Part shown: one piece after another, positions 1 to 64,000 of the stretch
Position numbering within the stretch: position 1 is the stretch's first letter
Layout: each line of letters opens with the position of its first letter
IMG/VR virus record: IMGVR_UViG_3300048496_000015
Direction: 5' to 3' (one strand)
Source of the DNA: a virus
Taxonomy: Duplodnaviria > Heunggongvirae > Uroviricota > Caudoviricetes
DNA: 64,000 bases
Position numbers and translations under genes: made by a program
Notes under the pieces: generated by a model
Seen by the model: only the letters and a program-made list of their open reading frames with translations
The model's database searches: none
Told to the model about the DNA's origin: nothing

Positions 1-153
1 AGCCATACCAGCCGAACACAGAGCAGAAACGCGTTTGTACTCCTTAGCTCCCTTTTTATTAGCCACGAGTAGCTTTTTCGCGTTATCCTTAACCCTCTCA
101 TGGGCCGTATGGTACACGATAGCCGCGTGAATTACTCGATCATCTTCTATCAT
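1..153 (-). CDS. N-terminal part of a gene that runs off the window start (hypothetical protein)
   Basis: ATG at 153-151 with GGTGA 4 nt upstream; reading frame stays open to position 1 (MIEDDRVIHAAIVYHTAHERVKDNAKKLL...). Confidence 0.45.
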   Translation of the reverse strand, partial: MIEDDRVIHAAIVYHTAHERVKDNAKKLLVANKKGAKEYKRVSALCSAGMA

Positions 154-156
154 AGC

Positions 157-279
157 TCACCTATCGCATCTAAGGAGAACACATTCCATACACATACGTT
201 TCCTACATCTGCCGCAGCGTTCGATAGCTATCTTACCGCAATGGCACAGAGGACGCTTCTTCTTTTTCTTCATATACAT
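157..279 (-). CDS. small Cys-rich zinc-ribbon-like protein (40 aa), absent from the ORF track
   Basis: MYMKKKKKRPLCHCGKIAIERCGRCRKRMCMECVLLRCDR; its TGA lies inside the SD of the downstream gene. Confidence 0.3.
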   Translation of the reverse strand: MYMKKKKKRPLCHCGKIAIERCGRCRKRMCMECVLLRCDR

Positions 280-280
280 A

Positions 281-312
281 TTGGACGTCACACAACAGTG
301 CGTGACGTCCAA
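281..312. promoter_or_regulatory. perfect 11-bp inverted repeat TTGGACGTCAC-N10-GTGACGTCCAA in a leader region
   Basis: seen directly; each arm holds the GACGTC palindrome; abuts the ATG of the small ORF; no U-tract on either strand. Confidence 0.5.
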
Positions 313-333
313 TGGAGCGGGAGTTCGAAAACC

Positions 334-909
334 TTACTTGTTCAGTTTGTATCCCTGCTTGGTCAGCTGGGATACCTTGTTCTCGTACGCCGCCTCGTCA
401 GCCAGAGGATAAGACTTTCCAGTCTTGCCCTTCTTGCCGAGCGAGCCATTGTAGCTGTTGAAGACGCGGAACGCGCTGTGATCCTTCTCGATCAGAACGT
501 GCGCCTCAACCCTGAACTCCGTGTGATCGAAGTTGACAGACTTCGAGTACAACTCACCCTGCGACTTGAGGGTGGCAAAGTCAACCGACTCTGCGGTCTT
601 CGCGGTGTTAACCATCCTTTTCTCCTTTCGAAGGACTGGTGATTCAAAAACAGTTTTTCCAGAAGAATCCAGAATTCTTGCGATTCGAGTGTGATGAACC
701 TGACGACGAGAACTTACACCTGTCTCCTTACAAGTAGTACAAGGTTCCTCATTAAGCTTACCCTTACCGTTGCATGTTGCACACACAACCTTAAGGGTAA
801 CAAGAGCCTTATCTTGCTTCTCCACAACGTAGAGAATAGGATCAATTTCCAGTTCACTAGTGTATACCTGGACCGTAGCCGCAGGTTCGAACTCAATCAT
901 TCCAGCCAT
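334..909 (-). CDS. hypothetical protein with CxxC...CxxC zinc ribbon
   Basis: 191-aa track ORF; CATCNGKGK...CTTCKETG motif; same-strand tiling. Confidence 0.6.
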   Translation of the reverse strand: MAGMIEFEPAATVQVYTSELEIDPILYVVEKQDKALVTLKVVCATCNGKGKLNEEPCTTCKETGVSSRRQVHHTRIARILDSSGKTVFESPVLRKEKRMVNTAKTAESVDFATLKSQGELYSKSVNFDHTEFRVEAHVLIEKDHSAFRVFNSYNGSLGKKGKTGKSYPLADEAAYENKVSQLTKQGYKLNK

Positions 910-931
910 AATAATAAAATACGTAGAGTTA

Positions 932-1069
932 TTTCTCTACAATCCCCCAATATTCAGTGTTGTATCGTTCCAACCACATCGAACTGCTTTGATGTTTCCT
1001 ATTAAATAGGCAAACAGCGTTCCAGTGAGGCTCCCACATTTCTTCAATAGCAACTATCTTAAAGTTCAC
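932..1069 (-). CDS. small protein (45 aa) of the N-terminal NFKIVA family, GTG start
   Basis: (GTG)NFKIVAIEEMWEPHWNAVC...; GTG overlaps the TGA of upstream gene 1066-1272 (GTGA). Confidence 0.4.
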
Positions 1070-1272
1070 TTAATCACCTTTAAGAGCTTATGCCATTTGT
1101 AGTGGGCGAAGTGTTCTGTGATCCCATCCTCCATTTTAACCTCAATAGAACCATGATCTTCTCTGGGATTCTTGGGGTTATGTTTCCAAACCTTCCGGAC
1201 GACACCCCGTGTTGGATTATCCCACTTGCCCATGGGGATGGTCTCAACTTTATCTCTCACTTTGATATCCAT
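1066..1272 (-). CDS. hypothetical protein
   Basis: 68-aa track ORF tiling with its neighbours. Confidence 0.5.
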   Translation of the reverse strand: MDIKVRDKVETIPMGKWDNPTRGVVRKVWKHNPKNPREDHGSIEVKMEDGITEHFAHYKWHKLLKVIK

Positions 1273-1280
1273 ACAGCTTT

Positions 1281-2261
1281 CTACTTACTCAAGAAGTTCT
1301 TCTCATTGGACCTATCAACGCAATTCCATTCCAACCACGCTGGCCGAGATTCCAAGTCCCCGCGCTCAACGAGCAAAACACCCGCATCAGCCATTGCTTT
1401 CCACGGATCTTCCGAATGAAGAGCATATTCTGCCATCACGTTAACGAGATCGAGGCGGGTGAATGGAGTGTTCGCCTGACGTCGATACATGGACCATTTA
1501 TCAGAAACTCTGAGAAGTCCGTGCTTTGTGAGCAGATCATCTGGATTGAGCATTCCCTTAGCCTTGTCCTTAGTCTTGTCAAGGACCTTGAGGCATTCCT
1601 CAAGAGAAGCCGTAATCCCCCGAACCGTCTTCCATCGAGAGAGGACCCACTCGGCCATAGAACCAGCGAAGTGGTTCACAGCTCCTTTGGTGGCGCGGTA
1701 GATCCAATTCAACGGTTCAGATCCTTCAGGGACTGAGGTCTTGATCGTGCTGTCTCGATCTTTGAGAACCAGTACAGTTGAGCTCAATACTCTCTGCACG
1801 GCAGTCTGTAGGAGAATAGGAGCCGTAGCAGTATGCGGAATAGTGAGCATCACACCAAGTCTGAGAATTCCACCATCACCAGAGAACGCACTGTACATCT
1901 CCGTTCCAAAGACGAGCATATGGGTCTCTTTGGCGGTCACTTTACAGTGGGGTACGAGCCACTTCTCACTGAGAAGTCGGTTCTTGAGGGCGAGGGAATC
2001 ATTTGGCGTGAATATGGGATCCTTTGGGTCGAAGAGGGCAAGGGCCCTATTTCCTACTGTGTAGAGAATAACGGCCCGATTGGGCTCATTGCGGAGCCGC
2101 CAGATCAGTTCTCCGAAATCAGGGTTCTTGACATTGAAGACGCGACCAAAAGACTCGATAAGTGTTTCACTTGTGGAAAGATCCTTGTCATTAAGGCGGA
2201 GTCCGCCGTTAACAAAATTCAAATCGCACAGCTTCAAGTTGTGATATTCAGCGCCTGCCAT
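1281..2261 (-). CDS. hypothetical protein (326 aa), no recognisable motif
   Basis: long track ORF; 166-nt non-coding leader upstream (2262-2427). Confidence 0.65.
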   Translation of the reverse strand: MAGAEYHNLKLCDLNFVNGGLRLNDKDLSTSETLIESFGRVFNVKNPDFGELIWRLRNEPNRAVILYTVGNRALALFDPKDPIFTPNDSLALKNRLLSEKWLVPHCKVTAKETHMLVFGTEMYSAFSGDGGILRLGVMLTIPHTATAPILLQTAVQRVLSSTVLVLKDRDSTIKTSVPEGSEPLNWIYRATKGAVNHFAGSMAEWVLSRWKTVRGITASLEECLKVLDKTKDKAKGMLNPDDLLTKHGLLRVSDKWSMYRRQANTPFTRLDLVNVMAEYALHSEDPWKAMADAGVLLVERGDLESRPAWLEWNCVDRSNEKNFLSK

Positions 2262-2427
2262 ACGATGATCCTAACAGGGTGGAGAGACACTGCAAGTACT
2301 GATTAGTTTAGTGTGCGATCAAGAACACGCTCTATAAGATGGAGCGGTCGCTTGCCGCCTAGTAGGATATTGATTACCCATATCACGCAGCCAACCATAG
2401 CGAAACGGAATTTGTTGAAATGTAGAT

Positions 2428-3177
2428 TCACTGAGTGATGAACCTCTTATGAATAGACATCACGGTTTTCTGAGCTAGATGATAGTCTGAATTCTTAGGA
2501 AGGTCAGTTCCTTCCGCCAGCTGAAAAATCCGCTTGTCTTCATCCTCGATCCACTTGAGGAATTCATCGCGGCTGAACTTGCCGCGCTTAACGGCTTTGA
2601 TCTCTTCACGAATAGCTTTGTCAGGACGAACAACTAGTTCTCCCGTAAGGAAGAGCGTTTCTGCCATCTTCAAGAGACGGTAAGCATTGGCGGCGTGTTT
2701 TGTGTTGTAGCCATATTTCGCAATCAACAGCTTACCCTTAGCACCACTCTTTGCAGTGCTGTTACCCTTGATACGCTGGATATCACCCTTAGCAAAACCG
2801 CCGAGAGTCTTCCTAAGATGCTTACCCAGAAAGCTCTTCCGTATCGCCTTGAGCTCGTCCCAAGCCCAATGCGGGTGATCACAATCCGGCCAGCAACGGA
2901 CTTCAACGTCCTCTGGATAGAAAAGCATTTCCAATTGGAGCGGAGACCCTCTAAGGCAGAGCTTTACAAAATGTCGTAGCTCGTAACATTGTAAATCAAT
3001 CGGGGCCTCTTCGGTGTAGGCTTCAACGTTCTCGAGTCCGTAGATTTGGGACGGTTGAGCTAGGAACACCCCGCGATAATCAAGGTCGCTTTCGGGAGTC
3101 CGCGTGGCATATGCAGACGAACCCGCTTGAACCATGTAGATCTGTTGGGAATTCCAGGGACCGTCATTCTTGAACAT
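2428..3177 (-). CDS. Pol-beta superfamily nucleotidyltransferase (minimal NTase fold)
   Basis: GSSAYATRTPESDLDYRGVF = G[SG]-x9-13-DxD NTase motif; start moved to MFKNDGPW (ATGA overlap with upstream stop). Confidence 0.7.
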   Translation of the reverse strand: MFKNDGPWNSQQIYMVQAGSSAYATRTPESDLDYRGVFLAQPSQIYGLENVEAYTEEAPIDLQCYELRHFVKLCLRGSPLQLEMLFYPEDVEVRCWPDCDHPHWAWDELKAIRKSFLGKHLRKTLGGFAKGDIQRIKGNSTAKSGAKGKLLIAKYGYNTKHAANAYRLLKMAETLFLTGELVVRPDKAIREEIKAVKRGKFSRDEFLKWIEDEDKRIFQLAEGTDLPKNSDYHLAQKTVMSIHKRFITQ

Positions 3178-4258
3178 TCGTTGTTTCCTTCGGAGTTTCC
3201 TTCGGAATTTCAATCACCGTTTCTACAAAAGGCTGTTGTAGAAGCGCAATTACCTCATCGATCCTTTTTACATACAGGTCGTTCTTTTTGAAGATTTGAG
3301 CATGCTTAGCATCATATTCTTCGTTTGCTTCCTTAGCCTTTTTGCGCCAATAATAAGATTTATATTTCTTACCAGGAAGTCTAATCGGCTTATCGGTCTC
3401 CTCATGGTTTTCGAGGCGGTAATTGCGGTCAATAGTATAGGACGATTTCTTAGAGCGAAGAGAGGCTATCAACTGCTTTTTAACTCTCTTAACCATCTCG
3501 TCGTGGTTGACGATGGGGACTTCATACTCCCGAGAGTTCCTGGTCGTCCCCATAACCTTATGGGTCAGAGCCCTGATCTCATCACTGTTGGGTTGAAAAA
3601 CGGGAGTAACATGGACTCTCATCTTATTTGAAGAGTATTGTTCCGTCTCATCATCGATGACAGGACCTTTTATTGTGAAACAGAGCTTAATCTTGTCGGT
3701 TTCACTTACTCCTCTCTCTTCGCTTTTATTACGCACGATGGTGAGATTTACGTCTTCCCAGAATTTCTTAGAATACTCTGCTAAGATCTTGACAGTTGAT
3801 CCTTCATTTTTCTTCCTAGCAGCGTGGGTAGGACAAAAATGCCTCCGACCAATCTTCTCGAGACAGAGTTTATGTGTTGAAACGATGCACTCATCGTAAT
3901 CGCAAGATGCTACAGGATTGGACAACTTCTGGCCGCAGGCTCCACAGTCGGGAGCGTGATTAGGGCAATATGAATTATACCAACCCTGATCATCATACAT
4001 CTCAATGACACAGTCGGTATGTTGAGCGGTAGTATTAGGACAGTTTTCGCACTCACCCTCATCGTCTTCAGATACGGGTTTGTTGCAAACAGTGCACTTG
4101 AATTTTTGTGGAATGTGTGTGTTACAATACGTCCCATCCCTCGTCTCAGTAATACAAATTTTGTGTTGACGATTCTTCTGCGGACACTTCTGACACTCAT
4201 CGTCAGATGAATCTCGAGACTTAATGGGTTCTGCACAGACGAAACAGATGCTGTTCAT
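3164..4258 (-). CDS. multi-zinc-finger protein, member A of the 'ADYxKKxW' paralogue family
   Basis: many CxxC pairs in the N-terminal 150 aa; conserved ILAEYSKKFWEDV core; C-terminal ETPKETPKE repeat. Confidence 0.7.
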   Translation of the reverse strand: MNSICFVCAEPIKSRDSSDDECQKCPQKNRQHKICITETRDGTYCNTHIPQKFKCTVCNKPVSEDDEGECENCPNTTAQHTDCVIEMYDDQGWYNSYCPNHAPDCGACGQKLSNPVASCDYDECIVSTHKLCLEKIGRRHFCPTHAARKKNEGSTVKILAEYSKKFWEDVNLTIVRNKSEERGVSETDKIKLCFTIKGPVIDDETEQYSSNKMRVHVTPVFQPNSDEIRALTHKVMGTTRNSREYEVPIVNHDEMVKRVKKQLIASLRSKKSSYTIDRNYRLENHEETDKPIRLPGKKYKSYYWRKKAKEANEEYDAKHAQIFKKNDLYVKRIDEVIALLQQPFVETVIEIPKETPKETTNVQE

Positions 4259-4261
4259 TAT

Positions 4262-4654
4262 TCACCTACAAAAACGATCAAGTGCCTTCTTCAAAAAGGG
4301 TTTGAGATCCTTCTGGCACTTTTCACAGAGTTCAATACCCCATGTAGCAACGGCCACTACTTCAACTTCCTTAGAACCGCACCTTTCACAGGGCTTATGC
4401 CAGCCCTTCTCAATAGCGGAACGCATATCTATGTCAGCTCCACCATCGTCAGCTGGGAAATCAACACTTGAAGAGTAGCGCCAATCATGGATGTTGGCTT
4501 TGCGAAGCGCAGCTCCGAGAGCTGTAGACCCTCTTGTATCGGCTTTGAAGCTGAGCTTCTTACCATCTGCGAGGTCGCAGCCTACTTTTCCTCTAGTAAC
4601 GCTGATGAAGGGGCCGATTGCTGCTATGGTTTCATTTTTCTTCTGCCGGGTCAT
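4262..4654 (-). CDS. hypothetical protein with C-terminal CxxC-x-CxxC zinc ribbon
   Basis: 130-aa track ORF; ...CERCGSKEVEV...CEKCQKD. Confidence 0.55.
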   Translation of the reverse strand: MTRQKKNETIAAIGPFISVTRGKVGCDLADGKKLSFKADTRGSTALGAALRKANIHDWRYSSSVDFPADDGGADIDMRSAIEKGWHKPCERCGSKEVEVVAVATWGIELCEKCQKDLKPFLKKALDRFCR

Positions 4655-5243
4655 TCCCGAGTTCCTTCAATTTAGTTGTAACTGCATCCATCTTAGCCAT
4701 ATTAATTTGATGATGTTCGATCTTGTCCTCGATCTCTTTCTTGTAGCGGTTAACTGCAGCAGTAAATGCGGCCTTCTTCGCTGCTAGCGAAGGTAGCAAT
4801 TCTTTTCGTATTGCTCTAAGCGCTGATTTATGGTCGAAGACGGATGCTTCAAAAACCCGAGTCTTCTTTTTCGAGAGACCTTCAACCCTGTGTCTGATAG
4901 CAATAAGCTCTTTCTTATCACCTTCCGACTTAATGGGTTCGACAGTAACGTTCAATTGTTGATCGAATACGTTGACTGAGATTGAGTTGCCACTCATCGT
5001 TGCTTCGAGTCCAACGTCTTTCCAGAACTTAAGTGCATAGCCTTCTATGATGGCTGCAAGTTCCTTTGCTTCTTTGCGAGCTGCAAAGTGCTCGGGGCAG
5101 TAACGTTCTTCGTAGTAACCACTTCTTCCAGATCTTTTGGAACATTTTCTATGTAAGTCACGCTCACAATAACGGTGATTGCACGAAGTCTCTTCTCCCT
5201 TAGGGATAACAAGCTTACAATAGTCGCACGTGACAGTCTTCAT
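4632..5243 (-). CDS. zinc-finger protein, member B of the 'ADYxKKxW' family
   Basis: MKTVTCDYCK...; IIEGYALKFWKDVGL...IRHRVEGL conserved core. Confidence 0.65.
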   Translation of the reverse strand: MKTVTCDYCKLVIPKGEETSCNHRYCERDLHRKCSKRSGRSGYYEERYCPEHFAARKEAKELAAIIEGYALKFWKDVGLEATMSGNSISVNVFDQQLNVTVEPIKSEGDKKELIAIRHRVEGLSKKKTRVFEASVFDHKSALRAIRKELLPSLAAKKAAFTAAVNRYKKEIEDKIEHHQINMAKMDAVTTKLKELGNDPAEEK

Positions 5244-5872
5244 TATTCCGTCTCCTCATGCTTTTCCTTCTTCTTCGTGGAGCGATAGTCATCGTCCAAA
5301 GGAGGAAGGGTACCACCCAAATTAGCCATTACCTGCTCAATGATGACATCCAGATCCGCAACCTTTTCATCCATCTTCTTCTTCTGGATGGTGATCGAGG
5401 ATTTGGTCGAACGAAGTGACCTGACAATGGCCCCTTGAAGCTGCTTTACCACATCATCATGTGAATGAATGTTAGCAGCGAATTTTCGTTCTTTCTCGGC
5501 CAGACCTTCAACCACTAGAGTGAGCTTCGTTAGATTCTCCTCGTTCTTATCATATTCAGGCTTAATATTAATGTCAAGCGGGCCTACCTTAGCCGAGACG
5601 TAGCCTTCATCGTTGACTGCCCCTGTGAAGCCCACGTCATCCCACATCTTTTTGGCATAATCAGCGATAATTTGACCGTTCCTACCTCGGATAGCGTGAT
5701 TGCTACAATACTTCCTTTTGAAGATGGTCTCAAGACATTCTTTGTGGAAATTTTGGCCTCGTGGGCACTCGCAACAGTTGAGTTCGGTTCCACCATAACC
5801 GTAGTAAGATCCGTTCTCGATGTCAGCGCCGATTTGCTTCTGGCAAGTATCGCAAAAGAGTCGTAAAGGCAT
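5243..5872 (-). CDS. zinc-finger protein, member C of the 'ADYxKKxW' family
   Basis: MPLRLFCDTCQK...; IIADYAKKMWDDVGF...LVVEGL core; ATGA overlap with member B. Confidence 0.65.
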   Translation of the reverse strand: MPLRLFCDTCQKQIGADIENGSYYGYGGTELNCCECPRGQNFHKECLETIFKRKYCSNHAIRGRNGQIIADYAKKMWDDVGFTGAVNDEGYVSAKVGPLDINIKPEYDKNEENLTKLTLVVEGLAEKERKFAANIHSHDDVVKQLQGAIVRSLRSTKSSITIQKKKMDEKVADLDVIIEQVMANLGGTLPPLDDDYRSTKKKEKHEETE

Positions 5873-5918
5873 GACAGTACCGTATCCTTCTAAGGAGAGT
5901 TGGCTAGTATTGGCAGTC

Positions 5919-6515
5919 TTACTGCATGAGGGTCCGCTCGTTCTCCTCGATGGTACGAAGAGCGCCCTTTAACTCATCTAATTTTCTGATCATAGGAACG
6001 TACTTGGACTTGTCCTTCTTGATCTGCTCGATGCGCTCTTCCAACTCAGTCTGCTCCTGATCGAGCTTGTCATATTCCGCACGAATACGACTAGCCTTAT
6101 TCAAGAGGCCGTTGTCGAACGTTGGAAGAGGCGAAGCCGTATCCTTGGGTTTGGGTCCGAAGCCGAGTCTAACTCGCGCTGCCCTTACGAGAGGGCCACG
6201 CAGAGAGACGTCAGGGAATCTGGAATAGAACCGGTGCCTCACATCCTCGGTGAGCTCACCTTCAGACTGGCGGAAGAGTGGTAGGAGAAAAGCGAGTTCG
6301 TGAGCTCGCCTTCCGAAGCGCTCGACCTTAGAACCAAGGTGTTCGCCAATCTGGGTGTAGATCTTCCCGAGTGCAGTGGAATCGACTTCGAACTTGTTAA
6401 TCATCTCCCGCGAGTCGGGATCGTGGAACCATGCGATACCACATTCATCCTTACGCTGTTTGATAATGGGCAGGAAATGGTCCACGGCGGATTGTAACTT
6501 TTCGCTCAAATTCAT
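5919..6515 (-). CDS. hypothetical protein (coiled-coil C-terminus)
   Basis: 198-aa track ORF. Confidence 0.55.
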   Translation of the reverse strand: MNLSEKLQSAVDHFLPIIKQRKDECGIAWFHDPDSREMINKFEVDSTALGKIYTQIGEHLGSKVERFGRRAHELAFLLPLFRQSEGELTEDVRHRFYSRFPDVSLRGPLVRAARVRLGFGPKPKDTASPLPTFDNGLLNKASRIRAEYDKLDQEQTELEERIEQIKKDKSKYVPMIRKLDELKGALRTIEENERTLMQ

Positions 6516-6907
6516 CGTTCTTCTCTCCGTACGCTAATCATAACCATAAAACTCAAATACTCTATTCCTCTCCAGGAGTATTCGATATCCCAATCAGCAC
6601 CTTTGATATTAATGATACCAGTGCTCTCATGTGGCGAGGACATGGCAGCACCAGGATTGAGTCGGAAATCTCTCAGAACGGCGATGTTCTTCTCATCAGG
6701 AGAAGAGAGGTTAGTATCAATCCTGACCTCAAAAAGAGAATGTCGAGGTAACCCTCCGCCTCCTCCATGATATTTCCGAAAGTCGGACCAGCGGAAAAAA
6801 GCGAGTTTCCCCGACACAAGTCCTTGCGAAGTTGGGAGGGCTCCCGCCAGCGCTTTCCAATTACGCTCACCACATTGATATTCAATAATTGGGTTGTGTT
6901 CAAGCAT
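6512..6907 (-). CDS. hypothetical protein
   Basis: 131-aa track ORF; 4-nt overlap with downstream gene. Confidence 0.5.
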   Translation of the reverse strand: MLEHNPIIEYQCGERNWKALAGALPTSQGLVSGKLAFFRWSDFRKYHGGGGGLPRHSLFEVRIDTNLSSPDEKNIAVLRDFRLNPGAAMSSPHESTGIINIKGADWDIEYSWRGIEYLSFMVMISVRREER

Positions 6908-7523
6908 TGGGATATTTCTCGCGGAGCTTCTTCAATTCCCGAATTTCATTCTCTTTAAGCTTTTTAGCTGCGAGTTCATTGTCTGCAGCTTCTACGGCTG
7001 CTTTCTCACGCTCGAGTTGCTTCCCACTCTCAACCCGGGACGTATGAAGTGCAACTAACTCATCTTCAGAATAGAGTTCCTCCTCATGAACGTTCGATAG
7101 ATCAATCTCCTGTCCACCATAGAGACGTCCTTCGAAGCGAGGCGGATCTGACTGTCCTTCTAATTCGAAGGAGAAATCTCCAATTTCTTCAAGGAACCTG
7201 CGAATAAGGGTCTCACTATAGACGTTGGACATGTTCCCAAGATATCCCATTATCTTGTGTTCTGGGTCTTTTGCGAAGACTTTCAAACTTGTCATCACCT
7301 CATCTCTTGTCATGGGAGTGAGGGCGATGTAACATTTCACATCTTCAGCAGACCAACATCCGCCGCAGTGGCTGCGATCGTATCCGAAATAAACTACGTT
7401 TAATCCTTGTGGATCTTTAGGAGATTCTCCAGGAACTGACATACCGAAAGTATCTCGATAACACGTAGGACAGCGCCCGCTCCACAGGAGTGAGCTAGTA
7501 CCGCAGTTCAGACAACGATCCAT
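6900..7523 (-). CDS. hypothetical protein with N-terminal zinc ribbon
   Basis: MDRCLNCG...CPTC; 207-aa track ORF. Confidence 0.55.
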   Translation of the reverse strand: MDRCLNCGTSSLLWSGRCPTCYRDTFGMSVPGESPKDPQGLNVVYFGYDRSHCGGCWSAEDVKCYIALTPMTRDEVMTSLKVFAKDPEHKIMGYLGNMSNVYSETLIRRFLEEIGDFSFELEGQSDPPRFEGRLYGGQEIDLSNVHEEELYSEDELVALHTSRVESGKQLEREKAAVEAADNELAAKKLKENEIRELKKLREKYPNA

Positions 7524-7861
7524 TATTCCTCAGCCTTAAGAGCAGATTTAAAATCTTTCAAGACTTCCTGGAGGTTCTCCGTGACTTTAAGTTCACATGC
7601 ATCACAACCATATTCCACGAGGTATCCTTCCATGGCGCATGCATGTGCAGTATCGAGCTCAGCTTGGGCCGCTACACTCAATTTCTTGAGAAGATGCTCA
7701 AGTTTCTGATTCTTGATTAGAAGGGATGCCTCTTTCTTTTGGAGGGAGTCGATGCGGAGATCTCTATCCCTAATAATGCGCTGCTTACACTCGTGATCGG
7801 AATGATACTTGGCCCCAGGAGCTTCGCAATATACACAGTCTGCCATATTACATAATGACAA
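7523..7861 (-). CDS. hypothetical Cys-containing protein
   Basis: 112-aa track ORF; ATGA overlap. Confidence 0.5.
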   Translation of the reverse strand: MSLCNMADCVYCEAPGAKYHSDHECKQRIIRDRDLRIDSLQKKEASLLIKNQKLEHLLKKLSVAAQAELDTAHACAMEGYLVEYGCDACELKVTENLQEVLKDFKSALKAEE

Positions 7862-8072
7862 AACGGCCCTGCCCCAGAGCCTTAATCACTCCATCGACAC
7901 GGAGGAACACCTTAGGATTGTGAGGTAGCTCAGGTTTGAATTCCGTGCGACACGTCTTGCGAACCTCGACTTCCTTAGCTCGGATACAGCCCTTGGAAGT
8001 ATGAAGGGTCCACGGATACCCCTTTTTCCCCTTCTTGATCTCGAACTTGTTAACGTGTAGTCTAATAAGCAT
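7848..8072 (-). CDS. hypothetical protein
   Basis: 74-aa track ORF. Confidence 0.4.
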   Translation of the reverse strand: MLIRLHVNKFEIKKGKKGYPWTLHTSKGCIRAKEVEVRKTCRTEFKPELPHNPKVFLRVDGVIKALGQGRFVIM

Positions 8073-8077
8073 ACAGA

Positions 8078-8305
8078 TTAAATACGATCCTCATTGTTCA
8101 TATCGCGGCGTTCGAAAATCATATCTAGTACGTAGGCTAGCATCTCACCAAGATCGCCGTCGCCACCCGTTCGGAAATCAAGAGAAAGATTGCAATACTC
8201 CATATCAATCTCCATGACTTCTTTCAGAAGTTTCACACTTTCAAGGTGATGAGGAATTCCCTGTTCCCAGCGTTTACCGGGATCGAGATTCCAATTATGA
8301 CTCAT
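8078..8305 (-). CDS. hypothetical acidic protein
   Basis: 75-aa track ORF. Confidence 0.45.
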   Translation of the reverse strand: MSHNWNLDPGKRWEQGIPHHLESVKLLKEVMEIDMEYCNLSLDFRTGGDGDLGEMLAYVLDMIFERRDMNNEDRI

Positions 8306-9593
8306 TTAATGCTCCTCCAGTTTTATCAGACACAATGAAATGATCGTTAATGAACTTAACGACCTTATCGGAATCTACGTCCTTATGGAACGCGATGTTA
8401 GGACCATGTCCCTCCAAGTATGAGCAAAAGATCCCTGGTTGGATTTCCTTCATACTCGAGGCGGTGTTATTGCCGCACTCTACTGAGCCGCATTCGAAAT
8501 GTTTTTGTGGAGCGGAAGGGAGCACATTGCTCACCCTTAAAGGTGAGTGAAAATGAACGATGGAGTGTACTTTATCACCCAGGGTTTTATAAATCGCTTG
8601 TTGGGTGTGTTCTCCAACCGAGGGACGACCTCCCATCGCAGTGATATATTTATCAGTCACATCCAGGATCTTGGCCATTCCAACTCTGAGAACCTGATTG
8701 TGGTCTTCTTTACGGCAAGAGGTGATAGTCTTGAATTCCTTACCCCAAACCTTACAACCAAAATGACCAGACGTCTTACCAAGGAAGGGTTTATAGGCTC
8801 TTGCGGCAATCAGGTGGCGCAATACTGGAAGGAAATTGCTAGGGATCGCGTTCTCGTTAGCCAAAAATTGAGGATCAATCCGTAATCCATCAACGACCTT
8901 AGTTCGTACGAAGTGGAGTTTCGTACGAGCAGCGATCATTTCAGAGAATGTCTTGACCGCTTCCTCTCTTGAGGAGGCGTGGTAGGGAAACTCTTCCGGA
9001 GTGATTACAACATTGTGGTGACTACGAATGTCGTTAGCAAAGACGAGATTCGCACTGCTTCTCTTGAGGAGTTTTAACCCATGTTCATAAGTTTCTTCAG
9101 GAGTGAGACCCGCAGTGGTCTTAAAGGCCGCGAGGAAGATATCCTTGCGGATCATCCGGATCATGGAGAGAATCTTCTCTGCTGGTCGGAGCATGAGCGT
9201 ATACTTCTCCTTCGAGGAGAGTCTGGGACTGTCTTTACCGAAGAAGGTATCCCGCTTTCCAGAGAGAGCTTCCGGCTCAAAATCACAAACCGCCGCAGCC
9301 ATTACGATACATCTGGTGTCTTTCTGAGACACAAGGTATCGTATGACTTTAGTAAGATCTTCGTTAGTCTCGAGACGGTCGACCCCAGCCTTAGATAGAA
9401 CTTCCCTCGCCGGAGAAAGAAGATTCTGATCTGCCATTGTGGTAAAGAGCCGAATCACCTGAGTATCAGGCCCAGGATCGACACCAGCAAGAATCTGCTT
9501 ACCAATAGTTCCATAAGCAGGAGCGCAGAGTGAGAAATGTGGTGCAATGTGCACCATTGTCCCACCTGCGATGATGTAGAATTTCTTTACCAC
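8295..9593 (-). CDS. two-domain protein: N-terminal CoaB-like (phosphopantothenoylcysteine synthetase fold) fused to C-terminal class II aldolase/adducin-like domain
   Basis: IIAGGTMVHIAP...GTIGKQI and MAAAVCDFEP match CoaB signatures; TSGHFG, IVHFHSP and EGHGPN resemble aldolase-II motifs. Confidence 0.65.
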   Translation of the reverse strand: MVKKFYIIAGGTMVHIAPHFSLCAPAYGTIGKQILAGVDPGPDTQVIRLFTTMADQNLLSPAREVLSKAGVDRLETNEDLTKVIRYLVSQKDTRCIVMAAAVCDFEPEALSGKRDTFFGKDSPRLSSKEKYTLMLRPAEKILSMIRMIRKDIFLAAFKTTAGLTPEETYEHGLKLLKRSSANLVFANDIRSHHNVVITPEEFPYHASSREEAVKTFSEMIAARTKLHFVRTKVVDGLRIDPQFLANENAIPSNFLPVLRHLIAARAYKPFLGKTSGHFGCKVWGKEFKTITSCRKEDHNQVLRVGMAKILDVTDKYITAMGGRPSVGEHTQQAIYKTLGDKVHSIVHFHSPLRVSNVLPSAPQKHFECGSVECGNNTASSMKEIQPGIFCSYLEGHGPNIAFHKDVDSDKVVKFINDHFIVSDKTGGALNES

Positions 9594-9931
9594 CAGAACC
9601 TCGTCTTAATCTTGCGGCCTTTATAAAGCCTATTCATATAGGCTACACCTTCTCGTAGTTGTTCAAAGCTATCCGGTTCAGCCATATTGATCGTGAAATC
9701 CGGATCAGGGGGATTGTTTGCGATTTTCATTATCGATGGAGGTTGCACTCGCAGCTTCGGCCACATGTTGCGGATCACAGCCAACGAAATGTCGTATTTT
9801 TTGTGTACGACCAAGAAATCGTCGTCGGATGGAGATCTACGGACTTTGATGGGAAACTCAAGTGGTTTAAGGGCGTTCTTGATGACTCTCGCTATTTCAT
9901 GCCCTTCAGATCCTTCCAGCGGAACGGACAT
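9587..9931 (-). CDS. small protein of the C-terminal DPxFF family
   Basis: MWPKL... and ...MAEPDSFEQL motifs. Confidence 0.55.
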   Translation of the reverse strand: MSVPLEGSEGHEIARVIKNALKPLEFPIKVRRSPSDDDFLVVHKKYDISLAVIRNMWPKLRVQPPSIMKIANNPPDPDFTINMAEPDSFEQLREGVAYMNRLYKGRKIKTRFWW

Positions 9932-10190
9932 TTTGATCTCGCTTAATGCAATTGCGGATTCTGGATCTCGTCCACATATCCTTATTAGGGACTAAGTGAA
10001 CCTCATCTTCTACCCATACTCCTTGGCATGGGAGCTTGCATTCCGCGAGTGTGGTACGGATGAATTTCTCGATTTCTTTGTCGTTTGCGGCAACCGAGAA
10101 ATCAAACCCTAAGGTTCGAGGACCTCCGCACCGTATGTCCACAGGATCGTTAGGACAACAATCTACTTCGACCTTTCGTACTTTCTTCAC
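9906..10190 (-). CDS. hypothetical protein
   Basis: 94-aa track ORF. Confidence 0.45.
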   Translation of the reverse strand: MKKVRKVEVDCCPNDPVDIRCGGPRTLGFDFSVAANDKEIEKFIRTTLAECKLPCQGVWVEDEVHLVPNKDMWTRSRIRNCIKRDQNVRSAGRI

Positions 10191-10945
10191 TTCTTGACCT
10201 CTACCTCTTCAACCTGCTCTGCATCTGCAAACATCTTGTCTGACATTCTAGCGAGGAATGCAGCAAGCCTGTAATAGATCGCTTTAAAGAACCTCTTGAT
10301 CGGATCATTGAGCATTGTCCAGATGAAGCTCCACGGCCAATAAGTCATCCAAGTGAGGATGCGGGCCTTGTGCTTCCTAGGCTGAGGCTTATATTCAAAA
10401 CAATAAGTCTCAGATGGACACGGTGTATAAAAATGTCCCTGCTTTACTATGGCAGCCCACTCTACCTTAGCGGTGGGTAGAATCTGATCATTTTCGTCAT
10501 ATTCTTCATCTTCAAGATCGAGTAGATCTTGGGGTTGCGGAGACCTACCTCTAGCACCTGCTAGGTGTTTCCTAGGCTTGTACTTGATAGGAGCAACGTA
10601 ATGCCAATTGGGCTTACCGAAGTTCTCTGTAAAGGCCGCAAAAGCTTCGCTATATTTCTCTCGCTGATCTTTAACGAAGAACCACCACTTACTAACTCCC
10701 CAGAAGCTTCCAAAGACGAAATATGCTGCGATATATATTCCTGTCGTCCACGGGTTTTCTGTTACCCAACCAAATATATTGAGTTCGCCCCAGATATGGA
10801 GGGCGACCACCACCGCCGCAAGAGTCAGGAATGCTCCCCACCCCTTCTCATATTCAGTTGCTACGAATATCAAGACGGTCGCCGTGGCGACCAGAATCCA
10901 GAACCAAAGCGTTCCGAATGCGAACAACAAGGCGGCAGTTTCCAT
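10187..10945 (-). CDS. membrane protein (several N-terminal TM helices); candidate partner of the SPFH protein
   Basis: hydrophobic N-terminal 100 aa; same operon as the SPFH gene. Confidence 0.6.
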   Translation of the reverse strand: METAALLFAFGTLWFWILVATATVLIFVATEYEKGWGAFLTLAAVVVALHIWGELNIFGWVTENPWTTGIYIAAYFVFGSFWGVSKWWFFVKDQREKYSEAFAAFTENFGKPNWHYVAPIKYKPRKHLAGARGRSPQPQDLLDLEDEEYDENDQILPTAKVEWAAIVKQGHFYTPCPSETYCFEYKPQPRKHKARILTWMTYWPWSFIWTMLNDPIKRFFKAIYYRLAAFLARMSDKMFADAEQVEEVEVKK

Positions 10946-10954
10946 AACAGTTCC

Positions 10955-11188
10955 TTAGCTCCCTTGGTTTCCGTTATCCTTGAGACACATTATCTCGACT
11001 AATTTTTCTTCGATCTCGTCGTGCTTCTCTTTCACCAAGTCGAGCAAATATTTCGCTTCTTGTGCGGAAGGCTCTCTCCGATAGCGCCTTTCAAAGGCGT
11101 CCCATAACTCCTTGCGGAGTCCTGCAAACAAGAGTTCCATTTTTACCTCCTTGCACGTGACTCCGGGGACCCTCCCAGGACCCTCCAC
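10955..11188 (-). CDS. hypothetical protein
   Basis: 77 aa; AAGGAGGT 5 nt upstream of the ATG. Confidence 0.55.
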   Translation of the reverse strand: MEGPGRVPGVTCKEVKMELLFAGLRKELWDAFERRYRREPSAQEAKYLLDLVKEKHDEIEEKLVEIMCLKDNGNQGS

Positions 11189-11190
11189 GC

Positions 11191-11234
11191 AGGAGAGCCC
11201 CAGGAGAGCCCCCGGAGGGGCTCCCCGTAGGGAG
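11191..11234. promoter_or_regulatory. GC-rich structured spacer: tandem 11-nt repeat AGGAGAGCCCC x2 plus two overlapping hairpins
   Basis: seen directly; GAGCCCC-CGGA-GGGGCTC and CTCCC-CGTA-GGGAG, followed by TTTTACTTCTT on the plus strand. Confidence 0.4.
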
Positions 11235-11236
11235 TT

Positions 11237-12208
11237 TTACTTCTTGTCCTCAGGGATCTGAATCAAGGGCATGACGTTGCCGTCCCCGCCCATCATGTAG
11301 CGAGGAAGGTCGCCCGACCACTTCTCCAACCACTGACGCTGAATCAGAGCGGGAGTCAGCGAAGCGGCAACTCGCTCGTTGTATTCCGCTTGCGCTTCAC
11401 CCTTGATCTTCAGAGCATCAGCTTCACCCTTAGCAGCCTCTCGAGCGGCATCGGCCTGACCTTTAGCGGTGGCCGCAGCGATTTCAGCCTGCTTCTCAGC
11501 ACTCTGGAGCTGGTAGACCTTCTCCAAAGCCTGCTGTTCCTGAACCTGCTTCTTCTTAATGGCCGCTTCGTACTCGTCATCAAACCGAACGTCGGCAATC
11601 GAGATTTCGGTCAGCTGAACGCCGTACTTCACCAGCCACTTGGCCAGGTTATCCTGGACCTTACTCTTCATCTGAGGACGTTTGACCAGAATCTCAGATG
11701 CCTTGTAGAGGGCCGTCTCGGCCTTCAAGACTTCCTGAGCCGCCGGGATGATAATGCGATCAGCATATTCGATACCAATCGTATCGAAAATCTTCGGGGC
11801 GGAATCAGCCAACATCTTGAAGTTCAGCGTCATATCAACTTCGATAGTCTGCTGATCGGCGGTGGCGCTTCCGTAGGTGGCGGTGTGCTTGTTGATCTGG
11901 CGGTCCATGGATTCGATATCGGCCCAAGGCTTCACGAAGCTAACACCCGAATTGAGGGGGCGTTCCTGAACCTTACCGAACTCGACCACGACACCGACCT
12001 GACCAGGATCCACGATGCGAATCGTGGAATACGCCAGCATACCAAACAAGGCGACGAAAGCCAGAACGAAGCATGCGTTCCCACCGAACGCGAACGTGCC
12101 GTCGCTACCGGCGCGCTTAGACTCGTTGGTCTTACCGAGCGACTTGAGAACCTTGCCCAATATGAACAAGGCCGCGAACAAGACAACAGCAACAATCAGT
12201 TTACCCAT
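11237..12208 (-). CDS. SPFH/band-7 (prohibitin, HflK/C-like) membrane protein
   Basis: N-terminal TM; IVDPGQVGVVVEFGK SPFH core; Ala/Glu/Lys-rich coiled-coil tail; GGAGGA SD. Confidence 0.85.
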   Translation of the reverse strand: MGKLIVAVVLFAALFILGKVLKSLGKTNESKRAGSDGTFAFGGNACFVLAFVALFGMLAYSTIRIVDPGQVGVVVEFGKVQERPLNSGVSFVKPWADIESMDRQINKHTATYGSATADQQTIEVDMTLNFKMLADSAPKIFDTIGIEYADRIIIPAAQEVLKAETALYKASEILVKRPQMKSKVQDNLAKWLVKYGVQLTEISIADVRFDDEYEAAIKKKQVQEQQALEKVYQLQSAEKQAEIAAATAKGQADAAREAAKGEADALKIKGEAQAEYNERVAASLTPALIQRQWLEKWSGDLPRYMMGGDGNVMPLIQIPEDKK

Positions 12209-12711
12209 TTTTCCTCCAAAATACCATTAGACTTCTTCAACTCAACCAGTTTGGATTTCCATTTCTTCACTTTCATCCGATCAAAGCTCTCTACCTCTAC
12301 GCCATGTTTCATCAACTCCTTAAAGCGACGGTGTGCACTTCTAACCACCATAAATGGAATACGTCCGTATACACCCCTACTTCCCCTCTTCTTCTGGTTC
12401 TTAAGTAGCTGATTCCAGGGCGTGTCGAAGACGATAGCCTCTACTTCGTAGCCTTGACTCTTGGCCATCCTCGCCCAGCGCCGTCTGGTCTTCCCATCAA
12501 CGAACTGAGCATCAACAACGAAAGGTTCCTTGCTAGTAAAGAGCTCGAGGGCCATCTGACTTGCGTGTTTCCACGCAAGATTCGCCTTGCCGAAGGTCCA
12601 TCTTCCCGCAACATAATCATCGGGCGAAACACAGGCCAAATGCGAGAGATACTTCTTCCGATAGGTAGACTTCCCTGAACCGGTTGGCCCGATGAGCATG
12701 TAAAGGATCAT
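12196..12711 (-). CDS. P-loop kinase (AAA_33 / polynucleotide-kinase-like)
   Basis: MILYMLIGPTGSGKST Walker A at the N-terminus; 171 aa. Confidence 0.7.
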   Translation of the reverse strand: MILYMLIGPTGSGKSTYRKKYLSHLACVSPDDYVAGRWTFGKANLAWKHASQMALELFTSKEPFVVDAQFVDGKTRRRWARMAKSQGYEVEAIVFDTPWNQLLKNQKKRGSRGVYGRIPFMVVRSAHRRFKELMKHGVEVESFDRMKVKKWKSKLVELKKSNGILEEKWVN

Positions 12712-12712
12712 A

Positions 12713-13018
12713 TTACCCTCTAATTAAGGAAGGACGAATCCCTCGTTTCCGGCGATCTTCTCGGTGCAATTTTCTGTAATCTTCGATGCCTAGCGCAACG
12801 TAGTGTTCAATCTTCTCAAAAAATTCCGGATCTTCAGCTTTAACAGGACCCTTGGGGGTTAATACTTTGTTCTTGAATACCTGAAGAATGTGAACCTGAC
12901 CTCCTTTTACGGAGGCATACCACATTCGCGAGTCATCACCCATGACTAGATTCTCATGCCAAGACTTTTTAGATTCGTTGGCCCAATCTGTGATCAAGTC
13001 ATTAAGACTAGGTGACAC
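12713..13018 (-). CDS. small protein of the DPxFF family
   Basis: ...AEDPEFFEKIEHY; N-terminal LITDWANE helix. Confidence 0.55.
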   Translation of the reverse strand: MSPSLNDLITDWANESKKSWHENLVMGDDSRMWYASVKGGQVHILQVFKNKVLTPKGPVKAEDPEFFEKIEHYVALGIEDYRKLHREDRRKRGIRPSLIRG

Positions 13019-13547
13019 TTTTCCTCTCCTTCAACCGCCTGTCGTACAGAACAATATTTACAGCCGCTGCCAGATTTGCGCAATGCTTGGTGGGAATTAC
13101 GACAAATCTGTGACAGTGCATAACGTGGACCTTCTCTAGTGAGCCGTCTTCAGGACCAAAGACGTACACCGCATTCTCGGGGTGTATGAAGTCCGGAAGA
13201 CTCTCTGCGTTCGGACGGATCTCAACAGCAACCGGCGTTATACCCTTAGGGAAGTGATCAAAGGGATAGTCGAATTGAACCATTTCAACATCTCGATATC
13301 CTTTCATCCTCTCCTCGCGAGGAAGACGTTCACCCTTCTCAAGGTCGAGAGATACCCTGTTGCCGGTCCACCACACCTGCTTCGCATCGAAGTTCGACGC
13401 GGCGCGGACCGCCGCACCAACGTTATGTGCATACTTAGGGTTGATTAAAATTACGGACGGTGTGGTACCCACCGGAGGTACATTCTTACCCCAGATTGCT
13501 TTTTTGAACCTTCCATCTAGAGGAGCGAGGTCTTCTTCACGCACCAA
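13008..13547 (-). CDS. SPOUT-class (SpoU/TrmH-like) RNA 2'-O-methyltransferase
   Basis: NVGAAVRAASNF, VYVFGPEDGSL and IPT...NLAAAVNIVLYD motifs. Confidence 0.8.
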   Translation of the reverse strand: MVREEDLAPLDGRFKKAIWGKNVPPVGTTPSVILINPKYAHNVGAAVRAASNFDAKQVWWTGNRVSLDLEKGERLPREERMKGYRDVEMVQFDYPFDHFPKGITPVAVEIRPNAESLPDFIHPENAVYVFGPEDGSLEKVHVMHCHRFVVIPTKHCANLAAAVNIVLYDRRLKERKSVT

Positions 13548-13977
13548 ACCATTCCTTAAGTTGGAGTGTCAATTTGTCGAAGAGTTGAGGATCAGCGATG
13601 TTTAATTTGGGCCATCTCTCAGGCCCATAACGGAGCTGAAGCTCGGGTTCATTAAACTCCACAACGAAATCACGATAACCACTACCGGAATTAACACTGA
13701 CATCAATGGAGTCGCTGTACGTCCCTCCGGTGAGGTCACACTTCTTATAATGAGAGGAGAGAGGTTTTAATGCTTTACGGACAATCCGCTTTCGCATATT
13801 CAGCTTGCGAACCAAGGGATTTGGCTTCGTACGCTCGAACGTCCCTAAATCCTCAGTTTGGATCTTCAGATCCCGAATAACAGGAAGGGAATACAACTTG
13901 CTTTCAAAATCAGCGATTGTGGTCGATTCTGGAATGTTTAAATCAAGTGTAACCCTAAGTTTCCTCAACTTCATCAA
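13537..13977 (-). CDS. hypothetical protein, DPxF-family-like C-terminus
   Basis: ...WPKLNIADPQLFDKL at the C-terminus. Confidence 0.5.
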   Translation of the reverse strand: MMKLRKLRVTLDLNIPESTTIADFESKLYSLPVIRDLKIQTEDLGTFERTKPNPLVRKLNMRKRIVRKALKPLSSHYKKCDLTGGTYSDSIDVSVNSGSGYRDFVVEFNEPELQLRYGPERWPKLNIADPQLFDKLTLQLKEWFGA

Positions 13978-14305
13978 ACTTTCCCCGAAGCTTAGTAAGC
14001 TGATTTGCTCGCTTGGTTAACTTCTTAACCTTAGCATCAATAGCGTTTTGAATGCCCTTTCTGATATCCTTGATGATTGTCTCATCGTTGACAAGGGATA
14101 CGTAACCTGTCACCTTGGTATCGCGATTGCCAGCCTTCATCATCACTTTTCCATCTCTTGGAGTGATGAAGAGTTCGACGCTTCCAAAGTTCCCGATGGG
14201 TGCTTCTACTGATTGGTGATAGACAACAGCTCTTGCTTTTAGGTCGAGCCTCTCTAGAAGGGTGACGAGATACACTCCCATATCTTCTTGGCGTTTATTC
14301 CACAT
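13955..14305 (-). CDS. hypothetical protein
   Basis: 116-aa track ORF. Confidence 0.5.
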   Translation of the reverse strand: MWNKRQEDMGVYLVTLLERLDLKARAVVYHQSVEAPIGNFGSVELFITPRDGKVMMKAGNRDTKVTGYVSLVNDETIIKDIRKGIQNAIDAKVKKLTKRANQLTKLRGKFDEVEET

Positions 14306-14693
14306 CGCAATTCTCGATCATCTCCTTGATCTCGTCCAGGTAACGCTTCGCGGTTTTAAGCACATTACGAACGGCGGTTTTGGGTGTCCTCCCGTGGGCA
14401 ACCCACCTTCCACCAGCGTCGTTTTTCGCACCTAAGAAGGCGGTGTAACCTGTTATCCTGCCCATGTAATCGTCTGCGTGGACTCTAATCCTGCCGCAAG
14501 GCGATTGAACATTGTAGTGCCAACCCAAGTTTTCATGTACGCGTGTAGTCCACCTTTTACCAAGGGCTAGAGCAAGTAACTTGCTCTCGTTCGTAGCCTT
14601 GTCGAATGCTGCTTTCGTGCAGTTTCCTCCACAGGCAGAGGCGCAGTAGATATGCCCTCTACGAATTGGTGTCCACGAGAGAGACTTTCCCAT
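14295..14693 (-). CDS. hypothetical protein
   Basis: 132-aa track ORF. Confidence 0.5.
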   Translation of the reverse strand: MGKSLSWTPIRRGHIYCASACGGNCTKAAFDKATNESKLLALALGKRWTTRVHENLGWHYNVQSPCGRIRVHADDYMGRITGYTAFLGAKNDAGGRWVAHGRTPKTAVRNVLKTAKRYLDEIKEMIENCDVE

Positions 14694-14898
14694 TTTCTTC
14701 CTTTAACCTCAGGCCTTTGAGAGGCCCGTAATGTGCTTCTGCACGTCCCTTAGCCCACAAAACAATACAACGAGGACAGAAGCTAACATTCTGAGGATTT
14801 TCATCCCAACAATTGATCACACAATGCTTTACGCCTTTTTCGTTCTCTAAGAGCCATAAAGTTAGACCAAACATTACGCCAAGTGCATCTTTTTCCAC
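14659..14898 (-). CDS. hypothetical Cys-containing protein
   Basis: 79-aa track ORF. Confidence 0.4.
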   Translation of the reverse strand: MEKDALGVMFGLTLWLLENEKGVKHCVINCWDENPQNVSFCPRCIVLWAKGRAEAHYGPLKGLRLKEENGKVSLVDTNS

Positions 14899-15305
14899 TA
14901 CTTCTTCTCTTTCACAAGACGCTTGATAGTCTTGTCGAGTACCGCAAGAACTTGGCGCTTAGAGCGCCCCTTGTGATCGTTATATGATACAACGATGTCA
15001 AGGTTCGACGCCAGCTTAAAAGCTTTGTATCCTTGACTTACGATGGTGTCTGCCAGAGCCTTCATTGGCGTCTCAACCGTCTTATGCTTACCAACGACCT
15101 TCTCCACAGCTCCAGCTAAACAAAAGGAAAAAGCTTCCTTCTCGAAGCTCTCACAAATTCGCCCATCCTCAGTATAGGATGAGTAATCCTGTGCCCAGCG
15201 ACCCCGCCCCTCAATGAGCTTGCGGGTCTTTTTTAGGATAGCGGAATTCTTCACAGCATCCTCTGTGCGATAACCTGTCCCACCGACTCCGCCAAGGCCT
15301 CGCAA
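14898..15305 (-). CDS. hypothetical protein
   Basis: 135-aa track ORF. Confidence 0.5.
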   Translation of the reverse strand: MRGLGGVGGTGYRTEDAVKNSAILKKTRKLIEGRGRWAQDYSSYTEDGRICESFEKEAFSFCLAGAVEKVVGKHKTVETPMKALADTIVSQGYKAFKLASNLDIVVSYNDHKGRSKRQVLAVLDKTIKRLVKEKK

Positions 15306-15838
15306 TCATCGCCGGTCTCGATGAGTTGCTTTGATTTTACTCTGAACTTCCAGTGACCACTCTGACTTCCTTCAATCCTGAAGGAGCGCTCAGGACCGAA
15401 AAGTAGCTCAGTTATAGGCGATAGTTCGCTGTGAGCTTCCTTACGATGGATGATCCTGGCATACACCTGAGCCCTGATCTTGGGATCGTGGAGCTTCTTC
15501 TTGTCAACTTCAGAGAGTACGAAATCGTCCTCAGTCACAAACTTCATCTCATCAATTTTGGATGAAGTCCCAATCTGTTTGGCGATCTCGGTCTGGATTT
15601 CGAACTCCTCCTCCGTGACGTCTTCGTAACCCTTCGAGTACTTCTCGTCTGTCTTCCTGTCAATAAAATCGTCACGGGAGTAGGAATCAGAGAACTTTTT
15701 GACGGTAGGTTTCCCACCCTTTGTCCCCAAGCGACCGTGACGGGTTGTAACGACGTACTCGCCGTCTTCGTGCTCATACATCCAGAACTTGTTGCTTCCT
15801 TCCTCGGAACAGATTAAAATCTTCTTCTGCATAAACAC
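15251..15838 (-). CDS. WGR-domain protein
   Basis: SNKFWMYEHEDGEYVVTTRHGRLGTKGG matches the W-G-R signature (as in PARP/MolR). Confidence 0.65.
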   Translation of the reverse strand: MFMQKKILICSEEGSNKFWMYEHEDGEYVVTTRHGRLGTKGGKPTVKKFSDSYSRDDFIDRKTDEKYSKGYEDVTEEEFEIQTEIAKQIGTSSKIDEMKFVTEDDFVLSEVDKKKLHDPKIRAQVYARIIHRKEAHSELSPITELLFGPERSFRIEGSQSGHWKFRVKSKQLIETGDDCEALAESVGQVIAQRML

Positions 15839-15840
15839 TC

Positions 15841-16302
15841 CTAGAGATTAGAACCAACCATATTCACTAACTCATCCTTACGAAGGGATGAATTCAAGTT
15901 CGATGCCTTAACCAAGTACCAGATAGTTTTATTATCGCGATAACTCTTCAAACCCTTTTGGGCGTTTCGTTTCCCCAAGTCGAGGAAAGAGATTCGCCGG
16001 TAAAACTCATCCTCAAAAAGAAGATATGTCACCCCAGCCTTCCCTTCATAAACCGAAAGGAAGCCACGTCCAGGTCGGAATTTGAGCATGACCTTCCTAT
16101 CGGGAGAAGCTAACATTTGGTTAGGGATGTCACTCCACGTTTCTATATCCCATCGGAAGGGGAATTCGACTTCGTGGACGTCGGAAATTTGTCCCTTCCT
16201 GAGAGACTTCCTTAGGATTCCAGGGATACGAAGATTATTCCTTACCGGGCCTATGAAGTCGACGGGGACGACCTGAACATCCTTGATTTCAAGGCGATTC
16301 AT
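15841..16302 (-). CDS. hypothetical protein
   Basis: track ORF; start trimmed to the ATG at 16302 (MNRLEIKD), ATGA overlap with the upstream small ORF. Confidence 0.5.
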   Translation of the reverse strand: MNRLEIKDVQVVPVDFIGPVRNNLRIPGILRKSLRKGQISDVHEVEFPFRWDIETWSDIPNQMLASPDRKVMLKFRPGRGFLSVYEGKAGVTYLLFEDEFYRRISFLDLGKRNAQKGLKSYRDNKTIWYLVKASNLNSSLRKDELVNMVGSNL

Positions 16303-16463
16303 ACCCACTGAACCTCTCGAGTTCCATCTAACCAGCGATGGACAAAATCTCGTAATTCATCTAGACACGTCTGGCAGAGCACAGCAGTGATCAAGATACC
16401 TTCTCCAGGCATGATCTTAGTTTCACTACCGCTTCGCTTGCGACAGCGAGAACAAGCTACCAT
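16300..16463 (-). CDS. small zinc-ribbon protein (54 aa), absent from the track
   Basis: MVACSRCRKRSG...LCQTCLDE; TAATG overlap upstream, ATGA overlap downstream. Confidence 0.35.
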
Positions 16464-16879
16464 TACTTCACCTTGATTGTGAGGAGACCTGATGCTGCCA
16501 TTTCCATCATCTGGTTTTCGGGAAGGGTCCCCGGTGGGAACACCGTCTTAGGTGTGAGAAGGTCGAACAAGCCAAGCGCATGGCCGAGCGCCATGAATTG
16601 GAGAGCCAACCCCTGACTACCAAGCCAAGCTCCTAACTCGATGTAACTGTGTTCCTTACCATCTAGGGGAGTGATATCATCATCTGTCCACTCACCCTTG
16701 TGTTCATTGATTAGAGACTTCAGTTCTTCGAGCTTAGCTTCTCCCGTCACTGCTACCTTAAACAAAACCATGTCGACGGTGTGGTTCTCTAGATCAGGAA
16801 GATCTAGTCGATCGCAACACTGGCCACATTTACATTCTCCACGCTTGGTATTGCGGGAAACGTATTCACCTAGATCCAT
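16463..16879 (-). CDS. hypothetical protein
   Basis: 138-aa track ORF. Confidence 0.5.
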   Translation of the reverse strand: MDLGEYVSRNTKRGECKCGQCCDRLDLPDLENHTVDMVLFKVAVTGEAKLEELKSLINEHKGEWTDDDITPLDGKEHSYIELGAWLGSQGLALQFMALGHALGLFDLLTPKTVFPPGTLPENQMMEMAASGLLTIKVK

Positions 16880-16887
16880 TTTACACC

Positions 16888-17148
16888 TTAATAATTTGGG
16901 GTTTCAATCCACGTACCGTGAGGAGATCCATACTTCAACCAGAGTTCTCTTGACCAATACCATTCTCCAGGCTTGATTCCCTTCTTCCTACGCACCTCGC
17001 TCCAGAGGGGTCGCCATAATGACCATTGATTATTGCGACCAATGATGTGGAAATTTACGAATTCGTGATCACCCTCTGATGGTAAGGGGTCCGACAATTT
17101 AAGCTTCTTCTTCACAGTTGGACTGTTTTGTTGAGAACTCTCCACCAC
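16888..17148 (-). CDS. hypothetical protein
   Basis: 86-aa track ORF. Confidence 0.45.
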   Translation of the reverse strand: MVESSQQNSPTVKKKLKLSDPLPSEGDHEFVNFHIIGRNNQWSLWRPLWSEVRRKKGIKPGEWYWSRELWLKYGSPHGTWIETPNY

Positions 17149-17281
17149 AGTGGCGACAAGTCCACCAATTGAGTTGACCTAACGTTCCCATGAACATCAG
17201 ATCTCCACCACAGAAATTACAAATCATCTGTTTCTCGAAATACGCGTGCAACAATTTCTTGGATTCGCGCCCATGCTTCAA
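17099..17281 (-). CDS. small zinc-ribbon protein
   Basis: CNFCGG...CRHCGG. Confidence 0.4.
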   Translation of the reverse strand: MKHGRESKKLLHAYFEKQMICNFCGGDLMFMGTLGQLNWWTCRHCGGEFSTKQSNCEEEA

Positions 17282-17498
17282 GCCGCTCAGGCAGAGGGTC
17301 TGGCTCGATGTCTTTACCAGGATTAGCTGCCATCTCTACTTCGGCTCGAGTATGGTGTCCCTTTATCCCACAGTTTGCGATGTTACATGTGGTACAAAGA
17401 TCCCGGCTCGAGAAGGTCAGCTCTCTAATGTCGCGGAGAGCTCCTCTCAGGAGGCGGAATTTACTCTTTAGATTCATCGCCTTCTTTCGCCTTCTCAC
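17217..17498 (-). CDS. hypothetical protein
   Basis: 93-aa track ORF. Confidence 0.45.
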   Translation of the reverse strand: MRRRKKAMNLKSKFRLLRGALRDIRELTFSSRDLCTTCNIANCGIKGHHTRAEVEMAANPGKDIEPDPLPERLEAWARIQEIVARVFRETDDL

Positions 17499-17670
17499 GG
17501 GCGACGATTGTAGTGATCTCCCACAGCATCTTACTAGCGATGGTAAGAGCTTCCGCTCTCAGAGTCATTTTCTCAGCAGCCTCTGCGTCGGTTTCAGTGA
17601 GTTCTATTGCTTTTGCCCCGGCCTCTTGAGCGGCGGCTGCGACTTCCCTTACGACCTCGTGGACTTTCAT
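17461..17670 (-). CDS. hypothetical Ala/Glu-rich protein
   Basis: 69-aa track ORF; overlaps 17594-17908, so one of the two may be spurious. Confidence 0.35.
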   Translation of the reverse strand: MKVHEVVREVAAAAQEAGAKAIELTETDAEAAEKMTLRAEALTIASKMLWEITTIVAREKAKEGDESKE

Positions 17671-17908
17671 ACTTATTCTTCCTCATCTTGCGTTTCGGTA
17701 AGAGATTGTGTTTGGCTAGAATTAGGTCGCTGAGCCGATATTCAGAGTCGACATACTTATCCCATACTTCAACAAAGCTTGCTGCTGCTCGCAAGCCCGC
17801 ATCCCATGCTTCACGATCTCGAAGGATTGGATGTTGGTCCTTCTTGGCCTTCTCATCCTTCTGCCATTCGAGAAAAGCAACGGGGACGGTCCAAATGGGT
17901 TCAGTCAT
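17594..17908 (-). CDS. hypothetical protein
   Basis: 104-aa track ORF; Arg/Ser-rich tail looks out-of-frame. Confidence 0.4.
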   Translation of the reverse strand: MTEPIWTVPVAFLEWQKDEKAKKDQHPILRDREAWDAGLRAAASFVEVWDKYVDSEYRLSDLILAKHNLLPKRKMRKNKYESPRGRKGSRSRRSRGRGKSNRTH

Positions 17909-18043
17909 AATCTTCTTCGTGAAGATGCATCCACACTCGTGCCATCAAGAAATTCATCCTCACATCAGGATTATCGCTGATGCGATATGGAATCTCATCT
18001 ACAAGATTAGAGCGTGACTTAGGTGCTACGATTTTGAAATTCA
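17901..18043 (-). CDS. small protein of the N-terminal MNFKIVAP family
   Basis: MNFKIVAPKSRSNLVDEIPYRIS...; the track extends it to 18125 because no upstream in-frame stop exists. Confidence 0.4.
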
Positions 18044-18150
18044 TGACTCTCAACTCAAAATCCCCGCCACAACCACCATAGTTGTGACGACGAGGGCAAT
18101 CACCATCAAGATTCTTGCATCCCATGGTCGCTCAGTTTGACACTTCATTA

Positions 18151-18915
18151 TAAAATCCCAGCGCGCCGGTTCCGTTCAGACTGCTGAACCATCTTACGGA
18201 TGTCCGAAGACATCTTATCGGCGTATTCCAGCGGAGTCTTGGCCTTAGCCTTGATATCCAAAATCTCGTTCACGATCTTCTGGCCGTGCTTGTTGGAGGG
18301 GTCCCTGTGACCTGCGATGAAGTCGATCAGGATGTAGCCGCCCCAATGCTAAAGATCGTTCAGATGATCGATCGCCAAGATGATCTTAGAAGGTGTCCTA
18401 GCCTCAAACAACTGGACGACGGCCTTTGCGATGACAGGATATTTGTCCTTGTCGAATGTCGAGAGGTTGTCTGCGAACTTCTTGGTGTTCGCTTCCTCAG
18501 CCTTAGACTTACCCGATTCCGTATCTCCGCGCATCGACTTGACCATTCCCATCATGTCAAAGCCCATGCCCATTCGAGACATTTTGGCGGAGTCCTTCTT
18601 GACATGCTCCGCCAACTCATCCTTCATAGTCTTGATCATGTCATCGATGGTCATCGCATTCTTACCATCGGGATGCCAATGGGCAAAACGCGTACGGAGA
18701 GCTTCCATGTAGGTCTTCCTCAAGACCTCAAGGGTCGTCTCGCAGATGGCCTTCTCATCCGGTTCCAATAGATCGAGATTGAGAGTCGCGATCCCATAAA
18801 AGTTGTAGAGATCTTCGGGGGTAACTGCCTTGAACTTGCTAGAGATGTCCATCTCTTTCTCCTTAATGTCCGTGATTGAAACCGTACTTAATCTTAATAT
18901 CCTTCTTACCCACAC
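18151..18915 (-). CDS. paralogue of 26079-26753 interrupted by an in-frame TAG at 18349-18351 (readthrough candidate or pseudogene)
   Basis: FYG..., MSRMGMGFDMMGM and IDHLNDL align with the paralogue; homology (KAKTPLEYADKMSSDIRK) continues ~65 codons past the TAG to a TAA at 18148. Confidence 0.5.
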
Positions 18916-19147
18916 GGGCGAAGGTCACAATCTCTTCGTGGGAGCCACAACACCCTGAATCAGCAACCGTTTGGTAGTAGCGCTCTTCTGCCTCGTTCCC
19001 AACGCGGGCCACTCGCCAAGCGTCAACGTAATCAAATACTTGATTTTTCTGGATGGTATCGTGAAAACTCCAAAACCGTCTCTCCCACTTCCTAAATGCA
19101 TCGATCAGATCCTCCGGCCAATCTCCAGGGAGTTCGACCAAAATCAT
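18863..19147 (-). CDS. hypothetical protein
   Basis: 94-aa track ORF. Confidence 0.5.
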   Translation of the reverse strand: MILVELPGDWPEDLIDAFRKWERRFWSFHDTIQKNQVFDYVDAWRVARVGNEAEERYYQTVADSGCCGSHEEIVTFARVGKKDIKIKYGFNHGH

Positions 19148-19347
19148 TACTCTACTCTATGGATTCCGTAGAGCTCCGTGAGGCCGAAATAATCGACCAT
19201 CTCATTCGCCTTCTCATTACCCCACTTCTCAGCAACACAGCGGAGAATGGACGATATGAGATTGTGGGTGTATGGCCCCTGGTCCTCACCCACCAAATCC
19301 TCAATCTCAATAAAGTAATCGTTTGCGGACTTCGCTTTTCTCGTCAT
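19147..19347 (-). CDS. hypothetical protein
   Basis: 66-aa track ORF. Confidence 0.45.
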   Translation of the reverse strand: MTRKAKSANDYFIEIEDLVGEDQGPYTHNLISSILRCVAEKWGNEKANEMVDYFGLTELYGIHRVE

Positions 19348-19550
19348 TCTTCCACCTTGTGCTTTTCACACACGAATTTGGGATGGTCGGCTAGCTTCTT
19401 GGGCTTAGTTGCCCATCCACCGACCTCATCAGGATGGGGCTCGCTGTGATAGCGGCTTGTACATTCAGCAATTGCTATCTCACCACAAGTCTTCCCATTG
19501 AGGAGAGCTTGACCACAGTACTTCCATCGTTCATAAGTCGACACATTCAC
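19344..19550 (-). CDS. hypothetical Cys-containing protein
   Basis: 68-aa track ORF. Confidence 0.45.
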   Translation of the reverse strand: MNVSTYERWKYCGQALLNGKTCGEIAIAECTSRYHSEPHPDEVGGWATKPKKLADHPKFVCEKHKVEE

Positions 19551-19942
19551 TCCTGAGGAGTAAGAGATCCGTTTTTGAGGAACTTGGATTTCATCCGGGA
19601 CACATTCTCTTTGATCTGTTCACCCAGAACCTCGGAGATGTTAGGAACCGCCAGACTGATCTCTCGCATCCCTCTACCGCGCAGATGATAGTGGAGTTTT
19701 TCTCCCTTGACCCGAATATCTCCAAGAATATGGGTATTGGGAGAAGGGTATCCAGCGTCTGCAGTGGCTCCTCTGACCTTAAGACTCACCGCAAAAGGAT
19801 CGATACCAGCGTGTTTGAAAGCATTTGCGATGATATCCGACAATAAAGCCAGTCCTACCGGGGAATAGTAGGAAAAATTTCCATAATAACTATTCCCCTG
19901 CTTATAGTGAACATAGAAGTCGTCATTAGCAAGTGGTTTCAC
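19547..19942 (-). CDS. hypothetical protein, paralogue of 30031-30423
   Basis: AFKHAGIDPFAV, KGEKLHYHLRGRG and NVSRMKSKFLKNG are shared with the paralogue. Confidence 0.55.
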   Translation of the reverse strand: MKPLANDDFYVHYKQGNSYYGNFSYYSPVGLALLSDIIANAFKHAGIDPFAVSLKVRGATADAGYPSPNTHILGDIRVKGEKLHYHLRGRGMREISLAVPNISEVLGEQIKENVSRMKSKFLKNGSLTPQE

Positions 19943-19944
19943 TA

Positions 19945-20784
19945 TTACTCCTTGTTCAGAAGTCGTCGGCCAATTGCGACAGGCAGACTAGGAAATTCAT
20001 CTTTCTCGTCACAACACTGACGATGGAGAGTGTAGCCAGGCTTGGATTTGAGTAACTTTCCACACCTCATGCACTCCAAGTCCTTGAACTCGGGGAGGAA
20101 TTTATCAGCGAATTCTCCCAACTCGGAGAGAGGAAGCTTCTGTGCCAGAAAACTCACCATCTTCGACCCAACCTGCTGGCGGAGTCTGGTCCCCGGCGCG
20201 ATCCATTTCTTCTCTGCCAAAACCTTGAGGCGATCAGCGGGGAATCGCTCGATGATAGCTTTCATCTGCGCCCAATCCCAGCTGGAAGCATACTCAGAAA
20301 ACTTAACGTTCGCCAGAGCAACTTCAAGTACTTCAATATCAAGGTATTTAATACTACTTGCCTCAAGCATATAGAGCTTGCTGGGGGCAAGCGTTAGCAA
20401 ATTGGACTTTCCGGCCTCTACCAGACGAGGTGCGATGGTCTTGTAAGCGTAGTTGGCGTTCCAGTTGGTGGATCCCTCAATAGTCTTCATAACTTCTTCA
20501 GCTTGAGGGCTGGTGACATCAACGGCTTTCGCCACATCGTTGATATGGCGATCATCGGTCAAGAAATACTTGCACATTTCGGGCTGACTTTCAAGAATCT
20601 TGCCCATGTTCCGCTGAGCATATTCCATCACAGCGTCATCGAAGAACTTGAAGTCGAAATTCGGGTCGGCCAACAGCCGAGCGTACTTGCTACTCTCGCG
20701 ATCGAGTGCCATCTCTTCCTCCATTCTACAAACAGTGAATTTTAACAGCCTTGATTGCTTTCTCGAAGAAATCAGGGTCAGCAA
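19945..20784 (-). CDS. hypothetical protein (279 aa)
   Basis: long track ORF. Confidence 0.6.
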   Translation of the reverse strand: MLTLISSRKQSRLLKFTVCRMEEEMALDRESSKYARLLADPNFDFKFFDDAVMEYAQRNMGKILESQPEMCKYFLTDDRHINDVAKAVDVTSPQAEEVMKTIEGSTNWNANYAYKTIAPRLVEAGKSNLLTLAPSKLYMLEASSIKYLDIEVLEVALANVKFSEYASSWDWAQMKAIIERFPADRLKVLAEKKWIAPGTRLRQQVGSKMVSFLAQKLPLSELGEFADKFLPEFKDLECMRCGKLLKSKPGYTLHRQCCDEKDEFPSLPVAIGRRLLNKE

Positions 20785-21016
20785 GATTCATTTGTCGAAA
20801 TTCTGGCCGCATCACCCAACCACTCTTTGTTGGGGGGCCATAACAAGTTACCTTAACAACATCGCCCTTTCCAGGTTGGGGAAATTGGAAAATAATGCCG
20901 CCTTTTACATCCTTCAGAGAGTGGACAGCGACTTTATACTTCTGATCATAGGATCCTTGGATTCCCATATCTAGCTGGGACCACAACTCTTGGGCGGCTA
21001 GGCGGCTTAAGTCCAT
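20726..21016 (-). CDS. small protein of the DPxFF family (tandem with 21024-21311)
   Basis: ...MNLADPDFFEKAIKAV. Confidence 0.55.
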   Translation of the reverse strand: MDLSRLAAQELWSQLDMGIQGSYDQKYKVAVHSLKDVKGGIIFQFPQPGKGDVVKVTCYGPPTKSGWVMRPEFRQMNLADPDFFEKAIKAVKIHCL

Positions 21017-21023
21017 CTGTGTG

Positions 21024-21311
21024 TTACGTTAGAAACTTGTTAATCATATCCATGGCTTTTTCAAAAAACCTGGGATCGGAAATATGGAGGTTGACGGGCT
21101 CCTTCTTGCGCGAAGTCACAATGACTGTTCCAGGTTTGTACTTCCAGTGACGGAAGTAGAGCACCATCTCATCAGGACCGTGATTCACATGTCGTTTAGA
21201 CATGAGACTCAACTTCCTTCCATCAAGGGTCAAGGTCGCTCCACAACCCTTAGGGATCATGCGCCACAGAGCGTCAGCCGCTATGTGGATCAAATCAGGC
21301 TCTTTTGTCAT
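21024..21311 (-). CDS. small protein of the DPxFF family
   Basis: ...LHISDPRFFEKAMDMI. Confidence 0.55.
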   Translation of the reverse strand: MTKEPDLIHIAADALWRMIPKGCGATLTLDGRKLSLMSKRHVNHGPDEMVLYFRHWKYKPGTVIVTSRKKEPVNLHISDPRFFEKAMDMINKFLT

Positions 21312-21378
21312 GGTTATAGATGGGAGGCTGGACGTTCTTACGAGCCGCCCAGCCTCCCGAGCATGGAGGAGAGCGGAT

Positions 21379-22617
21379 TTACAAGCTGATCAGGATCTTA
21401 TCCCCGAAAGGAGGCTTGGCGTCCTCGGTGAGAAGCCACACAACCGGCGTCGGTGGAACCTCAGGAGGCCAACGTCCAACCTGCCCGTCAGTGAGAACCA
21501 CAAGGATGTTGTTGAACAAGTGGTTTTCCTTGAGATAGGCGAACAGGTGAACAACATTTGTTCCACAACCACCCTTGGCCGGGATCTTTCTCCAGTCGCC
21601 CCGGTGATATCTCTTTGCGGGCATCTGGATCTTAGCGTCCCAAAGCACGAGGGAGATCTTGAAACGGTGGCTTGCAGCTTCCACTTCCGTGAAGAGTTGT
21701 TCGAGCATTTTGACGTTGCTGGCCACCGAACTGGAGACGTCGACCGCGAGGAGGAGCGGCACGGACGCGTGGTTGGAACGTCCAGCAAAGCCGAAGAGGT
21801 CAATGCGGCGGTTGCGCCGAGCGAAGGTCTTACGCTTGCCGCCCAGCTGACGACCGCAGAACTGACGGAACAAATACTTCCAGTTGACCTTCGGATCTTG
21901 AAGCTGCTCAATAGCATCTTTCAGGTGGCCTGGAGCCGAACCAGCTTTCTTGCTGGCCTGCTCAACCATGTCCTTGACGATCTGGCGGGTCTCTTCCTCA
22001 CCGATTTCCGACTCTTCCCAGATGTCGTGATTGTCAACCGTCGTGCCCGAAATGACCTTCTGTCCAGGCTTCGGTTTCTTCTTGCCGCTGGCGAGATCAC
22101 CACCCGGCATGTCGATGAAGATTTTCTTCTGGTTCTTGTCGAGCCAGTCGTAGACTTCCTCGTAGGTCGAGTTATTCTCGGGCGAGAGATCGCCCTCGGG
22201 GAAGTAAAGGGGCGGAGCTTCCGTCGTCTTGTTTCCGCCTTCATCGAAGACCGGAATCATCGGCAGGTTTTCGATGTTGGGCTTACTCTCGGGGCCATTC
22301 ACGCACATATCCGCAGCCGTGTTGGCCATTTCGTGGTCTCGCGCACCATGACGAGTGATGTGCAGGCGAACGATATGCTCAATTTCGTGCTGAATTACCG
22401 CCATCAGAGCGTCAATCTCTCCAATGGCATCAACAAAAGGTCCTGACCATCGACACTCGACCCGGCCTCCGGCAATCATACGGACGCCCATGGTCCCAAC
22501 CTTGTCGTCGCGCTTCCACTCCATGAGGGATGCCATCGTGCCATACCAAACGTGCATGGTCACCAGACGGCATCGCGCCTTCATGATGAGGTCTTCAGCG
22601 CTGTCGTACATACCCAT
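21379..22617 (-). CDS. vWA-domain protein with N-terminal HExxH metallopeptidase-like module; partner of the MoxR ATPase
   Basis: HEIEHIV motif; MIDAS-like LLLAVDVSSSV; GC-rich. Confidence 0.8.
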   Translation of the reverse strand: MGMYDSAEDLIMKARCRLVTMHVWYGTMASLMEWKRDDKVGTMGVRMIAGGRVECRWSGPFVDAIGEIDALMAVIQHEIEHIVRLHITRHGARDHEMANTAADMCVNGPESKPNIENLPMIPVFDEGGNKTTEAPPLYFPEGDLSPENNSTYEEVYDWLDKNQKKIFIDMPGGDLASGKKKPKPGQKVISGTTVDNHDIWEESEIGEEETRQIVKDMVEQASKKAGSAPGHLKDAIEQLQDPKVNWKYLFRQFCGRQLGGKRKTFARRNRRIDLFGFAGRSNHASVPLLLAVDVSSSVASNVKMLEQLFTEVEAASHRFKISLVLWDAKIQMPAKRYHRGDWRKIPAKGGCGTNVVHLFAYLKENHLFNNILVVLTDGQVGRWPPEVPPTPVVWLLTEDAKPPFGDKILISL

Positions 22618-22619
22618 TA

Positions 22620-22850
22620 CTAACTCTCCTCCACATGTCTGCGTAGTTTACGCTTAACTTGCTTACGCGTTGGTTTCGATCCTATCCAAAGGATCGTCGG
22701 GTCTTCATCCTCTAGCGGAGCTGGAGGTTTAACACCAGGATAGATCCTGCTCAGGTAGCCGAGTTTGGCGTGCTTAACCCTGCCCTTCTCGAGCAGATCG
22801 GCAACTTCGGTTCCCAACCCACAGGATCCTTCGAAGTAAAAAGCGAACAT
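22620..22850 (-). CDS. hypothetical protein
   Basis: 76-aa track ORF. Confidence 0.45.
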   Translation of the reverse strand: MFAFYFEGSCGLGTEVADLLEKGRVKHAKLGYLSRIYPGVKPPAPLEDEDPTILWIGSKPTRKQVKRKLRRHVEES

Positions 22851-22867
22851 CTCTCCTCCAATTGCTC

Positions 22868-23380
22868 TTAGTGACTGGCTCGTTGCAGAGCACGTTTAAT
22901 CTCCTCAACGGAGATCTCGTGTGTCTTTTGAGCCAAGATTCGTTCAATGTTGGCAGTGTGATCTTGATCGGGGTCACCACAACTCTGGAGATGCTCAAGG
23001 AACTGATCTGTAAATCTGCGCATCCTCATCTTGATGTTAGCAAGAACCTTTTGAGCGATCTCGTAATTCCCCTCAAGAGCAGTTGCTATTTCCTTGAGAT
23101 GAATTTCCTCCACGTATTCGTCGGCAGCACCTTGCGTTAAAATGATGTCGGGATCTCGATGAGCCTCAGGGTTATTCCAAAAGGCGTCCGCCATTTCGCG
23201 AACCAGTCGCGAGGAGGCTGTCTTGTGGTGAATGTTACTCACCACAGTTTCAGCGATGTCGTCAAAATCGTCCAGCATATTTGGTCTCCAGTGTGGTACA
23301 TTATTTCTGCTCACCGGCAAGCCGGTGACGGGTAGCTCCGTGCTCTCCTCAGTGCGGAGTCCACAGTATCTACCCGCCAC
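22868..23380 (-). CDS. hypothetical protein
   Basis: 170-aa track ORF. Confidence 0.5.
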   Translation of the reverse strand: MAGRYCGLRTEESTELPVTGLPVSRNNVPHWRPNMLDDFDDIAETVVSNIHHKTASSRLVREMADAFWNNPEAHRDPDIILTQGAADEYVEEIHLKEIATALEGNYEIAQKVLANIKMRMRRFTDQFLEHLQSCGDPDQDHTANIERILAQKTHEISVEEIKRALQRASH

Positions 23381-23394
23381 CGGCTCATATTCGT

Positions 23395-24753
23395 TTAGCT
23401 CCCGTAAGAGACCTTCGACATGAGCTTCTGCAGCTCGGGGCGAGCGCTGATGGCAGCGATCCAGGAATTGGTCTTATCGGGCTTGTACCGAGCGGCCATC
23501 TTGGCGAGATGGACGTTGGAAAGCACCGCACCACCGAGGTTGACCGTTTCCTTCTCGACCAGAGTGCGGCCGAGCATGACCGCGAGGTCGCGCTCTGCGC
23601 GCTTGGCCACCAACTCCATGAAGTCCAGCGTGTTGGTGATCAGCTTCTCCCGATCCTTACCCTTCACACCCTTGGTGTCCGCGAAGCGGTCCTTCGCGTG
23701 GGAGGCCACGCCCCAGACCAGACCGACCATCTGGTTCCGGTTGAAGCCCTTGAGCTTCGCGTCGATGGCCTTGAGACCCTTGTCCAGCACGTCACCCGGG
23801 GTGACTTCGACGCTGAACCGCTCGAACGCGTTGGCGAGATCGCGACCCACGATCCCGGCGAGGACTTCGCGGATTGCTTCCTTCGGATAGTTGCGGCGCT
23901 CGACCTCTTGAGCCACGCGGCCTACGAATTCCCAAGAGCGCGGGGACGACATGACAGTGAAACCGAGGTCACCGTCGATCTTGCCCATCAAGTTGTTCTT
24001 GTCGTAGGTCACGAACTGCAGGACCTTGTCGCCGACAGGACCCTTGAGCTTCTGAGTCATGTAATCCGACCAGTCGGCCACATAACCCTCGTCCACCGAG
24101 ACGACCACGTGGCAGAACCTGTCGAGGAACGCCGGGTCGTTAAAGGTGTTGACGTTGTAACCGGTCTGGTAGTTTCCAGCGCAGGTCACACTCCAGCCCG
24201 AAGGCATGGTGTACCGACCGAGCTGACGGTCCAGAACCAGCTGGAAGCAGGCCTGAAGCACGTCGTCGTCGGCGCGGTTGAGCTCGTCCAGGAAGAGGAT
24301 TCCTTCGTGGAGGATGATGACGATTCCGTCATCCTTATCCGTCTTGGGCTGGTTCTTGTGACCATTCGGACAAACCGTGGGGATCTCCTTGGTGAGGGCA
24401 TAACTGCCGTTCTCACCGAAGGTTCCGTGCCAACGGCCTCGAGGCCCGTTCTTCACAGGCGCGTCGGCGCATTCCAAACAGAGGAACTCTCCGTGCGGGA
24501 GATCCTCAGGCGGGCAGTAAATCGTGAGGCCGTTCTGTCGGTCGGGGAGACCGCGCAGATCGGACGATTCGATCTGACTGGCACGGAAATCCACAAACCC
24601 CCAAGGCCGCTTCGTGCCCGAATGCTTCGGGGCCTCTTGACACAGCTGCCTTACGAGGGAGCTCTTACCCAAGCCTCGGTGGCCCCACATGAACATGGCC
24701 ACACCGGAATTGCGACAGAGCCGAGTCGCATGCTTGGTCATCGTAACGTTCAT
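23395..24753 (-). CDS. MoxR-family AAA+ ATPase with a zinc-ribbon insertion
   Basis: Walker A GHRGLGKSSL; Walker B LFLDELNRA; CPPEDLPHGEFLCLEC insertion. Confidence 0.85.
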   Translation of the reverse strand: MNVTMTKHATRLCRNSGVAMFMWGHRGLGKSSLVRQLCQEAPKHSGTKRPWGFVDFRASQIESSDLRGLPDRQNGLTIYCPPEDLPHGEFLCLECADAPVKNGPRGRWHGTFGENGSYALTKEIPTVCPNGHKNQPKTDKDDGIVIILHEGILFLDELNRADDDVLQACFQLVLDRQLGRYTMPSGWSVTCAGNYQTGYNVNTFNDPAFLDRFCHVVVSVDEGYVADWSDYMTQKLKGPVGDKVLQFVTYDKNNLMGKIDGDLGFTVMSSPRSWEFVGRVAQEVERRNYPKEAIREVLAGIVGRDLANAFERFSVEVTPGDVLDKGLKAIDAKLKGFNRNQMVGLVWGVASHAKDRFADTKGVKGKDREKLITNTLDFMELVAKRAERDLAVMLGRTLVEKETVNLGGAVLSNVHLAKMAARYKPDKTNSWIAAISARPELQKLMSKVSYGS

Positions 24754-25010
24754 CGGTCATTCTCCTCCAGAGAAAGATTCAAATACCTATCACGTCGCAC
24801 CCATTCCCAAGCTCCAATGCGTGGGTCATATTCATATGAGAGCGAGCGATCAAACCATTTCCTCAAGAACGAAAAAAGCGCCAACATCTTACCTCTCATT
24901 AAACCTCCATGAGACAGTCGCCACACGCCCCATCCCACCACGCGCCGCGAGGGCGGGCAATCATGGGTTGGCTGCGACGGCCAGATCTTACAATTTCGCC
25001 TTACAGGCAC
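24750..25010 (-). CDS. hypothetical protein
   Basis: 86-aa track ORF bridging two genes. Confidence 0.35.
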   Translation of the reverse strand: MPVRRNCKIWPSQPTHDCPPSRRVVGWGVWRLSHGGLMRGKMLALFSFLRKWFDRSLSYEYDPRIGAWEWVRRDRYLNLSLEENDR

Positions 25011-26079
25011 GTTGAACTTTCACACGCAGATATTCATCCTCTTTATCGACTTCAGTCAATTCTGAGCCTTTAAAGATATGAAGACCATCTCTGGTCGAGT
25101 ACCGCTCCGGTTCAGTTTTGTACATGCTGAGATCGAATGGCCTCTTTCTCACTTTCTCCTGCAAGGCTGGTAGCTTCTGCCAGTTAACATAACCTTGGCC
25201 CCCATAGGGGTTAGCTTCCACCGCTCCTTTGACTTTCGACCAGTCGATGATGTAATAATTCTTGACTTTTTTTACCTCATCATCACCAATGAGGACGTAA
25301 TCACGAAGACCAGTTGGGTTCCTGTGACTCCACCCATAGGAAAAGACTAGAATTGGTTTGTAGCTTGGGTTGGCCAGAACCGCCGATTCAATCTTTTCCG
25401 ACTGAGACACGAATCGATAGATCTCATCCCCCACATCCTCGAAGTAAATCATTGAATGCTTCGCATACTCATCGATACCACTAAGGTTGAAGGGACGTTT
25501 CTTGGCGCGGCCTAAGATGAGGGAGGAATGCTGCTTGAGGATGCCGAGAACTCGCGCGGCTTTATTCAGACTGCCTAACTCTCGCTTGAGAGAGTCCCAG
25601 GTCGGATTAGGTAGAAACTTGTCATCGAAGTAATACGGTACCGAGAGGCCGTCAAAACGAACCTTCACATACCTACCGCGTCGGTCCTTATGCACGGAGG
25701 GACCTACAGACAATTTCTCTGTCTTGTAGGTCTTGTCATCCTGGGTTAGTTCGATATACTCCGCATTCCCGCGAAGCCAGTGCAGGGTCTCGGTGAGAGA
25801 GAGATTGATCACCATCTCATGAACAAGATGACCGTCCTGGGGTCTAAGATCCATTCCAATCTTGAGCGGACCAGATATGAGTTCAGGTCCCGAGTCTGCA
25901 ATATAGACGCTATATTGGAAGTTGTAGAATGCATCGGAAATTGATTTCGACGCTTCGAAGTCATGAAGCGGCGTAGTAGCCCTTACGAGCACCGGCTTCG
26001 GATTCGAATCCTTGACCGGATGGGGACCATATACCTTGAATAGACCCCGCTCACCTCGGAGGTTAGAGAATTGTTCCAT
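24988..26079 (-). CDS. hypothetical protein (363 aa)
   Basis: long track ORF. Confidence 0.6.
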   Translation of the reverse strand: MEQFSNLRGERGLFKVYGPHPVKDSNPKPVLVRATTPLHDFEASKSISDAFYNFQYSVYIADSGPELISGPLKIGMDLRPQDGHLVHEMVINLSLTETLHWLRGNAEYIELTQDDKTYKTEKLSVGPSVHKDRRGRYVKVRFDGLSVPYYFDDKFLPNPTWDSLKRELGSLNKAARVLGILKQHSSLILGRAKKRPFNLSGIDEYAKHSMIYFEDVGDEIYRFVSQSEKIESAVLANPSYKPILVFSYGWSHRNPTGLRDYVLIGDDEVKKVKNYYIIDWSKVKGAVEANPYGGQGYVNWQKLPALQEKVRKRPFDLSMYKTEPERYSTRDGLHIFKGSELTEVDKEDEYLRVKVQRACKAKL

Positions 26080-26753
26080 TAGATGATCCTATACTGCTTA
26101 AGGAAGTTGCGTACATCACTGGACATCTTACCGGCAAACTCACGAGGAGTCTTGGCCTTGAACTTCTCATTGAGAACTGCCTGAACGGCGTTGTGGTTGC
26201 TGCCACCACCACCGCGAGTACCGGTCAGATCGAAAATGACGTGGCAACAGTTATGTTGCAGATCATTCAAATGGTCGATAGACTCAATAATGGCCTTGTT
26301 GGACTTCGCCTTCTCAATGGCTAGGAAGGCTTCGCTGATCACAGCCCAAGGCTCGCCACCAAACGCGGACATTGACTTACCCTGCTTGGAGCGGAAAGCA
26401 TCAGCTGCTCCCGCCATCTTGTCCTTGGGTTTATTATGTTCTTTGTGCTCGGACTTGATCAGCTCCATCATGTTGAAGCCGAGCCCCGTTCGCGACATCG
26501 AAGCAGCCTGAGCCTTGATCTGCTCATCCATCTTGCCCTTCATGTCGCGAAGCATGGCTTCGATACTGGCACCGGCTACATCTAGACTCATGTAACCAGC
26601 TTCCTCTATGATGCGCTTCTTGAGCGTCTTAACGTAAGCCTGTTGGATTTCAGTCAGATAGAAACTGAAGAGATTCTTACCCTCCTCATCTAGGGTTTTC
26701 TCGTCAATGACGGAGAGGCCGTAGAAGTCGTATACATCACTTACTTTCAGCAT
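26079..26753 (-). CDS. hypothetical protein, intact paralogue of 18151-18915
   Basis: start trimmed to MLKVSDVYDFYG; has Q (CAA) where the paralogue has TAG. Confidence 0.6.
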   Translation of the reverse strand: MLKVSDVYDFYGLSVIDEKTLDEEGKNLFSFYLTEIQQAYVKTLKKRIIEEAGYMSLDVAGASIEAMLRDMKGKMDEQIKAQAASMSRTGLGFNMMELIKSEHKEHNKPKDKMAGAADAFRSKQGKSMSAFGGEPWAVISEAFLAIEKAKSNKAIIESIDHLNDLQHNCCHVIFDLTGTRGGGGSNHNAVQAVLNEKFKAKTPREFAGKMSSDVRNFLKQYRII

Positions 26754-26994
26754 CTTTCTTCTTCCTTCCGAACAGGTCTTCACGGATTTCTTTGAGTCCC
26801 GCCAGCTTATCTCCAAGCTCTTGAGCTGATTTGAGTCCAGCCGCTACCTTTCGCCACCTTGCTCGCTCGCCCCGGTAGCGCTTAAGAAAAGCAACAGCTC
26901 GACTTAGAAGGAGGGTCTCGGCATTCTCCATGCCGTCTTTGAGGCCGATGAGGCCCTCAATGACCTCGTCTATTTCTTTTTCTTTCACGTTCAT
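26737..26994 (-). CDS. hypothetical protein
   Basis: 85-aa track ORF. Confidence 0.4.
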   Translation of the reverse strand: MNVKEKEIDEVIEGLIGLKDGMENAETLLLSRAVAFLKRYRGERARWRKVAAGLKSAQELGDKLAGLKEIREDLFGRKKKDAESK

Positions 26995-27238
26995 GCTCCT
27001 CCATAGCGTCAGCCATTTTAGGTCCTGTAATTCCTAAGATCTCTAACCCCCAAATGGGCTCCATCTTACGAAACTTGGGGCTTGTCTTCTCAAGAAGAAG
27101 ACGGTCGAGTTTCGCTTGACCGCGACACTCTGCTTCCTTCCAACGATTCCCTAATCTAAGGAAAGGTTGGCGTCCTCGAGCCTCGAAATTCGCAGCATAA
27201 CTGGGGGCCACGATCTTGAAATTAGGCTCCTGCATCAT
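26957..27238 (-). CDS. small protein of the N-terminal NFKIVAP family
   Basis: MMQEPNFKIVAPSYAANFE... Confidence 0.5.
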   Translation of the reverse strand: MMQEPNFKIVAPSYAANFEARGRQPFLRLGNRWKEAECRGQAKLDRLLLEKTSPKFRKMEPIWGLEILGITGPKMADAMEEHERERKRNRRGH

Positions 27239-27923
27239 CCAGCTTCTTGAAGATCCGATCTCTCAGATCTCGGGCAACTGCCGCTCGACGGACGTCGTGA
27301 GACTCGTCAGCGTCATATTCTCCATGCTTGTAAAGCCGGTTTAGGTTCCGACCGGAAAACGCCATACGGACTTTGCCCGCTTCCTTCTTGTCCATGATGT
27401 GGAAGATACCCTCGATGGCACGTCCCGACATCTCAGCAAAATCCATGCGCACTTTCTCGTTCATCTCCCCGGGTTTGAAGACCTCTCCGTAGTGACGGAG
27501 AGCTTCACCCAGAACCTCGGACTCTTCTAGGTTCACGAAGAGGGAGACCAAGGAGTTAACAGCGGGCATTACGGGCTCCGCCCCAGGAATGATGATCTTA
27601 GGAGTCGAGGGGACCGCAGCCGGAGCCGCAGTTGGCACAGGAGCAGGGGCCACAGGCGGCGGCTTGACACCCATCCGCTCGGCCATCTCCTCGAAGGAGA
27701 AGATGTTCTTACCAGTTTTGGTCTGCCACTTCTCGTCGGCAGCCTTCGGGTCTTTCTCGTCGTAGCCCGGTTCATCCTTAGTAGAAGTCCGGATGACAAC
27801 CTCGCGGCTACAATTACAGGTAATGTGCCGCTCGATCATCTTCTTTCCATTCTCTTCGATTTCCGCGCAGGGCCAATCGAAGATTCGGTGGTTGATACCA
27901 CACGTGCAGAAGATCTTCATCAC
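27222..27923 (-). CDS. hypothetical protein with N-terminal Cys cluster and Pro/Ala-rich linker
   Basis: 233-aa track ORF. Confidence 0.55.
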   Translation of the reverse strand: MMKIFCTCGINHRIFDWPCAEIEENGKKMIERHITCNCSREVVIRTSTKDEPGYDEKDPKAADEKWQTKTGKNIFSFEEMAERMGVKPPPVAPAPVPTAAPAAVPSTPKIIIPGAEPVMPAVNSLVSLFVNLEESEVLGEALRHYGEVFKPGEMNEKVRMDFAEMSGRAIEGIFHIMDKKEAGKVRMAFSGRNLNRLYKHGEYDADESHDVRRAAVARDLRDRIFKKLDDAGA

Positions 27924-28432
27924 TCCTCCATATTGAGTCTAATTTGACTCACGTAGGTTAGAACAGCAGAATCCGCCCGACAATGATCCGGAATTTTACT
28001 CAGTAAGGTTTCAGTGTTTGAACGATAACCTTTTGTGAATTTCACGGGCTTAAGCTTGAAATCTCGCGTATTATCACATCGATCAGCGAGTTTAAGTAAG
28101 ACGCCATCTCGCGATAGCCGAGCAAAACGCGCGAAGTATTCAGCCTCTTTTTCAGCCTTAGGGAGAGACTTAACCTTAGTCACTCCCATGACCAGCTCAG
28201 TCATGTCGCTCCCGAAGTAGAGTCGGATTGTACCGGAAGTAACATCGGTGTCTTCAATCACATCATGAAGTACACCTGCAGTCGCCAACTTAATATTGCC
28301 GGTACGAGCAAAGAGATCATCCGCAACCCGTAAAGGGTGGAGGATATAAGGTTCGTCAACGAACTTGCGACGTTGTCCATCGTGGGCCTTGGTCGCAAGG
28401 AGGATTGCTCTATTGTAGTTCTGAAGCCACAT
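27920..28432 (-). CDS. HD-domain (p)ppGpp/alarmone hydrolase (RelA/SpoT hydrolase-type, SAH-like)
   Basis: ATKAHDGQRRK...PYILHPLRVA...AGVLHDVIEDT...LLKLADRCDNTRD. Confidence 0.8.
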   Translation of the reverse strand: MWLQNYNRAILLATKAHDGQRRKFVDEPYILHPLRVADDLFARTGNIKLATAGVLHDVIEDTDVTSGTIRLYFGSDMTELVMGVTKVKSLPKAEKEAEYFARFARLSRDGVLLKLADRCDNTRDFKLKPVKFTKGYRSNTETLLSKIPDHCRADSAVLTYVSQIRLNMEE

Positions 28433-28958
28433 GTTTTTCTACCTTATTAAGAAGGGCTCGGATTTTCTTATGATCCTCATTGTGATAGGAGATCTTACGC
28501 TCCGTTGCCTCTATATTGTCCTTAATCATCCTAACCAACAATTCTTCGAGCTTCTCGCCCACCTTCTCGTGGTTATGTAAGGGGATAAAGATTTCGAGAT
28601 GTCCCCTGCCAAACGTTAGACCTCCCTTAAGGGCGTTGTGGCGGGCCGCATATATCTGATCTAGGTGACCAATAGTCACACAAATTCTTCGATGATCTTG
28701 ATCATTGGAGAATAGCTCATGTGTCAGAACTCGTGCGCCGATCTTATCGAGCCTGCGCTCACGCCAGACTTTCTGGATATAGTCAGCCACAACCCGTTTT
28801 TGTCCTTCCGAGTTGTAATGTTTCGTACAGAGTAAGTCTCCCGAAAGCTTCTTCAAGCAACGACTATGATAGTGACCATCAGCACCGCACTTCTCACAGA
28901 TGGCAAACCGGTTGTTATAGATTAGACCTTTACATTTATCGCAGAAAGTCTTAGTCAT
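28410..28958 (-). CDS. zinc-finger protein, member D of the 'ADYxKKxW' family
   Basis: start trimmed to MTKTFCDKCKG by analogy with members A-C; VVADYIQKVW...ICVTIGHL core. Confidence 0.6.
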   Translation of the reverse strand: MTKTFCDKCKGLIYNNRFAICEKCGADGHYHSRCLKKLSGDLLCTKHYNSEGQKRVVADYIQKVWRERRLDKIGARVLTHELFSNDQDHRRICVTIGHLDQIYAARHNALKGGLTFGRGHLEIFIPLHNHEKVGEKLEELLVRMIKDNIEATERKISYHNEDHKKIRALLNKVEKHVASELQ

Positions 28959-29205
28959 CGCTCCATCTTCCACTCGCGTGCGGTTCTCCCTTACCATAAC
29001 CACGGGGATCGAGACGGTTGATTTCCTTAAATTGGCCCTCATCCATGATCTCGATCTCGCCTGCCGTCTTGTGACCGTAAGCCATCCGTCCTTTTTTCAT
29101 CGGGACGTCTCCGTCCGCGATTACACATGGAACGCAGGTTCTCGCGTTAGGGAGGGCTTCCAGGCGCTCAGCGGAGATTAGCTTACCGCAACGTTCACAA
29201 CTCAT
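28951..29205 (-). CDS. TraR/DksA-family C4 zinc-finger protein
   Basis: CERCGKLISAERLEALPNARTCVPC. Confidence 0.8.
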   Translation of the reverse strand: MSCERCGKLISAERLEALPNARTCVPCVIADGDVPMKKGRMAYGHKTAGEIEIMDEGQFKEINRLDPRGYGKGEPHASGRWSDD

Positions 29206-29333
29206 TCATCCTCCTCTAATTCTTCATATTCCTCTTCGTCTTCTTCAACTTCTTCGTCGTCGTACCAGCCAAATTGTTCTCGCCAATCATTTTGGAAGAG
29301 AGCAATTTTGAGTGCAATTCTTTTGAAGTTCAC
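29205..29333 (-). CDS. small acidic protein (42 aa), GTG start, NFK N-terminus
   Basis: (GTG)NFKRIALKIALFQNDW...EEDEEEYEELEEDE; ATGA overlap with traR-like gene. Confidence 0.3.
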
Positions 29334-29605
29334 GTTCTCTGTCGCTTTCCGTTGAGTGTGTACCACTGACCTTCGCTCCAAGCGCCTAGGATCTCTTCAA
29401 TGACTGATTTCTTAGCAGAAAGAGTCACCCGATAAAGACTCTTACCAACTTTATCACATGTTAGGATCTTGAATTCGCCTCTGGCGAGGGCCACGCCTAG
29501 GTTAGGATCCTTGAGCATATAACGCATCGCTTGTTTGCGTGCGGAGGGCGTGATTGCATCGTCAAGATCCGGCCAACCTCCATGTTGTCTATATGAGAGT
29601 CTCAT
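29330..29605 (-). CDS. hypothetical protein
   Basis: track ORF trimmed to ATG 29605 (MRLSYRQHGGW); ATGA overlap upstream. Confidence 0.5.
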   Translation of the reverse strand: MRLSYRQHGGWPDLDDAITPSARKQAMRYMLKDPNLGVALARGEFKILTCDKVGKSLYRVTLSAKKSVIEEILGAWSEGQWYTLNGKRQRT

Positions 29606-29721
29606 GGACGAATTCCTCCTGGAGGGGGATTCCAATAACTACTGCATTCATAACAGCAGTTACATTCAGGGTTCTCCTGGCAGAGATCCATATCGCTATG
29701 AGCGATGATTGTGAAGTTCAA
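29602..29721 (-). CDS. small Cys-rich protein (38 aa), TTG start, NFTII N-terminus
   Basis: (TTG)NFTIIAHSDMDLCQENPECNCCYEC...; coupled overlaps on both sides. Confidence 0.3.
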   Translation of the reverse strand: MNFTIIAHSDMDLCQENPECNCCYECSSYWNPPPGGIRP

Positions 29722-29867
29722 AATTCGTCATCCTCATTACACGATCTACAATCACAGATTACATCCGAGATAAAGTAGCCAGAAGGATTACAATCGATGC
29801 AATCGCATTGCTTTTCATGGGGGACTTTATCAAGCGCCTCTTCGGGAGCAATGATTGTGAAGTTCAT
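29718..29867 (-). CDS. small Cys-rich protein (49 aa) of the MNFTIIAP variant
   Basis: MNFTIIAPEEALDKVPHEKQCDCIDCNPSGY... Confidence 0.4.
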   Translation of the reverse strand: MNFTIIAPEEALDKVPHEKQCDCIDCNPSGYFISDVICDCRSCNEDDEF

Positions 29868-30031
29868 GATTCTCTAATACAGCCTTCACACTGGCAGCGG
29901 ACGCTAGAAAGATCACCGCAGATTTCATAACCCTGCTCAGCTACCCAATGTTCACAGCGACCGCACTCCCATGCGGGAGTGCCCTGCTTCTCTGCCTTGA
30001 ACATCTCGGACCCACAGTACTTACAAAGCAT
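29864..30031 (-). CDS. small zinc-ribbon protein (55 aa)
   Basis: MLCKYCGSEMF...WECGRCEHW...; TAATG upstream, ATGA downstream. Confidence 0.4.
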   Translation of the reverse strand: MLCKYCGSEMFKAEKQGTPAWECGRCEHWVAEQGYEICGDLSSVRCQCEGCIRES

Positions 30032-30423
30032 TATTCGGCTCCCTTCTTCTCTTTCTTAAGATACTTCGACTTCATGTTCTTCGTGCGCTCAACAATCAGC
30101 GCCGCGATTCGATCAATGAGATCAGGAACAGCTAGAGGAATGACCTCAAATTCCTGATGCCCGTACCCGTACTTCCTTCCCCTCGCCTGGAACTTGAGTT
30201 TCTCTCCTTCCACATGGACTTCGCTGATAAGAGAACTCATGGGAGAGGGCCACCGGAAAGATAATCTACTCCCTCTATAAGTGACATACCCTGTGCTGAC
30301 CGCAACCGCAACCTCGTTTGGATCAATACCAGCCTTCTTAAAGGCTTCTAGGAAGGTCTCACTGAGAATCATCATCAGTAACAGAATACCATTTCTTCTG
30401 AACGTAGAAGTCACCAACATCAA
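30031..30423 (-). CDS. hypothetical protein, paralogue of 19547-19942
   Basis: AFKKAGIDPNEV, EGEKLKFQARGRKYG and NMKSKYLKKEKKG are shared. Confidence 0.55.
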   Translation of the reverse strand: MMLVTSTFRRNGILLLMMILSETFLEAFKKAGIDPNEVAVAVSTGYVTYRGSRLSFRWPSPMSSLISEVHVEGEKLKFQARGRKYGYGHQEFEVIPLAVPDLIDRIAALIVERTKNMKSKYLKKEKKGAE

Positions 30424-30432
30424 CTGAGGATC

Positions 30433-30909
30433 TCATTTAACACCCTTCGTCGCGGCCCACTTCCGTATCAGCTTTTGCGTTTTCTTCCGTTCTCTCTTTG
30501 CCTTATCGGTTTCAACTAGTTCCCGCAACTTTTTGTCATAGACATCTTTCTTCTTGAGACTCTTAACAAGCTTGGTGTCAGTCTCGAACAGCGTTCTTAA
30601 AAGACCAAGAAGGTCAGATGTCGGTTCAGCAATGTTCATGTAATAAACCCATCCATCTTTATTCGTTGACAGGTCTTGCTTGCGCGAGAAGATGACCTCA
30701 ACCTCATTTTGAACGAACACGTGGATTGCAGGGATAAAGTATCCTCCCCGAATCTGGAGATGAGGTTGGATATAAGGTGTCGAACCGCCGTACAAGGACA
30801 CCTTAAATCCCTCGTTAATGAGCCACACCTTTAGTTGGCCTAGCGTGGCAACTTTCTCTTGATGGGTCATTTCGCAAACTGACGCTTGGCCAGCTCCTCC
30901 TTGTACCAC
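30433..30909 (-). CDS. hypothetical protein
   Basis: 158-aa track ORF. Confidence 0.55.
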   Translation of the reverse strand: MVQGGAGQASVCEMTHQEKVATLGQLKVWLINEGFKVSLYGGSTPYIQPHLQIRGGYFIPAIHVFVQNEVEVIFSRKQDLSTNKDGWVYYMNIAEPTSDLLGLLRTLFETDTKLVKSLKKKDVYDKKLRELVETDKAKRERKKTQKLIRKWAATKGVK

Positions 30910-31838
30910 TCAGGAAGGCCAGCAGTCGCTCCACGCAAGATCTTGGGAAGCGCCCACTTTAGAAGCGCCTCAGCGATGGGCGAGTTGGGACCCTTCGCCT
31001 CTTCCTCAGTGAGATCCTTGTGGACTTCCTTGATAAGCTTGCCGATGTCCTTCGGAGCATTTTCAAGCTCACCACGTTCCTCGAGGTGCATTACTGCCTT
31101 GCTCCAGCGAGCAGGGGTTTGATACGACATGATGAGCTTCTGAAGGATATCACCCTGCTTGGGGTTGGATTCCTTCCACTCGACCCCGTGCTTCTCCTTG
31201 AACTCCTCGCTGACGAACTTCCCCATCATGGCCTTGCCATCCGAACCAAAACGGTTGTAGTTCTTGACGACAACACCTTCGATCTTCTCTTCGCCTAGGA
31301 CACTCATGGTCTCGTCCACGAGCTTCCGGAAGACGTCGTAGTTATCGATCTTGCCACGGAAGAAACAAGGGACGCACTCGAGGCCGATCCGATCGGCTTC
31401 AGCCTTCTTCTCTTCGGGAGAGAGATACTGCTCGTACGAGGGGCTGATATCGAAGATGATCAGATGGTCTTTGGGGACCCGGCCGTAAGCCCGAGTGTGA
31501 TGCTTGGGCTTCGACAGGTATTCTGCCCGGTAGGTCCAGCCCAGCTTGAGATTGGGTTGAAGCTTTAGGATGGTTTCTACCGCCTTGATGAAGAGCTTCT
31601 CAGGGGCAATCAGGTTGATCTGGGCACCCTTCGAACGGGCACGCAGCTCGGGACCCTCACCAAAATCGAAGACACCAAAGCTGAATTGGGACCCGTCCAC
31701 TTTCTCTTCGAGGATCACTTCCTCCAGGAAAAGCTCTGTGATCGCATGGTGACCCAGAGCGTGGATCTTCGTGTATGAATGATACGACGTTGCGGTTACA
31801 GGCTTCTTTGCAACCAGGGGCTTCTCTTCAGGAACCAT
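30867..31838 (-). CDS. Rnl2-family RNA ligase (covalent nucleotidyltransferase)
   Basis: motif I EEKVDGSQFSF (KxDG), motif IV EGVVVKN, motif V region; start trimmed to MVPEEKP. Confidence 0.75.
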   Translation of the reverse strand: MVPEEKPLVAKKPVTATSYHSYTKIHALGHHAITELFLEEVILEEKVDGSQFSFGVFDFGEGPELRARSKGAQINLIAPEKLFIKAVETILKLQPNLKLGWTYRAEYLSKPKHHTRAYGRVPKDHLIIFDISPSYEQYLSPEEKKAEADRIGLECVPCFFRGKIDNYDVFRKLVDETMSVLGEEKIEGVVVKNYNRFGSDGKAMMGKFVSEEFKEKHGVEWKESNPKQGDILQKLIMSYQTPARWSKAVMHLEERGELENAPKDIGKLIKEVHKDLTEEEAKGPNSPIAEALLKWALPKILRGATAGLPEWYKEELAKRQFAK

Positions 31839-32181
31839 TCTTTCCCTCACAATCTTTACAGCAGCACTTGATACATACGCATTCGCTACCACCACATGGA
31901 GTAGTGCAATGCTTATGACTACAACCACATGTCTCGTAATCGGAGAAGGGAAGTATCGACGCTAACTGCTTCCTTTCTCGATCATAGACAACCTTGAGCA
32001 TCTGCTTTTCATGCTCAACCAGGAAGATGGAAACCCGGTGGGAGTCTTTATGGTAGAATCTCGCATCTCCCACACGGATCTTGTCCACGATACGACACTG
32101 GTCCTCCTCTCTGAGGACCAGCCCAAATCGCTGGAAGGCACGCCGTTGAGCGTGCAACCGCTGAGATTTATCTTTCTTCAT
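31828..32181 (-). CDS. hypothetical protein with C-terminal Cys cluster
   Basis: 117-aa track ORF. Confidence 0.5.
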   Translation of the reverse strand: MKKDKSQRLHAQRRAFQRFGLVLREEDQCRIVDKIRVGDARFYHKDSHRVSIFLVEHEKQMLKVVYDRERKQLASILPFSDYETCGCSHKHCTTPCGGSECVCIKCCCKDCEGKNGS

Positions 32182-32183
32182 GT

Positions 32184-32276
32184 TAATCTCCTACCCCGCC
32201 GAAGCCGAGACTGAGGTACCACCGATAGTAAGTTATGTTACGTCTCCTCGCCGGTGGCGCTATAATCTTGAAATTC
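32184..32276 (-). CDS. micro-ORF (30 aa) with an MNFKIIAPP N-terminus
   Basis: MNFKIIAPPARRRNITYYRWYLSLGFGGVGD; sits exactly between two genes. Confidence 0.3.
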
Positions 32277-32277
32277 A

Positions 32278-32643
32278 TCAAGCCCATGCAAACCTGTGGA
32301 AGGATTCAATCTCCTTTGAGCGGACACATTCATCGCAGATTGGTTTAATAGGTCCATCTGTGTCCTGAAAGACTCCAGTTGCTGTGGCAGCGCAGCGAGA
32401 GCACTCCCACTCTTCGTCCTCTTCCTTCTCCTGAGGGATGAAGCGCTCATCAATCTCGCCCATTGTTTTTTGGATCGCTTTGAACCAGAGAGTCTCGTCG
32501 TGACCCGAGCATCCAAATTCGCTCAAGATCGTCTTGAGATGATCAAACATCTCAAATGCTTTATCGTGGGTCTTGCAACGCTGAATGATGGGGAAAGGCA
32601 TCCCCTGCTCGGGCTCTAAGACTTTACAAGCACACGTAGACAT
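32278..32643 (-). CDS. hypothetical Cys-rich protein
   Basis: 121-aa track ORF. Confidence 0.5.
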   Translation of the reverse strand: MSTCACKVLEPEQGMPFPIIQRCKTHDKAFEMFDHLKTILSEFGCSGHDETLWFKAIQKTMGEIDERFIPQEKEEDEEWECSRCAATATGVFQDTDGPIKPICDECVRSKEIESFHRFAWA

Positions 32644-32893
32644 ATTGCATCCTCCTAATCATGTCAGCGAGATCTTCAAAGAAGTTGGGGTCGGCCATGT
32701 TTAATATACGCGGACGACCTATCCCCATGACTGTGATCTTCGGTAGCTCATCTAGAATGAGCCTACCATGAGCCGAATTATCGATGAGAGATTCGATATA
32801 AAAGACGTCTCCAGCGTCGTTGATCTTGATCGGGGTCCCGCGATATTCCTCTTTCAGCCATTCAACAAGAGCTGTCTCAAAGTCGAGTTTCAT
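32624..32893 (-). CDS. small protein of the DPxFF family
   Basis: ...ILNMADPNFFEDLADMIRRM. Confidence 0.55.
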   Translation of the reverse strand: MKLDFETALVEWLKEEYRGTPIKINDAGDVFYIESLIDNSAHGRLILDELPKITVMGIGRPRILNMADPNFFEDLADMIRRMQYVYVCL

Positions 32894-33093
32894 CGTCTCA
32901 TCCAGGTTCTACCTGTCCAAACGACCCTAGACCACGCATTACAGTGGACCACATGAGGAATACCCTCTTTGTTGACGTGTCTAAAAAACTCAAGTGCTTC
33001 CGGGAATTTAGACGGAGGAGTCGTGTGATCTTTATAGAGAAAGACCTTTCCCAACAAATAGCCCGTGTAAGGGACCAAAATCTTGAAGTTCAT
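32890..33093 (-). CDS. small protein of the MNFKI family
   Basis: MNFKILVPYTGYLLGK...; GAGGAAG SD. Confidence 0.5.
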   Translation of the reverse strand: MNFKILVPYTGYLLGKVFLYKDHTTPPSKFPEALEFFRHVNKEGIPHVVHCNAWSRVVWTGRTWMRR

Positions 33094-33344
33094 TTCTTCC
33101 TCTTTCTGCGTCCTTCAAGGATCTTGATCTGAGCCTCATCGAGAGAGGGGCGGAGGTCCGCAACACGAGCACGAATGTCAATCAACTCGTCCGTCATAGC
33201 ACGAATCTTATCGAGAAGACGAAGGTCCCCACAAATCTTGAGGTTCCCATCACAAGTGTAAGCTGTGGTGCAACAAGCGAATGTTCCTACTCGCTCGTCA
33301 CAGAAATCGCACTTATCCCCGTTTATCATTCCTAAGACGCGCAT
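33090..33344 (-). CDS. hypothetical Cys-rich protein
   Basis: 84-aa track ORF. Confidence 0.5.
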   Translation of the reverse strand: MRVLGMINGDKCDFCDERVGTFACCTTAYTCDGNLKICGDLRLLDKIRAMTDELIDIRARVADLRPSLDEAQIKILEGRRKRKK

Positions 33345-33577
33345 TAGGACACGTGAGATACGTGAACGGCTACTTGGACATATTCAGCAGACCATCTAAC
33401 GCTTCCCTGACTGGCTTGCTTAGCGTTCTCGGGCTCGAACGCTTCGCTCCAGACCTCAGGTCCATTCTCTCCAGGAATGTTGAACGGCGAGTTAGGGAGC
33501 GCCATCAATAAACTGGCGAGTTCGTGCGTATCTTGAACCCCTCTCAGATTCTGATATTGATCTCTCGAGATTTCCAT
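33344..33577 (-). CDS. hypothetical protein
   Basis: 77-aa track ORF. Confidence 0.45.
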   Translation of the reverse strand: MEISRDQYQNLRGVQDTHELASLLMALPNSPFNIPGENGPEVWSEAFEPENAKQASQGSVRWSAEYVQVAVHVSHVS

Positions 33578-33587
33578 TTGATCCTCC

Positions 33588-33920
33588 TTAGTGATGGGGG
33601 TCCCACTTCATCATCTTATCAATGTGACGCTTGAGCTTCGCGAACATGTGAGGATCGGTGATACTCACTTCTTTCCTCGCGAAGCACCCTCGAGACCTTC
33701 GTGCCAATGGATGAGAGTAGATGATTTTCATTTGATCTCCCTCACCTTGAAGATTGAAAACCGTATACCAGATGAAAGGATCAAACTTGATATCCTTCGG
33801 GATCAGTTTGAGTTGAGGACCAATCTGACCATCCTCTTCAGCTCGGAGAGTGTAAACATCAATAGCTGGATACCTATCTCGTATCCAATACCTGATTATT
33901 TCGATGCCAGTGATAGTCAT
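33588..33920 (-). CDS. small protein of the DPxFF family
   Basis: IIRYWIRDRY...SITDPHMFAKLKRHI. Confidence 0.55.
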   Translation of the reverse strand: MTITGIEIIRYWIRDRYPAIDVYTLRAEEDGQIGPQLKLIPKDIKFDPFIWYTVFNLQGEGDQMKIIYSHPLARRSRGCFARKEVSITDPHMFAKLKRHIDKMMKWDPHH

Positions 33921-34048
33921 TTCTTCTCCTTGAACTTCTGGATGATCTCAACCATCAAGCAGATGTAAAGGGTTAAGGCTGTCCCTTCCACACCGAAGGT
34001 CAGGAGACCTAATCCGATAAGGAATAAAAAGAGAAGGAAATTTCTCAT
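33917..34048 (-). CDS. small hydrophobic peptide (43 aa)
   Basis: MRNFLLFLFLIGLGLLTFGVEG...; ATGA overlaps at both ends. Confidence 0.35.
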   Translation of the reverse strand: MRNFLLFLFLIGLGLLTFGVEGTALTLYICLMVEIIQKFKEKK

Positions 34049-34245
34049 TTTACCTCAGGTAAAACCTCAGGACCCCAATCTAGATCATAGTCTAGATTCC
34101 AATGCCAATCGGAATAATGACCTTGGGGCCGTTGGCACCGGATAGGCTTATTGTCTGGAGTCAATGCAGACCAACAAGCATTTTCACAAAGAACCTCTTT
34201 ATAGGCAGCATTTGGGGCGAAGATCTTAAATTTTTCTGAACTCAT
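34045..34245 (-). CDS. small protein, NFKI-family variant (KFKIFAP)
   Basis: MSSEKFKIFAPNAAYKEV... Confidence 0.45.
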   Translation of the reverse strand: MSSEKFKIFAPNAAYKEVLCENACWSALTPDNKPIRCQRPQGHYSDWHWNLDYDLDWGPEVLPEVK

Positions 34246-34556
34246 TCACCCGCCGCTTCTACCGTAGCAGACATAGAACCTGCACAACGTGGGATCCTTG
34301 GGTCTCGCCCGTAAGCGTGGACCTTATCTCTCTTGAATTCAGCATATTCAAGAGCGCCCGAATATACAATCACCTTTCCGGTCGCATCGACCTCAACTGC
34401 CATCCTGAATGCCTTCTCCTTGGAGTGACCGAAGACCACTCCAAGCATTTCGATCACATACTCGTATGTGTGATCATCATCATTCCACAGGATAACGTTG
34501 TAAGGAGGCTGTGTCTTGACATCCTCCTTGACTTCATCTTTTACTTCTGTCGACAT
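34242..34556 (-). CDS. clpS: ClpS, Clp protease N-degron adaptor (copy 1)
   Basis: YNVILWNDDDHTYEYVIEMLGVVFGHSKEKAFRMAVEVDATGKVIVYSGALEYAEFKRDKV. Confidence 0.85.
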   Translation of the reverse strand: MSTEVKDEVKEDVKTQPPYNVILWNDDDHTYEYVIEMLGVVFGHSKEKAFRMAVEVDATGKVIVYSGALEYAEFKRDKVHAYGRDPRIPRCAGSMSATVEAAGE

Positions 34557-34783
34557 TACTTCTTCTCCCGTGTGGTACGTTCGGTGAATTGAGACATCTT
34601 ATCGAGACTTCCGAGGTCATCAAATTTTGTGTCAAGTAATTTGACATCATTAATCTCGGCTGCACCAAATTCTCGCAGATAGTCGAGGAAATCTTCCTCA
34701 CGCTCATCACCGAGAGGTACGGCATAAGTGATGCAATAAACAAGTGTCTTGCCGAGTTTCTCACAGGCCTTTTTGCGGTCCAT
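34556..34783 (-). CDS. hypothetical protein
   Basis: 75-aa track ORF. Confidence 0.45.
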   Translation of the reverse strand: MDRKKACEKLGKTLVYCITYAVPLGDEREEDFLDYLREFGAAEINDVKLLDTKFDDLGSLDKMSQFTERTTREKK

Positions 34784-34983
34784 CAGAGTCCTTTCATCTC
34801 TTCAAGGATGTCTTTCCAGTCTTTTCCAGTTCGAGTAGCTATATCCTTAATACGGAGGAGACCTTCTTTAAGAGAACAATCATAACAAAGAATATGACTT
34901 ATTGGATGCAATCGTGGTTTCGCCTTGCAAGTCAAGCAAGGCACTGCAGCTATCGGCGCAGTCATTTTGAAGTTCCCGAGCAT
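34783..34983 (-). CDS. small Cys-containing protein, NFKI-family variant (NFKMTAP)
   Basis: MLGNFKMTAPIAAVPCLTCK... Confidence 0.45.
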   Translation of the reverse strand: MLGNFKMTAPIAAVPCLTCKAKPRLHPISHILCYDCSLKEGLLRIKDIATRTGKDWKDILEEMKGL

Positions 34984-35142
34984 CTACCTCACCAATCCCA
35001 CGTACACGAGATCCCTCGACTTCGACTTCTTCGATCCATCCACGCTCGTCTCCGTCACGGTGACTTGACGGCCCTTTCGGGTCTTCATCTTCCTCCGGAC
35101 GCCGTGCTTCGCGTCGGTCCTGGAGTAGAAACCGTGAACCAT
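34984..35142 (-). CDS. small basic protein (52 aa)
   Basis: MVHGFYSRTDAKHGVRRKMKTRKGRQV...; fills the gap between two genes. Confidence 0.3.
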   Translation of the reverse strand: MVHGFYSRTDAKHGVRRKMKTRKGRQVTVTETSVDGSKKSKSRDLVYVGLVR

Positions 35143-35143
35143 C

Positions 35144-35488
35144 TTACTGTTGCTGCGCCGCATCGTTTTCCTCCTTGTAAGCTTCCGTATCCAACTGGTT
35201 TAAGCGAGCATTATTTCTCTCTACCCAGAGATTGAATTCTGGTCTTTCTTGAAGGGTAGTGAGAATCTCCATTGTCTTGGGCTCATCAAGCTGCCCTGGC
35301 AGAACATAGAGCTTCCAGATCCTTTTAAAACGTTTGAACCCCTCCAGATCTCTCACCGCATCATGCTCATATGCGGCGAGTATCTTCATCCGATCGATGC
35401 CGAGGATCTTGAAGTTGCTCCTACTCTCCATTCTTCTCCGCCTTGAGCTCCGAGTCGGCCCTGCTCCATCCATCAATTTCGGTTCCAT
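35144..35488 (-). CDS. hypothetical protein, NFKI family, tandem paralogue of 35573-35806
   Basis: ...SNFKILGIDRMKILAAYEHDAVRDLEGFKRF. Confidence 0.55.
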   Translation of the reverse strand: MEPKLMDGAGPTRSSRRRRMESRSNFKILGIDRMKILAAYEHDAVRDLEGFKRFKRIWKLYVLPGQLDEPKTMEILTTLQERPEFNLWVERNNARLNQLDTEAYKEENDAAQQQ

Positions 35489-35572
35489 CCGCTTTATCGG
35501 TGGCCTCTTGTTCGGAGTCGGCCTCGACCTCGATTGAGTAATAGACGCTATAACTCACAGTCCATTTGGGCT

Positions 35573-35806
35573 TCACAAGCTCTTCTCTTTCTTCTGATCT
35601 TCTCGAGAGAGATCTACAACGGTAAATCCATTCCGGCCCCACCACGAGCCGTAACGAAGACCGTAAACTTCGTGCATCTTCTTTCCGTCACAATGTGCGT
35701 TAAAAAACTTTTTGAGCCTTTGAAACCAAGCAATATCCTTAACTGCATCGTGTTCAAATCGTTCCAACTCCCTCATTCGATCGATGCCGACTATCTTGAA
35801 ATTCAT
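35573..35806 (-). CDS. hypothetical protein, NFKI family
   Basis: MNFKIVGIDRMRELERFEHDAVKDIAWFQRL. Confidence 0.55.
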   Translation of the reverse strand: MNFKIVGIDRMRELERFEHDAVKDIAWFQRLKKFFNAHCDGKKMHEVYGLRYGSWWGRNGFTVVDLSREDQKKEKSL

Positions 35807-35952
35807 CTTCCACTCGAGTAGAGACTACCGGTCACTGCCATGGCCAAGAACCCGATCAGCGAAAGCGGCCAGATAGCCATCAGCCCGATACATTTCCAAT
35901 CGACACGTCTCCCGCGTTTAGGACCCCAGAAGGCCGTTAGCCCGAGTAACAT
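35804..35952 (-). CDS. small membrane peptide (49 aa)
   Basis: MLLGLTAFWGPKRGRRVDWKCIGLMAIWPLSLIGFLAMAV...; ATGA overlap with MNFKIVGID gene. Confidence 0.35.
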
Positions 35953-35978
35953 GATTATCAAGTACGCCCATACCCAAA

Positions 35979-36227
35979 TCATTTCTTATCATGGTCACTT
36001 GCATGACCAAGCGCCGCTGCTTGAGCTAAAAGGCCCCATAAAAGCATCACTATGGCGATGGGAACAGAGATCCAAGGGGTCATCCACATGTTTTTGATGA
36101 GTTCGATACATCCCTCTTGGCCTACGATGTCCTGAAAAAGAGACATGGCTGCAGCCATAGAGAGAACTCCGCACCACCATGAAGTCCCAGCAACAGACTT
36201 CATTGAATGTTTCTTCTCTTTTGCCAT
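35979..36227 (-). CDS. small membrane protein
   Basis: 82 aa with two hydrophobic segments. Confidence 0.5.
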   Translation of the reverse strand: MAKEKKHSMKSVAGTSWWCGVLSMAAAMSLFQDIVGQEGCIELIKNMWMTPWISVPIAIVMLLWGLLAQAAALGHASDHDKK

Positions 36228-36527
36228 TTAATCCTCCGGCTCAATAGAGAAGGTCAGAGGGAATTTATTCATTCGGGCTATCGCGTGAGCCTTCTCTACA
36301 TGGAATTCAGCTCGTTCGAGAGGTTCCACCACAACCAGGGCTACTTGCTTCGAGTGAGCCTCGAGCATGATCCGCGTAGATTCCGCGAGATCCTTATTGA
36401 AGACTTTGGATAGAACCAGAACTACGAAATCCATCGGAGTCTTCGGATCATCGTGGATGAGTACCCGATACATCTTGATGTATCCGGTACGCGTTTTAGT
36501 CTCCTGAATGGTATCCGTATCAGACAC
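36228..36527 (-). CDS. clpS: ClpS-like adaptor (copy 2)
   Basis: YRVLIHDDPKTPMDFVVLVLSKVFNKDLAESTRIMLEAHSKQVALVVVEPLERAEFHVEKA. Confidence 0.8.
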   Translation of the reverse strand: MSDTDTIQETKTRTGYIKMYRVLIHDDPKTPMDFVVLVLSKVFNKDLAESTRIMLEAHSKQVALVVVEPLERAEFHVEKAHAIARMNKFPLTFSIEPED

Positions 36528-36867
36528 ATCGATCTCCTTCAGGGAGAGTTTCTTCGAACTGAGTCAGCTTGCCGGTCAGAGGCGAACGTCGCCGTAGCTC
36601 GTGTTCCTCTACTTGCGGAGGAGGAATGGGCTTCTTATCGGCCAACTCGATATAATCCTTGTCATGGACAACAGTCCGTCCGTTAATAGACGTCACGAGA
36701 TTCCTCTTCTCGTTCTCCATCAGGTCATACTCGAAAAGGACGATCGTCCCGATTTCAAGTCCTGACTCACGGAGACGAATGAACTCGTCCAAAGCTTCCT
36801 TTTCGTTCTCTTCCTGATAAAGGTTGATATACTCAGCTTTCCAATCAACCACGCCAAAAAGCTTCAT
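36520..36867 (-). CDS. hypothetical protein
   Basis: 115-aa track ORF. Confidence 0.5.
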   Translation of the reverse strand: MKLFGVVDWKAEYINLYQEENEKEALDEFIRLRESGLEIGTIVLFEYDLMENEKRNLVTSINGRTVVHDKDYIELADKKPIPPPQVEEHELRRRSPLTGKLTQFEETLPEGDRCV

Positions 36868-37565
36868 TACAGACTCTCCTTCAGCTTTTGAACAACCTCA
36901 TCAATATGAGATACACCTGAAGGAGGTGGAGCACACCTTACTCCATGGTGTTCATTACGACGACTCAAAGTCTCCGTCGAGCCTCCAGGACGGGTCCACC
37001 AAGAATCAAGTGCCCACTTATCCTCAATAAGGTCGTAAAGAGCGACCATGTTGGGGTGAGCGTTGTGATAACAACTCGTTGCGAGGTTAACCAAGATGGC
37101 GATTGCATCAGGCTTAGTATCCGGTTTAGCCAGTTCCTGGTCAGAATAGCGACGGTAAATAATCCTCTTACACTTGGCTTTGTCGGCTCTTATCAGGGTA
37201 GGAGGACCTTGATTGGGATGTTTAACCTTACACCAAGAATATTTACATCCTGCATCAAAGTGCTTGAGAGTCTCTCTAAGCCGATCTTCATTGTGACGCC
37301 CCCAACCGAAAAAGCTCGAACGTTTCTCAGAGCGGTAGTCAGCTAAGTCCTTTATAACTCTTTCTCTTGTCATGCTATGGACTTCACTGCATTGCCAGTT
37401 TGTCCGCTGAGCCCTGTTCTCGTAAATGGCACTCTTTTCTTTGTAGCCACAATCTTCGTGAGTACACGTCTCCGACAGTGTGGTACGCTTAAAAAAGCCG
37501 AGAGTCTCGGCCTCCAAGACGAACGCTTTATGCTTAAGGAGGGGTTCTTTCTTCATCGGTCCCAC
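36867..37565 (-). CDS. hypothetical protein (232 aa)
   Basis: track ORF. Confidence 0.55.
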   Translation of the reverse strand: MGPMKKEPLLKHKAFVLEAETLGFFKRTTLSETCTHEDCGYKEKSAIYENRAQRTNWQCSEVHSMTRERVIKDLADYRSEKRSSFFGWGRHNEDRLRETLKHFDAGCKYSWCKVKHPNQGPPTLIRADKAKCKRIIYRRYSDQELAKPDTKPDAIAILVNLATSCYHNAHPNMVALYDLIEDKWALDSWWTRPGGSTETLSRRNEHHGVRCAPPPSGVSHIDEVVQKLKESL

Positions 37566-38059
37566 TCATTCCCGCCCAATTCAACTGGCTCCACTTTCAT
37601 GCCCTTAGGAATCCGACTCCGGTAAACGAAATAGATCAACTCGCCATCCTTGATGTGGCGAAAACGCCTCTTAATCCAGTCGGATTCAGGCTTCTTGCGT
37701 CTATCGTCAGTCACAAGCTTCCAGGTTGATTCACCTTCATTACCTATAATAGAAACCCATGCTCTCCTGGTATAAGGGGAGTTGGTCGCCTCAACCAAGG
37801 AAGCAATCCTATTTGCCGGATTTGCGATACCTTTACGGCGAAGAACGATGTAATGTGTCATCACGAGATAAGCATTGTCCTCTTCCAGTTCTCGGGGATG
37901 CTCTTTCCACCCGAAGGAGAGGTGATAATACGCTTGTAGCTTACTCAGCGGATCCTTTGGGAGAGGTTTGAGATGACTCACTACTCCAACTTTTTCGTCC
38001 GAGATCAAGCTACAACCGTCCTTCCATCGGCACCGTCGCGCCACTTGATCTTGATCCAA
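37553..38059 (-). CDS. hypothetical protein
   Basis: 168-aa track ORF. Confidence 0.5.
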   Translation of the reverse strand: MDQDQVARRCRWKDGCSLISDEKVGVVSHLKPLPKDPLSKLQAYYHLSFGWKEHPRELEEDNAYLVMTHYIVLRRKGIANPANRIASLVEATNSPYTRRAWVSIIGNEGESTWKLVTDDRRKKPESDWIKRRFRHIKDGELIYFVYRSRIPKGMKVEPVELGGNEWDR

Positions 38060-38631
38060 TTGGGGTTCTTCTTCGACTCCTTCGTGTCTCCAACCAACTT
38101 GCTGAGCTTCCCCTTAAGGACGATCCCCTCGGTCGTCTTATCCGTCTTCGACCAAGCGAAGAGCTCCGAATAAGGAGTGAGACTCTTCCCATCAGAAACC
38201 CACTTGGGAAGCTGAAGCGGGAAAGCCTCGGGGTCATCGAGTTTCGAGAACACGCCCTCGAAAATCTTAATCACCTTGTCCCAGCGAAAGGCTTCGGGAT
38301 CTCTTCCCAACCACTCTCCGTTGAACCAAGGCATCCCGATTACATATAGCAGTTCTGGCCCATCGTAATCAGGGCGACGGCGCATCCACTCAGTATCGAG
38401 GACGGTGGCTGGGGGAAGGTCCAAGAACTTAACGGCCTTCCTCATCTCGTCGGCGACGGGAAGAGGCTTATTAACTCTCGACCAGAATGAGATATCGTCG
38501 TTGATGGTCACAGCACATCGCCATCCGTCATACTTCGCGGTCGCGATGTAGCCGCCCTGCATATCGAGATCAGGGAGGGATTTAGGGTCCCTACGCCAGG
38601 GCTTGTCGGGGAATCTACGAAGCAAATTCAT
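38005..38631 (-). CDS. minimal ATP-dependent ligase-type nucleotidyltransferase (adenylation domain only, 208 aa)
   Basis: motif I IATAKYDGWRCAV (KxDG), motif IV EGIVLKGK, motif V WIKIKWR. Confidence 0.65.
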   Translation of the reverse strand: MNLLRRFPDKPWRRDPKSLPDLDMQGGYIATAKYDGWRCAVTINDDISFWSRVNKPLPVADEMRKAVKFLDLPPATVLDTEWMRRRPDYDGPELLYVIGMPWFNGEWLGRDPEAFRWDKVIKIFEGVFSKLDDPEAFPLQLPKWVSDGKSLTPYSELFAWSKTDKTTEGIVLKGKLSKLVGDTKESKKNPNWIKIKWRDGADGRTVVA

Positions 38632-39017
38632 TTTCTCTCCTCCGGGTTACCACAATAAATGCAATGATCTTCATTCTCCTGATGAGCATCGTGATCGGAA
38701 GGAATTGTGTAGTGTTTACCATCAATTCCTTCAACGTAGTTGTCCTGTCCATCAGAATAAGAATTCTCTGGGCAGGTGCTGTAATAGTGGCAGGCGCTGT
38801 CTGGAGACTTCTTGCAACGCCAACCAAAGTCCTTACCGCAGCCAACACACCTTGCCCCAACGGACATCCATTCGTCCGCTAGATCCTTTGAAGACAGTGG
38901 AGAGAAGGAATGTTTACACTCTTCCGTCAGTTTCAGAATCGCTCTCCTGAGATCAAGACACTTGCTCTCAAGGGAACGAATCAAGGCTCGACGGTCTTTA
39001 TGCGACAAGTCGTTCAT
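38628..39017 (-). CDS. hypothetical Cys-rich protein
   Basis: 129-aa track ORF. Confidence 0.5.
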   Translation of the reverse strand: MNDLSHKDRRALIRSLESKCLDLRRAILKLTEECKHSFSPLSSKDLADEWMSVGARCVGCGKDFGWRCKKSPDSACHYYSTCPENSYSDGQDNYVEGIDGKHYTIPSDHDAHQENEDHCIYCGNPEERK

Positions 39018-39035
39018 CTCTCCACCATTAAAGAG

Positions 39036-39064
39036 GGTGGGCCGGGGAGTGGCCCCGGCCCACC
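39036..39064 (-). terminator. Rho-independent terminator candidate (12-bp GC stem, 5-nt loop)
   Basis: GGTGGGCCGGGG-AGTGG-CCCCGGCCCACC; minus-strand RNA continues with CUCUUUAAU. Confidence 0.55.
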
Positions 39065-39098
39065 GAAGACAGGAGGGTGCACTACGACAAAAAGAACG

Positions 39099-39704
39099 CT
39101 AAGCTCTCTTCACCGAAGCCTTCACCGGCCGAAGGATTCCGGCGTCAATCAGCTTGTTAGCCTTCTTCGCCACGTCGGGATTCGTGGACCGACCCTCGTG
39201 AAGGGCGTCGGTCGGCTTGATGAACTGCTTCACTTCGAAGTAGTTCTGGAAATTCTCCGCGCCAACCGCATTGATCAGCTTCTGGAGGATTGCCTGATCA
39301 CTGAGAGCGGCGTCCGTGAGCGAGATCTCAGTCACGTCCTTGAAGAGATGGGCCTTGTCGTCACCGAAAGCGTCTTCAAGTTGGCCGTTGTCGGAAGGGT
39401 CAATCGGAGAATACTTGTTCGCCACACTGACGGTGATCTTCCCATCGACCTTGACGGACGAGTAATACTTGCCGTCCCTGCGACACTCTTCGAGCCGCTT
39501 CTTTTCAACGGACTCCATGAAGGTATCCGCAGTCTCTTCCTTGCGGGACTTTGCGTCCTTTTCGTCCATGTGGGCTTGACACCACTTGTCGATCTGTTCC
39601 CTCAGATCGGGCAGTGAGACCGTGGGGGTTTTGGACTTGGACTTCCCGGCGGGTTTCTTACTGGCAGCCTGGGCCAGCATTCCAGCAACATCGAGCTTCG
39701 CCAT
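39099..39704 (-). CDS. hypothetical protein
   Basis: track ORF trimmed to ATG (MAKLDVAGM) with AAGGAGA SD; 135-nt leader upstream. Confidence 0.55.
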   Translation of the reverse strand: MAKLDVAGMLAQAASKKPAGKSKSKTPTVSLPDLREQIDKWCQAHMDEKDAKSRKEETADTFMESVEKKRLEECRRDGKYYSSVKVDGKITVSVANKYSPIDPSDNGQLEDAFGDDKAHLFKDVTEISLTDAALSDQAILQKLINAVGAENFQNYFEVKQFIKPTDALHEGRSTNPDVAKKANKLIDAGILRPVKASVKRA

Positions 39705-39856
39705 CGACCATCTCCTTATCAAGTGGGTTCGTCGGCTTTTCGTTGGCGGACGGCAACATGCCGCCTCGCAGACCTCAGATTAGCGTCCTGAACCCAGTGT
39801 CAGGAATCAAGTGTCAAATACAGCAGCGAGGGCCACCACCAGCCCATCACGGGCGG

Positions 39857-40240
39857 TCAGCGGCCGCAATCATCCGTTGGCTCGACCAGCCACTTGGTCC
39901 ATTCCAACGGTTTGAGGGCACATTCAAGGAGTTCAAAATAGTTTGGTCTACTCAAGCAAGGTACAGCAATCGGTTCGAAAAATGATTTGGGGAGTTCTTT
40001 CTCCTCTGCTGGATAGATGGCGGCCTCACGATACATTGAATTAGCCCCATTGTGAGATTTAACAACCAGATAAGCTGCCGCACGTCTCTTCGGTTCCCAC
40101 CCCGCCCCCGTGAGCAAGGGAATTGGCCCCAAAGTTGCTCGAATAAAGACTACCTCAGGCAGGGAGGGGTCGGCTTGAGCGGCCCAGCCTCGCTCCCTTA
40201 AACCTTCTGCTACTAGTTCAGCTGCGCTCGGTAACCCCAT
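39857..40240 (-). CDS. hypothetical protein
   Basis: 127-aa track ORF. Confidence 0.5.
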   Translation of the reverse strand: MGLPSAAELVAEGLRERGWAAQADPSLPEVVFIRATLGPIPLLTGAGWEPKRRAAAYLVVKSHNGANSMYREAAIYPAEEKELPKSFFEPIAVPCLSRPNYFELLECALKPLEWTKWLVEPTDDCGR

Positions 40241-40445
40241 ATTTCTGGTGTTCTTTAATGAGGAGGTCAGTCAGGGCTTCTTTCTCTTCTTCGAGATGGG
40301 CAACCTTCTTCTGGAGATTGTTCCGCTCCGTGTCAAGATTCGTGTAGCAAAACGAACACACAACATGTGAATCTGTTTTAGGACTATGTTTCTTAGAAGG
40401 ACAGAAAATGTCCTCTAATTCAACGTTTTTCATATCAGAAGCCAC
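40218..40445 (-). CDS. hypothetical protein
   Basis: 75-aa track ORF. Confidence 0.4.
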   Translation of the reverse strand: MASDMKNVELEDIFCPSKKHSPKTDSHVVCSFCYTNLDTERNNLQKKVAHLEEEKEALTDLLIKEHQKYGVTERS

Positions 40446-40499
40446 AGGATGAGAGTTACAAAAACCACGGCGTCAAACACCATCAACAAAGTGAAAGGA

Positions 40500-40961
40500 T
40501 CACAGTTTCGATAGAGCTTTGTCCACATGGCTGCTCAACCACGCTTTATTGAGTGAAGGAATCCGGAAACGTCCCCGTTTATTGAGGGGTCTTAAGTAGA
40601 GGATTCTCTTGCCCTCTTCGGGATGCATCATCTCAATGATGTATTCATGTCCATCGTAAAGAGCAAGTGACGTGTGTCCCTGTTGCTGAACGATGAGAGC
40701 TACGTTCTTATTGGGGTTCGCCAATTCACCGATCTTTAGATTATATTGGTTGTCATCGAATGTGAAGGGAGTCACAGATGCGTAACGACGCTCTGGGATG
40801 TTGATGACAAATGCCTCCTCAGCACAAGTCAACTTCAGACCCGGTGAAGTTTCCATCTTTAGAACCTCTGTCATCATAATGACAGGTTCACCATGTTGGC
40901 ACTCGCCGGGGAAATTTGGGTGCATCTTCCGATAGAGACACCCGCAGCTTCTACGCTTCAT
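40500..40961 (-). CDS. hypothetical protein
   Basis: 153-aa track ORF. Confidence 0.5.
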   Translation of the reverse strand: MKRRSCGCLYRKMHPNFPGECQHGEPVIMMTEVLKMETSPGLKLTCAEEAFVINIPERRYASVTPFTFDDNQYNLKIGELANPNKNVALIVQQQGHTSLALYDGHEYIIEMMHPEEGKRILYLRPLNKRGRFRIPSLNKAWLSSHVDKALSKL

Positions 40962-41190
40962 CGAATTTCACTCCTAATCCTTCAAGCTCTTTACGAGCAA
41001 GATCAAGATACCTGCGCTTTTGATCTCTATCCATCTTCTTCCAAGTCCCAGCACGAGCAGGGAGCTCAATATTGTCTAGAGATTTGCGACCATCTCTAAA
41101 CGTAGATTCAATGTACTTGAGCTTGCTCTCCGGCGAGGTGTAGAAGTGTTGCTGGGCGTAGAGATCAACCAAGAATTCGGAAGGTGTCAT
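40951..41190 (-). CDS. hypothetical protein
   Basis: track ORF trimmed to MTPSEFLV (ATGA overlap). Confidence 0.45.
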   Translation of the reverse strand: MTPSEFLVDLYAQQHFYTSPESKLKYIESTFRDGRKSLDNIELPARAGTWKKMDRDQKRRYLDLARKELEGLGVKFDEA

Positions 41191-41351
41191 GATTTCTTGG
41201 CGCGCTTGGTGTCCCACCAAGGCATCTGAGTCATGGCATCAGTATCAAAATGATCCTTACACATGTGCACGTCACCGATGCCATCGACCCACACATGTTC
41301 GAGCATTGCGTCCGTACCGCGAGCTTCACAAACGTAGCAGAAGGGTTCCAT
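41187..41351 (-). CDS. small Cys/His protein (54 aa)
   Basis: MEPFCYVCEARGTD...HMCKDH. Confidence 0.35.
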   Translation of the reverse strand: MEPFCYVCEARGTDAMLEHVWVDGIGDVHMCKDHFDTDAMTQMPWWDTKRAKKS

Positions 41352-41374
41352 GTTGCTTTCCTAATTAGACATCC

Positions 41375-41524
41375 CTTAAATACTACGGTCTCGTTTCATT
41401 CGTTCCTCACGAAAGGGATTAGCCATGTCAGGGACTCCTTTTGGCTTCTTCCCAAGATAGCGGCAAAGTTCAAAACCGCCGACAATAAAACAAAAGAGAA
41501 CAATAACCCCGATAATCCAGATCA
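41375..41524 (-). CDS. small membrane peptide (~49 aa)
   Basis: MIWIIGVIVLFCFIVGGFELCRYLGKK...; ATGA overlap upstream. Confidence 0.35.
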
Positions 41525-41851
41525 TAACGGCCCCATTTCTCTTATTCGCTGACCAACAACATGGTCATTGTAGGACCGAAGCATCCTGTAGAACTTCGGG
41601 AAGAACTCAGGATCAGCAGCAGGTAACTCTATTCCCGATTCAGGAAGGTGCATGTGTTCGAGGTTTTTTATCCACCTTACACTAGCGTCCTTAATGAGGA
41701 AAACAACGTTAGCAGTTTGGTGTTTAGGGAGATGATAGAGATATCGATACCCTAAATGCTCCCCCGTATGCCACTGACGAGGACTCGCATGAGCATCGTA
41801 CTCACTCTGAGCCGCCAACCAATCCTTGATGATCCATTGTAGGTGGATCAC
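41522..41851 (-). CDS. small protein of the DPxFF family
   Basis: IIKDWLAAQSEYD...ELPAADPEFFPKFYRML. Confidence 0.55.
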   Translation of the reverse strand: MIHLQWIIKDWLAAQSEYDAHASPRQWHTGEHLGYRYLYHLPKHQTANVVFLIKDASVRWIKNLEHMHLPESGIELPAADPEFFPKFYRMLRSYNDHVVGQRIREMGPL

Positions 41852-43227
41852 TTATCACCAAGAACGATATTCAGGATTTCGTAGGGATCCTTTAAACCCT
41901 TCTCATACTGAACCTCTCGGCACTTCTTGATGATGGTACCGAACTCTGGCGAGGGTTTCATATCGCGCTCAAGGAGATGTCTACCCATCACGACATCCTT
42001 CTCGGGCCTCTTATCAACGGAAATAACCCGAGCCATCCGCATGAACTCGTCGCCATGTTTGAAATCCTTGGCGAGAGCATCCGGTGACGTGCGGCCGAAG
42101 TGATCGGCGGACGACACTTTGTAAAGCATTTCCATCGTCGTGCCAGCCTCAGCTAAACGCCGGGCGAGCTTACGATAGCCCTTCGGGCCCACATTCGACT
42201 TTGGATGGGCGAAGTGTGCCGGAGCAAGATGGTCCTTGACCAAAGCAGATACCTGCGACACCAGGGCGAGCGGCGCTCGGAGTCGCTCCAAGAAGGCACG
42301 CGCAGGTTCCATACCTGCTTCTTCATGCCCGCGAGCCCTCCACCGACCCTCCTCAAATTGGGTCGTAGCGGCCTTACCGAAATCGTGAGCCAAAGCTCCA
42401 AACATCAGCGGGAGGTCGTGCTCGGGGACTCCCGTCCGCAGTTCAGCGGCGCAGTCGATCACCATCAGAGTATGGATATAGACGTCCCCCTCAGGATGCC
42501 AAACGGGATCCTGCTGAACATCAACGAGGTTATGGATCTCGGGAGCGATAATCCTATTGGCGTCGATTTCCTGTAAGAAGGCCACTCCTCGCGAGGGCTG
42601 AGATCCCTTGAGGAGAAGCTTGACCCACTCTTCCCAGAGTCGCTCGCCTGGAAGCTCCTTAAGAGCGTCAACAGTCGCTTTACACAAATCCAACGTCTCC
42701 GCATCCGGGCGTAGGTGGAATCGGGCAATAAACTGTGCGGCCCGCAAGATCCGAAGGGGATCCTCAACGAAGGTCTGGGGATCGGTAACACGGATGATCC
42801 TCTTACGGAGATCATCCTGCCCACCGAACGGATCGATGATCTCGCTGGTAAGAGGATCCATCGCGATGGAGTTCATCGTGAAGTCACGCCTACGCGCAGC
42901 ATCTTTGATGGACATGGAGGGATCCGGCTTAACCGTGAAACCCTTATGACCAACGCCGATCTTGGAATCACGGCGGGGAACCGAGATATCAAAACCTCCA
43001 ACCTTTAAGATGCCAAAAGCCCTACCTACCGCGTGGACGTCCCCAAAACGCTTCAGGGTGGTTTCGAGACGCTCCATAGGGAGCCCATAGACTTCGATAT
43101 CGACATCCTTAGGAGGTAAGCCTAGAAGTTGGTCGCGGACATAGCCGCCTACAACAAGAGCTCGACCACCTTGGCGGCGGATCGAATTTGCGATTTCTTT
43201 TACTTTGGTGTCCATATCTCTCCTCAC
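41848..43227 (-). CDS. cca: tRNA nucleotidyltransferase (CCA-adding enzyme) with C-terminal HD domain
   Basis: GGRALVVGGYVRDQLLGLPPKDVDIEV head motif, RILRAAQFIARF, HTLMV...LAHDFGK. Confidence 0.85.
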   Translation of the reverse strand: MRRDMDTKVKEIANSIRRQGGRALVVGGYVRDQLLGLPPKDVDIEVYGLPMERLETTLKRFGDVHAVGRAFGILKVGGFDISVPRRDSKIGVGHKGFTVKPDPSMSIKDAARRRDFTMNSIAMDPLTSEIIDPFGGQDDLRKRIIRVTDPQTFVEDPLRILRAAQFIARFHLRPDAETLDLCKATVDALKELPGERLWEEWVKLLLKGSQPSRGVAFLQEIDANRIIAPEIHNLVDVQQDPVWHPEGDVYIHTLMVIDCAAELRTGVPEHDLPLMFGALAHDFGKAATTQFEEGRWRARGHEEAGMEPARAFLERLRAPLALVSQVSALVKDHLAPAHFAHPKSNVGPKGYRKLARRLAEAGTTMEMLYKVSSADHFGRTSPDALAKDFKHGDEFMRMARVISVDKRPEKDVVMGRHLLERDMKPSPEFGTIIKKCREVQYEKGLKDPYEILNIVLGDK

Positions 43228-43475
43228 GCGTAAATGTCGATGTGCTCAACAGGTTTTTCTTGCCTGACTGGTTCTGTAACTTTCTTTTGAGTCCTGCCTA
43301 TATCCCATCCAAGCCACAACGAGAACGGTATCAATGCGATCATAACCCAGAAGATGCCAAATGGCGTTTCAATCATCGGATATCTCCCTACGTGTGGTAC
43401 AGCTACCCATTGGGGTGCTGTCTTTTCCAATAACTGTAGTAAGGTCCCTCGGGGCAGGATTGTTGATGCTGCCAC
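43224..43475 (-). CDS. small membrane protein
   Basis: 83-aa track ORF. Confidence 0.45.
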   Translation of the reverse strand: MAASTILPRGTLLQLLEKTAPQWVAVPHVGRYPMIETPFGIFWVMIALIPFSLWLGWDIGRTQKKVTEPVRQEKPVEHIDIYA

Positions 43476-43999
43476 CAGAGAGTCTTACATTGTTCACACT
43501 GCGTGTCCGAAGGTTTAAGATTGACAAACTTTTTGATTACGTCACCAATTTGGGTAAGACTATCTGGATGAGCAAGATTAATTGTTGTGTCTCCGATATT
43601 GAGAGCTTTAGCTATAAGCCCATTTTGGATTTTAAAACAGGCTTCATTCTCAATAGTCTGAAAGGTTAGTTCTGGATTGACATGAGGAATACTGATATAG
43701 AAGGTGTAAACCTTGAGATATCTCGCCCAGCCTCCACCTCTAAAATTAACGGCGTCTTTCAATCCTGCTTGATTAATAGCAAGATTCATGACCCGCAGAT
43801 ATTCATTGTATCTACGAGCGCCCATATTGACAGTTGACTCACGCTCCACGATCTCGTGGTTCTCGATCTTAGAATCCAACATCTTAGCCCCTGGCTTGAG
43901 AACCAGATACCGCTTAACTGCTTGAATTGGATCCTGGTTTAGGTCTGTAGCTGGACATTCGAATTCCAGCGTGAGTTTAATTCTGCGGGCTTTTCGCAT
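43403..43999 (-). CDS. hypothetical protein
   Basis: 198-aa track ORF. Confidence 0.5.
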   Translation of the reverse strand: MRKARRIKLTLEFECPATDLNQDPIQAVKRYLVLKPGAKMLDSKIENHEIVERESTVNMGARRYNEYLRVMNLAINQAGLKDAVNFRGGGWARYLKVYTFYISIPHVNPELTFQTIENEACFKIQNGLIAKALNIGDTTINLAHPDSLTQIGDVIKKFVNLKPSDTQCEQCKTLWWQHQQSCPEGPYYSYWKRQHPNG

Positions 44000-44026
44000 G
44001 ACAATCCTTGATAATAAGACGCCGCC

Positions 44027-44236
44027 TTAGATGTCCCACCTAAACCACTGGCAGAGGTAATTTGTACGTTTATCTACCTTATGCTTCTTCTTCAGCATCT
44101 TGTAATGCTTCTCAGCTTCGGCATCAGTGACACAAGGGTGGGTGTAATGCTTAGATTTTGCCGTCTTGCGCCATGGCCAGACGATGAAGAAGTAGCACAT
44201 AGGTTTCTTCTTCTTTGATTTCCTCTTTGACATCAA
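44027..44236 (-). CDS. hypothetical basic protein
   Basis: 69-aa track ORF. Confidence 0.4.
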   Translation of the reverse strand: MMSKRKSKKKKPMCYFFIVWPWRKTAKSKHYTHPCVTDAEAEKHYKMLKKKHKVDKRTNYLCQWFRWDI

Positions 44237-44490
44237 ACCTCCTTATCAAGCTCTCTAAGGATTTCAAGCAGAAATGTAATTGATTCTGGATTATGTAGTC
44301 GGAGCTTCTGATGGCGTACCCCATCAATTTCGATACGAGGGTCATTACCGTCAGAAATCCAGATATCTACATCCCTCCATTTAATACGGCGAATATTCAC
44401 CCTGATGTGGCCGTAAAAGCTTTTGGCTTCAAAACCTTGATCTCTAAGATAAGATGCAAAGAGCTCGCTCGTGCCTAACATAGAATCCAC
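44233..44490 (-). CDS. hypothetical protein
   Basis: 85-aa track ORF. Confidence 0.45.
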   Translation of the reverse strand: MDSMLGTSELFASYLRDQGFEAKSFYGHIRVNIRRIKWRDVDIWISDGNDPRIEIDGVRHQKLRLHNPESITFLLEILRELDKEV

Positions 44491-44744
44491 GAATGAAGTT
44501 GATCAAAGAATTTAGGGGCGGCTGGATGGAGTTCAATCGTGAATGGCCACTCATTCGCAGTGTCCTCCCCAACATGCGTCCTCGCCATTCCAGCATTCCA
44601 TTTAGCGACATTGACCAATCCATCTGGAGTTTCCATGAGCGAAGTCTCACCAATGTGGAGGGAACCTGAGCCGCGAGGATCAGTCATCGTTACCTTATAA
44701 CCTTCCTCTTCCGCCCACATCCTTAAGAGAATCATAAGGTTCAT
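44475..44744 (-). CDS. small protein, DPxFF-family-like
   Basis: LLRMWAEEEGY...ELHPAAPKFFDQLHSW. Confidence 0.5.
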   Translation of the reverse strand: MNLMILLRMWAEEEGYKVTMTDPRGSGSLHIGETSLMETPDGLVNVAKWNAGMARTHVGEDTANEWPFTIELHPAAPKFFDQLHSWILC

Positions 44745-45136
44745 TGAACACCCGGAATCAAGAACTTTTCTCTCTCCTGGCGGAAGATAGTCTTCGTGCC
44801 ATCCATGTCGTATGCCTTGGCGATAAAACCTTCACCATAGAAAGTGATGGCGTCCTCGATTTCGGCGTTATAGTGAGCCGCATCGGGACATTCTACAAGC
44901 GTCCAATCTCCTTCGGCATAGGTGAGGGTGAGGAACTTGGTCTTATTGACCCAAACCCCGAAGTAGTGAGCATCCTGGTCCGTATCGAACTGCTCCCAGC
45001 CCTCTGAGGTGAAATCGTCAGCGAAGTCGACGGCATATCGTTCGCTGGGGAAAAACATCCGACGAAGTGTGCTCCCACGTTTATTGGTTGTGATTTCCTT
45101 CTTCTGCATCAGCTTGACGAGTGTGGCGACTTTCAT
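44741..45136 (-). CDS. hypothetical protein
   Basis: 131-aa track ORF. Confidence 0.5.
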   Translation of the reverse strand: MKVATLVKLMQKKEITTNKRGSTLRRMFFPSERYAVDFADDFTSEGWEQFDTDQDAHYFGVWVNKTKFLTLTYAEGDWTLVECPDAAHYNAEIEDAITFYGEGFIAKAYDMDGTKTIFRQEREKFLIPGVQ

Positions 45137-45269
45137 TTTCTCCTCCTTGACTTATGAAATTCTCCGCTTCTTTCCTTGTAGTAAAAGAAGCCGAATAAAC
45201 AATGGCGGGGCTTCCGATGAGGATAAAAGCGTCGAAGAACGCATTTTCTCCAATCCAGGTTTTGGTCAT
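45081..45269 (-). CDS. hypothetical protein (questionable)
   Basis: 62 aa; 56-nt overlap with 44741-45136. Confidence 0.3.
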   Translation of the reverse strand: MTKTWIGENAFFDAFILIGSPAIVYSASFTTRKEAENFISQGGENESRHTRQADAEEGNHNQ

Positions 45270-45619
45270 TTCACATATTTCCTGCCGAGGGTCTTGCGAA
45301 GGAGAGACTTCTCCTCGTCCATGAATTTCTGATGGCTCTTGTGTTCTCTTTTAGTATGACCTCGCAAGAAGGACATGAAGTCTTTCAGTCGAGCAAAGAA
45401 ATTGGGGTCTGCTGCTTTCACTAAGAATCCCCAATAGGAACAAGTCACTTCATCTTCGTGAATCACCAGAATATGAATGGAGTTCGCCTTTCCTGGAGGC
45501 GCGATGTAATATCTCTTGTTATGGAGACCATCAAAAAACCAGCTTCGGAACTCGGTGTTACGGATCCACTTCTCGATCATCCGTGAGAGAGTGATTTCTT
45601 TCGCCATCTCTTCCTCCAT
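45266..45619 (-). CDS. small protein of the DPxFF family
   Basis: MIEKWIRNTE...LVKAADPNFFARLKDFM. Confidence 0.55.
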   Translation of the reverse strand: MEEEMAKEITLSRMIEKWIRNTEFRSWFFDGLHNKRYYIAPPGKANSIHILVIHEDEVTCSYWGFLVKAADPNFFARLKDFMSFLRGHTKREHKSHQKFMDEEKSLLRKTLGRKYVK

Positions 45620-45623
45620 GAAA

Positions 45624-45700
<77 letters not shown>

Positions 45701-45705
45701 AAAAC

Positions 45706-46209
45706 CTACAGGTAGATTCCCATCTGCTTGCGGACTTCGGAGATGACTCTCCTTATATCTCTTGATGTGATATGTTTAGGCATATCGTTCTTTGCACGCA
45801 AAGATGTCTCAACCTGCTCGACAATTAGGTCATCATCTATGTCACCAGCTTCGAGGACCTTCCTCACTTCTGCGTTGATGTTCGGGGTATTGGCATACCT
45901 GATTGACATTTTTAGCATGTGGGGGTTCAAGAACATTGTGAGACCAAGGTTGCCTGAAGTCATTTGGTTCCTCACCCTCTCAACTGCGGCGGGTCCATAT
46001 TCAGGCAATAAATGCTCTGTAATCCTTTCGGCTAGGATTCTCGGTAACTTGATCTTATCTGCGGGGATCTCGTCCCACGGAGCCAGAACGGAATCTCCTT
46101 CGATCTTCCACTGATCGAGCCATTCTATCCAGTTCGCATCGAGGCCTTTTTTAAGCTCGTCAAGTGTCTTGCCTCGAAGAATCTCGATCTTGAGTGAGTG
46201 ATATTTCAT
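45706..46209 (-). CDS. hypothetical protein
   Basis: 167-aa track ORF. Confidence 0.55.
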   Translation of the reverse strand: MKYHSLKIEILRGKTLDELKKGLDANWIEWLDQWKIEGDSVLAPWDEIPADKIKLPRILAERITEHLLPEYGPAAVERVRNQMTSGNLGLTMFLNPHMLKMSIRYANTPNINAEVRKVLEAGDIDDDLIVEQVETSLRAKNDMPKHITSRDIRRVISEVRKQMGIYL

Positions 46210-46343
46210 TACATCCCTCTGGCGTAGTCGTACTGACCTTCTTCGATCTTTTTGGTTTCGATGATGCCACGAAGTCGGGCAATCTCTTGTAGGAGAGAGC
46301 GAACGATGATCGCCTCTTTGGAGAGCTTCTTTTTTCTTTTCAT
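46209..46343 (-). CDS. small basic protein (44 aa)
   Basis: MKRKKKLSKEAIIVRSLLQEIARLRGIIETKK... Confidence 0.3.
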   Translation of the reverse strand: MKRKKKLSKEAIIVRSLLQEIARLRGIIETKKIEEGQYDYARGM

Positions 46344-46344
46344 C

Positions 46345-46542
46345 TTACCTCCAGAATTTGGAGAGGTCGCAGCCCTTGGGACACTTCACGCCTCTAAAGG
46401 TGATCCCTTCAAACTCTCCTTCATAGAGGCGAAGCTTTCTCTTGCACCCGGGACAAGAATCTTTCTGCATCTCTAAGGCGTGGTCCCGTACGACCATCTG
46501 CTTCTTGAAGGTGTCGAGGTCTTTTATTTTGGTTCTTGACAT
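46345..46542 (-). CDS. small zinc-ribbon protein
   Basis: ...CPGCKRK...CPKGC. Confidence 0.45.
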   Translation of the reverse strand: MSRTKIKDLDTFKKQMVVRDHALEMQKDSCPGCKRKLRLYEGEFEGITFRGVKCPKGCDLSKFWR

Positions 46543-46712
46543 TTCTTCAGCTCTTCGAGGGCTTCACGAAGCCGCTCTCCATCGTTCTCGTCAGTATCGG
46601 CGTAGTGAGGCCAGATACCTGCTCCGTGCTCTTCAAATCCCGCCATCACTCTGGCGGCGAAAACAGCAATGCGCTCAAGGATTTCTTTTCTATTCGCTGT
46701 CATCGAATTCAA
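46524..46712 (-). CDS. hypothetical protein
   Basis: 62-aa track ORF. Confidence 0.4.
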   Translation of the reverse strand: MNSMTANRKEILERIAVFAARVMAGFEEHGAGIWPHYADTDENDGERLREALEELKKCQEPK

Positions 46713-46857
46713 ACCAATCGTTGAGTTTCCTTAGTGTCTCACCTGAGAGCTTCTCTTGATTATAAGGACCGACTTCGATCCAGATCTTCTGGAGAAGCTC
46801 TTCTGCCTTCTCAGCCCTTTGAAAGAGTTGGATTAGCTCTAGAAAGGTAACTGCCAT
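46690..46857 (-). CDS. small protein (55 aa)
   Basis: MAVTFLELIQLFQRAEKAEELLQKIWIEVG... Confidence 0.3.
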   Translation of the reverse strand: MAVTFLELIQLFQRAEKAEELLQKIWIEVGPYNQEKLSGETLRKLNDWFEFDDSE

Positions 46858-46864
46858 TTTATCC

Positions 46865-47113
46865 TCAAATACGGATTGCCTTTATGGCCTTGGAAGATGC
46901 ATCATCCATCACGGAGATCTCTGCGAGGTTGTAGGGCGGCAGATTTACATTCTGAATACCATCGACCCGATATACAAAACCATCCGCAAAGGTGAGTCGA
47001 TTTGTGTAGACAGATTCGAGTCTCAACGTGGTCTTCAGATCGCGAGCTGTGTAGACTCGGTTAACACGGATTTTGGCCGCATCACTTCTGTATGCGAGGA
47101 ACTTGATACTCAC
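46865..47113 (-). CDS. hypothetical protein
   Basis: 82-aa track ORF. Confidence 0.45.
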   Translation of the reverse strand: MSIKFLAYRSDAAKIRVNRVYTARDLKTTLRLESVYTNRLTFADGFVYRVDGIQNVNLPPYNLAEISVMDDASSKAIKAIRI

Positions 47114-47121
47114 TTTCCCTC

Positions 47122-47367
47122 CTAATAGCCCTTTTGGGCTCTTTCAATATCATTGCGCCAGAATCGTTCTGGCCTCAGCCAGTAACCACCATCCTGACCA
47201 ACAATTTCTACAAAGTATTCTTGAGTATCCCACTTCATCCATAGACACCCAGAGGGTAACACACGATAGTTCGTGATCTTTCCCCTCCATGGGACGCCTC
47301 CACCTCCGTGGAAGAACCTGACGGTCTCTCCGATCTTGTATTCTTGTTTCATTTGAAATCCTCCCAC
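47122..47367 (-). CDS. hypothetical protein
   Basis: 81-aa track ORF. Confidence 0.45.
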   Translation of the reverse strand: MGGFQMKQEYKIGETVRFFHGGGGVPWRGKITNYRVLPSGCLWMKWDTQEYFVEIVGQDGGYWLRPERFWRNDIERAQKGY

Positions 47368-47570
47368 CTTCGCTCGTAGGCCAACTGGAGAGCTCTCATA
47401 TTAAAGCGTCCTTGCTGCTCCCTCTTGAAGCACTCGTTACATATGTCCAGAGTGTACCAAGGATGGTGAGTGTACTGTTCTTTGCAACTTTGGCAGCGAG
47501 GGAAGGCGTAAAACTTTCCACAGCTGGACCTTACTTCGAAGCCAGCCTTTTGCGCTTTAGTTCCAGCCAT
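47349..47570 (-). CDS. hypothetical Cys-containing protein
   Basis: 73-aa track ORF. Confidence 0.45.
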   Translation of the reverse strand: MAGTKAQKAGFEVRSSCGKFYAFPRCQSCKEQYTHHPWYTLDICNECFKREQQGRFNMRALQLAYERRWEDFK

Positions 47571-47785
47571 ATCTGCTCAATCTCAGCCTCAAGAGAGGCT
47601 GTCATCATTGCCAAGAATGCGCCGCCAAAAAGAGTTGCAAATCCTGCGGCGATATTCCAAGCCCAAAGACCAACACAAATAGAGAAGAGGAAGAGAAAGA
47701 CAGACATTAAACCGACAACCGCCTTGTCGGTCATCTTCTTGGATGGAGATTCCAGCTCCTCGTCCTCGAGTTCTTTAGGCTCCAC
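47531..47785 (-). CDS. small membrane protein
   Basis: 84 aa, hydrophobic. Confidence 0.45.
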   Translation of the reverse strand: MEPKELEDEELESPSKKMTDKAVVGLMSVFLFLFSICVGLWAWNIAAGFATLFGGAFLAMMTASLEAEIEQIWLELKRKRLASK

Positions 47786-47981
47786 GTTTCCTCCAGAGGT
47801 TCTTGTACTCCTCCAGTTTCTCGCGGAGGATGGGCTGCTTTTCCTCAGGGAAAGAAAGAATCGCGCTTTCGAGCTCTTCGGGAGTCAGACCTTCTTCAAC
47901 ACCGACTTGAAAGAGTGCCTTCTCCGTGGGAGCCTCAGCCAACCTTCTGATAGAATCACCGAGTTCGTTGAAGGGATTCAT
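47775..47981 (-). CDS. hypothetical protein
   Basis: 68-aa track ORF. Confidence 0.4.
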   Translation of the reverse strand: MNPFNELGDSIRRLAEAPTEKALFQVGVEEGLTPEELESAILSFPEEKQPILREKLEEYKNLWRKRGA

Positions 47982-48299
47982 TTATCCTCCATGTTTCTCA
48001 CAAGGGAGTTCACGAGCACAGACCTGGACCCCATTGAGTTGGCCATAAGGCTCATACTCCGTGCATCGACCTTGTTTTGCTACTTCTCGCCTATCCTCAG
48101 CTGCACAGCTGCGACAGCCCATGTGACAGGAAGGACACCACTTATACGTCCCATCAAGGCGAGCAGAATGCGAGGGACCAAAGCCGTAAACAACGTTCAG
48201 TTTTCCACCGCAAAGCGTACAGTAGTCACTCATCATTCTCCAGATGGTGAGGAAGAAGTGACCAATAGCCTTGCCGATGGACTTGAGGATCTTCACCAC
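47982..48299 (-). CDS. hypothetical Cys-rich protein (GTG start)
   Basis: 105-aa track ORF. Confidence 0.5.
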   Translation of the reverse strand: MVKILKSIGKAIGHFFLTIWRMMSDYCTLCGGKLNVVYGFGPSHSARLDGTYKWCPSCHMGCRSCAAEDRREVAKQGRCTEYEPYGQLNGVQVCARELPCEKHGG

Positions 48300-48536
48300 T
48301 TAACTCCTATATGGAGGCGACCCAAAAAGAGCCACAGGATTCCTCGCTTGGCCCCATACCTCTTGAGATAGCGATACCACCACTTTGATTCTCTCGCAGA
48401 GATCACTGCAACGTCGAAAGTGGATGCAATAATTCGAGGGGGTCTCATGTCGCCCATCCACAATCTGGGCAGTAATCGCCCATTTCACCCATCGTACAAA
48501 CCTTGTACGCTTTCGGGTGCTCACAATGGGTCTCAA
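48300..48536 (-). CDS. hypothetical protein (frame ambiguous)
   Basis: track ORF; an alternative same-strand frame 48297-48448 is equally plausible. Confidence 0.25.
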   Translation of the reverse strand: MRPIVSTRKRTRFVRWVKWAITAQIVDGRHETPSNYCIHFRRCSDLCERIKVVVSLSQEVWGQARNPVALFGSPPYRS

Positions 48537-48636
48537 GAATCTCCATTTCGAGTTGGATTCGCTGCTCTTGCGCTTGTGCTTCTTTAAGTCGAGTTTTCAA
48601 CTCTTTGTACTTCGTTTTGATCTCTTCTCGGGTCAT
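48445..48636 (-). CDS. small Cys protein
   Basis: ...HCEHPKAYKVC...CPDCGW. Confidence 0.45.
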   Translation of the reverse strand: MTREEIKTKYKELKTRLKEAQAQEQRIQLEMEILETHCEHPKAYKVCTMGEMGDYCPDCGWAT

Positions 48637-48860
48637 GCTGGTTGTTCCCCATAACTCGGCTTAGGGAGGAGAGATTTACTCTCCGCCTTCTTGAGCTCTG
48701 CATCCTTCACCTGGGGGAAGAGAGACTGCGCCATCTGTAACGCGAGAGGAAGGCTTTCTATCGGAATCTCAACACGAAATGTTGAGTAACATGCGCCCTC
48801 TACTCCTCCAGCTTTGGTGGACTTCTCATACTCAAGAGTCCAGAGTCTCTTTTTGTTCAT
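48633..48860 (-). CDS. hypothetical protein
   Basis: 75-aa track ORF. Confidence 0.4.
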   Translation of the reverse strand: MNKKRLWTLEYEKSTKAGGVEGACYSTFRVEIPIESLPLALQMAQSLFPQVKDAELKKAESKSLLPKPSYGEQPA

Positions 48861-49111
48861 CAGCAGATCTTCTTTTCTTCAAAGTCGGGCGAGGAAGTCA
48901 GAACTGCACGTGCGTCCTCGAGGTCTCCATCGAACTCATAGGTTGACTCGCCCAGCTCATAAAATCCATCGGGAACATCCGCCTCATCAAGACCCTCGTC
49001 TAAGAGGGTCCCCTCTGAGTCGAAATGCTCCTTTGGAGTAATGGCGAACGCCGGGTTGCCGATATCGGCCATGACAGCCCTACCAAGATACTGCCAGTAG
49101 AATTTCACCAT
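48860..49111 (-). CDS. hypothetical acidic protein
   Basis: 83-aa track ORF. Confidence 0.45.
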   Translation of the reverse strand: MVKFYWQYLGRAVMADIGNPAFAITPKEHFDSEGTLLDEGLDEADVPDGFYELGESTYEFDGDLEDARAVLTSSPDFEEKKIC

Positions 49112-49749
49112 TAGTTGGCCTTCACAACCTCAGGTGCCTTCTCGACGCCCGCTTCCTTCTTGGCGGCGATCAATTCCTTCTGGTGTTCGAGCTGCTTTTC
49201 GAAACCAGCAATGACGGCTTCCATCGCGCCAGTCAGGGCGAAGGTGAGAGCCAGCCCACGAACATCATGAATGGACTTCTCAGCCTTGGCGAGGAGACGC
49301 TTCGTCTCGGTCTCGAGGTTCTCGTCGGCGAGAGTGCCGATCCGTTGAAGCTCTGCCTTGGGAGTCACGCTGTTATCATCGGCCAGAGCTGCCTCGATGG
49401 ACTTCTTCGTGTCCTCGTGGTTCTTCTCGGCTTCCTCGAGCTTCTTCCTCATCTGGTCGTGGGCGTGCTTCATCAGCTGACGGAGCCCGCGCTGAGCGGC
49501 TTTCTCGAGGTCCGCGCTCTGAGAGCTGTCGAACTTGTAAACGCCCGATTCGATGACGTTGGGATTCTGCGAGTTGATTTCACTCAGGATATCCTCGATC
49601 TCCTTCTTCTTGCCCCAGGGGATCAAGTAAGCGCTCCAGTTCAGAGCGATGGTCTTGCTGCGGATCTTCTTGCGCAGGCGGTTGTACACGGTGCGCTGGG
49701 TCACAGGAACGTCGTAGGTCAGAAGGCCGTACTCAATGCTTGTAGGCAT
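49111..49749 (-). CDS. hypothetical protein (212 aa, helical, GC-rich)
   Basis: track ORF. Confidence 0.55.
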   Translation of the reverse strand: MPTSIEYGLLTYDVPVTQRTVYNRLRKKIRSKTIALNWSAYLIPWGKKKEIEDILSEINSQNPNVIESGVYKFDSSQSADLEKAAQRGLRQLMKHAHDQMRKKLEEAEKNHEDTKKSIEAALADDNSVTPKAELQRIGTLADENLETETKRLLAKAEKSIHDVRGLALTFALTGAMEAVIAGFEKQLEHQKELIAAKKEAGVEKAPEVVKAN

Positions 49750-49770
49750 GGTTCTAACTCCTAAAGTAGT

Positions 49771-50073
49771 TTACCAACGAGCGCCCATCGGGCCCCAGGG
49801 CGTCATCATAATATGTCTTTCCGAGCCCAGATTCGCCAACGTGCGGTAAGCTGCCCCGATTTTTTCGTTCTCTGATGCCTCCACCTTCTGGTTTTCAAGC
49901 TTGTGAACCTTCTCCTTCTGGGTGGAGAGGTCATCTCTCAGTTGATCTCTCATCTTGCGACCATCTTGAGACTGATCCTCCAGACATCGATACTGGTAAT
50001 TGAGACTCATCAATTGCTGGATCAAATCATCTTTGGATTTCTTACGCAAATCCTTCTCATTCAACTCGTTCAT
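49771..50073 (-). CDS. coiled-coil protein
   Basis: 100 aa, heptad-like Leu/Gln/Lys pattern. Confidence 0.45.
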   Translation of the reverse strand: MNELNEKDLRKKSKDDLIQQLMSLNYQYRCLEDQSQDGRKMRDQLRDDLSTQKEKVHKLENQKVEASENEKIGAAYRTLANLGSERHIMMTPWGPMGARW

Positions 50074-50273
50074 TTCAATGCCTCCAAAAGGTCTTCTCGG
50101 TGTTCCAAGATCTCTTCAACAACTTCGCTCGCAAACATGTTGCTGGCGAAGAACTTATCAACAAGTGCCGTCACCGCCTTTTTTCTACGAAGAGTGTTTT
50201 CGTGGTCGCACGCTTCGCCTTCGTCGCTGAAGACTCTGCCATCCGTGGTTTCCCACGCCTGAATCGGCTTCAT
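50070..50273 (-). CDS. hypothetical protein
   Basis: 67-aa track ORF. Confidence 0.4.
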   Translation of the reverse strand: MKPIQAWETTDGRVFSDEGEACDHENTLRRKKAVTALVDKFFASNMFASEVVEEILEHREDLLEALK

Positions 50274-50280
50274 AACTCAC

Positions 50281-50634
50281 TTATCCTCTCACGGAGATCT
50301 TTCTTCGCCCGCGACCTCTTGAACTTCGTGCGGACTTCGTGGATTCTCGAAGGTGGAGGAAGGGGCGATCGGGGCTTGGGATTCCTCTTACGTCGGCAGC
50401 CTCCACGCATGACATCTTCCTTTCTACGAAGGTCCAACCCTCTTGCCGACAGACATCTTTGACGATTTGGGTTTTTCCAATCCCACGAGAGCCCCAAACC
50501 ATGGGAATTGGTCGGGTGCGAGTAATCGCTTCCCGAAAAATCTGAGTCCAGTGCTTTGGCTTAAAGATCTCTACAAGCGTAGCAGGGGCCGCAACCACCA
50601 ACCCCAACAAACCAAGAAAGCCACGTCTTTTCAT
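50281..50634 (-). pseudogene. truncated duplicate of the MoxR ATPase N-terminus (P-loop segment only)
   Basis: MVWGSRGIGKTQIVKDVCRQEGWTFV...DVRGIPSPDRP aligns with MFMWGHRGLGKSSLVRQLCQEA...WGFV...DLRGLPDRQ; the tail then degenerates. Confidence 0.5.
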
Positions 50635-50831
50635 CGCTTCACCCGGGTGAATTCATCGAAGTGAGAATCACACATCCTACCTTGCGGTGTAACGTGTTTT
50701 CCTCCTCGAAGATCACTGACGGGAAAGAGCTGAGGCATCCCATCGTCACTGCAAGCGACGTAGGGTTGCACGCATCTTATACAGGGGCCGTGTTGTGCGA
50801 CTTCCCGCTTTAAACGCTCTTGGTGTGTCAT
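50631..50831 (-). CDS. small Cys-rich protein
   Basis: 66-aa track ORF. Confidence 0.4.
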   Translation of the reverse strand: MTHQERLKREVAQHGPCIRCVQPYVACSDDGMPQLFPVSDLRGGKHVTPQGRMCDSHFDEFTRVKR

Positions 50832-51319
50832 CCAATCACCTTCTCTTTGGTGGGAATATCGCCTCCATAAGGGAAGCCGTAATCAACAATCACAATTCGA
50901 CCTTCTCTGTCGACTCCCCAGTTGGTGCCACTGGTGTCTTCATCAAGGTCGCCCACGTTGTATTGCTCCCCCAGTCTATCAACGATATCCAGCATTCGAT
51001 CGTACCCGGGTTCACTCATCGGATCTCCGATAAATCTGATGAATTGTTGAGCTACCCAGTACATCTTATCATTGAGGTTCCCCCATTCGACCAGAGGAGC
51101 GAAGTACTTTCGATCCCTCTTTTTCAGGGATCTCCAAACCCTAATCTCCCATTTGGACTGATTGACACCAAGCTCAGCACCGCTATCGATCTTTACAATC
51201 AGATCTCGGTATCTGTAGTAGCTATGGCGAGTTCCCTCCAGGGCCGTTAGGCGCATCCTCTTTCCCAGATAGAAAGGGACGCCCAGTTTACTGAATGTGA
51301 TCATTTCCGTCCTGCCCAT
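50828..51319 (-). CDS. hypothetical protein (weak atypical-kinase-like tail)
   Basis: 163 aa; NWGVDREGRIVIVDYGF is my only basis, and it is weak. Confidence 0.5.
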   Translation of the reverse strand: MGRTEMITFSKLGVPFYLGKRMRLTALEGTRHSYYRYRDLIVKIDSGAELGVNQSKWEIRVWRSLKKRDRKYFAPLVEWGNLNDKMYWVAQQFIRFIGDPMSEPGYDRMLDIVDRLGEQYNVGDLDEDTSGTNWGVDREGRIVIVDYGFPYGGDIPTKEKVIG

Positions 51320-51525
51320 TTGTCCATCGTATTGATGGTCGTTTTGGGAGACGACGCAATTCGCTTGCAGAATGCAACGAATAGATCAGGCTCAAGTACC
51401 AGTCTAGAAACACGGTCGAATCGAGTGTCACCTTGGGAATCTCGAGTATCATCTCGAGGGGAGGCGTCAACCCCATGTTGAAGATCACGAAGAAGTCCAA
51501 GAGCTCTTTTTCTACTCATCTTCAT
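51301..51525 (-). CDS. hypothetical protein
   Basis: 74-aa track ORF filling a gap. Confidence 0.35.
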   Translation of the reverse strand: MKMSRKRALGLLRDLQHGVDASPRDDTRDSQGDTRFDRVSRLVLEPDLFVAFCKRIASSPKTTINTMDKWAGRK

Positions 51526-52202
51526 CGCAGATCACCCCAGGAATCATTGATTCCTTCCTCGCTGAAGAAGAACTCATCACACTTAGCGCAGTGATACTGC
51601 CCGAAGAACGTCTCGCGGGGGCCCTGTGGCATCTTGGCCACAGCCCGTCCGCTATAACCGCAGCTTCGGCAATCATACGAGATATGCTCAGCCTCGCACT
51701 TTCTTCCCGGGATTCCACCGAACTGCTTGCTCTTTTCGCCAAGAGACTTTCCACAGGACTTGCGAGATCCGTCAGCCGACACGAGCGCTTGACAGGCGAG
51801 ATTGGGAAGAGCTTTCTGCTCTGCAGCTTGAGTACCTCCCGCGTTGATCCCATCACCGATGCCAGGGCAATTCGGATAGTGCTTCACACCCACTCCCTTA
51901 TTCCAAGCGATCATTGATCCCTTATCAACCCAATCACCGCAGCTACAGCACTTGGAATTGAACTTGGAGGGCATGACCGTCCCAACACCTCTGATGTACT
52001 TGCCTTTCTTCTCGGTGTGTGGTACAGAAGGCTGTCCGGTCGGAGCAGGGGAGGAGGGATTCGCACCAAAGCGAGTGATCAGCTCATCGAATCCCTCAAG
52101 CATGTATCGGAATTCCAGGTTATCGGTCTTAGAGAGCTTGCTGGCAATCCAGGACTTCCACTGGGGGAGTGACGCGCCTCTGATTTTGAGATTGTCGTTC
52201 AT
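51522..52202 (-). CDS. hypothetical Cys-rich protein (226 aa)
   Basis: track ORF with several CxxC pairs. Confidence 0.55.
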   Translation of the reverse strand: MNDNLKIRGASLPQWKSWIASKLSKTDNLEFRYMLEGFDELITRFGANPSSPAPTGQPSVPHTEKKGKYIRGVGTVMPSKFNSKCCSCGDWVDKGSMIAWNKGVGVKHYPNCPGIGDGINAGGTQAAEQKALPNLACQALVSADGSRKSCGKSLGEKSKQFGGIPGRKCEAEHISYDCRSCGYSGRAVAKMPQGPRETFFGQYHCAKCDEFFFSEEGINDSWGDLR

Positions 52203-52265
52203 GGCACCATCCTACGATAGGGAACAAACGGATACAATCATGGACATGTTCATATGGACAGTGAA

Positions 52266-52496
52266 TTATTCGGGGTCTGAGAACTTGACGTCGTCGGGGT
52301 GAAGTGCTTGGATTACAAATTTGTTCGCCGCCGACTCTGCGTGGAGTTTCAAGACTTGCGACTGGAGATTATTGATTTTAGATTCCAGGCGTTGAATCCT
52401 GTCACCAACTGTGGGAACGGTGAAGATTAAAACGAAACAGATAACGATCACGACCATACTTGAGATAGCCGCGAAGATGCTGAGTCTGAATTTCAT
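52266..52496 (-). CDS. small membrane protein
   Basis: N-terminal TM helix. Confidence 0.4.
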   Translation of the reverse strand: MKFRLSIFAAISSMVVIVICFVLIFTVPTVGDRIQRLESKINNLQSQVLKLHAESAANKFVIQALHPDDVKFSDPE

Positions 52497-52502
52497 TATG
52501 GG

Positions 52503-52799
52503 TTACTCTTCCTTCTTATCGCCCTTGCGGTAAGTGGATTTCAGGGCGAGTAGGCGCTTGCGGAGCTGGTACTCAACCTTACCCTGATCCTCCATGTCGC
52601 TGAGGATTGATGTCTCAGCTTTCAGAACTTCAAGGAAGTCAATCTTGTCACCCTCGATCAGCTGGCGCTGATCGAAGATCTCATTCAACAACTCAACAGC
52701 CACCAATGAAAGATTAGGCTTCTTTTCAACTTTGGTCTCCATGAGCGTTCTCCTTTGCTGCTCTACCTTATATTTCGTTGTTGAAGCGTTTACGATCAC
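52503..52799 (-). CDS. hypothetical protein
   Basis: 98-aa track ORF. Confidence 0.45.
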   Translation of the reverse strand: MIVNASTTKYKVEQQRRTLMETKVEKKPNLSLVAVELLNEIFDQRQLIEGDKIDFLEVLKAETSILSDMEDQGKVEYQLRKRLLALKSTYRKGDKKEE

Positions 52800-52882
52800 G
52801 TCGTTTCACAATCGAGCGGACTCTCCGGTTCTCGATCTTCTTGTCTTTGCGATCGGACGGACCACAATAACTACAATAACCT

Positions 52883-53107
52883 TTACAGGTCCTCACCCCG
52901 TGCTTGATCGGCTTCGGCATCTTCCTCGACCTCCTCTACTTCCTCTACTTGAAACGGTTTCAGCAACTCTTCCATCCGCGCCGCAACAACGCAAACTAGA
53001 GCGGCTATGATGTAGAGGGAAGCCTGCGCCGAGTCGTGCGGCCAGAAATAGCTGTATACAGCTACAGCCATAAAGAGCACAGCCATCGACACCCAGGCGA
53101 AGGTCAT
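52883..53107 (-). CDS. small membrane protein
   Basis: 74 aa, two hydrophobic stretches. Confidence 0.4.
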   Translation of the reverse strand: MTFAWVSMAVLFMAVAVYSYFWPHDSAQASLYIIAALVCVVAARMEELLKPFQVEEVEEVEEDAEADQARGEDL

Positions 53108-53276
53108 TGTTCGCGGAGCTCCTTTGCACGCGCCATCAAGGCGGCGTCTGCACGCTCACGGGCCTCATCCCAGAATTTGCTGGCTTCTTCTGTGGTGGGC
53201 GAGCGCCCGTACTTCTCCTCGAACTCCTGTCCAATCGCCTCGTAGTAAGTCCAGAGGTACTCTTTCATCATCCCCA

Positions 53277-53549
53277 TTACTTCACCTCCACAGTAACGGT
53301 TTTACGGGGTTTCTCTTTCTCGTACATCTTGCGCTCTGCTTCAACAACAGCGCGCTTGAGGAGCTTGGGAGGGACCTTCTTACCCTCCCTGTCCTTGATA
53401 TCGAAAATTTCATCTATAAACCAAACTGTACACATGCCGCCTGGATACGACACGGCGAACTCAGCCGCCGCGTTGTAACCAGCTCTCGGATTGAGCCCCC
53501 GAGAGGCCGGGACGGGCTTGTTGCCCTTGAACTTGATCCTGAATTTCAC
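53277..53549 (-). CDS. hypothetical protein
   Basis: 90-aa track ORF. Confidence 0.45.
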   Translation of the reverse strand: MKFRIKFKGNKPVPASRGLNPRAGYNAAAEFAVSYPGGMCTVWFIDEIFDIKDREGKKVPPKLLKRAVVEAERKMYEKEKPRKTVTVEVK

Positions 53550-53839
53550 TTCGCCTTGATCTCCACCGTGGTGCGGGCGCGTCTGATCAGTTTCTCAACA
53601 TCTTCCGCGCTCAACATCTCATCGACTTTAGGTTCAATGGTGTTGATGGTCTTTGTTACTCGGTACTTACCCTGATTAATGTGCCCGGTGTGAAGCTCCA
53701 AAACGACTTTCCGATCTTTCATCTTCAGATCCTTATCAATGTAATAACATATGTGCTTCCGCCCCCAGCCTATCACGCGCCGCAAGCGCCCGTAATCATC
53801 GCTTAGTTGTGCTGATCTCAGTGTCCAGCGCACCGCCAC
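53546..53839 (-). CDS. hypothetical protein
   Basis: 97-aa track ORF. Confidence 0.45.
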   Translation of the reverse strand: MAVRWTLRSAQLSDDYGRLRRVIGWGRKHICYYIDKDLKMKDRKVVLELHTGHINQGKYRVTKTINTIEPKVDEMLSAEDVEKLIRRARTTVEIKAK

Positions 53840-54171
53840 TTTTCCAAGCGATTGTCAATCGCTACTTTCCCTGTGAACATGGATTCTCTGAGCTTGTCGA
53901 GGAAAAGAGGATCAGCAGCAGCAATGGGAAGATAATTTGGTGTATTGATCACCGGAGCGTCGAGCTTGACCTCAACACCTTCACACTCAAGGACGATTAA
54001 CGGTTCTGCACGATATGAAATTACCCTTGTCAATCCGTCTGCTGCAACTTGCGCCCCAGCAATGAGTCTTCCCATTTCAAATTCGCTGAAAACGGTCCTG
54101 AGTATCTCATCCTTCTCGATGAAAGAGAGGACGACATCACCGATTGTCATTCGATTCGTTGTCGGCTTCAT
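53818..54171 (-). CDS. hypothetical protein
   Basis: 117-aa track ORF. Confidence 0.5.
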   Translation of the reverse strand: MKPTTNRMTIGDVVLSFIEKDEILRTVFSEFEMGRLIAGAQVAADGLTRVISYRAEPLIVLECEGVEVKLDAPVINTPNYLPIAAADPLFLDKLRESMFTGKVAIDNRLEKWRCAGH

Positions 54172-54394
54172 CGGCAGCTTCCCGCAAAAGATCGGAGATT
54201 CCGTCAGCCAGGGACACGGTGGAAGAGTGGTGATCTGTGACGATCTCGCCAGGACGCTCTGTCATGAAAGCTATCGTGCAAGCATCACAAACGATGTAAC
54301 TCTCAGGCTTCGTCTTAGGAATCTCTCCATTTTCACAAGGGCACATACAAGCCATATCACTGCCCTTGCAGTGCATCTGAGCTACACTAGCCAT
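54137..54394 (-). CDS. hypothetical Cys-containing acidic protein
   Basis: 85-aa track ORF. Confidence 0.45.
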   Translation of the reverse strand: MASVAQMHCKGSDMACMCPCENGEIPKTKPESYIVCDACTIAFMTERPGEIVTDHHSSTVSLADGISDLLREAADEADNESNDNR

Positions 54395-54814
54395 TTACTC
54401 CGCCCCTACCAGCCACATCGTGAGTCTGTACCCCATGGAAACCAAAGCACCCCAAGCTCCAACAAAGAATCCAAAGAGGAGTAGAACGACGAAACCAAGG
54501 AAATACTGTCCTGCTGTCGGGGGGTCCTTCTTCTGGGTTTCGGACTTCGGCCCGGTGCTAGCGGTTTCAGGTTCGTCCACAGGCGCTTCTCCCTTCATAG
54601 AACTCAGGATCTCCTTGGGAAGGAGATGCTCCGGGATGCTTCCGATAGGCCCGGATGTCTTCATTTTACGAGTCACCTCGTTAATGACCTGACAACCCAT
54701 CATGAGTTCTGGGTCATCCTCGTGGTCACTCAGGAATTTACTGGCTTCGTCATGCTTCTTCAACATGAGAAGGATCGTGTACTGCTTGAGAAGCCGTTCC
54801 CGTTCAGGGTCCAT
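54395..54814 (-). CDS. hypothetical protein with C-terminal TM anchor
   Basis: 139 aa; ...LGFVVLLLFGFFVGAWGALV at the C-terminus. Confidence 0.5.
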   Translation of the reverse strand: MDPERERLLKQYTILLMLKKHDEASKFLSDHEDDPELMMGCQVINEVTRKMKTSGPIGSIPEHLLPKEILSSMKGEAPVDEPETASTGPKSETQKKDPPTAGQYFLGFVVLLLFGFFVGAWGALVSMGYRLTMWLVGAE

Positions 54815-54818
54815 TGAT

Positions 54819-55019
54819 TTACCCCTCGATTTTTACGCAACCATTTTGGTGGATAGTAAACTTCTGTCCTTCTTTCAGGCCATAGCCTTTATCGATAGAC
54901 TTCACGATAAAGTACTGCTTGAATCTTTCCTCACGTTCCGTGGCAGCTCCAATCCACTTACCGTCACCGGAGCCGACTCGGAGCGTTCCTGTCCTTGTGT
55001 GGAACCAGACGTTGGCCAT
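54819..55019 (-). CDS. hypothetical protein
   Basis: 66-aa track ORF. Confidence 0.45.
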   Translation of the reverse strand: MANVWFHTRTGTLRVGSGDGKWIGAATEREERFKQYFIVKSIDKGYGLKEGQKFTIHQNGCVKIEG

Positions 55020-55112
55020 ATTTATTAAATACTCCTCATTATTGTGGTAAGCGGCCGCCTGACCACATCACCGCCAGAAAGGTCACAATCAACAAGAAAG
55101 CCCAAAACCCGA

Positions 55113-55367
55113 CTAGGAAGTCTTTACTCTCCGCTTTTTCTCGGCATCCAAGTCTTTCTTGATTTCGGTCAATTTTTTGTTGGCCCATTTCATCTCCTCT
55201 GATGTCGCAGGGCGAATGTTGATGGGGGTGCCTTCATCAAGGGCTACTTGAACAAACCCCCAGTCATATCGATATCGTCCGTTGACAGTGTAGAGGCAAC
55301 TCATGATAGTTCCACTATCGAAATAGTGGTTGCCTTTGAGGTAAAAAAGCTCAATTGCTTTCTTCAT
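55113..55367 (-). CDS. hypothetical protein
   Basis: 84-aa track ORF. Confidence 0.45.
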   Translation of the reverse strand: MKKAIELFYLKGNHYFDSGTIMSCLYTVNGRYRYDWGFVQVALDEGTPINIRPATSEEMKWANKKLTEIKKDLDAEKKRRVKTS

Positions 55368-55375
55368 TTGAACCC

Positions 55376-55654
55376 CTAATGAAGGTTATCTCTAACAGGT
55401 GCAAACCAACCGCCAGCGTCGACTTCAGCGTATAACTCCTGCGGACATTCATCGAGTGAAACTGAGTAAACGAAAAGGTTCCGCCACTCAGTACCCTCAC
55501 CACACCAGTCACACATTCTTCGCTCTTGAGTAATTGCTTCAATAGGGCTCCCAAATTTGAATGTGGAGCGGCGGTAACCACTACGGTACTGGCGCTTACC
55601 GAGTTTGTGCCCCATCTTCTCACAGTGTCTGAACAACTTCCGAAGCCATCTCAC
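55376..55654 (-). CDS. hypothetical Cys-containing protein
   Basis: 92-aa track ORF. Confidence 0.45.
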   Translation of the reverse strand: MRWLRKLFRHCEKMGHKLGKRQYRSGYRRSTFKFGSPIEAITQERRMCDWCGEGTEWRNLFVYSVSLDECPQELYAEVDAGGWFAPVRDNLH

Positions 55655-55665
55655 AGACCCCCCTG

Positions 55666-55914
55666 TCAGTATAGATCCTCACTCATGAGGATTGGATGAA
55701 GTTTCTGTACTTGACCAGCTTCAAAAGCAATCTTAGCTGCTTCCGCACGGTCAACGAACTTTCCGCATTCGGTGACAAATCCTTGAGTTCCCCTGACGGG
55801 AGCTGCTTTGGGTCCCAACTCTTTGACAATCTTCCCGATTACATCGCTGTGTCTTCGACCGGTCCAAACTGATCCTTCATGGAAGATCGCCGCTTCTTTG
55901 ATTCTTAGTTCCAC
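55666..55914 (-). CDS. hypothetical protein
   Basis: 82-aa track ORF. Confidence 0.45.
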   Translation of the reverse strand: MELRIKEAAIFHEGSVWTGRRHSDVIGKIVKELGPKAAPVRGTQGFVTECGKFVDRAEAAKIAFEAGQVQKLHPILMSEDLY

Positions 55915-56249
55915 TTGCCCTCCAGGAGATCCTTGATCGTCGCATCGATCGCCTTGATCAGGGGTTCAAGATTGGAAATATCCTTGGCGGAAATAGCGCA
56001 CGTGTTATCCTTGTAGAGAGTTTTCTTCTCCACGTTGTAATTCCAGGAATAATAGAGATCGGTACTGACGGGTTTACTGTGATAACCTTTCCGGCCAGTT
56101 CCTGCTACAAACCAAAGATCAACCATGAACGTCGGTACAGCGTCCGGATGTTCAATCCCCTTCTTCCTCACCTTGCGGGGAATAATGGTCCGTACCTTGA
56201 ACTTAGCAACAGTGCCAGGAACAATGCGTTCGATGGTAGGAAGCTTCAT
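55905..56249 (-). CDS. hypothetical protein
   Basis: 114-aa track ORF. Confidence 0.5.
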   Translation of the reverse strand: MKLPTIERIVPGTVAKFKVRTIIPRKVRKKGIEHPDAVPTFMVDLWFVAGTGRKGYHSKPVSTDLYYSWNYNVEKKTLYKDNTCAISAKDISNLEPLIKAIDATIKDLLEGKWN

Positions 56250-56263
56250 TTCACCTCCGGGAC

Positions 56264-56436
56264 ATATTTTACGATATGGTGTTTCTACAGCGACAGTCCC
56301 ACCCAGCGTGACCTATGTTATCCAAAGCCTCATCGGCATGGAAGTCATTTGAGTAAACCGCCATACGGTCCTCATGGTCGATGTAGATTGACCCATTATC
56401 ACAAAGGATAACGTAAAGAGGTTTAGATTCGAGTTT
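56264..56436 (-). CDS. small protein (57 aa)
   Basis: MKLESKPLYVILCDNGSIYIDHEDRMAVYSNDFHADEALDNIGHAGWDCRC... Confidence 0.3.
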
Positions 56437-56675
56437 CATCTCTTCATCTCCACGACCACAACGTCAACGTATTCTCCTGAGCGTCGGTCTCGGACACGCC
56501 AAACGCCACGTCCATAGGCCACGGTAGAAAACGGCCCCTCGAACTCGGTTACAAACGAGACGGCTTCCTCATGATCTCCGTGCACGGTTGCGTCGATGAA
56601 GGGACTGTCTAGTCCTCCGGCGACTCCCTTTGGATTCACGATATGGAAGGACCTCACCAGTTGTCTCCCTTTCAC
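56436..56675 (-). CDS. hypothetical protein
   Basis: 79-aa track ORF. Confidence 0.45.
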   Translation of the reverse strand: MKGRQLVRSFHIVNPKGVAGGLDSPFIDATVHGDHEEAVSFVTEFEGPFSTVAYGRGVWRVRDRRSGEYVDVVVVEMKR

Positions 56676-56728
56676 TATACTTCTTAATCTTGCGATAAAG
56701 TGAGCGCAAGACCTTCATATCCGGCATT

Positions 56729-57412
56729 TTACTTGCCATAGACCTGTACCAAAGCTTTCTTGATGTGGTCACATTGGCCTACGGGCTTCTTCTTCGCGTG
56801 GTGAAACCGGAAACCGGGACAGGTGCACTCAGCGTAGCTCGTATCAAGATCAATTGAAATGTGATAGGGATCCCCTTTAGATCCCAAAATCTCAATTACC
56901 TTGGTCGAGGGATCCGAATCGTCAGGTATCACGGCCCCCTTCTCACGCTCCTGAGGAGTCTGATACTTCATCCCAAGCGCCTTGAACACGTCCTCTTCCG
57001 TGCGCGAGGCGATATTGTCTTTGTCGCGGAAAACGCCGTACTGGTTTAGGAGCAGATTTCGTCCTCTCGCACGGGCTCTCATCGCGACAGCTAGTTGGTG
57101 AGGCCCAGTAGCATAACAGAGCATCGCCCCCCAGTGCTCGTCGTCGGTGGTCCAAACCTGGACCTCAATCTCCTTGAAGAGGCCCATCATCCGCTTTTCG
57201 CCGCCCGTGAAACCAAGCTCGCGGAGAGCCTCAAACATCGGGGTGGAGGGGTGAGCCACAACGTCAATGTCCCCGGCCGTCTTCTTACCCCGCCGCAAGC
57301 TCCCACAGATCAAGACCCTGGTGGTGAGGGGAGTTATGATTGCCTCAAGCTCCTCTGCGATGGGTCGGACGACAGAAGAGGGGTGCCGTTTCCTATCCTT
57401 TTTGTTTCCCAT
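56729..57412 (-). CDS. minimal DNA polymerase X (Pol-beta-like nucleotidyltransferase) with C-terminal SWIM zinc finger
   Basis: ICGSLRRGKKTAGDIDVV Pol X motif; MLCYATGPHQ...LLNQYGVF; SWIM-like CTCPGFRFHH...CDH. Confidence 0.75.
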   Translation of the reverse strand: MGNKKDRKRHPSSVVRPIAEELEAIITPLTTRVLICGSLRRGKKTAGDIDVVAHPSTPMFEALRELGFTGGEKRMMGLFKEIEVQVWTTDDEHWGAMLCYATGPHQLAVAMRARARGRNLLLNQYGVFRDKDNIASRTEEDVFKALGMKYQTPQEREKGAVIPDDSDPSTKVIEILGSKGDPYHISIDLDTSYAECTCPGFRFHHAKKKPVGQCDHIKKALVQVYGK

Positions 57413-57422
57413 CTTGTCCCTT

Positions 57423-57583
57423 TACCCGTAATAGACGTGGGTAGTTATCTCTTCCTCCTCGATCTTGCAACGCCGACATTTGCGCCGATGATAGACGTGG
57501 GCCCAAGAGATTGCTTTATTAACAGTCTCTTTCCACTTGTGTCCGAGCCACCGGCATAGAAAAAGCTTCAGGGTTTTCAACAT
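57423..57583 (-). CDS. small basic Cys protein (53 aa)
   Basis: MLKTLKLFLCRWLGHKWKETVNKAISWAHVYHRRKCRRCK...; contains 12-nt direct repeat GATAGACGTGGG x2. Confidence 0.3.
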
Positions 57584-58239
57584 CAGATGCTTACGACCTC
57601 TTCACTCTTCTGGAAGGAGCGGCGAGGAAGGATCGGGCCGGTGGGCTGGACGCCAAGAGGATTCCTGGTGTACCCCACAAACCATGGAGCGTGCGAGGGC
57701 ATTGAGAGCCGCATAAAGCCACGTTCCGTCTGATCCTCCATAGGGAGGGACTCATGGACACAGAGAGGATTCATCCAGTAAGCCGTGTTGGGCTGCAGCG
57801 TGGTTGCGCTCTCGGGGTGCGCTTGGCTGTGTAGGTGCTCACATTCGCCCTCGGATTTCGGCCAGCCATTGAAGGTCTGGTTCCAGGCGCGACAACCTGC
57901 GGGATTGGAAACGGTGATCATCCCTTTACCTGCCCAAGGTGCCCCACCACCCCAACCGCCAGCGCCGTCTTTGTAAATCCCATCGACATGGAGCCCGGGA
58001 CGACGAAGACTCTCACCAGAGCTGAGGTCACGCTCATCAATGGTAAGATACCCAACACCCTTCTTGACGTAACTCATATTGAAGAGTCCCGCCACAGCTC
58101 GCTTGTAGCGACTGAGGGCCGCAGGAAGAGAATTGATATCGTTCATGATGATAGGCATCATCATGATCCGAGTCCCTGAGAAGGGAGGAAGGACGATTCT
58201 TCCTACTTCACGGAAACGGGAATTGAAACTGGTTCGCAT
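57583..58239 (-). CDS. hypothetical protein (weak 2OG-Fe(II)-oxygenase-like HxD motif)
   Basis: 218 aa; PGLHVDG plus downstream His residues, assignment tentative. Confidence 0.5.
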   Translation of the reverse strand: MRTSFNSRFREVGRIVLPPFSGTRIMMMPIIMNDINSLPAALSRYKRAVAGLFNMSYVKKGVGYLTIDERDLSSGESLRRPGLHVDGIYKDGAGGWGGGAPWAGKGMITVSNPAGCRAWNQTFNGWPKSEGECEHLHSQAHPESATTLQPNTAYWMNPLCVHESLPMEDQTERGFMRLSMPSHAPWFVGYTRNPLGVQPTGPILPRRSFQKSEEVVSI

Positions 58240-58472
58240 TATAAACCTTTCACCATTTCGGAACCTTCACGCGCGGTCACGATATCAATCAGTTTTTGAC
58301 GAGACGACAACTGTAAACGGATAGGTAGAGTTGCCGTTAACCAAGCCAAAAGGATGTCGGTATCAGCTTTTGGGTTAACGAGCTCGATTATCAGATCCAG
58401 TTGGGTGGCTGTAGATGATTCTACTAGATTGTAGATATCGTCAATTGCTGTTTGCTTATCCTCAGGACTCAT
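58239..58472 (-). CDS. hypothetical protein
   Basis: 77-aa track ORF. Confidence 0.4.
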   Translation of the reverse strand: MSPEDKQTAIDDIYNLVESSTATQLDLIIELVNPKADTDILLAWLTATLPIRLQLSSRQKLIDIVTAREGSEMVKGL

Positions 58473-58539
58473 CCCTTCACCTCGAACAGATGCCAGATCA
58501 ACTCTCCCTTTATTGGGACCTCGTACTTGAAGACCTTTC

Positions 58540-58722
58540 TCACTTTATCTCCTTCGCAACGACGGAGACTACTTTACCATCAGCCCAGCCCCATTTCCAC
58601 ATCTGTTCTCTGGCCCACTCCTTGGCAAGTTCGCCATCAGGAGCGAGTGCTTCGATGTTGATCACAGGCTTGGATTTGGCTTCCTTGAGCTGAAGCATGA
58701 ACGGAACGCTGCGACGAGTCAT
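58540..58722 (-). CDS. hypothetical protein
   Basis: 60-aa track ORF. Confidence 0.4.
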   Translation of the reverse strand: MTRRSVPFMLQLKEAKSKPVINIEALAPDGELAKEWAREQMWKWGWADGKVVSVVAKEIK

Positions 58723-58731
58723 GTTTTCTCC

Positions 58732-58956
58732 TTATTTCAGGGAGTCCAGCGCGAGATTGATCATCAGATCATTCTCCTCTGATAATCTCGACGCGAGTTT
58801 CTTAACACAGATTTCACATCTCGTTGGTTGAGTAGGGACATTCACCCCGAAACCAAAAGAAGCGAGTTGGTCACAAATGTAACACTTCAGCTCATCGGGG
58901 GGACACCAGAAGATCTTCCACCCCGATGTAAAACTGCCAAGTTCGAGCATCTCCAT
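58732..58956 (-). CDS. small zinc-ribbon protein
   Basis: ...CYICDQ...CEICVKK. Confidence 0.45.
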   Translation of the reverse strand: MEMLELGSFTSGWKIFWCPPDELKCYICDQLASFGFGVNVPTQPTRCEICVKKLASRLSEENDLMINLALDSLK

Positions 58957-58959
58957 AAC

Positions 58960-59103
58960 TTAGGGATAGTAAGATCCGCCGTCCATGACGCGGGCAATAG
59001 TAAAAAGGGCCCAAGCTAGAAGAGCGAGCCCGCCTCCGATTGCGAGGCCGAGACAGCCGAGACCAGAAGCGATCTTCCCACCGATATTGTCTGGATCTTC
59101 CAT
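58960..59103 (-). CDS. small membrane peptide (47 aa)
   Basis: MEDPDNIGGKIASGLGCLGLAIGGGLALLAWALFTIARVMDGGSYYP. Confidence 0.35.
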   Translation of the reverse strand: MEDPDNIGGKIASGLGCLGLAIGGGLALLAWALFTIARVMDGGSYYP

Positions 59104-60156
59104 TTACTTGACAACCTCTCGGACAGCCCAGCCGATGTTCGGAGACAGTGCGAGCGTCTCGGGGTTCTGAACGACGGAACTGACACCAGCCAGAAGCTCC
59201 ATGTTATAGATCTGGCCGTAGTAGTTCCATTCGAACGGGACCTTCGACAGCGAGCTCGGATATTGCCGTTCCGACAGGCCATCTCCATATTCGAGATTGG
59301 ACAGGCCCATCTTGGGGTTCTGAATGAGATCGTCGTCTCTTCCCCACTCTTGACGGACGTAAGGGAAGAGTGTATTGATCCAGCCGGAAACTTTTGAAAC
59401 AGCACCTGATCCACGACCGGAGTTTTTCTTATAGAAGGATTCCCACCACTCTCGATCGACCTTGCCCTTGGCTGCCGAGACGAAGCCGTCCAGAACTCGC
59501 GTGAGCGGCATCGTCCACCAGGAAAGGTCTGCCTCGCCCTTGAACATCCAACCTTCGATCTTGGCGCGGAGCTTTTCCCAGTCCTCGACCTTACCAGTCA
59601 GTTCGATATCGGGAATGCCACACATCGTCATCATTCCGTATTCGAAGTAAGACTGCATGGAGTCCATAAGGACGACCTCAGAAGCGGCTTTCTCGACCAC
59701 TCCAGTCGTTGAGAAATCGGAAACGATCATTTGGTGATTAGCGTTGCCGATGTAACTCTTGATCTTCTCGGAGAATTCCGCAAAAGCGCCTTCCCAGTCG
59801 TTGTCCTCGGCACCCTTGAGGAAGCTGTCTCGGCGAACGATGATCTTGACTTTCCCCTCATGATCAACGAACTGCTTCCGGACGGCTTCTGCATGCCGGT
59901 TGATGTGGGTGGCCAGACCTTGCGAGAGGGTAATCCAGATCGAATCCGGTGACAGGACGAGCGGATAATGCTCTGCAAACGAGGTTCCAACCGCACCGAC
60001 CAACTGGTGAGATGGCGTCCACGCGAGTACTTCACCCTTGGGGACACGCGATACCGCCTCAAGAGGCGAGTGGGCCAGATTTTCGAAATGTTTCTTGTAT
60101 GCCCCGACTTGAGCGGCGTGCGTTTTCTTCTCAACTTTCGATAGCGTGAAGTGCAT
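59104..60156 (-). CDS. hypothetical protein (350 aa)
   Basis: long track ORF. Confidence 0.6.
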   Translation of the reverse strand: MHFTLSKVEKKTHAAQVGAYKKHFENLAHSPLEAVSRVPKGEVLAWTPSHQLVGAVGTSFAEHYPLVLSPDSIWITLSQGLATHINRHAEAVRKQFVDHEGKVKIIVRRDSFLKGAEDNDWEGAFAEFSEKIKSYIGNANHQMIVSDFSTTGVVEKAASEVVLMDSMQSYFEYGMMTMCGIPDIELTGKVEDWEKLRAKIEGWMFKGEADLSWWTMPLTRVLDGFVSAAKGKVDREWWESFYKKNSGRGSGAVSKVSGWINTLFPYVRQEWGRDDDLIQNPKMGLSNLEYGDGLSERQYPSSLSKVPFEWNYYGQIYNMELLAGVSSVVQNPETLALSPNIGWAVREVVK

Positions 60157-60215
60157 GAATTTTCTCCTTAGTTAGAAAAGGGGCCGGGAGGAGAGTCTCC
60201 CGGCCCCTCGGTTAG

Positions 60216-60623
60216 TTACGGCTTATCCGGTCCGCGCTGACCCTGACGACCCTTGATTTCGCTATGAGAGGCGTCCTGGCAATTCGAGGCGTGCGTAGCT
60301 TTGATGATATTGCGGTTGGACGAGAAGAAACTCAAACGCCAACCAGCAACCTTCGCGCTGTAAGAGTGACCGACCTTGAGACGGGCATACCTGTCGGACG
60401 AATCCCAACTTCCGAAGAGGAGAGTATCCGCGACTTCGAAGGTCTCGACGTTCGAACCCGACTCGGTAAAAACGAGCCACTTCGAATCTTGACCCTTCGT
60501 GAAGCGCTCCTTGTCCGTGACGGTAAACGTCGCGGAATCCTCGGACCCCAAGTAAGCGACAGGATACACAACGATGAGGCCGATGACAAACAGCGCGACC
60601 CCGATGACAGCCAAATTCTTCAC
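60216..60623 (-). CDS. membrane-anchored protein (N-terminal TM helix)
   Basis: MKNLAVIGVALFVIGLIVVYPVAYL... Confidence 0.5.
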   Translation of the reverse strand: MKNLAVIGVALFVIGLIVVYPVAYLGSEDSATFTVTDKERFTKGQDSKWLVFTESGSNVETFEVADTLLFGSWDSSDRYARLKVGHSYSAKVAGWRLSFFSSNRNIIKATHASNCQDASHSEIKGRQGQRGPDKP

Positions 60624-60651
60624 AACATCCTCCGTAAAAGAAGTTCAAATA

Positions 60652-60837
60652 CTACTTGAGCCGACCAATATCCAACTTCTGATCAAACGATTTGAGCAGG
60701 TTACCATCAACCACGGCGAAATCCCCAGGATTTGCCGACTTACTGAGACTGAGAAGTTCGTCTCGGGTCATGCGATATAGAACCGGTTCTTCATCCTCCC
60801 TTTCACATGAGAAAACAAGCCAAGTCTTTTTACCCAT
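60652..60837 (-). CDS. hypothetical protein
   Basis: 61-aa track ORF. Confidence 0.4.
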   Translation of the reverse strand: MGKKTWLVFSCEREDEEPVLYRMTRDELLSLSKSANPGDFAVVDGNLLKSFDQKLDIGRLK

Positions 60838-61412
60838 TAGAAACCTTCCCGTTGTCCAACAAGGATCTCATTGACAACGAGCTTCTTGATCGCATCGGTG
60901 AAGATCCTGAGACCCACCTCACTGTCAATGTGATATGACCTCACATATCCACGCGGTTTGATGTGAACAGCTGTGTCGTGCTTCTTGACGGGTGACCACA
61001 ACTCATCAGCCTTCACAAACCGCTTCCCCTGCATGACCGACTCAGGGAGTTGCTTGTTCTTGACGAAGTGCTCGAATTGTTTCTTCTCACTGTGGTGAAC
61101 AAGAAGGTCGTCCTTCTCATCGTAGTAATCCGCCCACTCTTCTGGAGGTGGGCACGCACAATGACCAGCAACCCGAATGTCGGTCTTCCCTACTGGGTCC
61201 TCATAGAGATCTTGCGCCACATGGAGCGGTACACGACCTTCGACCACCCAATAATACCAAGCGCGGGTAAATTCGAAATCCCCAAGCTTCCCCATCTTGG
61301 TGTAAGGGACCTCACCCTTGTGAGGAGGGGCGTCAATGACCGGTATTCGGACTCTCTTGAGCTCGTCCAAGATAAACTTATCGGCGTCTTTGTCGCCCGC
61401 AAGATTCTTCAT
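60837..61412 (-). CDS. hypothetical protein
   Basis: 191-aa track ORF. Confidence 0.55.
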   Translation of the reverse strand: MKNLAGDKDADKFILDELKRVRIPVIDAPPHKGEVPYTKMGKLGDFEFTRAWYYWVVEGRVPLHVAQDLYEDPVGKTDIRVAGHCACPPPEEWADYYDEKDDLLVHHSEKKQFEHFVKNKQLPESVMQGKRFVKADELWSPVKKHDTAVHIKPRGYVRSYHIDSEVGLRIFTDAIKKLVVNEILVGQREGF

Positions 61413-61618
61413 GGAGTGAACCTCTTCTTGAATCTGAGTCCGTTAATGAAATCTTCGGCCCTCTGAAGGCGTTCTCGAGAGTCGAGAGTGGACATTGTAC
61501 TTCCCGTCCAATCGGCCCTCCGGACGAGCTCCGTTCGGACCTCCTGGATCTCCTTTAAGAGGAGTTCGAGGACGGTGAGGACTGTCCGTTCATAACCGTG
61601 TCTTTCCTCTTCGTCCAT
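61409..61618 (-). CDS. hypothetical protein
   Basis: 69-aa track ORF. Confidence 0.45.
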   Translation of the reverse strand: MDEEERHGYERTVLTVLELLLKEIQEVRTELVRRADWTGSTMSTLDSRERLQRAEDFINGLRFKKRFTP

Positions 61619-61863
61619 TATTCCTTCCCCTTTAATTCCTCAACCCTGCGTTCAAGCCGATAGATGTCGCTTTTCAGAGGAGCGACTACTTTTTTGACTC
61701 TGTCCTCGTAAGCGAGCTCCCAGTGAATACAAGATTCTACCTGGAAACCTATAACGACGACAACAATCAGGATGAAAATAGCCAGCACCTTCTGACCAAG
61801 GTTGAGGTCTTCATTATCACTCATCTTAACGTTCTTTCGGATTGAACACGCAGTCCTTGGCAT
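61618..61863 (-). CDS. small membrane protein
   Basis: 81 aa with central TM helix. Confidence 0.45.
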   Translation of the reverse strand: MPRTACSIRKNVKMSDNEDLNLGQKVLAIFILIVVVVIGFQVESCIHWELAYEDRVKKVVAPLKSDIYRLERRVEELKGKE

Positions 61864-63006
61864 CCTTATCGGTCCGGATTCCCGACCCGGCCTTCATTGC
61901 GGGGTGGCGAAGTGCCCCACTCTTGAATTGGCCGAAGTGAGAGATCGTGATGACCTTACCCTTGTACTGCTCGAAGCTCGAGGCGAACTCCTGACTCCAA
62001 GCGCTGGACATCGAGCCCACGCGGACCAGCGATTTTAGAGTGCCCCCAACGTACTGACCGCAGACGAGGCTCTCAACCATCGGGACGCTTGATTTCGTCT
62101 CCGCCGTGGAGAGATTGATGTCCATGATCACCATGTCAGCCTCAAAGGACTTCTTGGCCTTCCGCCAGTGTGGTACCTTGAGTCCTTTGCCCTGATACGC
62201 GGTGTCTGAACCCTTCGCCTTCTTCAGTACAAGACCCTCGTGTTCGAGGCTAAGCTGCTTGGCAAAGCCCTTGGTGAAACGAGGAGCGAGCAGGAAGTAT
62301 TCCTTGAGCTTCCCACTGAGCGAGGCGTGGAACTTCTCGAGTATCGCGCGCCGATCTGTCTCATCGAGACCGAGCTGAGACTTGTAATCCTGATACAGGA
62401 TTCCGTACACGTCCATGAAGTCGTGGCCAATCTTGGCCCGTCGCTCCAAAGCGTGTTCGGACCCAAACCCCAACTCCCCGATTAAAAGGGTCCCGGCGGG
62501 GAGCCCCATGTTGTCCAGGCCGTAGGGTTTCTCATTCCGGTTGCGGGACCAGAAGCGGTTTTTGCCTCCGTCCGAAAACGCGGCAATCCAGATGCCGTCA
62601 TATTTGGGTTCGGCAACGTACTTGCCGCCTTTCTCAACCACCTCGAGCTCGGCCGCAATGGCCTCTGTGTCACCAGGGATTGCGTCCCCGCAACCCTGAT
62701 AGAACATCTGGGCCTGGAAGTTGTTCGACACGAACGTTGAGGGATCCACCTCATTTGGGAGCCCAGTGGCAACCTTCACGGATTTTGCTGTGGCGAGCTT
62801 GGGGGCGGGAGCCGCAGGAGCAGCCGGAGCGGGATTGCCGCTGGAAGCTCCATATTGCTTGAGATGGGTGCAAGTCTTGGGAATGAGCCTGCTCATCTTC
62901 CATCCTCTGCAATCGCAGTAAATCATTCCATCCCCGCCCCTCATGACCTTGTATTCCTTGCCGGGGCTGGACTTGGACGGATAGGTCTCAAGTACTTCGG
63001 CCATCA
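61826..63006 (-). CDS. ATP-dependent DNA ligase with N-terminal SWIM zinc finger
   Basis: SWIM YCDCRGWKM...CTHLKQY; motif I EPKYDGIWIAAF; motif IV EGLVLKK; motif V LKVPHWRKAKK; start trimmed to MAEVLETYP. Confidence 0.75.
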
Positions 63007-63324
63007 GATTTCCTCCAGGTAAAAAGATTTTTCGGGTCCGCTGACTACTCGAGCATTTCTCACCGCGAGCAGCTTCCAAGTCTTCATGTCGCGAGTGGCA
63101 GCAATCGGCATTGATTCCGACACTCTGAATCCAAGGCCCTTGACTACGAGTGTCATACATTCGTTGCAGCTAGACGCGTGGTAAAGCGCGTTGTCGATCC
63201 TTGGTATTCGACAGACCATTCCCGCATATCCAAGGTCCTCCGCCGCTGCGTGCTTTGGACACGGCGGAAGAGCCCGCAGATCGAGAATCTGAGGCGGCTG
63301 CTTAGCCCGAGAATCTTGGTTCAT
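63004..63324 (-). CDS. hypothetical Cys-containing protein
   Basis: 106-aa track ORF. Confidence 0.45.
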   Translation of the reverse strand: MNQDSRAKQPPQILDLRALPPCPKHAAAEDLGYAGMVCRIPRIDNALYHASSCNECMTLVVKGLGFRVSESMPIAATRDMKTWKLLAVRNARVVSGPEKSFYLEEI

Positions 63325-63557
63325 TCGTATTCCTTCAAGGCGTCCGGGACCTTCATCCCGTGCAGCTCCATCAAAGAGACAGCTATATTCAGCATCTTCT
63401 TATACGACTCAACGATTGATTTGAGATGCTTGACCTGCGATTCCAGCGCCTCAATGGTTTCATCACCGGCTTCGTTGATCTTTTCGGTGATATGGAGGAT
63501 CTCCTCGGTGGAGCACTGTTTGCATGTGCAATCGTCGTTATGAAGAGGGATTCCCAT
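63321..63557 (-). CDS. hypothetical protein
   Basis: 78-aa track ORF. Confidence 0.45.
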   Translation of the reverse strand: MGIPLHNDDCTCKQCSTEEILHITEKINEAGDETIEALESQVKHLKSIVESYKKMLNIAVSLMELHGMKVPDALKEYE

Positions 63558-63858
63558 CTTCGCCCTCCAAAAACGTCTTAACCATTACCTCCACAGTGTC
63601 CTGGGCGAGGGTAGCGGCGTATTCAGCTTCAGTCACTCGGGCCTGAAGGTTGTGGAGATGAGGGAGATTGGTCTGAAACTCGATGTCCACACGTCCCTTG
63701 GCGGCTTCCTCAATCGCCTGAAGACGAGTCTCTTCCTGGATGACCTCCGCTTTGACTTGGGAGAAGAACTTGTGCTCAGCACGGTTCTTACTCATCACAA
63801 GCTCGGCGATAAGCTGTTTGCATTCTGCAACGCGGGCGGGCGTCAGGTCGGTCTTCAT
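63538..63858 (-). CDS. hypothetical protein
   Basis: 106 aa; GGAGG SD; ATGA overlap with the upstream gene. Confidence 0.5.
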   Translation of the reverse strand: MKTDLTPARVAECKQLIAELVMSKNRAEHKFFSQVKAEVIQEETRLQAIEEAAKGRVDIEFQTNLPHLHNLQARVTEAEYAATLAQDTVEVMVKTFLEGEDGNPSS

Positions 63859-64000
63859 ACGGTAACCTCCATTTTCTCTTCAAGTTTCTTCCAAGGTCTC
63901 CTGCAAGACTGGTGGGCGAGTTCCCGGAAGAGCTCGGAATCCTTCCAAGTGTCATCAAGCACTTTGAACGCCCAGTGGAGCTTATGCCCAGATGGGGCTA
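63855..64000 (-). CDS. C-terminal end of a gene entering from beyond the window
   Basis: frame open from 64000 to TGA at 63855 (...LEEKMEVTV*), overlapping the next ATG. Confidence 0.4.
   Translation of the reverse strand, partial: APSGHKLHWAFKVLDDTWKDSELFRELAHQSCRRPWKKLEEKMEVTV

Follow-up and report, generated by a model that had tools for sequence, protein, structure and literature searches.

A single C-to-T transition in gene A of the analysed jumbo phage converts the codon of a conserved glutamine, CAG (Gln168), into an in-frame TAG, and on balance this is probably a real, very young nonsense (amber) allele, private to the phage population of one sample. The change is a single base, absent from all other assemblies of the phage and from all relatives, and TAG is an ordinary terminator in the phage genome. 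A very recent nonsense mutation had been among the options of the original prediction, and it fits the finding that five independent assemblies of the same phage are identical to the present sequence across gene A except for C in place of T. The whole stretch of 64,000 bases that was analysed is referred to here as the window.

Gene model of gene A

The coordinates of gene A, based on sequence and translation, are given together with those of the other features in Table 1. Gene A has a truncated product of 167 aa (P0001) and a full-length form of 234 aa (P0017). The gene had been described beforehand as carrying an in-frame TAG followed by an open, homologous frame of about 65 codons reaching a TAA at 18148, and this description stood, with 66 codons counted and homology to the paralogue at 26079-26753. 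The start proposed with it, GTG 18915, had to be abandoned, since this codon sits inside the upstream gene 18863-19147, while ATG 18852 (MDI...) is the start in the orthologues and in the gene calls of the sister assemblies. The products expected at 188 and 255 aa were thus corrected to 167 and 234 aa.

Table 1. Features of the window discussed in the text
Feature	Position	Strand	Description
Gene A	18148..18852	minus	234 codons; TAG as codon 168, then TAA stop
Gene A start ATG	18852	minus	AAGGAG 8 nt upstream
In-frame TAG	18349..18351	minus	18351 is T on minus, A on plus; CAG (Gln168) in sister assemblies
Post-TAG segment	18148..18348	minus	66 sense codons and TAA
Gene A terminal TAA	18150-18148	minus	closes the frame 66 codons past the TAG (18351-18349)
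Paralogue B	26079..26753	minus	224 aa, intact; CAA (Gln) at the codon aligned with the TAG
2-bp deletion	~30373-30377, near 30375, in gene 30031-30436	minus	GGG run shortened; ACTGGGATG to ACTGATG
SNV	3562		His/Tyr; in another assembly (L025)
SNV	19285		synonymous (Glu); common to two assemblies (L029, L031)
SNV	31636		Arg/His; in another assembly (L035)
tRNA-Met(CAT)	45624-45700		sole tRNA in the window; ARAGORN
Adjacent paralogues	20726-21016, 21024-21311		~95 aa each, DP.FFEKA C-terminus in common
ClpS-domain paralogues	34242-34556, 36228-36527		two genes
Three- to four-member family	3164-5872		further copy at 28410-29042

Comparison with sister assemblies

Sister assemblies were located using the exact products of genes neighbouring gene A in the window. 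The same phage had been assembled repeatedly in JGI datasets 3300060479 (Ga0589155_0000001, 384,188 bp), 3300048059, 3300048060, 3300048497, and 3300048498, and it was also present in the Logan assemblies SRR35523735, SRR35513551, and SRR35513966. Gene A was covered by five of these, namely JGI 3300060479 (the 384,188-bp contig), 3300048060, and 3300048498, and Logan SRR35523735 and SRR35513551, and it was called intact at 234 aa in 5/5. Alignment of the 705 nt of gene A against the five sister sequences (L026-L030) revealed one mismatch, at nt 502, where the window has T and the sisters have C; the C gives CAG and the T gives TAG. The C corresponding to window position 18351 was found at seven loci in five assemblies. 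In agreement with this, the cluster listing counted five contigs for the 234-aa form and a single one, 124,844 bp long, for the 167-aa form. It had been stated in the original prediction that CAG or CAA at this position in relatives would refute it, and CAG was found in 5/5 assemblies of the same phage, which goes against recoding.

The 384-kb contig could be tiled over 63,558 of the 64,000 bases of the window. Only two differences were observed over these 63,558 bases, the TAG base itself and a 2-bp contraction near 30375. The window comes from a ~384-kb jumbo phage, mapping in reversed orientation to ~19.8-83.3 kb of Ga0589155_0000001, and its ~124 genes share one strand. Several JGI and Logan samples yielded this phage at ~100% identity.

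Conservation of the A/B protein family and the question of readthrough

BLASTP comparison of the gene A read-through product with paralogue B aligned 217 residues across the TAG with 32% identity (E=2e-37), and the 66 post-TAG residues alone matched the C-terminus of paralogue B with E=2e-9. Thus, the paralogy of the two genes and the glutamine codon opposite the TAG, both noted in advance, were confirmed. A search for orthologues among 5.8 billion proteins matched the truncated 167-aa product and 15 orthologue clusters of 233-242 aa, which showed 51-62% identity and covered 95-100% of the read-through query. The column of codon 168 contained Gln in 13/15 orthologue clusters and in paralogue B, Ser in 2/15, and a stop in 0/15. 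Two orthologue DNAs carried CAG at this codon, and a metagenome scan yielded 17 further, more distant loci with CAG or CAA in 17/17 and a stop in 0/17.

Codon 168 falls in IDHLNDLQH, the best-conserved motif of the A/B family, and the segment beyond the TAG is the most conserved third of the family (HWGGYILIDFxAGHRDPS...KMSSDIRK). All invariant columns of this segment are kept in gene A (H169, D177, G181, R183, K201, A204, P207, M214, and R219). The ratio of post-TAG to pre-TAG identity to the orthologues was 1.15 for gene A, and the same ratio was seen among intact orthologues. The frame downstream of the TAG therefore shows no decay, being open with its conserved residues retained, and the two differences from the 384-kb contig in 63,558 bp indicate that there was no time for such decay.

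An open and conserved downstream frame would also be expected of programmed amber readthrough, in which gene A would produce a 167-aa isoform together with a C-terminally extended 234-aa isoform. Programmed readthrough is known from the A1 protein of Q-beta (UGA) and from the MuLV gag-pol and TMV replicase proteins (UAG), where a stop is followed by an open, functional in-frame extension as in gene A. The base after the TAG (+4) is C, and a C at this position is a weak termination context in bacteria. In those systems, however, the stop is conserved in relatives and both isoforms are needed, while the stop of gene A is seen neither in any relative nor in other samples of this phage: it occurs in 0/5 sister assemblies, 0/15 orthologue clusters, and 0/17 metagenomic loci. 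A programmed site would be conserved, and this TAG is not. Moreover, the folding energy calculated for the RNA that follows the TAG does not differ from that of shuffled sequences (MFE z = -0.78), and the intact gene found everywhere else fully explains the downstream conservation. Programmed readthrough had been offered as an option for this site, but with near and distant relatives all lacking a stop at codon 168 it is now very improbable.

The A and B proteins are members of an all-alpha family that is widespread, lacks annotation, and carries the motif IDHLNDLQH; two subfamilies could be distinguished, A-type (HWGGYILIDFxAGHRDPS) and B-type (HNSFHLLIDLQTGRML). A 'PdxS' label attached to one orthologue in one source looks spurious. 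The gene neighbourhood is kept in relatives, and between A and B it includes a DUF2201 metallopeptidase/VWA-like protein (21379-22617) and an AAA ATPase (23395-24753).

Gene A would encode a conserved, predicted all-alpha phage protein without assigned function. The AlphaFold2 model was all-alpha at moderate confidence (mean pLDDT 65, pTM 0.62), and a Foldseek search with it against the PDB gave no match below E=0.25, with TM-scores of at most 0.24. Searches of Pfam and PHROGs gave no credible match for the family, the SWIRM hit at E=0.03 failing the cutoff. A Dps-like identity was considered from a profile search of PDB sequences, but the best E value of 0.008 over ~65 residues was too weak and the identity was not accepted. 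No relatives were detected among deposited phages by 5-kb megablast and tblastn of the 234-aa protein, nor among IMG/VR viral contigs by single-protein, alignment, or degenerate-DNA-pattern scans around the codon.

TAG usage and tRNA content

A gene model based on simple codon usage gave ~124 minus-strand genes, which terminated at TGA in 54 cases, at TAA in 53, and at TAG in 18, gene A included. For the other 17 TAG-terminated genes the in-frame extension had a median of 7.5 codons, and most of these genes abut or overlap the next gene. The longer extensions, at 34984, 39099, and 60652, are next genes that share the frame by chance. The TAG at 34984 was considered as a second readthrough candidate and rejected: 66 open codons follow it, but GGTGAGG and an ATG stand directly after the stop. 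The region concerned (34783-35163, minus strand) holds a 59-aa ORF ending in this TAG and then the 66 open codons, which contain a separately called 60-aa gene; from its layout it looks like two coupled small genes sharing a frame, and its sequence is identical in all assemblies.

ARAGORN analysis agreed with the earlier statement that the only tRNA in the window has the anticodon CAT. The flanking 10 kb on each side of the window contained no tRNA of any kind, and thus no CUA tRNA was present in ~84 kb of the ~384-kb phage.

These counts bear on whether TAG is read as Gln throughout the genome (genetic code 15), as it is in some gut and huge phages. Recoded phages of this kind exist, and phAss-1 is reported to carry TAG in 41 ORFs (PMC10607447). 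The alignment of the TAG with Gln is shared with code-15 phages, in which in-frame TAG codons occur where homologues have Gln. However, dozens of genes in such phages contain in-frame TAG, and a suppressor tRNA is usually encoded as well, whereas in the window an in-frame TAG was found in 1 of ~124 genes and in one assembly, and no suppressor tRNA was seen in the window and 10 kb to each side. The window phage also differs in using TAG as the working terminator of 17 other genes, with short extensions tightly packed against the next gene, and its sister assemblies have CAG at the site. Genome-wide recoding had already been regarded as unlikely, and with 17 other genes ending at TAG and a single gene interrupted it is now hardly conceivable.

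A more restricted mechanism would be suppression of a real amber allele: a tRNA(CUA), with its gene in the remaining ~300 kb of the phage or in the host, would insert Gln and restore the wild-type protein. Some jumbo phages have CUA suppressor tRNAs without known targets, such as XacN1 (PMC5852040), and the window phage, itself a jumbo phage of ~384 kb, has an amber codon potentially readable by a tRNA of this type. The position of the TAG exactly at a Gln codon and the scanning of only ~84 kb of the ~384 kb leave room for this mechanism. XacN1 has a CUA tRNA, whereas the 84 kb examined here has none, and megablast and tblastn revealed no sequence relationship between the window phage and XacN1 or any other deposited phage. 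Furthermore, a strong suppressor would extend the 17 other TAG-ended genes, and CAG in five sister assemblies indicates that the design of the phage needs no TAG at codon 168. Suppression by a phage or host tRNA, likewise among the initial options, is therefore improbable in view of the 17 normal TAG terminations and the lack of a CUA tRNA in 84 kb. Even taken together, the functional readings (suppressor tRNA, programmed readthrough, and recoding) are unlikely.

The second private lesion and the possibility of a consensus error

The 2-bp deletion causes a frameshift after codon 20 in the 135-aa gene 30031-30436, which is a paralogue of 19547-19942. Both assemblies spanning this position, the 384-kb contig (L032) and Logan SRR35513966 (L033), have the gene intact. 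Since these are the only two differences from the 384-kb contig in 63.6 kb, the TAG and the deletion are lesions private to the contig of the window, and on sequence comparison they are either very recent mutations or consensus errors.

An error of sequencing, polishing or assembly, by which the phage of the sample would have CAG and the T of the contig would be a wrong consensus base, is quite possible, though less likely than a real allele. Apart from its two private differences, the window shows 100% identity to the 384-kb contig; both differences are gene-breaking, as unfiltered errors would give, and the TAG form is confined to one contig. The 2-bp loss in a G run is moreover typical of homopolymer-type error. 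The disruptive nature of both differences and the single occurrence of the TAG form also count against a real allele. On the other side, real transition SNVs could be found among other assemblies. The SNVs at 3562, 19285, and 31636 are all transitions, and they show low-level real population variation. In addition, both private lesions lie in genes with a paralogue in the window. Such genes number 12 of the 124 and hold ~10% of the bases, so that random placement would put both lesions in them ~1% of the time; this comparison is post-hoc with n=2, but the placement fits tolerated mutations better than random errors. Gene conversion or read cross-talk from paralogue B was ruled out as a source of the TAG by the CAA in B, and for the same reason mis-mapped paralogue reads cannot yield it.

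Probable consequences of the putative amber allele

With a real, young amber allele as the preferred explanation, a single C-to-T transition would have turned the conserved Gln168 codon into TAG in a gene that is otherwise intact. Translation would then stop at codon 168 and give a 167-aa product without the best-conserved C-terminal third, and the allele is therefore probably null or strongly hypomorphic. Full-length protein, if any, would arise solely via basal near-cognate misreading of the UAG, with no recoding mechanism involved. An accessory role and the presence of a paralogue may make the loss tolerable; paralogue B, only 32% identical, may or may not compensate. Selection of the knockout, for example as an escape from a host defence that senses the gene A protein, is a further but unlikely possibility.

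The am alleles of T4 and lambda are the classical amber (nonsense) mutants of phages. As in gene A, a single base changes a sense codon to UAG while the downstream frame stays intact, and in the absence of a suppressor a truncated product results. The classical mutants were selected in the laboratory, whereas the TAG of gene A comes from a metagenome assembly and is known from one contig. The site behaves like a classical amber mutation, and the finding is an ordinary one.

The region also contains further sets of related genes (Table 1), and these sequences suggest that gene duplication is enlarging this part of the phage.

Implications

For annotation, the 167-aa call (P0001) should be treated as a truncated form of the 234-aa protein (P0017), and the site is best marked as potentially a pseudogene or an assembly error rather than as recoding. 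Where a stop is followed by conserved homology, near-identical genomes should be compared before readthrough is proposed. If a suppressor tRNA did act on this codon, it would buffer amber mutations, and gene A would provide a first natural target for suppressor tRNAs of this orphan class, known from jumbo phages including XacN1. As a one-base lesion in one assembly, the TAG matters little for the biology of the phage. If the allele were confirmed at high frequency, it would only mean that a conserved accessory gene is dispensable under the conditions of that sample.

Follow-up and report, generated by a model that had tools for sequence, protein, structure and literature searches.

We have found that twelve micro-proteins encoded in the window (the whole stretch of 64,000 nucleotides analyzed here, from a 384-kb contig of an uncultivated huge phage) share a short N-terminal leader, (M)-N-F-K-I-[IVL]-A-P, followed by tails that are mostly unrelated. 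The observation, made in a first-pass annotation from the sequence alone, is confirmed: the twelve minus strand ORFs listed there all exist and all carry the motif among the first 2–12 residues, at the start or no more than 5 residues from it (Table 1). The total rises to 25 in three phages with further members immediately beyond the window, in the close relative L090 and in a second phage (L002/L026/L095). Selection acts on the leader as a peptide, and we consider it probable that it is an autonomous recognition tag. That this tag, by analogy with the capsid-targeting sequence (CTS) of T4, sorts the micro-proteins into a T4-type prohead for injection is a tentative proposal.

A leader peptide on small proteins with dissimilar tails

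The pattern originally proposed gave nine matches in the six-frame translation of the window, all on the coding strand. A broadened form gave 11, against 0.01 expected from 100 first-order Markov simulations and 0.015 from 200 residue shuffles. A looser pattern likewise matched the coding strand only, and its matches adjoined a start with one exception, at 11824, which is located inside an SPFH protein and was taken as chance. Phe is the sole invariant residue (25/25), with N in 24/25, I in 22/25, K/R in 21/25, A in 18/25 and P in 11/25 members. After the Phe come K/R and bulky hydrophobics, with neither an acidic residue nor a Pro before position six (Phe being position one). A motif directly after the initiator Met is not required, four window members having 2–4 residues inserted between the two.

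Table 1. Leader-bearing ORFs of the window (members, named in the text by their start coordinate) and the two ClpS homologues, given for context only, with no membership implied.
Feature	Coordinates	Strand	Length (aa)	N-terminus and remarks
Member	929..1069	-	46	GTG start: (M)NFKIVAIEEMWEPHW...
Member	17901..18044	-	47	ATG 18044: MNFKIVAPKSRS...
Member	26957..27238	-	93	MMQEP-NFKIVAPSYAA...; leader offset by 4 extra residues; JGI gene call
Member	29202..29333	-	43	GTG start: (M)NFKRIALKIALF...; poly-acidic tail
Member	29602..29721	-	39	TTG start: (M)NFTIIAHSDMDLCQENPECNCCYEC; Cys-rich
Member	29718..29867	-	49	MNFTIIAPEEALDKVPHEKQCDCIDC...; Cys-rich
Member	32183..32278	-	31	MNFKIIAPPARRRNITYY...
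Member	32890..33093	-	67	MNFKILVPYTGYLLGK...; JGI gene call
Member	34045..34245	-	66	MSSE-KFKIFAPNAAY...
Member	34783..34983	-	66	MLG-NFKMTAPIAAVPCLTC... (CxxC...CxxC)
Member	35144..35431	-	95	MESRS-NFKILGIDRM...; JGI gene call
Member	35573..35806	-	77	MNFKIVGIDRMRELERFEHDAV...; paralogue of 35144..35431
ClpS homologue 1	34242..34556	-	104	Pfam PF02617, 5.9e-20
ClpS homologue 2	36228..36527	-	99	Pfam PF02617, 2e-22

Some of the initial coordinates have been revised. The span assigned to the family, 26957–35952, does hold ten members, with the other two at 929–1069 and 17901–18044. The start placed at 18043 is actually the ATG at 18044 (upstream of it, the frame stays open as far as a TTG at 18125) and the one placed at 32276 is the ATG at 32278 (alternative ATG at 32287), the latter ORF fitting exactly between the stop of a 121-aa gene (32278–32643) and the ATG of the next ORF at 32181. 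Instead of 35488, the ATG at 35431 is likelier, which is the JGI call; the L090 orthologue, P0122 (~84% identical), begins directly with MNFRILGIDRM. The unusual starts noted before are confirmed, with GTG at 1069 and 29333 and TTG at 29721. They are supported by NTGA overlaps with the stop codons of real ORFs upstream, of 72 codons (GTGA), of 102 codons (GTGA) and of the preceding member (TTGA), respectively. The 33093 member has an ATGA overlap with the upstream stop, and the ATG of the 34245 member overlaps the ClpS homologue 1 stop in the same manner; overlaps of the NTGA or TGATG type affect 8/12 window members. The coding density of the window is 96%, the tails carry an in-frame coding signal in ORFs packed and coupled to their neighbors, and all 12 read at least 23 codons past the motif, something expected by chance in about one third of the cases for each.

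The constraint is on the peptide rather than on a DNA or RNA site, as was put forward at the outset, because the first and second codon positions are invariant, the third is free and the upstream region is unconserved. Over 21 aligned members, the first two positions of the N, F, K and I codons reach up to 2 bits and third positions contain only the information imposed by the code. Codons 2–6 follow the pattern AAY TTY AAR ATH RTH, and all four codons of Ala, and all four of Pro, are in use. The five core codons have a third-position G+C of ~47%, the value of the genome, with no A/T preference at synonymous sites. In the aligned members positions −30 to −4 hold less than 0.5 bit each, and DNA repeats are confined to the ~20 nt that encode the motif.

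Window members are 31–95 aa long and all known members 20–95 aa, with tails of 12–83 aa that are Cys-rich, helical, acidic or beta-rich. That the remainder of each protein is unrelated, as first described, was true for most of them, with the exception of 35431 and 35806, the only significantly similar pair once the leader was trimmed, and of the neighbors 29721 and 29867, paralogue-like by eye. For two window members, the second phage encodes counterparts that also bear the leader: 1069 and L002_362 (MNFKIIACAEMW) are 75% identical over the N-terminal 12 aa, and 29867 and L026_8292 (MNFKIIALFPMFEFGGHASNCDCIMC) 38% over 39 aa. In L026_5368 the tail is a captured fragment of the capsid gene: 26 aa of it share 69% identity with residues 443–468 of the major capsid protein encoded on the same contig. 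The leader has thus become attached to foreign sequence. The family was not recognized initially as a described one, and the members matched nothing in the Pfam and PHROG families; a full HMMER scan of one paralogue pair against 1.84 billion representative proteins gave no homologue other than the pair itself, one of the two appearing as a ~85% identical orthologue from a relative.

Genomic location and turnover

The leader genes fill variable slots between conserved core genes, and their sets differ between relatives. Comparing L090 with the window, one member is missing, another replaced and one extra. The 35806 member has no separate counterpart in L090, where its sole match is the orthologue of 35431, and the slot of the 34983 member is occupied by a different gene (MSEVFKFGIQP...). 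The syntenic 21 kb of L085 lack counterparts of any motif gene (including the slot of the 27238 member), with core genes there 30–63% identical. The phenomenon is limited to a narrow phage lineage and is not a general phage feature. A scan of three large collections with the motif pattern found no locus in which the leader recurs, and none lay within 10 kb of the capsid gene at 79 further loci of this clade, whose capsid proteins are 74–100% identical (78 of them at 74–85%).

In the window, the neighbors of the motif genes are RNA-repair and nucleotide-metabolism genes, not head genes. In the second phage, they lie on the same strand as a major capsid gene of the T4 gp23 type (PF07068 Gp23 at 6.6e-81; phrog_138) and begin 3.2 kb downstream of it; directly upstream of this capsid gene is a coiled-coil, scaffold-like 258-aa gene. 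As for the ClpS genes, homologue 1, aligned to E. coli ClpS, keeps the N-D-D triad and lacks the equivalents of E. coli T38, M40 and H66 (its L085 orthologue is 52% identical). Homologue 2, aligned to Caulobacter ClpS, keeps the T-P-M and His equivalents and has D in place of N34 (L090 orthologue, 72% identical).

What the leader may do

An effect on translation, by which an A/T-rich unstructured start or a favorable nascent peptide boosts the (re-)initiation of tiny genes with NTGA overlaps, seems very improbable to us. Protein yield depends strongly on the first codons. N, F, K and I are the residues encoded with A or T at both first codon positions, as reflected in the pattern of codons 2–6, and coupled starts predominate among the window members. 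However, synonymous sites show no A/T preference, the order of the residues is fixed and not merely A/T-rich, the GC-rich Ala-Pro pair next in line is also conserved and in four members the motif is located 2–4 codons further in. Besides, about 150 other window genes, equally small and coupled, lack the motif, and it does not recur in the collections or the 79 loci mentioned above. We also give little credit to the idea that nothing here is autonomous, the leader being the slowest-evolving N-terminal strand of an old paralogous family, or the smallest ORFs not being genes. The significant paralogue pair, the second pair seen by eye and the cross-phage sub-families would fit, as would several ORFs of only 20–40 aa and uninformative structure models (the AF2 model of the 33093 member was weak overall, with pLDDT below 50 for residues 1–8). 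Against this are the differing tail folds, the captured capsid-gene fragment, the coding density and the precise stop-start coupling. Moreover, seven residues are under purifying selection in 25 genes with synonymous sites saturated, and the peptide therefore needs a function.

The leader could itself be the active part, either as a short beta-strand epitope binding one host or phage protein or as self-pairing strands, with the tails tuning or merely carrying it and the family made of variants of a single inhibitor or ligand that compete or differ in dosage. This is unlikely in our opinion, although the leader has high beta-strand propensity and a Pro stop after six residues, tail length is very variable, some tails look unconstrained, and in all three phages a sub-family shares a second short element, Trp preceded by a hydrophobic residue (motif positions 10–11). 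The tails are longer than those of chance ORFs and have coding signal, and several carry Cys patterns suggesting zinc binding or are conserved between phages, so the tails matter; we know of no candidate partner. Doubtful too is a degradation tag, by which a host AAA+ protease would break down the micro-proteins in a rapid, timed manner. The leader might be a latent N-degron, trimming before the Phe exposing F-K-I-V-A as a strong ClpS/ClpAP substrate that the two ClpS homologues of the phage might also read, or an N-terminal signal of the ClpX type, which in the lambda O/Dps class reads polar-T/hydrophobic-hydrophobic-basic-hydrophobic. In both pathways a short N-terminal peptide sets the fate of the protein. 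Two ClpS genes are in the main cluster near members, one with its stop overlapping the start of a member, and ClpS is rare in phages (one match to homologue 1 in 50,697 phage records). ClpS binds optimally to Phe with basic and bulky residues after it, and the invariant Phe with K/R and bulky hydrophobics behind fits the destabilizing P2–P5 pattern reported for E. coli (PMC12258705). The variable extension of 0–4 residues before the motif fits an endoproteolytic trim. However, Phe does not occupy the N-terminus of any primary product, and no trimming protease or processing step is known or identified. Met-Asn is not known to be a methionine aminopeptidase substrate, and we know of no precedent for a conserved degron common to a whole gene family. 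Pocket residues are lost in both homologues, and ClpS and leader do not co-vary: L085 has ClpS and no leader genes in 21 kb, and L095 has nine leader genes, with ClpS not found in the 18.5 kb searched.

Comparison with packaging signals

The closest known precedent is the CTS shared by the T4 proteins IPI, IPII, IPIII and Alt (Mullaney and Black, 1996; reviewed in PMC3012670, PMC5694885). Like in T4, a short N-terminal peptide is the sole thing common to diverse, fast-evolving small phage proteins, the variable slots that house the genes belong to a large genome of the myovirus type, a gp23-type capsid gene and an adjoining scaffold-like gene are present in the lineage, and the leader is portable to foreign sequence (L026_5368). 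Unlike in T4, the leader has 7–8 aa (10–20 in the CTS) with no similarity to MKTYQEFIAE, the T4 sequence, the members are smaller (20–95 aa), and no Glu-type prohead-protease site was found after the leader ([LI]xE in 10% of members vs. 17% of other window genes, [SAG]xE in 19% vs. 17%). The giant phage SPN3US has two ejection-protein paralogues, gp53 and gp54, with 34% overall identity and an identical 15-residue N-terminus, MANFVKSKLARESVE, proposed to be CTS-like, and phiKZ gp93 is a further giant-phage protein with a conserved N-terminus (PMC5694885). There, as here, the N-terminus was kept although the paralogues diverged. It contains N-F-V-K, a likeness of four residues (N-F-x-K) that may be chance. 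In contrast to the micro-proteins, which lack such features, the SPN3US and phiKZ proteins are large components of the head, have long propeptides and are cleaved at AxE/SxE sites that have been mapped. [quoted passage not shown] RiPP precursors and polymorphic toxins also combine a conserved N-terminal handle with hypervariable remainders, tandem arrays and some Cys-rich payloads. However, the present leader is far shorter, the payloads include helical proteins of 70–95 aa, and comparing 60 non-member proteins with Pfam revealed no modifying enzyme, recognition element or transporter.

The peptide-level constraint, the 25 members in three phages with unrelated coding tails, the fast turnover (L085, L090), the tail copied from the capsid protein, the T4-type head genes and the examples of gp53/gp54 and DarB argue for a packaging tag. 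The lack of similarity to the T4 CTS, the shorter leader, the missing protease motif, the non-head neighbors and the absence of any large protein among the 25 members argue against it. Because the 79 other capsid loci are devoid of the leader, this head type does not generally require the tag. The early suggestion of a tag for targeting, packaging or degradation stays a hypothesis; the T4-type capsid of the lineage and the rapid turnover of its gene set make packaging somewhat more plausible, without separating it from degradation. We infer a single binding partner, which would receive all the tagged micro-proteins and would most likely be the scaffolding core of the T4-type prohead, and presence of the proteins in virions. 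(M)-N-F-K-I-[IV]-A-P would then be a portable N-terminal recognition tag by which a narrow lineage of huge T4-like phages may pack fast-changing micro-proteins into the capsid and inject them with the DNA, as the CTS does for the internal proteins of T4.

The leader family and the level of its constraint

At or just after the start of 12 ORFs on the coding (minus) strand of the window we found the leader (M)-N-F-K-I-[IVL]-A-P, ten of them in one main cluster. About 7% of the window genes carry it, the others having ordinary, unrelated N-termini. Such a family had been described in the first-pass annotation, and it is confirmed here and extended to 25 members in three phages. Over these members the motif is made up of N (24/25), F (25/25), K/R (21/25), I (22/25), a hydrophobic residue (24/25), A (18/25) and P (11/25), with Met immediately before it in 21. 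When a slightly broadened version of the pattern first proposed was run over the six-frame translation, 11 matches were obtained, against 0.01 expected from Markov simulations and 0.015 from residue shuffles. The motif is thus far more frequent than in shuffled translations, and a chance origin is ruled out. All the matches were on the coding strand and start-adjacent, the sole internal one being a looser match at 11824, within an SPFH protein.

The codons of 21 members, drawn from two phages, were aligned. At the N, F, K and I codons the first two positions reached up to 2 bits, and third positions held only the information imposed by the code (about 1 bit at Y or R, 0.1–0.3 bit if fully degenerate). 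Ala and Pro are each encoded by all four of their codons and Ile by three, and the third-position G+C of the core codons, about 47%, equals the genome value. Upstream, the information at each of positions -30 to -4 was below 0.5 bit, and the purine-rich ribosome-binding signal there was no more than weak. The T4 late-promoter consensus TATAAATA was not found in the window or in L095 (the capsid-gene locus of the second phage, IMGVR_UViG_3300048496_000010), and sigma-70-like sites were at chance level. A DNA repeat finder recovered the motif only as families of 14–26 nt with 69–88% identity; two longer repeats (27 and 43 nt) correspond to two neighbouring member pairs that look alike beyond the leader. 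A DNA- or RNA-level element is rejected, since conservation follows a three-base period, third positions are free, and neither upstream conservation nor other longer repeats were found. Because of this codon-position pattern, with nothing conserved upstream and only short repeats, the constraint sits on the peptide, as had been argued originally.

The members have several attributes of genes. In eight of the 12 window members the start codon overlaps the stop of the ORF before it, as NTGA or TGATG; in seven cases the overlap is NTGA and the upstream ORF a real one, and this group contains all three non-ATG starts. All 12 tails, i.e., the remainders of the proteins, extend for at least 23 codons beyond the motif (chance expectation, about one third), and 11 have an in-frame codon-usage signal, at about the level of other small ORFs and in a test biased by stops in the other frames. 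The JGI gene calls cover most window members. Other contigs with these genes, meant for a strain comparison and selection analysis, were all more than 99.99% identical to the window.

The tails had been considered unrelated, and for most of them this holds: they are Cys-rich, helical, acidic or beta-rich, with pI from 4 to 11.6. It fails for members 35431 and 35806 (named by start coordinate), the only ones with significant similarity once the leader was trimmed (39% identity), and by eye for the neighbours 29721 and 29867. No match at E <0.01 was found in Pfam-A or PHROGs for the ten members searched. When 1.84 billion representative proteins were scanned in full by HMMER with a profile of 35431/35806, only those two proteins were retrieved, 35431 as an orthologue about 85% identical from a relative; a 77-aa member used as single query matched itself only, and all members concatenated as one query gave no match in a large protein search. 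AlphaFold2 models of two members were of low confidence (pLDDT 56.9 and 44.9), the leader being predicted as low-confidence coil in both.

Gene content of the window

The window is part of a 384,188-bp metagenomic contig, Ga0589155_0000001 (JGI 3300060479), and contains some 166 minus-strand ORFs (96% coding, median 89 aa). It codes for an RNA repair and modification set (RNA ligase, CCA-adding enzyme, tRNA-Met, AAA_33 kinase-like protein and SpoU methylase), a Pol-beta-like nucleotidyltransferase, ligase-like proteins, a MoxR-like ATPase beside a DUF2201 putative metallopeptidase, the SPFH protein and two ClpS homologues, contents in keeping with a huge-phage accessory region. The RNA ligase has thousands of homologues at about 55–64% identity. 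The DUF4419 match of a 350-aa protein is unusually strong for a region so rich in ORFans and suggests that its gene was recently acquired from a cellular genome. At position 30376 two bases (GG) are missing from the window when compared with two contigs that are otherwise identical to it, L003 and L004 (JGI and Logan); the difference falls in a 130-aa ORF, and the reading frame therefore differs among assemblies. A second multi-copy family of about 90–125 aa, with a helix-like I-x-x-W start at the N-terminus and D-P-x-F-F-[EK]-K-L at the C-terminus, recurs many times in each of the three phage lineages; member 33588-33920, the only one searched, had no Pfam match.

Coordinates of the leader genes and of other features in the window and in related loci
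Feature	Locus	Coordinates	Strand	Remarks
Leader genes, main cluster	window	26957-35806	-	ten members
Leader genes, others	window	929-1069, 17901-18044	-	one member each
RNA ligase	window	30867-31928	-	
HD-domain CCA-adding enzyme	window	41848-43227	-	
tRNA-Met	window	45624-45700	-	
AAA_33 kinase-like protein	window	12196-12711	-	
SpoU methylase	window	13008-13547	-	
MoxR-like AAA ATPase and DUF2201 putative metallopeptidase	window	21379-24753	-	452 aa; 412 aa with VWA-like domain
Core protein	window	26079-26816		245 aa
ORF with GG difference	window	30031-30423		130 aa
ClpS homologue 1	window	34242-34556	-	PF02617, E = 6e-20
ClpS homologue 2	window	36228-36527	-	PF02617, E = 2e-22
DUF4419 protein	window	59104-60156	-	350 aa, E = 7e-73
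I-x-x-W/D-P-x-F-F family	window	32624-32893, 33588-33920, 12713-13018, 21024-21311, 45266-45619, 53818-54171, 44475-44744	-	
I-x-x-W/D-P-x-F-F family	L026	101-418, 2046-2369, 3045-3392, 3700-4032, 4232-4609		
I-x-x-W/D-P-x-F-F family	L002	1601-1879		
I-x-x-W/D-P-x-F-F family	L085	13022-13363		
2OG-Fe(II) oxygenase and 78-aa gene	L090	3706-4523		194 aa (oxygenase)
Capsid-fragment member MNFIIIAPSKDK-FEFWGSSILDAGYFYAPYIPLMNVPTMVFK	L026	5240-5368	-	42 aa, leader plus 26-residue tail
Same member	L095	about 20834-20962	+	

Relatives with and without the leader

Just beyond the window, on the same contig, the leader is found again in MNFIIIAKHAVW... and MNFRIVATIIHW... A close relative, the 5.3-kb ENA contig L090 (DNA identity about 70–82%), carries an orthologue of 35431 that begins directly with MNFRILGIDRM; in the window that ATG has been lost and the start is an ATG four codons upstream. 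The same contig is devoid of 35806, has MSEVFKFGIQP... in the slot of 34983, and adds a member of its own, MNFRVVAPWMVF... Directly after its orthologue of ClpS homologue 2 there is a 2OG-Fe(II) oxygenase followed by a 78-aa gene, where the window has nothing, a further sign of fast gene turnover in the region. In the second phage (46% G+C) a stretch of 6 kb contains nine members; MNFKIIACAEMW resembles window 1069 and MNFKIIAL...CDCIMC resembles window 29867, with the leader on both sides of each pair.

Beyond these phages the leader was hardly found. L085, a syntenic relative (46 genes, 21 kb), has CCA enzyme, RNA ligase, ClpS, HD domain protein and other core genes 30–63% identical to those of the window, and no leader genes. 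It was the one true relative obtained with the RNA ligase as query, the others being unrelated phages (L087-L089), equally free of leader genes. A conserved 233-aa neighbour found no relatives in IMG/VR. In the GenBank phage collection the 245-aa core protein matched only L093 (LR756511.1, 402625-442867), at 34% identity over 83 aa; this locus belongs to a 595-kb uncultured huge phage, and the 40 kb examined are free of leader genes. By searching with the capsid gene of the second phage we collected 80 IMG/VR loci (1.06 Mb), two with the 100%-identical gene and 78 at 74–85%. Nine start-adjacent matches were in L095, the second phage's own locus, and one across the other 79. No other leader families appeared in these 80 loci, the recurrent N-terminal 4-mers being internal tandem repeats. 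Pattern scans of IMG/VR gave single, mostly chance-level matches apart from one contig; matches were likewise single in 241 million metagenome records and in 185,579 species genomes, and no locus had several start-adjacent ones. On these scans a general phage or bacterial N-terminus is rejected. Since the leader is absent from L085 and from virtually all capsid loci and recurs at no locus in the large-scale scans, the family is confined to a narrow lineage, where it occupies variable slots between conserved genes.

Capsid neighbourhood, ClpS homologues and the role of the leader

A seven-residue peptide that purifying selection maintains on 25 otherwise unrelated, fast-replaced micro-proteins is probably best read as an autonomous recognition tag. 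A shared binding epitope, an effect on translation or plain paralogy may also account for it. A Sec, Tat or lipoprotein signal peptide, which would call for a hydrophobic core of about 10 or more residues, a twin-arginine motif or a lipobox, is rejected: the longest hydrophobic run in the first 30 aa of 21 members is <=5, and no RR motif stands in signal context. The same applies to RiPP precursors, as no modifying enzyme or leader-recognition element (radical-SAM, YcaO, Lan-type or PqqD-like) was detected by Pfam among 60 proteins of the window and of L002 and L026 (second phage), members excluded.

The motif genes of the second phage share the strand of a T4 gp23-type major capsid gene (PF07068, 6.6e-81; phrog_138) and start 3.2 kb downstream of it. 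Immediately upstream of the capsid gene a 258-aa coiled-coil gene holds the position of the T4 scaffold gene, and the capsid protein has I-L-E-D ahead of its conserved core, resembling the T4 maturation site. These T4-type head genes were read in the second phage; those of the window phage lie outside the 84 kb read. One second-phage member has a tail 69% identical over 26 residues (E = 6e-13) to residues 443-468 of the capsid protein of the same contig, with no other capsid-like sequence in its surroundings. It could represent a gene fragment that was captured, or else a peptide mimicking the capsid, and it implies that the leader has been joined to foreign sequence.

The diverse anti-defence internal proteins of T-even phages have in common only the capsid-targeting sequence (CTS), the signal for their loading on the scaffolding core (PMC3012670, PMC5694885), and related signals are found in P1 DarB (PMC9024508) and the SPN3US gp53/gp54 pair (PMC5694885). 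Like the T-even internal proteins, the members share a short N-terminal peptide and are otherwise unrelated small proteins. The CTS is the only well-documented phage precedent for such anatomy, and the best analogue of the leader family would be this known kind of system. Because a T4-type capsid gene is present in the lineage and the small size of the members suits injected cargo, packaging is our leading hypothesis, a tentative one. The T4 CTS peptides are of the type MKTYQEFIAE. On inspection the aligned leaders did not resemble them, having no acidic or amphipathic E-x-x-x-E pattern. Prohead-protease sites after the leader were not enriched either, [LI]-x-E (T4) occurring in 10% of members vs. 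17% of other window genes and [SAG]-x-E (phiKZ, SPN3US) in 19% vs. 17%. Lacking both the resemblance and the cleavage site, the leader would work like a CTS rather than be one.

A degradation tag is an attractive alternative, given the invariant Phe followed by Lys-Ile-Val and the adjoining ClpS genes. Both of these are in the main cluster, one translationally coupled to a member. Phage ClpS is rare (a single tblastn match of homologue 1 among 50,697 phage records), and it appears to be a core gene of the clade, since L085 and L090 have orthologues. In most members F-K/R-I-[IV]-A agrees with the favourable P2-P5 residues of ClpS ligands (basic or bulky; no acidic, Pro or Gly) (PMC12258705). 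But the predicted products have no free N-terminal Phe, Leu, Trp or Tyr; Phe is internal (residue 3 to 7), and the tag would depend on a trimming step. The only peptidase-like gene among the window proteins scanned, the DUF2201 putative metallopeptidase, is a conceivable candidate for processing the leader. Moreover, each ClpS departs from the canonical pocket at some positions: homologue 1 keeps N-D-D and is without equivalents of T38, M40 and H66, and homologue 2 keeps the T-P-M and His equivalents and has D for N34 and P for D36, residues whose pocket roles we assume after the E. coli and Caulobacter structures. Nor did ClpS and leader co-vary in the relatives, although the loci are parts of genomes: L085 has ClpS and no leader genes in 21 kb, and L002 and L026 (18.5 kb of the second phage's contig) have nine leader genes and no ClpS. 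In its fullest form, which we consider improbable, the leader would be the latent N-degron of a phage-encoded degradation code, in which trimming exposes Phe-Lys-Ile and two divergent phage ClpS adaptors pass all of the early micro-proteins to host ClpAP, a timed "erase" switch for takeover proteins. [quoted passage not shown]

Should the leader serve in packaging or sorting, its seven residues would be a new and very compact address code in huge T4-like phages, and so short a tag would be a convenient tool for the cargo loading of large capsids. It would then be possible, from sequence alone, to pick out in otherwise ORFan-filled genomes a hidden group of micro-proteins that are probably injected and would be candidates for anti-defence or takeover roles. 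Under either reading, the leader would provide a sequence rule to group micro-proteins that are beyond the reach of homology searches.

Follow-up and report, generated by a model that had tools for sequence, protein, structure and literature searches.

Translational coupling through ATGA or TAATG overlaps is known in the early-gene clusters of phage T4 and in the trp and ribosomal-protein operons of E. coli. Short N-terminal leaders are found in other systems: the T4 CTS has the sequence MKTYQEFIAE, and leaders of the T4 type are cleaved after Glu by the prohead protease, with packaging of the protein in the capsid. In RiPP precursor families such as the prochlorosins, the leader is conserved and the Cys-rich core hypervariable. 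Small proteins (smORFs) of phages and bacteria have been catalogued (PMC11364881), and the under-annotation of small genes has been discussed (10.1101/511675, PMC5345727). The small genes analysed here resemble those in the smORF catalogues, being 30-60 aa long, in many cases of a Cys-knuckle or single-helix membrane type, and lineage-restricted; unlike a hidden class, however, most of them had already been called by metagenome pipelines. With the textbook coupled operons they share same-strand start codons on or beside the upstream stop codon, as well as some downstream genes with a weak SD or none. No mechanistic difference from those operons was seen, and coupling at the present locus is suggested by the overlaps themselves.

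The window, which is the whole stretch of 64,000 nucleotides that was analysed, lies in a metagenomic jumbo-phage contig of ~384 kb (384,188 bp; JGI 3300060479, Ga0589155_0000001); it is ~96% coding, and all its genes are on the minus strand. A first-pass annotation had proposed that five small ORFs, linked by overlapping stop and start codons, are placed between a traR gene and the next gene upstream, and this was confirmed by direct reading of the sequence together with a shuffle test. Positions 29202-30031 (minus strand) are tiled without a gap by ORFs of 43, 91, 39, 49, and 55 aa, and every junction of the chain is a 4-nt or 1-nt stop/start overlap (at 29202-05, 29330-33, 29602-05, 29718-21, 29864-67, and 30031; types GTGA, ATGA, TTGA, ATGA, and TAATG). 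The chain and its flanking genes are as follows.

28951-29205, minus strand: traR/dksA-type C4 zinc-finger gene, 84 aa, ATG at 29205, at the downstream end of the chain
29202-29333, minus strand: ORF1, 43 aa, GTG start in a GTGA overlap with the ORF2 stop codon, no SD
29330-29605, minus strand: ORF2, 91 aa, ATG start, AGGAGG SD, ATGA overlap with the ORF3 stop codon
29602-29721, minus strand: ORF3, 39 aa, TTG start in a TTGA overlap with the ORF4 stop codon, upstream AGGA
29718-29867, minus strand: ORF4, 49 aa, ATGA overlap with the ORF5 stop codon, no SD
29864-30031, minus strand: ORF5, 55 aa, ATG start, TAATG overlap with the upstream gene
30031-30436, minus strand: upstream gene, 135 aa in public assemblies, split in the window by a 2-nt deletion near 30377

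The traR gene was recognised by Pfam (PF01258, 32.9 bits vs a cutoff of 24.9, E = 6.4e-8) and by PHROG (phrog_54, DksA-like), carries a GGAGG/AGGAGG SD, and is present in the JGI and Logan gene calls. For ORF1, the reading frame and GTG start stood as first annotated (29205-29333); the lower coordinate, 29205, omitted the TGA stop codon at 29202-29204, which overlaps the traR ATG. The ORF1 product is a short helix followed by a poly-acidic tail (Asp or Glu at 17 of 20 residues), and that of ORF2 is without recognisable features. The Cys-rich products of ORF3 (CxxxxxCxCCxxC), ORF4 (two CDCxxC motifs), and ORF5 (eight Cys, including three CxxC) probably bind metal. An AF2 model of ORF5 from its single sequence was of low confidence (pLDDT 53) and placed three strands in residues 9-31, between the knuckles. 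In public gene calls, ORF1 appears at 43 aa in Logan (L011) and at 54 aa, from GTG 29366, in JGI; ORF2 is called in four assemblies, ORF4 in JGI/IMG and Logan, and ORF5 in JGI. ORF3 is absent from all public assembly gene calls examined; at its site, JGI contig L009 has a 61-aa call on the opposite strand (29593-29778), which scores as non-coding and is likely false. The chain gave no match to an Rfam family, tRNA, promoter, or terminator, and its RNA fold z-score of -1.8 was not unusual.

The first-pass annotation listed 14 further micro-ORFs elsewhere in the window, 19 in all. If these were chance open frames in non-coding spacers, their shortness would be accounted for (at 50% GC, the prior for an open frame of 40 codons is ~15%), as would the lack of a database homologue for the three chain ORFs searched (ORF2, ORF4, and ORF5) and the fact that five of the 19 have never been called. 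Set against this, exact end-to-end tiling of 29202-29333 and of 29602-30031 on the same strand with overlapping codons was obtained in 0 of 2000 dinucleotide shuffles each; the best shuffle cover was 0.977 and 0.972, and the opposite-strand cover 0 and 0.53, respectively. Throughout the window, a same-strand ORF covers at least 80% of the gap in 15 of the 30 gaps of at least 85 nt that lie between genes of at least 60 aa, compared with 0 of 30 for the opposite strand and a mean of 1.2 (maximum 6) in shuffles. Codon usage was also compared with that of the long genes, a check that had been suggested, with a Markov model of codon phase for which 75 long genes served as the training set. In each of the five chain ORFs the proposed frame ranked first of the six, at +0.05 to +0.27 per codon, values that true gene fragments also reach; no more than 0.5% of wrong-frame control ORFs scored as high, although these negative controls sit inside real genes and so flatter the test. 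Within the chain, ORF2 has the top coding score, ORF5 scores like a typical long gene, the ORF1 frame is ahead of the other five by at least 9 log units, and ORF3 (+0.07 per codon) and ORF4 score lowest. Across the full list, the proposed frame was best or tied-best of six in 18 of 19 (13 of 14 outside the chain), the exception being 32183-32278. Together with a peptide-level leader that begins exactly at predicted starts, as described below, these results make chance open frames very improbable.

It is scarcely credible, too, that ORF5, ORF4, and ORF3, or the whole chain, are frameshift-broken fragments of one larger gene. Consecutive ORFs do lie in different frames, ORF3, ORF4, and ORF5 are all Cys-rich, and a 2-nt frameshift is found next door in the window; this deletion near 30377 is the sole difference between the window and the assemblies L009, L010, and L011 over 20 kb. 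However, a start codon falls exactly on the preceding stop codon at every junction, which is not expected five times from random frameshifts, and four independent assemblies agree on the sequence of the chain. No longer homologue was found in searches with ORF4 and ORF5, and ORF3 and ORF4 each open with the family leader, which indicates separate genes. We consider it likely that 29202-30031 contains five genuine small protein-coding genes in a same-strand accessory block, three of them with a peptide-selected leader, in an architecture that is normal for this genome. The chain is judged to be a set of real but ordinary phage small genes with a modestly interesting leader.

The products of the chain are lineage-specific ORFans. 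Searches among 1.8 to 5.8 billion proteins returned only self matches and no homologues outside this phage for ORF2, ORF4, and ORF5, and ORF5 was also an ORFan among 1.84 billion representatives. Two extra ORF5 matches were long Cys-repeat proteins, matched in 5-9 stretches, and were read as compositional. None of 50,697 phage records matched a 6-kb query by megablast. The nearest relatives have only the RNA ligase in common with this phage, at no more than 61% identity, and in loci anchored on that ligase (8 from IMG/VR, 42 from JGI metagenomes) no neighbouring gene, long or short, was shared; with ORF2 as the anchor, no related locus was found. Between the assemblies of this phage no difference is seen in the chain; they agree at 100% save for one 2-nt indel outside it.

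Stop/start coupling is the norm for this genome and is not special to micro-ORFs. Among 164 gene junctions in the window, 47 are overlaps of -4 (30, the commonest type) or -1 (17). An SD-like sequence lies upstream of 60% of starts vs 28% of random positions; small genes use it in 64% of cases, no differently from large genes, and it is present in 77% of coupled genes vs 54% of other genes. TTG and GTG together make up ~32% of starts in a crude gene model. The chain is probably read from one polycistronic mRNA, and the overlaps suggest that a ribosome ending at TGA or TAA likely restarts at the overlapping start codon (NTGA or TAATG). Reinitiation of this kind would make poor initiation signals tolerable in ORF1 (GTG, no SD), ORF3 (TTG), and ORF4 (no SD). 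Large phage genomes are ordinarily built of coupled small genes, and metagenome pipelines predict most of those seen here; the first-pass observation, as it was put, is of small import.

Ten small genes of the window, ORF1 (NFKRIAL, with the leader exactly at the GTG), ORF3, and ORF4 among them, form a family whose members open with (M)NF[KT]I[IV]A; it is here called the MNF-leader family. Only residues 1-7 (e.g., MNFKIIA) are common to its members, of which 18 were found in two phage contigs. The members and the leader-like gene outside the chain are as follows; the first and the fourth are among the 14 further micro-ORFs.

929-1069, minus strand: micro-ORF, 46 aa (NFKIVAIEEMW), GTG start in a GTGA overlap, AGGTGA SD, no public call
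17901-18044, minus strand: MNF-leader gene, 47 aa (MNFKIVAPK); the JGI form has 74 aa from ATG 18125, and the frame upstream of 18044 is ambiguous
26957-27238, minus strand: MNF-leader gene, 93 aa (MMQEPNFKIVAPS)
32183-32278, minus strand: micro-ORF, 31 aa (MNFKIIAPP), never called, the weakest candidate
32890-33093, minus strand: MNF-leader gene, 67 aa (MNFKILVP), ATGA overlap
34045-34245, minus strand: leader-like gene, 66 aa (MSSEKFKIFAP), ATGA-coupled to a phage ClpS gene (34242-34556)
35573-35806, minus strand: MNF-leader gene, 77 aa (MNFKIVGID), ATGA overlap

With up to two mismatches allowed, the leader pattern has 10 matches in the window, all on the minus strand, vs 0.12 expected. Nine of the 10 are family members, matched at or within a few codons of the start, and the other lies inside a Band_7 gene; the tenth family member, at 34236, was found by a peptide scan. 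In two members (27226 and 34236) the motif sits 3-4 codons inside the ORF. At least 11 leader genes occur in 84 kb of this phage, and eight occur in 18 kb of IMGVR_UViG_3300048496_000010, an unrelated viral contig, where they form ATGA-coupled tandems. A 41-aa ORF of that contig (8167-8292) gives a gap-free alignment with ORF4, in which the leader, His17, and CDCIxC occupy the same positions. Except for this contig, degenerate DNA scans of other contigs yielded near-chance single matches in unrelated proteins (DHFR, lipoproteins), which were rejected as leader copies. The MNF-leader family of tiny proteins is previously undescribed; a search of the literature for MNFKI gave no paper.

As judged from its codons, the leader motif is selected at the peptide level: codons 2-7 show a pS of ~1 and a pN of 0.13, compared with a pN of 0.71 in codons 9-14, and Ala is encoded by all four of its codons. 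The copies were collected by a peptide pattern, so that the low pN is partly by construction, but the randomised synonymous sites are not. Such selection is independent evidence that these frames are translated from these start codons, and the leader signature is usable for fixing start codons.

The repeated 5' end (NTGAAYTTYAARATY...) might instead be a nucleic-acid element, either a reinitiation enhancer (restart- or downstream-box-like) or a cassette-recombination boundary. The element always begins with NTGA, which supplies the upstream stop codon, is A/U-rich, and in most copies lies at a coupled junction; its Asn, Phe, and Lys codons vary by transitions only. It also bears a loose resemblance to the T7 "downstream box", which has the sequence AUGAAUCACAAAGUG. 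A nucleic-acid role nevertheless appears improbable, given fully randomised synonymous positions (Ala in every codon form), conservative Ile/Val exchanges, absence of upstream conservation, and no copy out of frame or on the other strand; the internal position of the motif in the ORFs at 27226 and 34236 also argues against it.

ORF3 requires separate consideration. Its first eight codons share 21 of 24 nt with those of ORF4, and there is a direct repeat of 27 nt, so ORF3 may have arisen when the ORF4 start was duplicated in tandem and may now be a remnant without function, in which ATG became TTG and translation is weak or absent. The TTG start, the length of only 39 aa, the low coding score, and the lack of a public call are all compatible with decay. 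On the other hand, the proposed frame of ORF3 still outscores the other five, the Cys-knuckle pattern has been kept, and TTG and GTG starts are common in this genome, at the frequency given above. ORF3 also fills its gap exactly, its last codons carrying the AGGAGG SD of ORF2 and its TGA overlapping the ORF2 ATG. On balance, we regard a remnant as unlikely but as a possibility of some weight, and a working gene as the preferred reading of ORF3. A similar origin may apply to 32183-32278, which does not score as coding past its leader and whose frame is not the best of six; it is possibly a decayed copy.

As to what the leader does, a tentative and rather doubtful proposal is that the heptapeptide is a functional N-terminal leader of fast-diversifying small phage effectors, with the coupled tandems acting as a cassette that delivers or times anti-host proteins. 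By analogy, it could be a sorting or processing signal, such as a T4 CTS-like capsid-targeting signal. Like the T4 internal proteins with a CTS, the MNF-leader proteins are unrelated small proteins, clustered in the genome, that have only a short N-terminal leader in common, and several leaders are followed by a Glu-rich stretch (APEE, AIEE, ACAE). Unlike in T4, the leader is unrelated to MKTYQEFIAE, many members lack Glu past the leader, and the genes lie among early-type accessory genes; from a comparison of the sequences we would not file these proteins as T4-type CTS internal proteins. RiPP precursors offer a second comparison, with tandem small genes, a conserved N-terminus, a variable remainder, and several Cys-rich members. 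In contrast to RiPP precursors, which are identified by a long leader and an adjacent modifying enzyme, the leader here has only 7-8 aa, many members lack Cys, and no LanM, YcaO, or radical SAM domain was present among the Pfam matches of the neighbours; a RiPP precursor identity was rejected.

Alternatively, the leader could be a pro-N-degron, in which removal of Met-Asn would expose Phe-Lys-Ile and hand over early proteins to phage ClpS adaptors. ClpS recognises proteins with Phe, Leu, Trp, or Tyr exposed at the N-terminus. The gene block that contains the leader genes also has two phage ClpS genes (34242-34556 and 36228-36527); Phe is leader residue 3, so that removal of Met-Asn would be needed first, and this step is pure inference. 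Should the leader prove to act in targeting or turnover, it would single out an entire group of small effectors in an uncultured jumbo-phage lineage, and leader fusions would become a handle for studying such effectors.

Most of the 14 ORFs outside the chain are likely to be genuine small genes as well. Those that have not been given above are as follows.

157-279, minus strand: micro-ORF, 40 aa, seven Cys, basic, does not overlap its neighbours, frame best of six, no SD, no public call
16299-16463, minus strand: micro-ORF, 54 aa, two CxxC, TAATG overlap, JGI call
33917-34048, minus strand: micro-ORF, 43 aa, one transmembrane-like helix, ATGA overlaps, JGI call
34984-35163, minus strand: small basic ORF, 59 aa from ATG 35163, AAGGAGG SD; JGI calls the 59-aa form
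35803-35982, minus strand: membrane micro-ORF, 59 aa from ATG 35982, ATGA overlap upstream, transmembrane-like, no public call
41187-41351, minus strand: micro-ORF, 54 aa, CxxC and His residues, JGI call
41376-41525, minus strand: micro-ORF, 49 aa, N-terminal transmembrane-like helix, ATGA overlap, JGI call
46209-46343, minus strand: micro-ORF, 44 aa, basic, helical, GGAGGT SD, JGI call
46690-46857, minus strand: micro-ORF, 55 aa, acidic, helical, 7 nt past the upstream stop codon, JGI call
56269-56439, minus strand: micro-ORF, 56 aa, ATGA overlap, JGI call
57422-57583, minus strand: micro-ORF, 53 aa, DUF1660-like (C..GH.W ... CRRC), TGATG overlap, JGI/IMG call in another assembly
58960-59103, minus strand: micro-ORF, 47 aa, one transmembrane-like helix, starts directly past the stop codon of a DUF4419 gene, JGI/IMG call in another assembly

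The first-pass annotation had held that most other gaps in the window also contain a coupled micro-ORF. As given above, same-strand ORFs fill 15 of the 30 gaps. Of the 19 listed ORFs, only 12 truly overlap the upstream stop codon by -4 or -1; the other seven lie 0 to 54 nt from the upstream stop codon or overlap by 20 nt. Its statement that a standard pipeline with a 60-aa cutoff would call none of them is true only under that artificial cutoff. Already, 14 of the 19 are present as hypothetical proteins in JGI/IMG or Logan calls on assemblies of the same phage, which go down to genes of 34 aa; the six-frame track, with its 60-aa display cutoff, misses the micro-ORFs. The five ORFs without any public call (29602-29721, 157-279, 929-1069, 35803-35982, and 32183-32278) represent further likely genes, and the starts of others were corrected.

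Coordinates were revised for some of the listed ORFs: 32184-32276 was out of register and becomes 32183-32278, 41375-41524 becomes 41376-41525, and 56264-56436 becomes 56269-56439. The lower ends 16300, 35804, and 57423 fell one base short of the stop codon, and 932-1069 omitted the stop codon at 929-931. For 34984-35142, the start at 35142 is less likely than 35163, which has the AAGGAGG SD and is the JGI start; for 35804-35952, the start at 35952 is less likely than 35982, from which the ORF is 59 aa long and has an ATGA overlap. The stop codon of 35803-35982, whose coding score is ambiguous, overlaps the start (35806) of the MNFKIVG gene.

The description of several micro-ORFs as zinc ribbons or membrane peptides holds at the level of pattern, with at least two CxxC in five ORFs and, in four, a membrane-like segment, defined as a hydrophobic 19-mer with a Kyte-Doolittle score >2. 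CxxC pairs are present in ORF5, 157-279, and 16299-16463, for which the best Pfam match was only a non-significant one to L37ae (E = 0.04). Pfam and PHROG searches of all micro-ORFs gave DUF1660/phrog_2670 as the only match, for 57422-57583. This ORF shares the C..GH.W...CxxC pattern with the DUF1660/phrog_2670 small proteins of prophages and matched phrog_2670 at E = 2.6e-5, whereas its Pfam DUF1660 score of 19.3 bits lies below the gathering cutoff of 21.4.

The first-pass annotation had described, between traR (28951-29205) and the next gene (given as 30031-30423), a chain of five small ORFs linked by overlapping start and stop codons, and this linkage proved exact on reading the sequence, the one slip being that a lower end of 29205 for ORF1 omits its stop codon (29202-29204).

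29205, minus strand: ATG start of traR, by sequence reading
29202-29333, minus strand: ORF1, GTG start, 43 aa
29330-29605, minus strand: ORF2, ATG start, 91 aa, with AGGAGG 8 bases upstream
29602-29721, minus strand: ORF3, TTG start, 39 aa
29718-29867, minus strand: ORF4, ATG start, 49 aa
29864-30031, minus strand: ORF5, ATG start, 55 aa

From traR on, the junctions read ATGA, GTGA, ATGA, TTGA and ATGA, and the last, of ORF5 with the upstream gene, is TAATG. That upstream gene (30031-30436, 135 aa) is split in the window into ORFs of 25 and 130 aa because 2 nt (CC, plus strand) are missing at about 30377. The CC is present in three other assemblies of this phage in public collections, which elsewhere match the window exactly over 20 kb; true variation, faulty assembly and editing would each account for the difference.

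The tiling of the chain exceeds chance: exact same-strand tiling of 29202-29333 and of 29602-30031 was each found in 0 of 2000 dinucleotide shuffles. Across the window, 15 of the 30 gaps between genes of at least 60 aa were filled to at least 80% by a same-strand ORF, as against none on the opposite strand and a mean of 1.2 in shuffles. Codon statistics were compared by using a three-periodic second-order Markov model trained on 75 long minus-strand genes, in which cross-validated 45-codon gene fragments had a median of +0.16 per codon and wrong-frame ORFs medians of -0.29 to -0.37, a somewhat generous test because the negative controls sit within real genes. ORF1 to ORF5 scored +0.05 to +0.27, each the highest of its six frames, and 13 of the 14 other micro-ORFs listed by the first-pass annotation behaved in the same way, but 32183-32278 did not. 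With this tiling and these scores, the readings of the micro-ORFs as chance ORFs and of the chain as a frameshifted pseudogene are poorly supported; for ORF3 and 32183-32278, decay of a duplicated copy is a real possibility. The chain members and most of the listed micro-ORFs are in all likelihood genes, and probably coupled. Only 12 of the 19 overlap an upstream stop as had been claimed. Among the 14, three had been placed shifted or out of register (32184-32276, 41375-41524 and 56264-56436), four further entries lacked all or part of the stop codon, and for two the starts at 35163 and 35982 are preferable.

Exact tiling and coding signal, mostly with a Shine-Dalgarno (SD) sequence or an overlapping start, would fit co-transcription of the chain, with a ribosome ending at each stop reinitiating at the overlapping start; such reinitiation would account for the weak signals in ORF1 and ORF4 (no SD) and ORF3 (TTG). 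Scans of 26-34 kb for promoters and terminators gave nothing beyond chance level.

The chain had been thought unusual and hidden from annotation, and neither view held. Public predictions on assemblies of the same phage have ORF1 (54 or 43 aa), ORF2, ORF4 and ORF5, together with 10 of the 14 others, every one named hypothetical protein, and the shortest JGI calls on the 384-kb contig reach 34 aa; ORF3, 157-279, 929-1069, 32183-32278 and 35803-35982 are in none of the public calls on assemblies of this phage. The six-frame track misses micro-ORFs because of its 60-aa cutoff and for no other cause. In a crude maximum-score gene chain of the window (165 genes, about 96% coding), the -4 overlap was the commonest junction (30 of 164) and -1 came second (17 of 164); SD-like sequences preceded 60% of starts vs 28% of random positions, with small genes no different from large ones. 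The chain is ordinary overlapping-codon coupling of ordinary small phage genes. JGI places on the 384-kb contig (L009, 9828-10013) a 61-aa plus-strand ORF, 29593-29778, where ORF3 and ORF4 stand; it scores as non-coding, is not among the Logan calls on two other assemblies (L010 and L011), and is probably a false positive. Elsewhere on that contig, JGI leaves uncalled a 381-nt stretch that holds a 74-aa ATG ORF (58732-58956, minus strand) and the 47-aa 58960-59103.

ORF1, ORF3 and ORF4 share an N-terminus, (M)NF[KT][IR]IA, and a position-specific peptide scan of the window found ten genes with this leader, all on the minus strand, with the motif at the start codon or a few codons from it and no match on the plus strand or far from a start. 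A DNA-level pattern gave 10 matches vs 0.12 expected, and the next 10 kb past the window hold one more. A leader-like NFKMLA in frame within the 323-aa Band_7 gene (11808-11826, minus strand) is probably a chance match.

1069, 18044, 27226, 29333, 29721, 29867, 32278, 33093, 34236 and 35806, minus strand: leader motifs in the window
L226 11318; L014 243, 362, 765, 830, 991 and 1260; L066 8170 and 8292: leader copies outside the window

Degenerate scans of IMG/VR and of 185,579 genomes returned near-chance single matches, with the sole exception of IMGVR_UViG_3300048496_000010, an unrelated viral contig (loci L014 and L066) in which eight small ORFs starting MNF[KR]I[IVF] lie within 18 kb, in ATGA-coupled tandems such as L014 243/362 and 765/830/991 and L066 8170/8292. 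The family, found in these scans in two phage contigs only, has members of 20-93 aa that are mostly ATGA-coupled and in tandem, and share only the heptapeptide (M)NF[KT]I[IV]A(P); in one subgroup the residue at position 12 is Trp (MNFKIVAIEEMW, MNFKIIACAEMW and MNFRIVATIIHW). A rival reading takes the leader for an element of the RNA or DNA, but the codon pattern speaks against this. In codons 2-7 of 18 copies, synonymous sites are randomised (pS about 1, Ala in all four codons), which is not a product of the peptide-pattern search; pN is 0.13 vs 0.71 in codons 9-14, a low value to which that search, by picking copies on their peptide, itself contributed. Randomised synonymous sites, rare non-synonymous changes and no conservation upstream of the copies argue that the motif is selected at the peptide level. 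Selection as a peptide supports translation of these frames from these starts, including the ORF1 GTG (rather than JGI's 29366), the ORF3 TTG and the GTG of 929-1069.

Two rival gene models exist around 18044 (minus strand): a JGI 74-aa gene from ATG 18125 (17901-18125), or a TAATG-coupled 32-aa transmembrane-like micro-ORF (18050-18148) with its stop 5 nt before 18044, then a 47-aa MNFKIVAP gene; the coding model does not separate the two frames. The 19-aa ORFs MNFKII..FAFVK.FF.YV in two Acutalibacteraceae MAGs, twice per locus (L106 718 and 1958; L194 2232 and 4520), are a different repeat whose first six residues happen to be the same.

T4 internal proteins are diverse and have only a capsid targeting sequence in common (PMC3012670). 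The leader family is closest to them in manner, being diverse proteins with only a short leader in common; the sequences are unrelated, and membership is not claimed. RiPP precursors were ruled out by leader length and by the lack of a modifying-enzyme domain among the Pfam matches of neighbouring genes. Two ClpS homologues are in the same block as the leader genes.

34242-34556, minus strand: phage ClpS homologue 1, Pfam E = 6e-20, ATGA-coupled to leader-like 34045-34245
36228-36527, minus strand: phage ClpS homologue 2, Pfam E = 2e-22

Aligned with E. coli ClpS, the first carries Asp in place of His66; the second retains both His66 and the TPM motif. A role of MN-FKI as a pro-N-degron is speculation. 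Phage-encoded ClpS is already known in jumbo phages (PMC7824862).

As to products, "zinc ribbons or single-helix membrane peptides" held at the level of patterns only. ORF5 has eight Cys, three CxxC included, and its low-confidence AF2 model (pLDDT 53) shows three strands lying between knuckles one and two; ORF4 has two CDCxxC motifs, ORF3 CxxxxxCxCCxxC, and ORF1 a short amphipathic stretch ahead of a tail with 17 Asp/Glu in 20 residues. ORF2 has no features. The remaining listed ORFs include four with a transmembrane-like 19-mer, five with at least two CxxC, and 57422-57583, which is DUF1660-like with a phrog_2670 match. Going by what phage early genes generally do, peptides of this kind (small, confined to the lineage, and Cys-rich, acidic or membrane-type), encoded in an early-type block, are most plausibly host-takeover or anti-defence factors.

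The window, a block of accessory genes from a jumbo phage that is uncultured, belongs to a metagenomic contig of 384,188 bp (JGI sample 3300060479, Ga0589155_0000001); shorter assemblies of this phage are found in Logan and JGI. All genes of the window are on the minus strand, and their identifiable products include a CCA-adding enzyme, RNA ligase, DNA ligase, DUF2201 metallopeptidase, two ClpS adaptors, Band_7 and SpoU.

45624-45700, minus strand: tRNA-Met (CAT anticodon), in one "gap", the sole RNA gene found in the window

Public pipelines conflict at 31828-32181 / 30867-31928 (minus strand), where JGI has a 353-aa RNA ligase and leaves out a 117-aa ORF that Logan does call, with the ligase at 323 aa. 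No near relative of the window was found among 50,697 deposited phage records, and the closest protein matches of the CCA-adding enzyme have 33-36% identity. Loci retrieved through their RNA ligase from IMG/VR and from JGI metagenomes reached at most 61% identity to the window ligase and shared no neighbour genes with the window, including the 130-170-aa neighbours; searches of 5.8 or 1.84 billion proteins gave no homologues of ORF2, ORF4 or ORF5. Lack of conservation is uninformative here because long neighbours are equally orphaned, and other assemblies of the same phage are identical across the chain. ORF4 gives a gap-free alignment with L066 8167-8292, in which the leader, His17 and CDCIxC of the two coincide; this is the sole cross-phage homologue of any chain member found.

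A second multi-copy paralogous family (ADPxFFEK; 89-146 aa, conserved C-terminal motif (A/S)DPxFFEK(L/I), no Pfam or PHROG match) has at least 10 copies in the window and occurs also in IMGVR_UViG_3300048496_000010.

9587-9931, 12713-13018, 13537-13977, 20726-21016, 21024-21311, 32624-32893, 41522-41851, 44475-44744, 45266-45619 and 53818-54171: ADPxFFEK family, window
L014 1601-1879; L066 101-418 and 8289-8420: ADPxFFEK family, other phage
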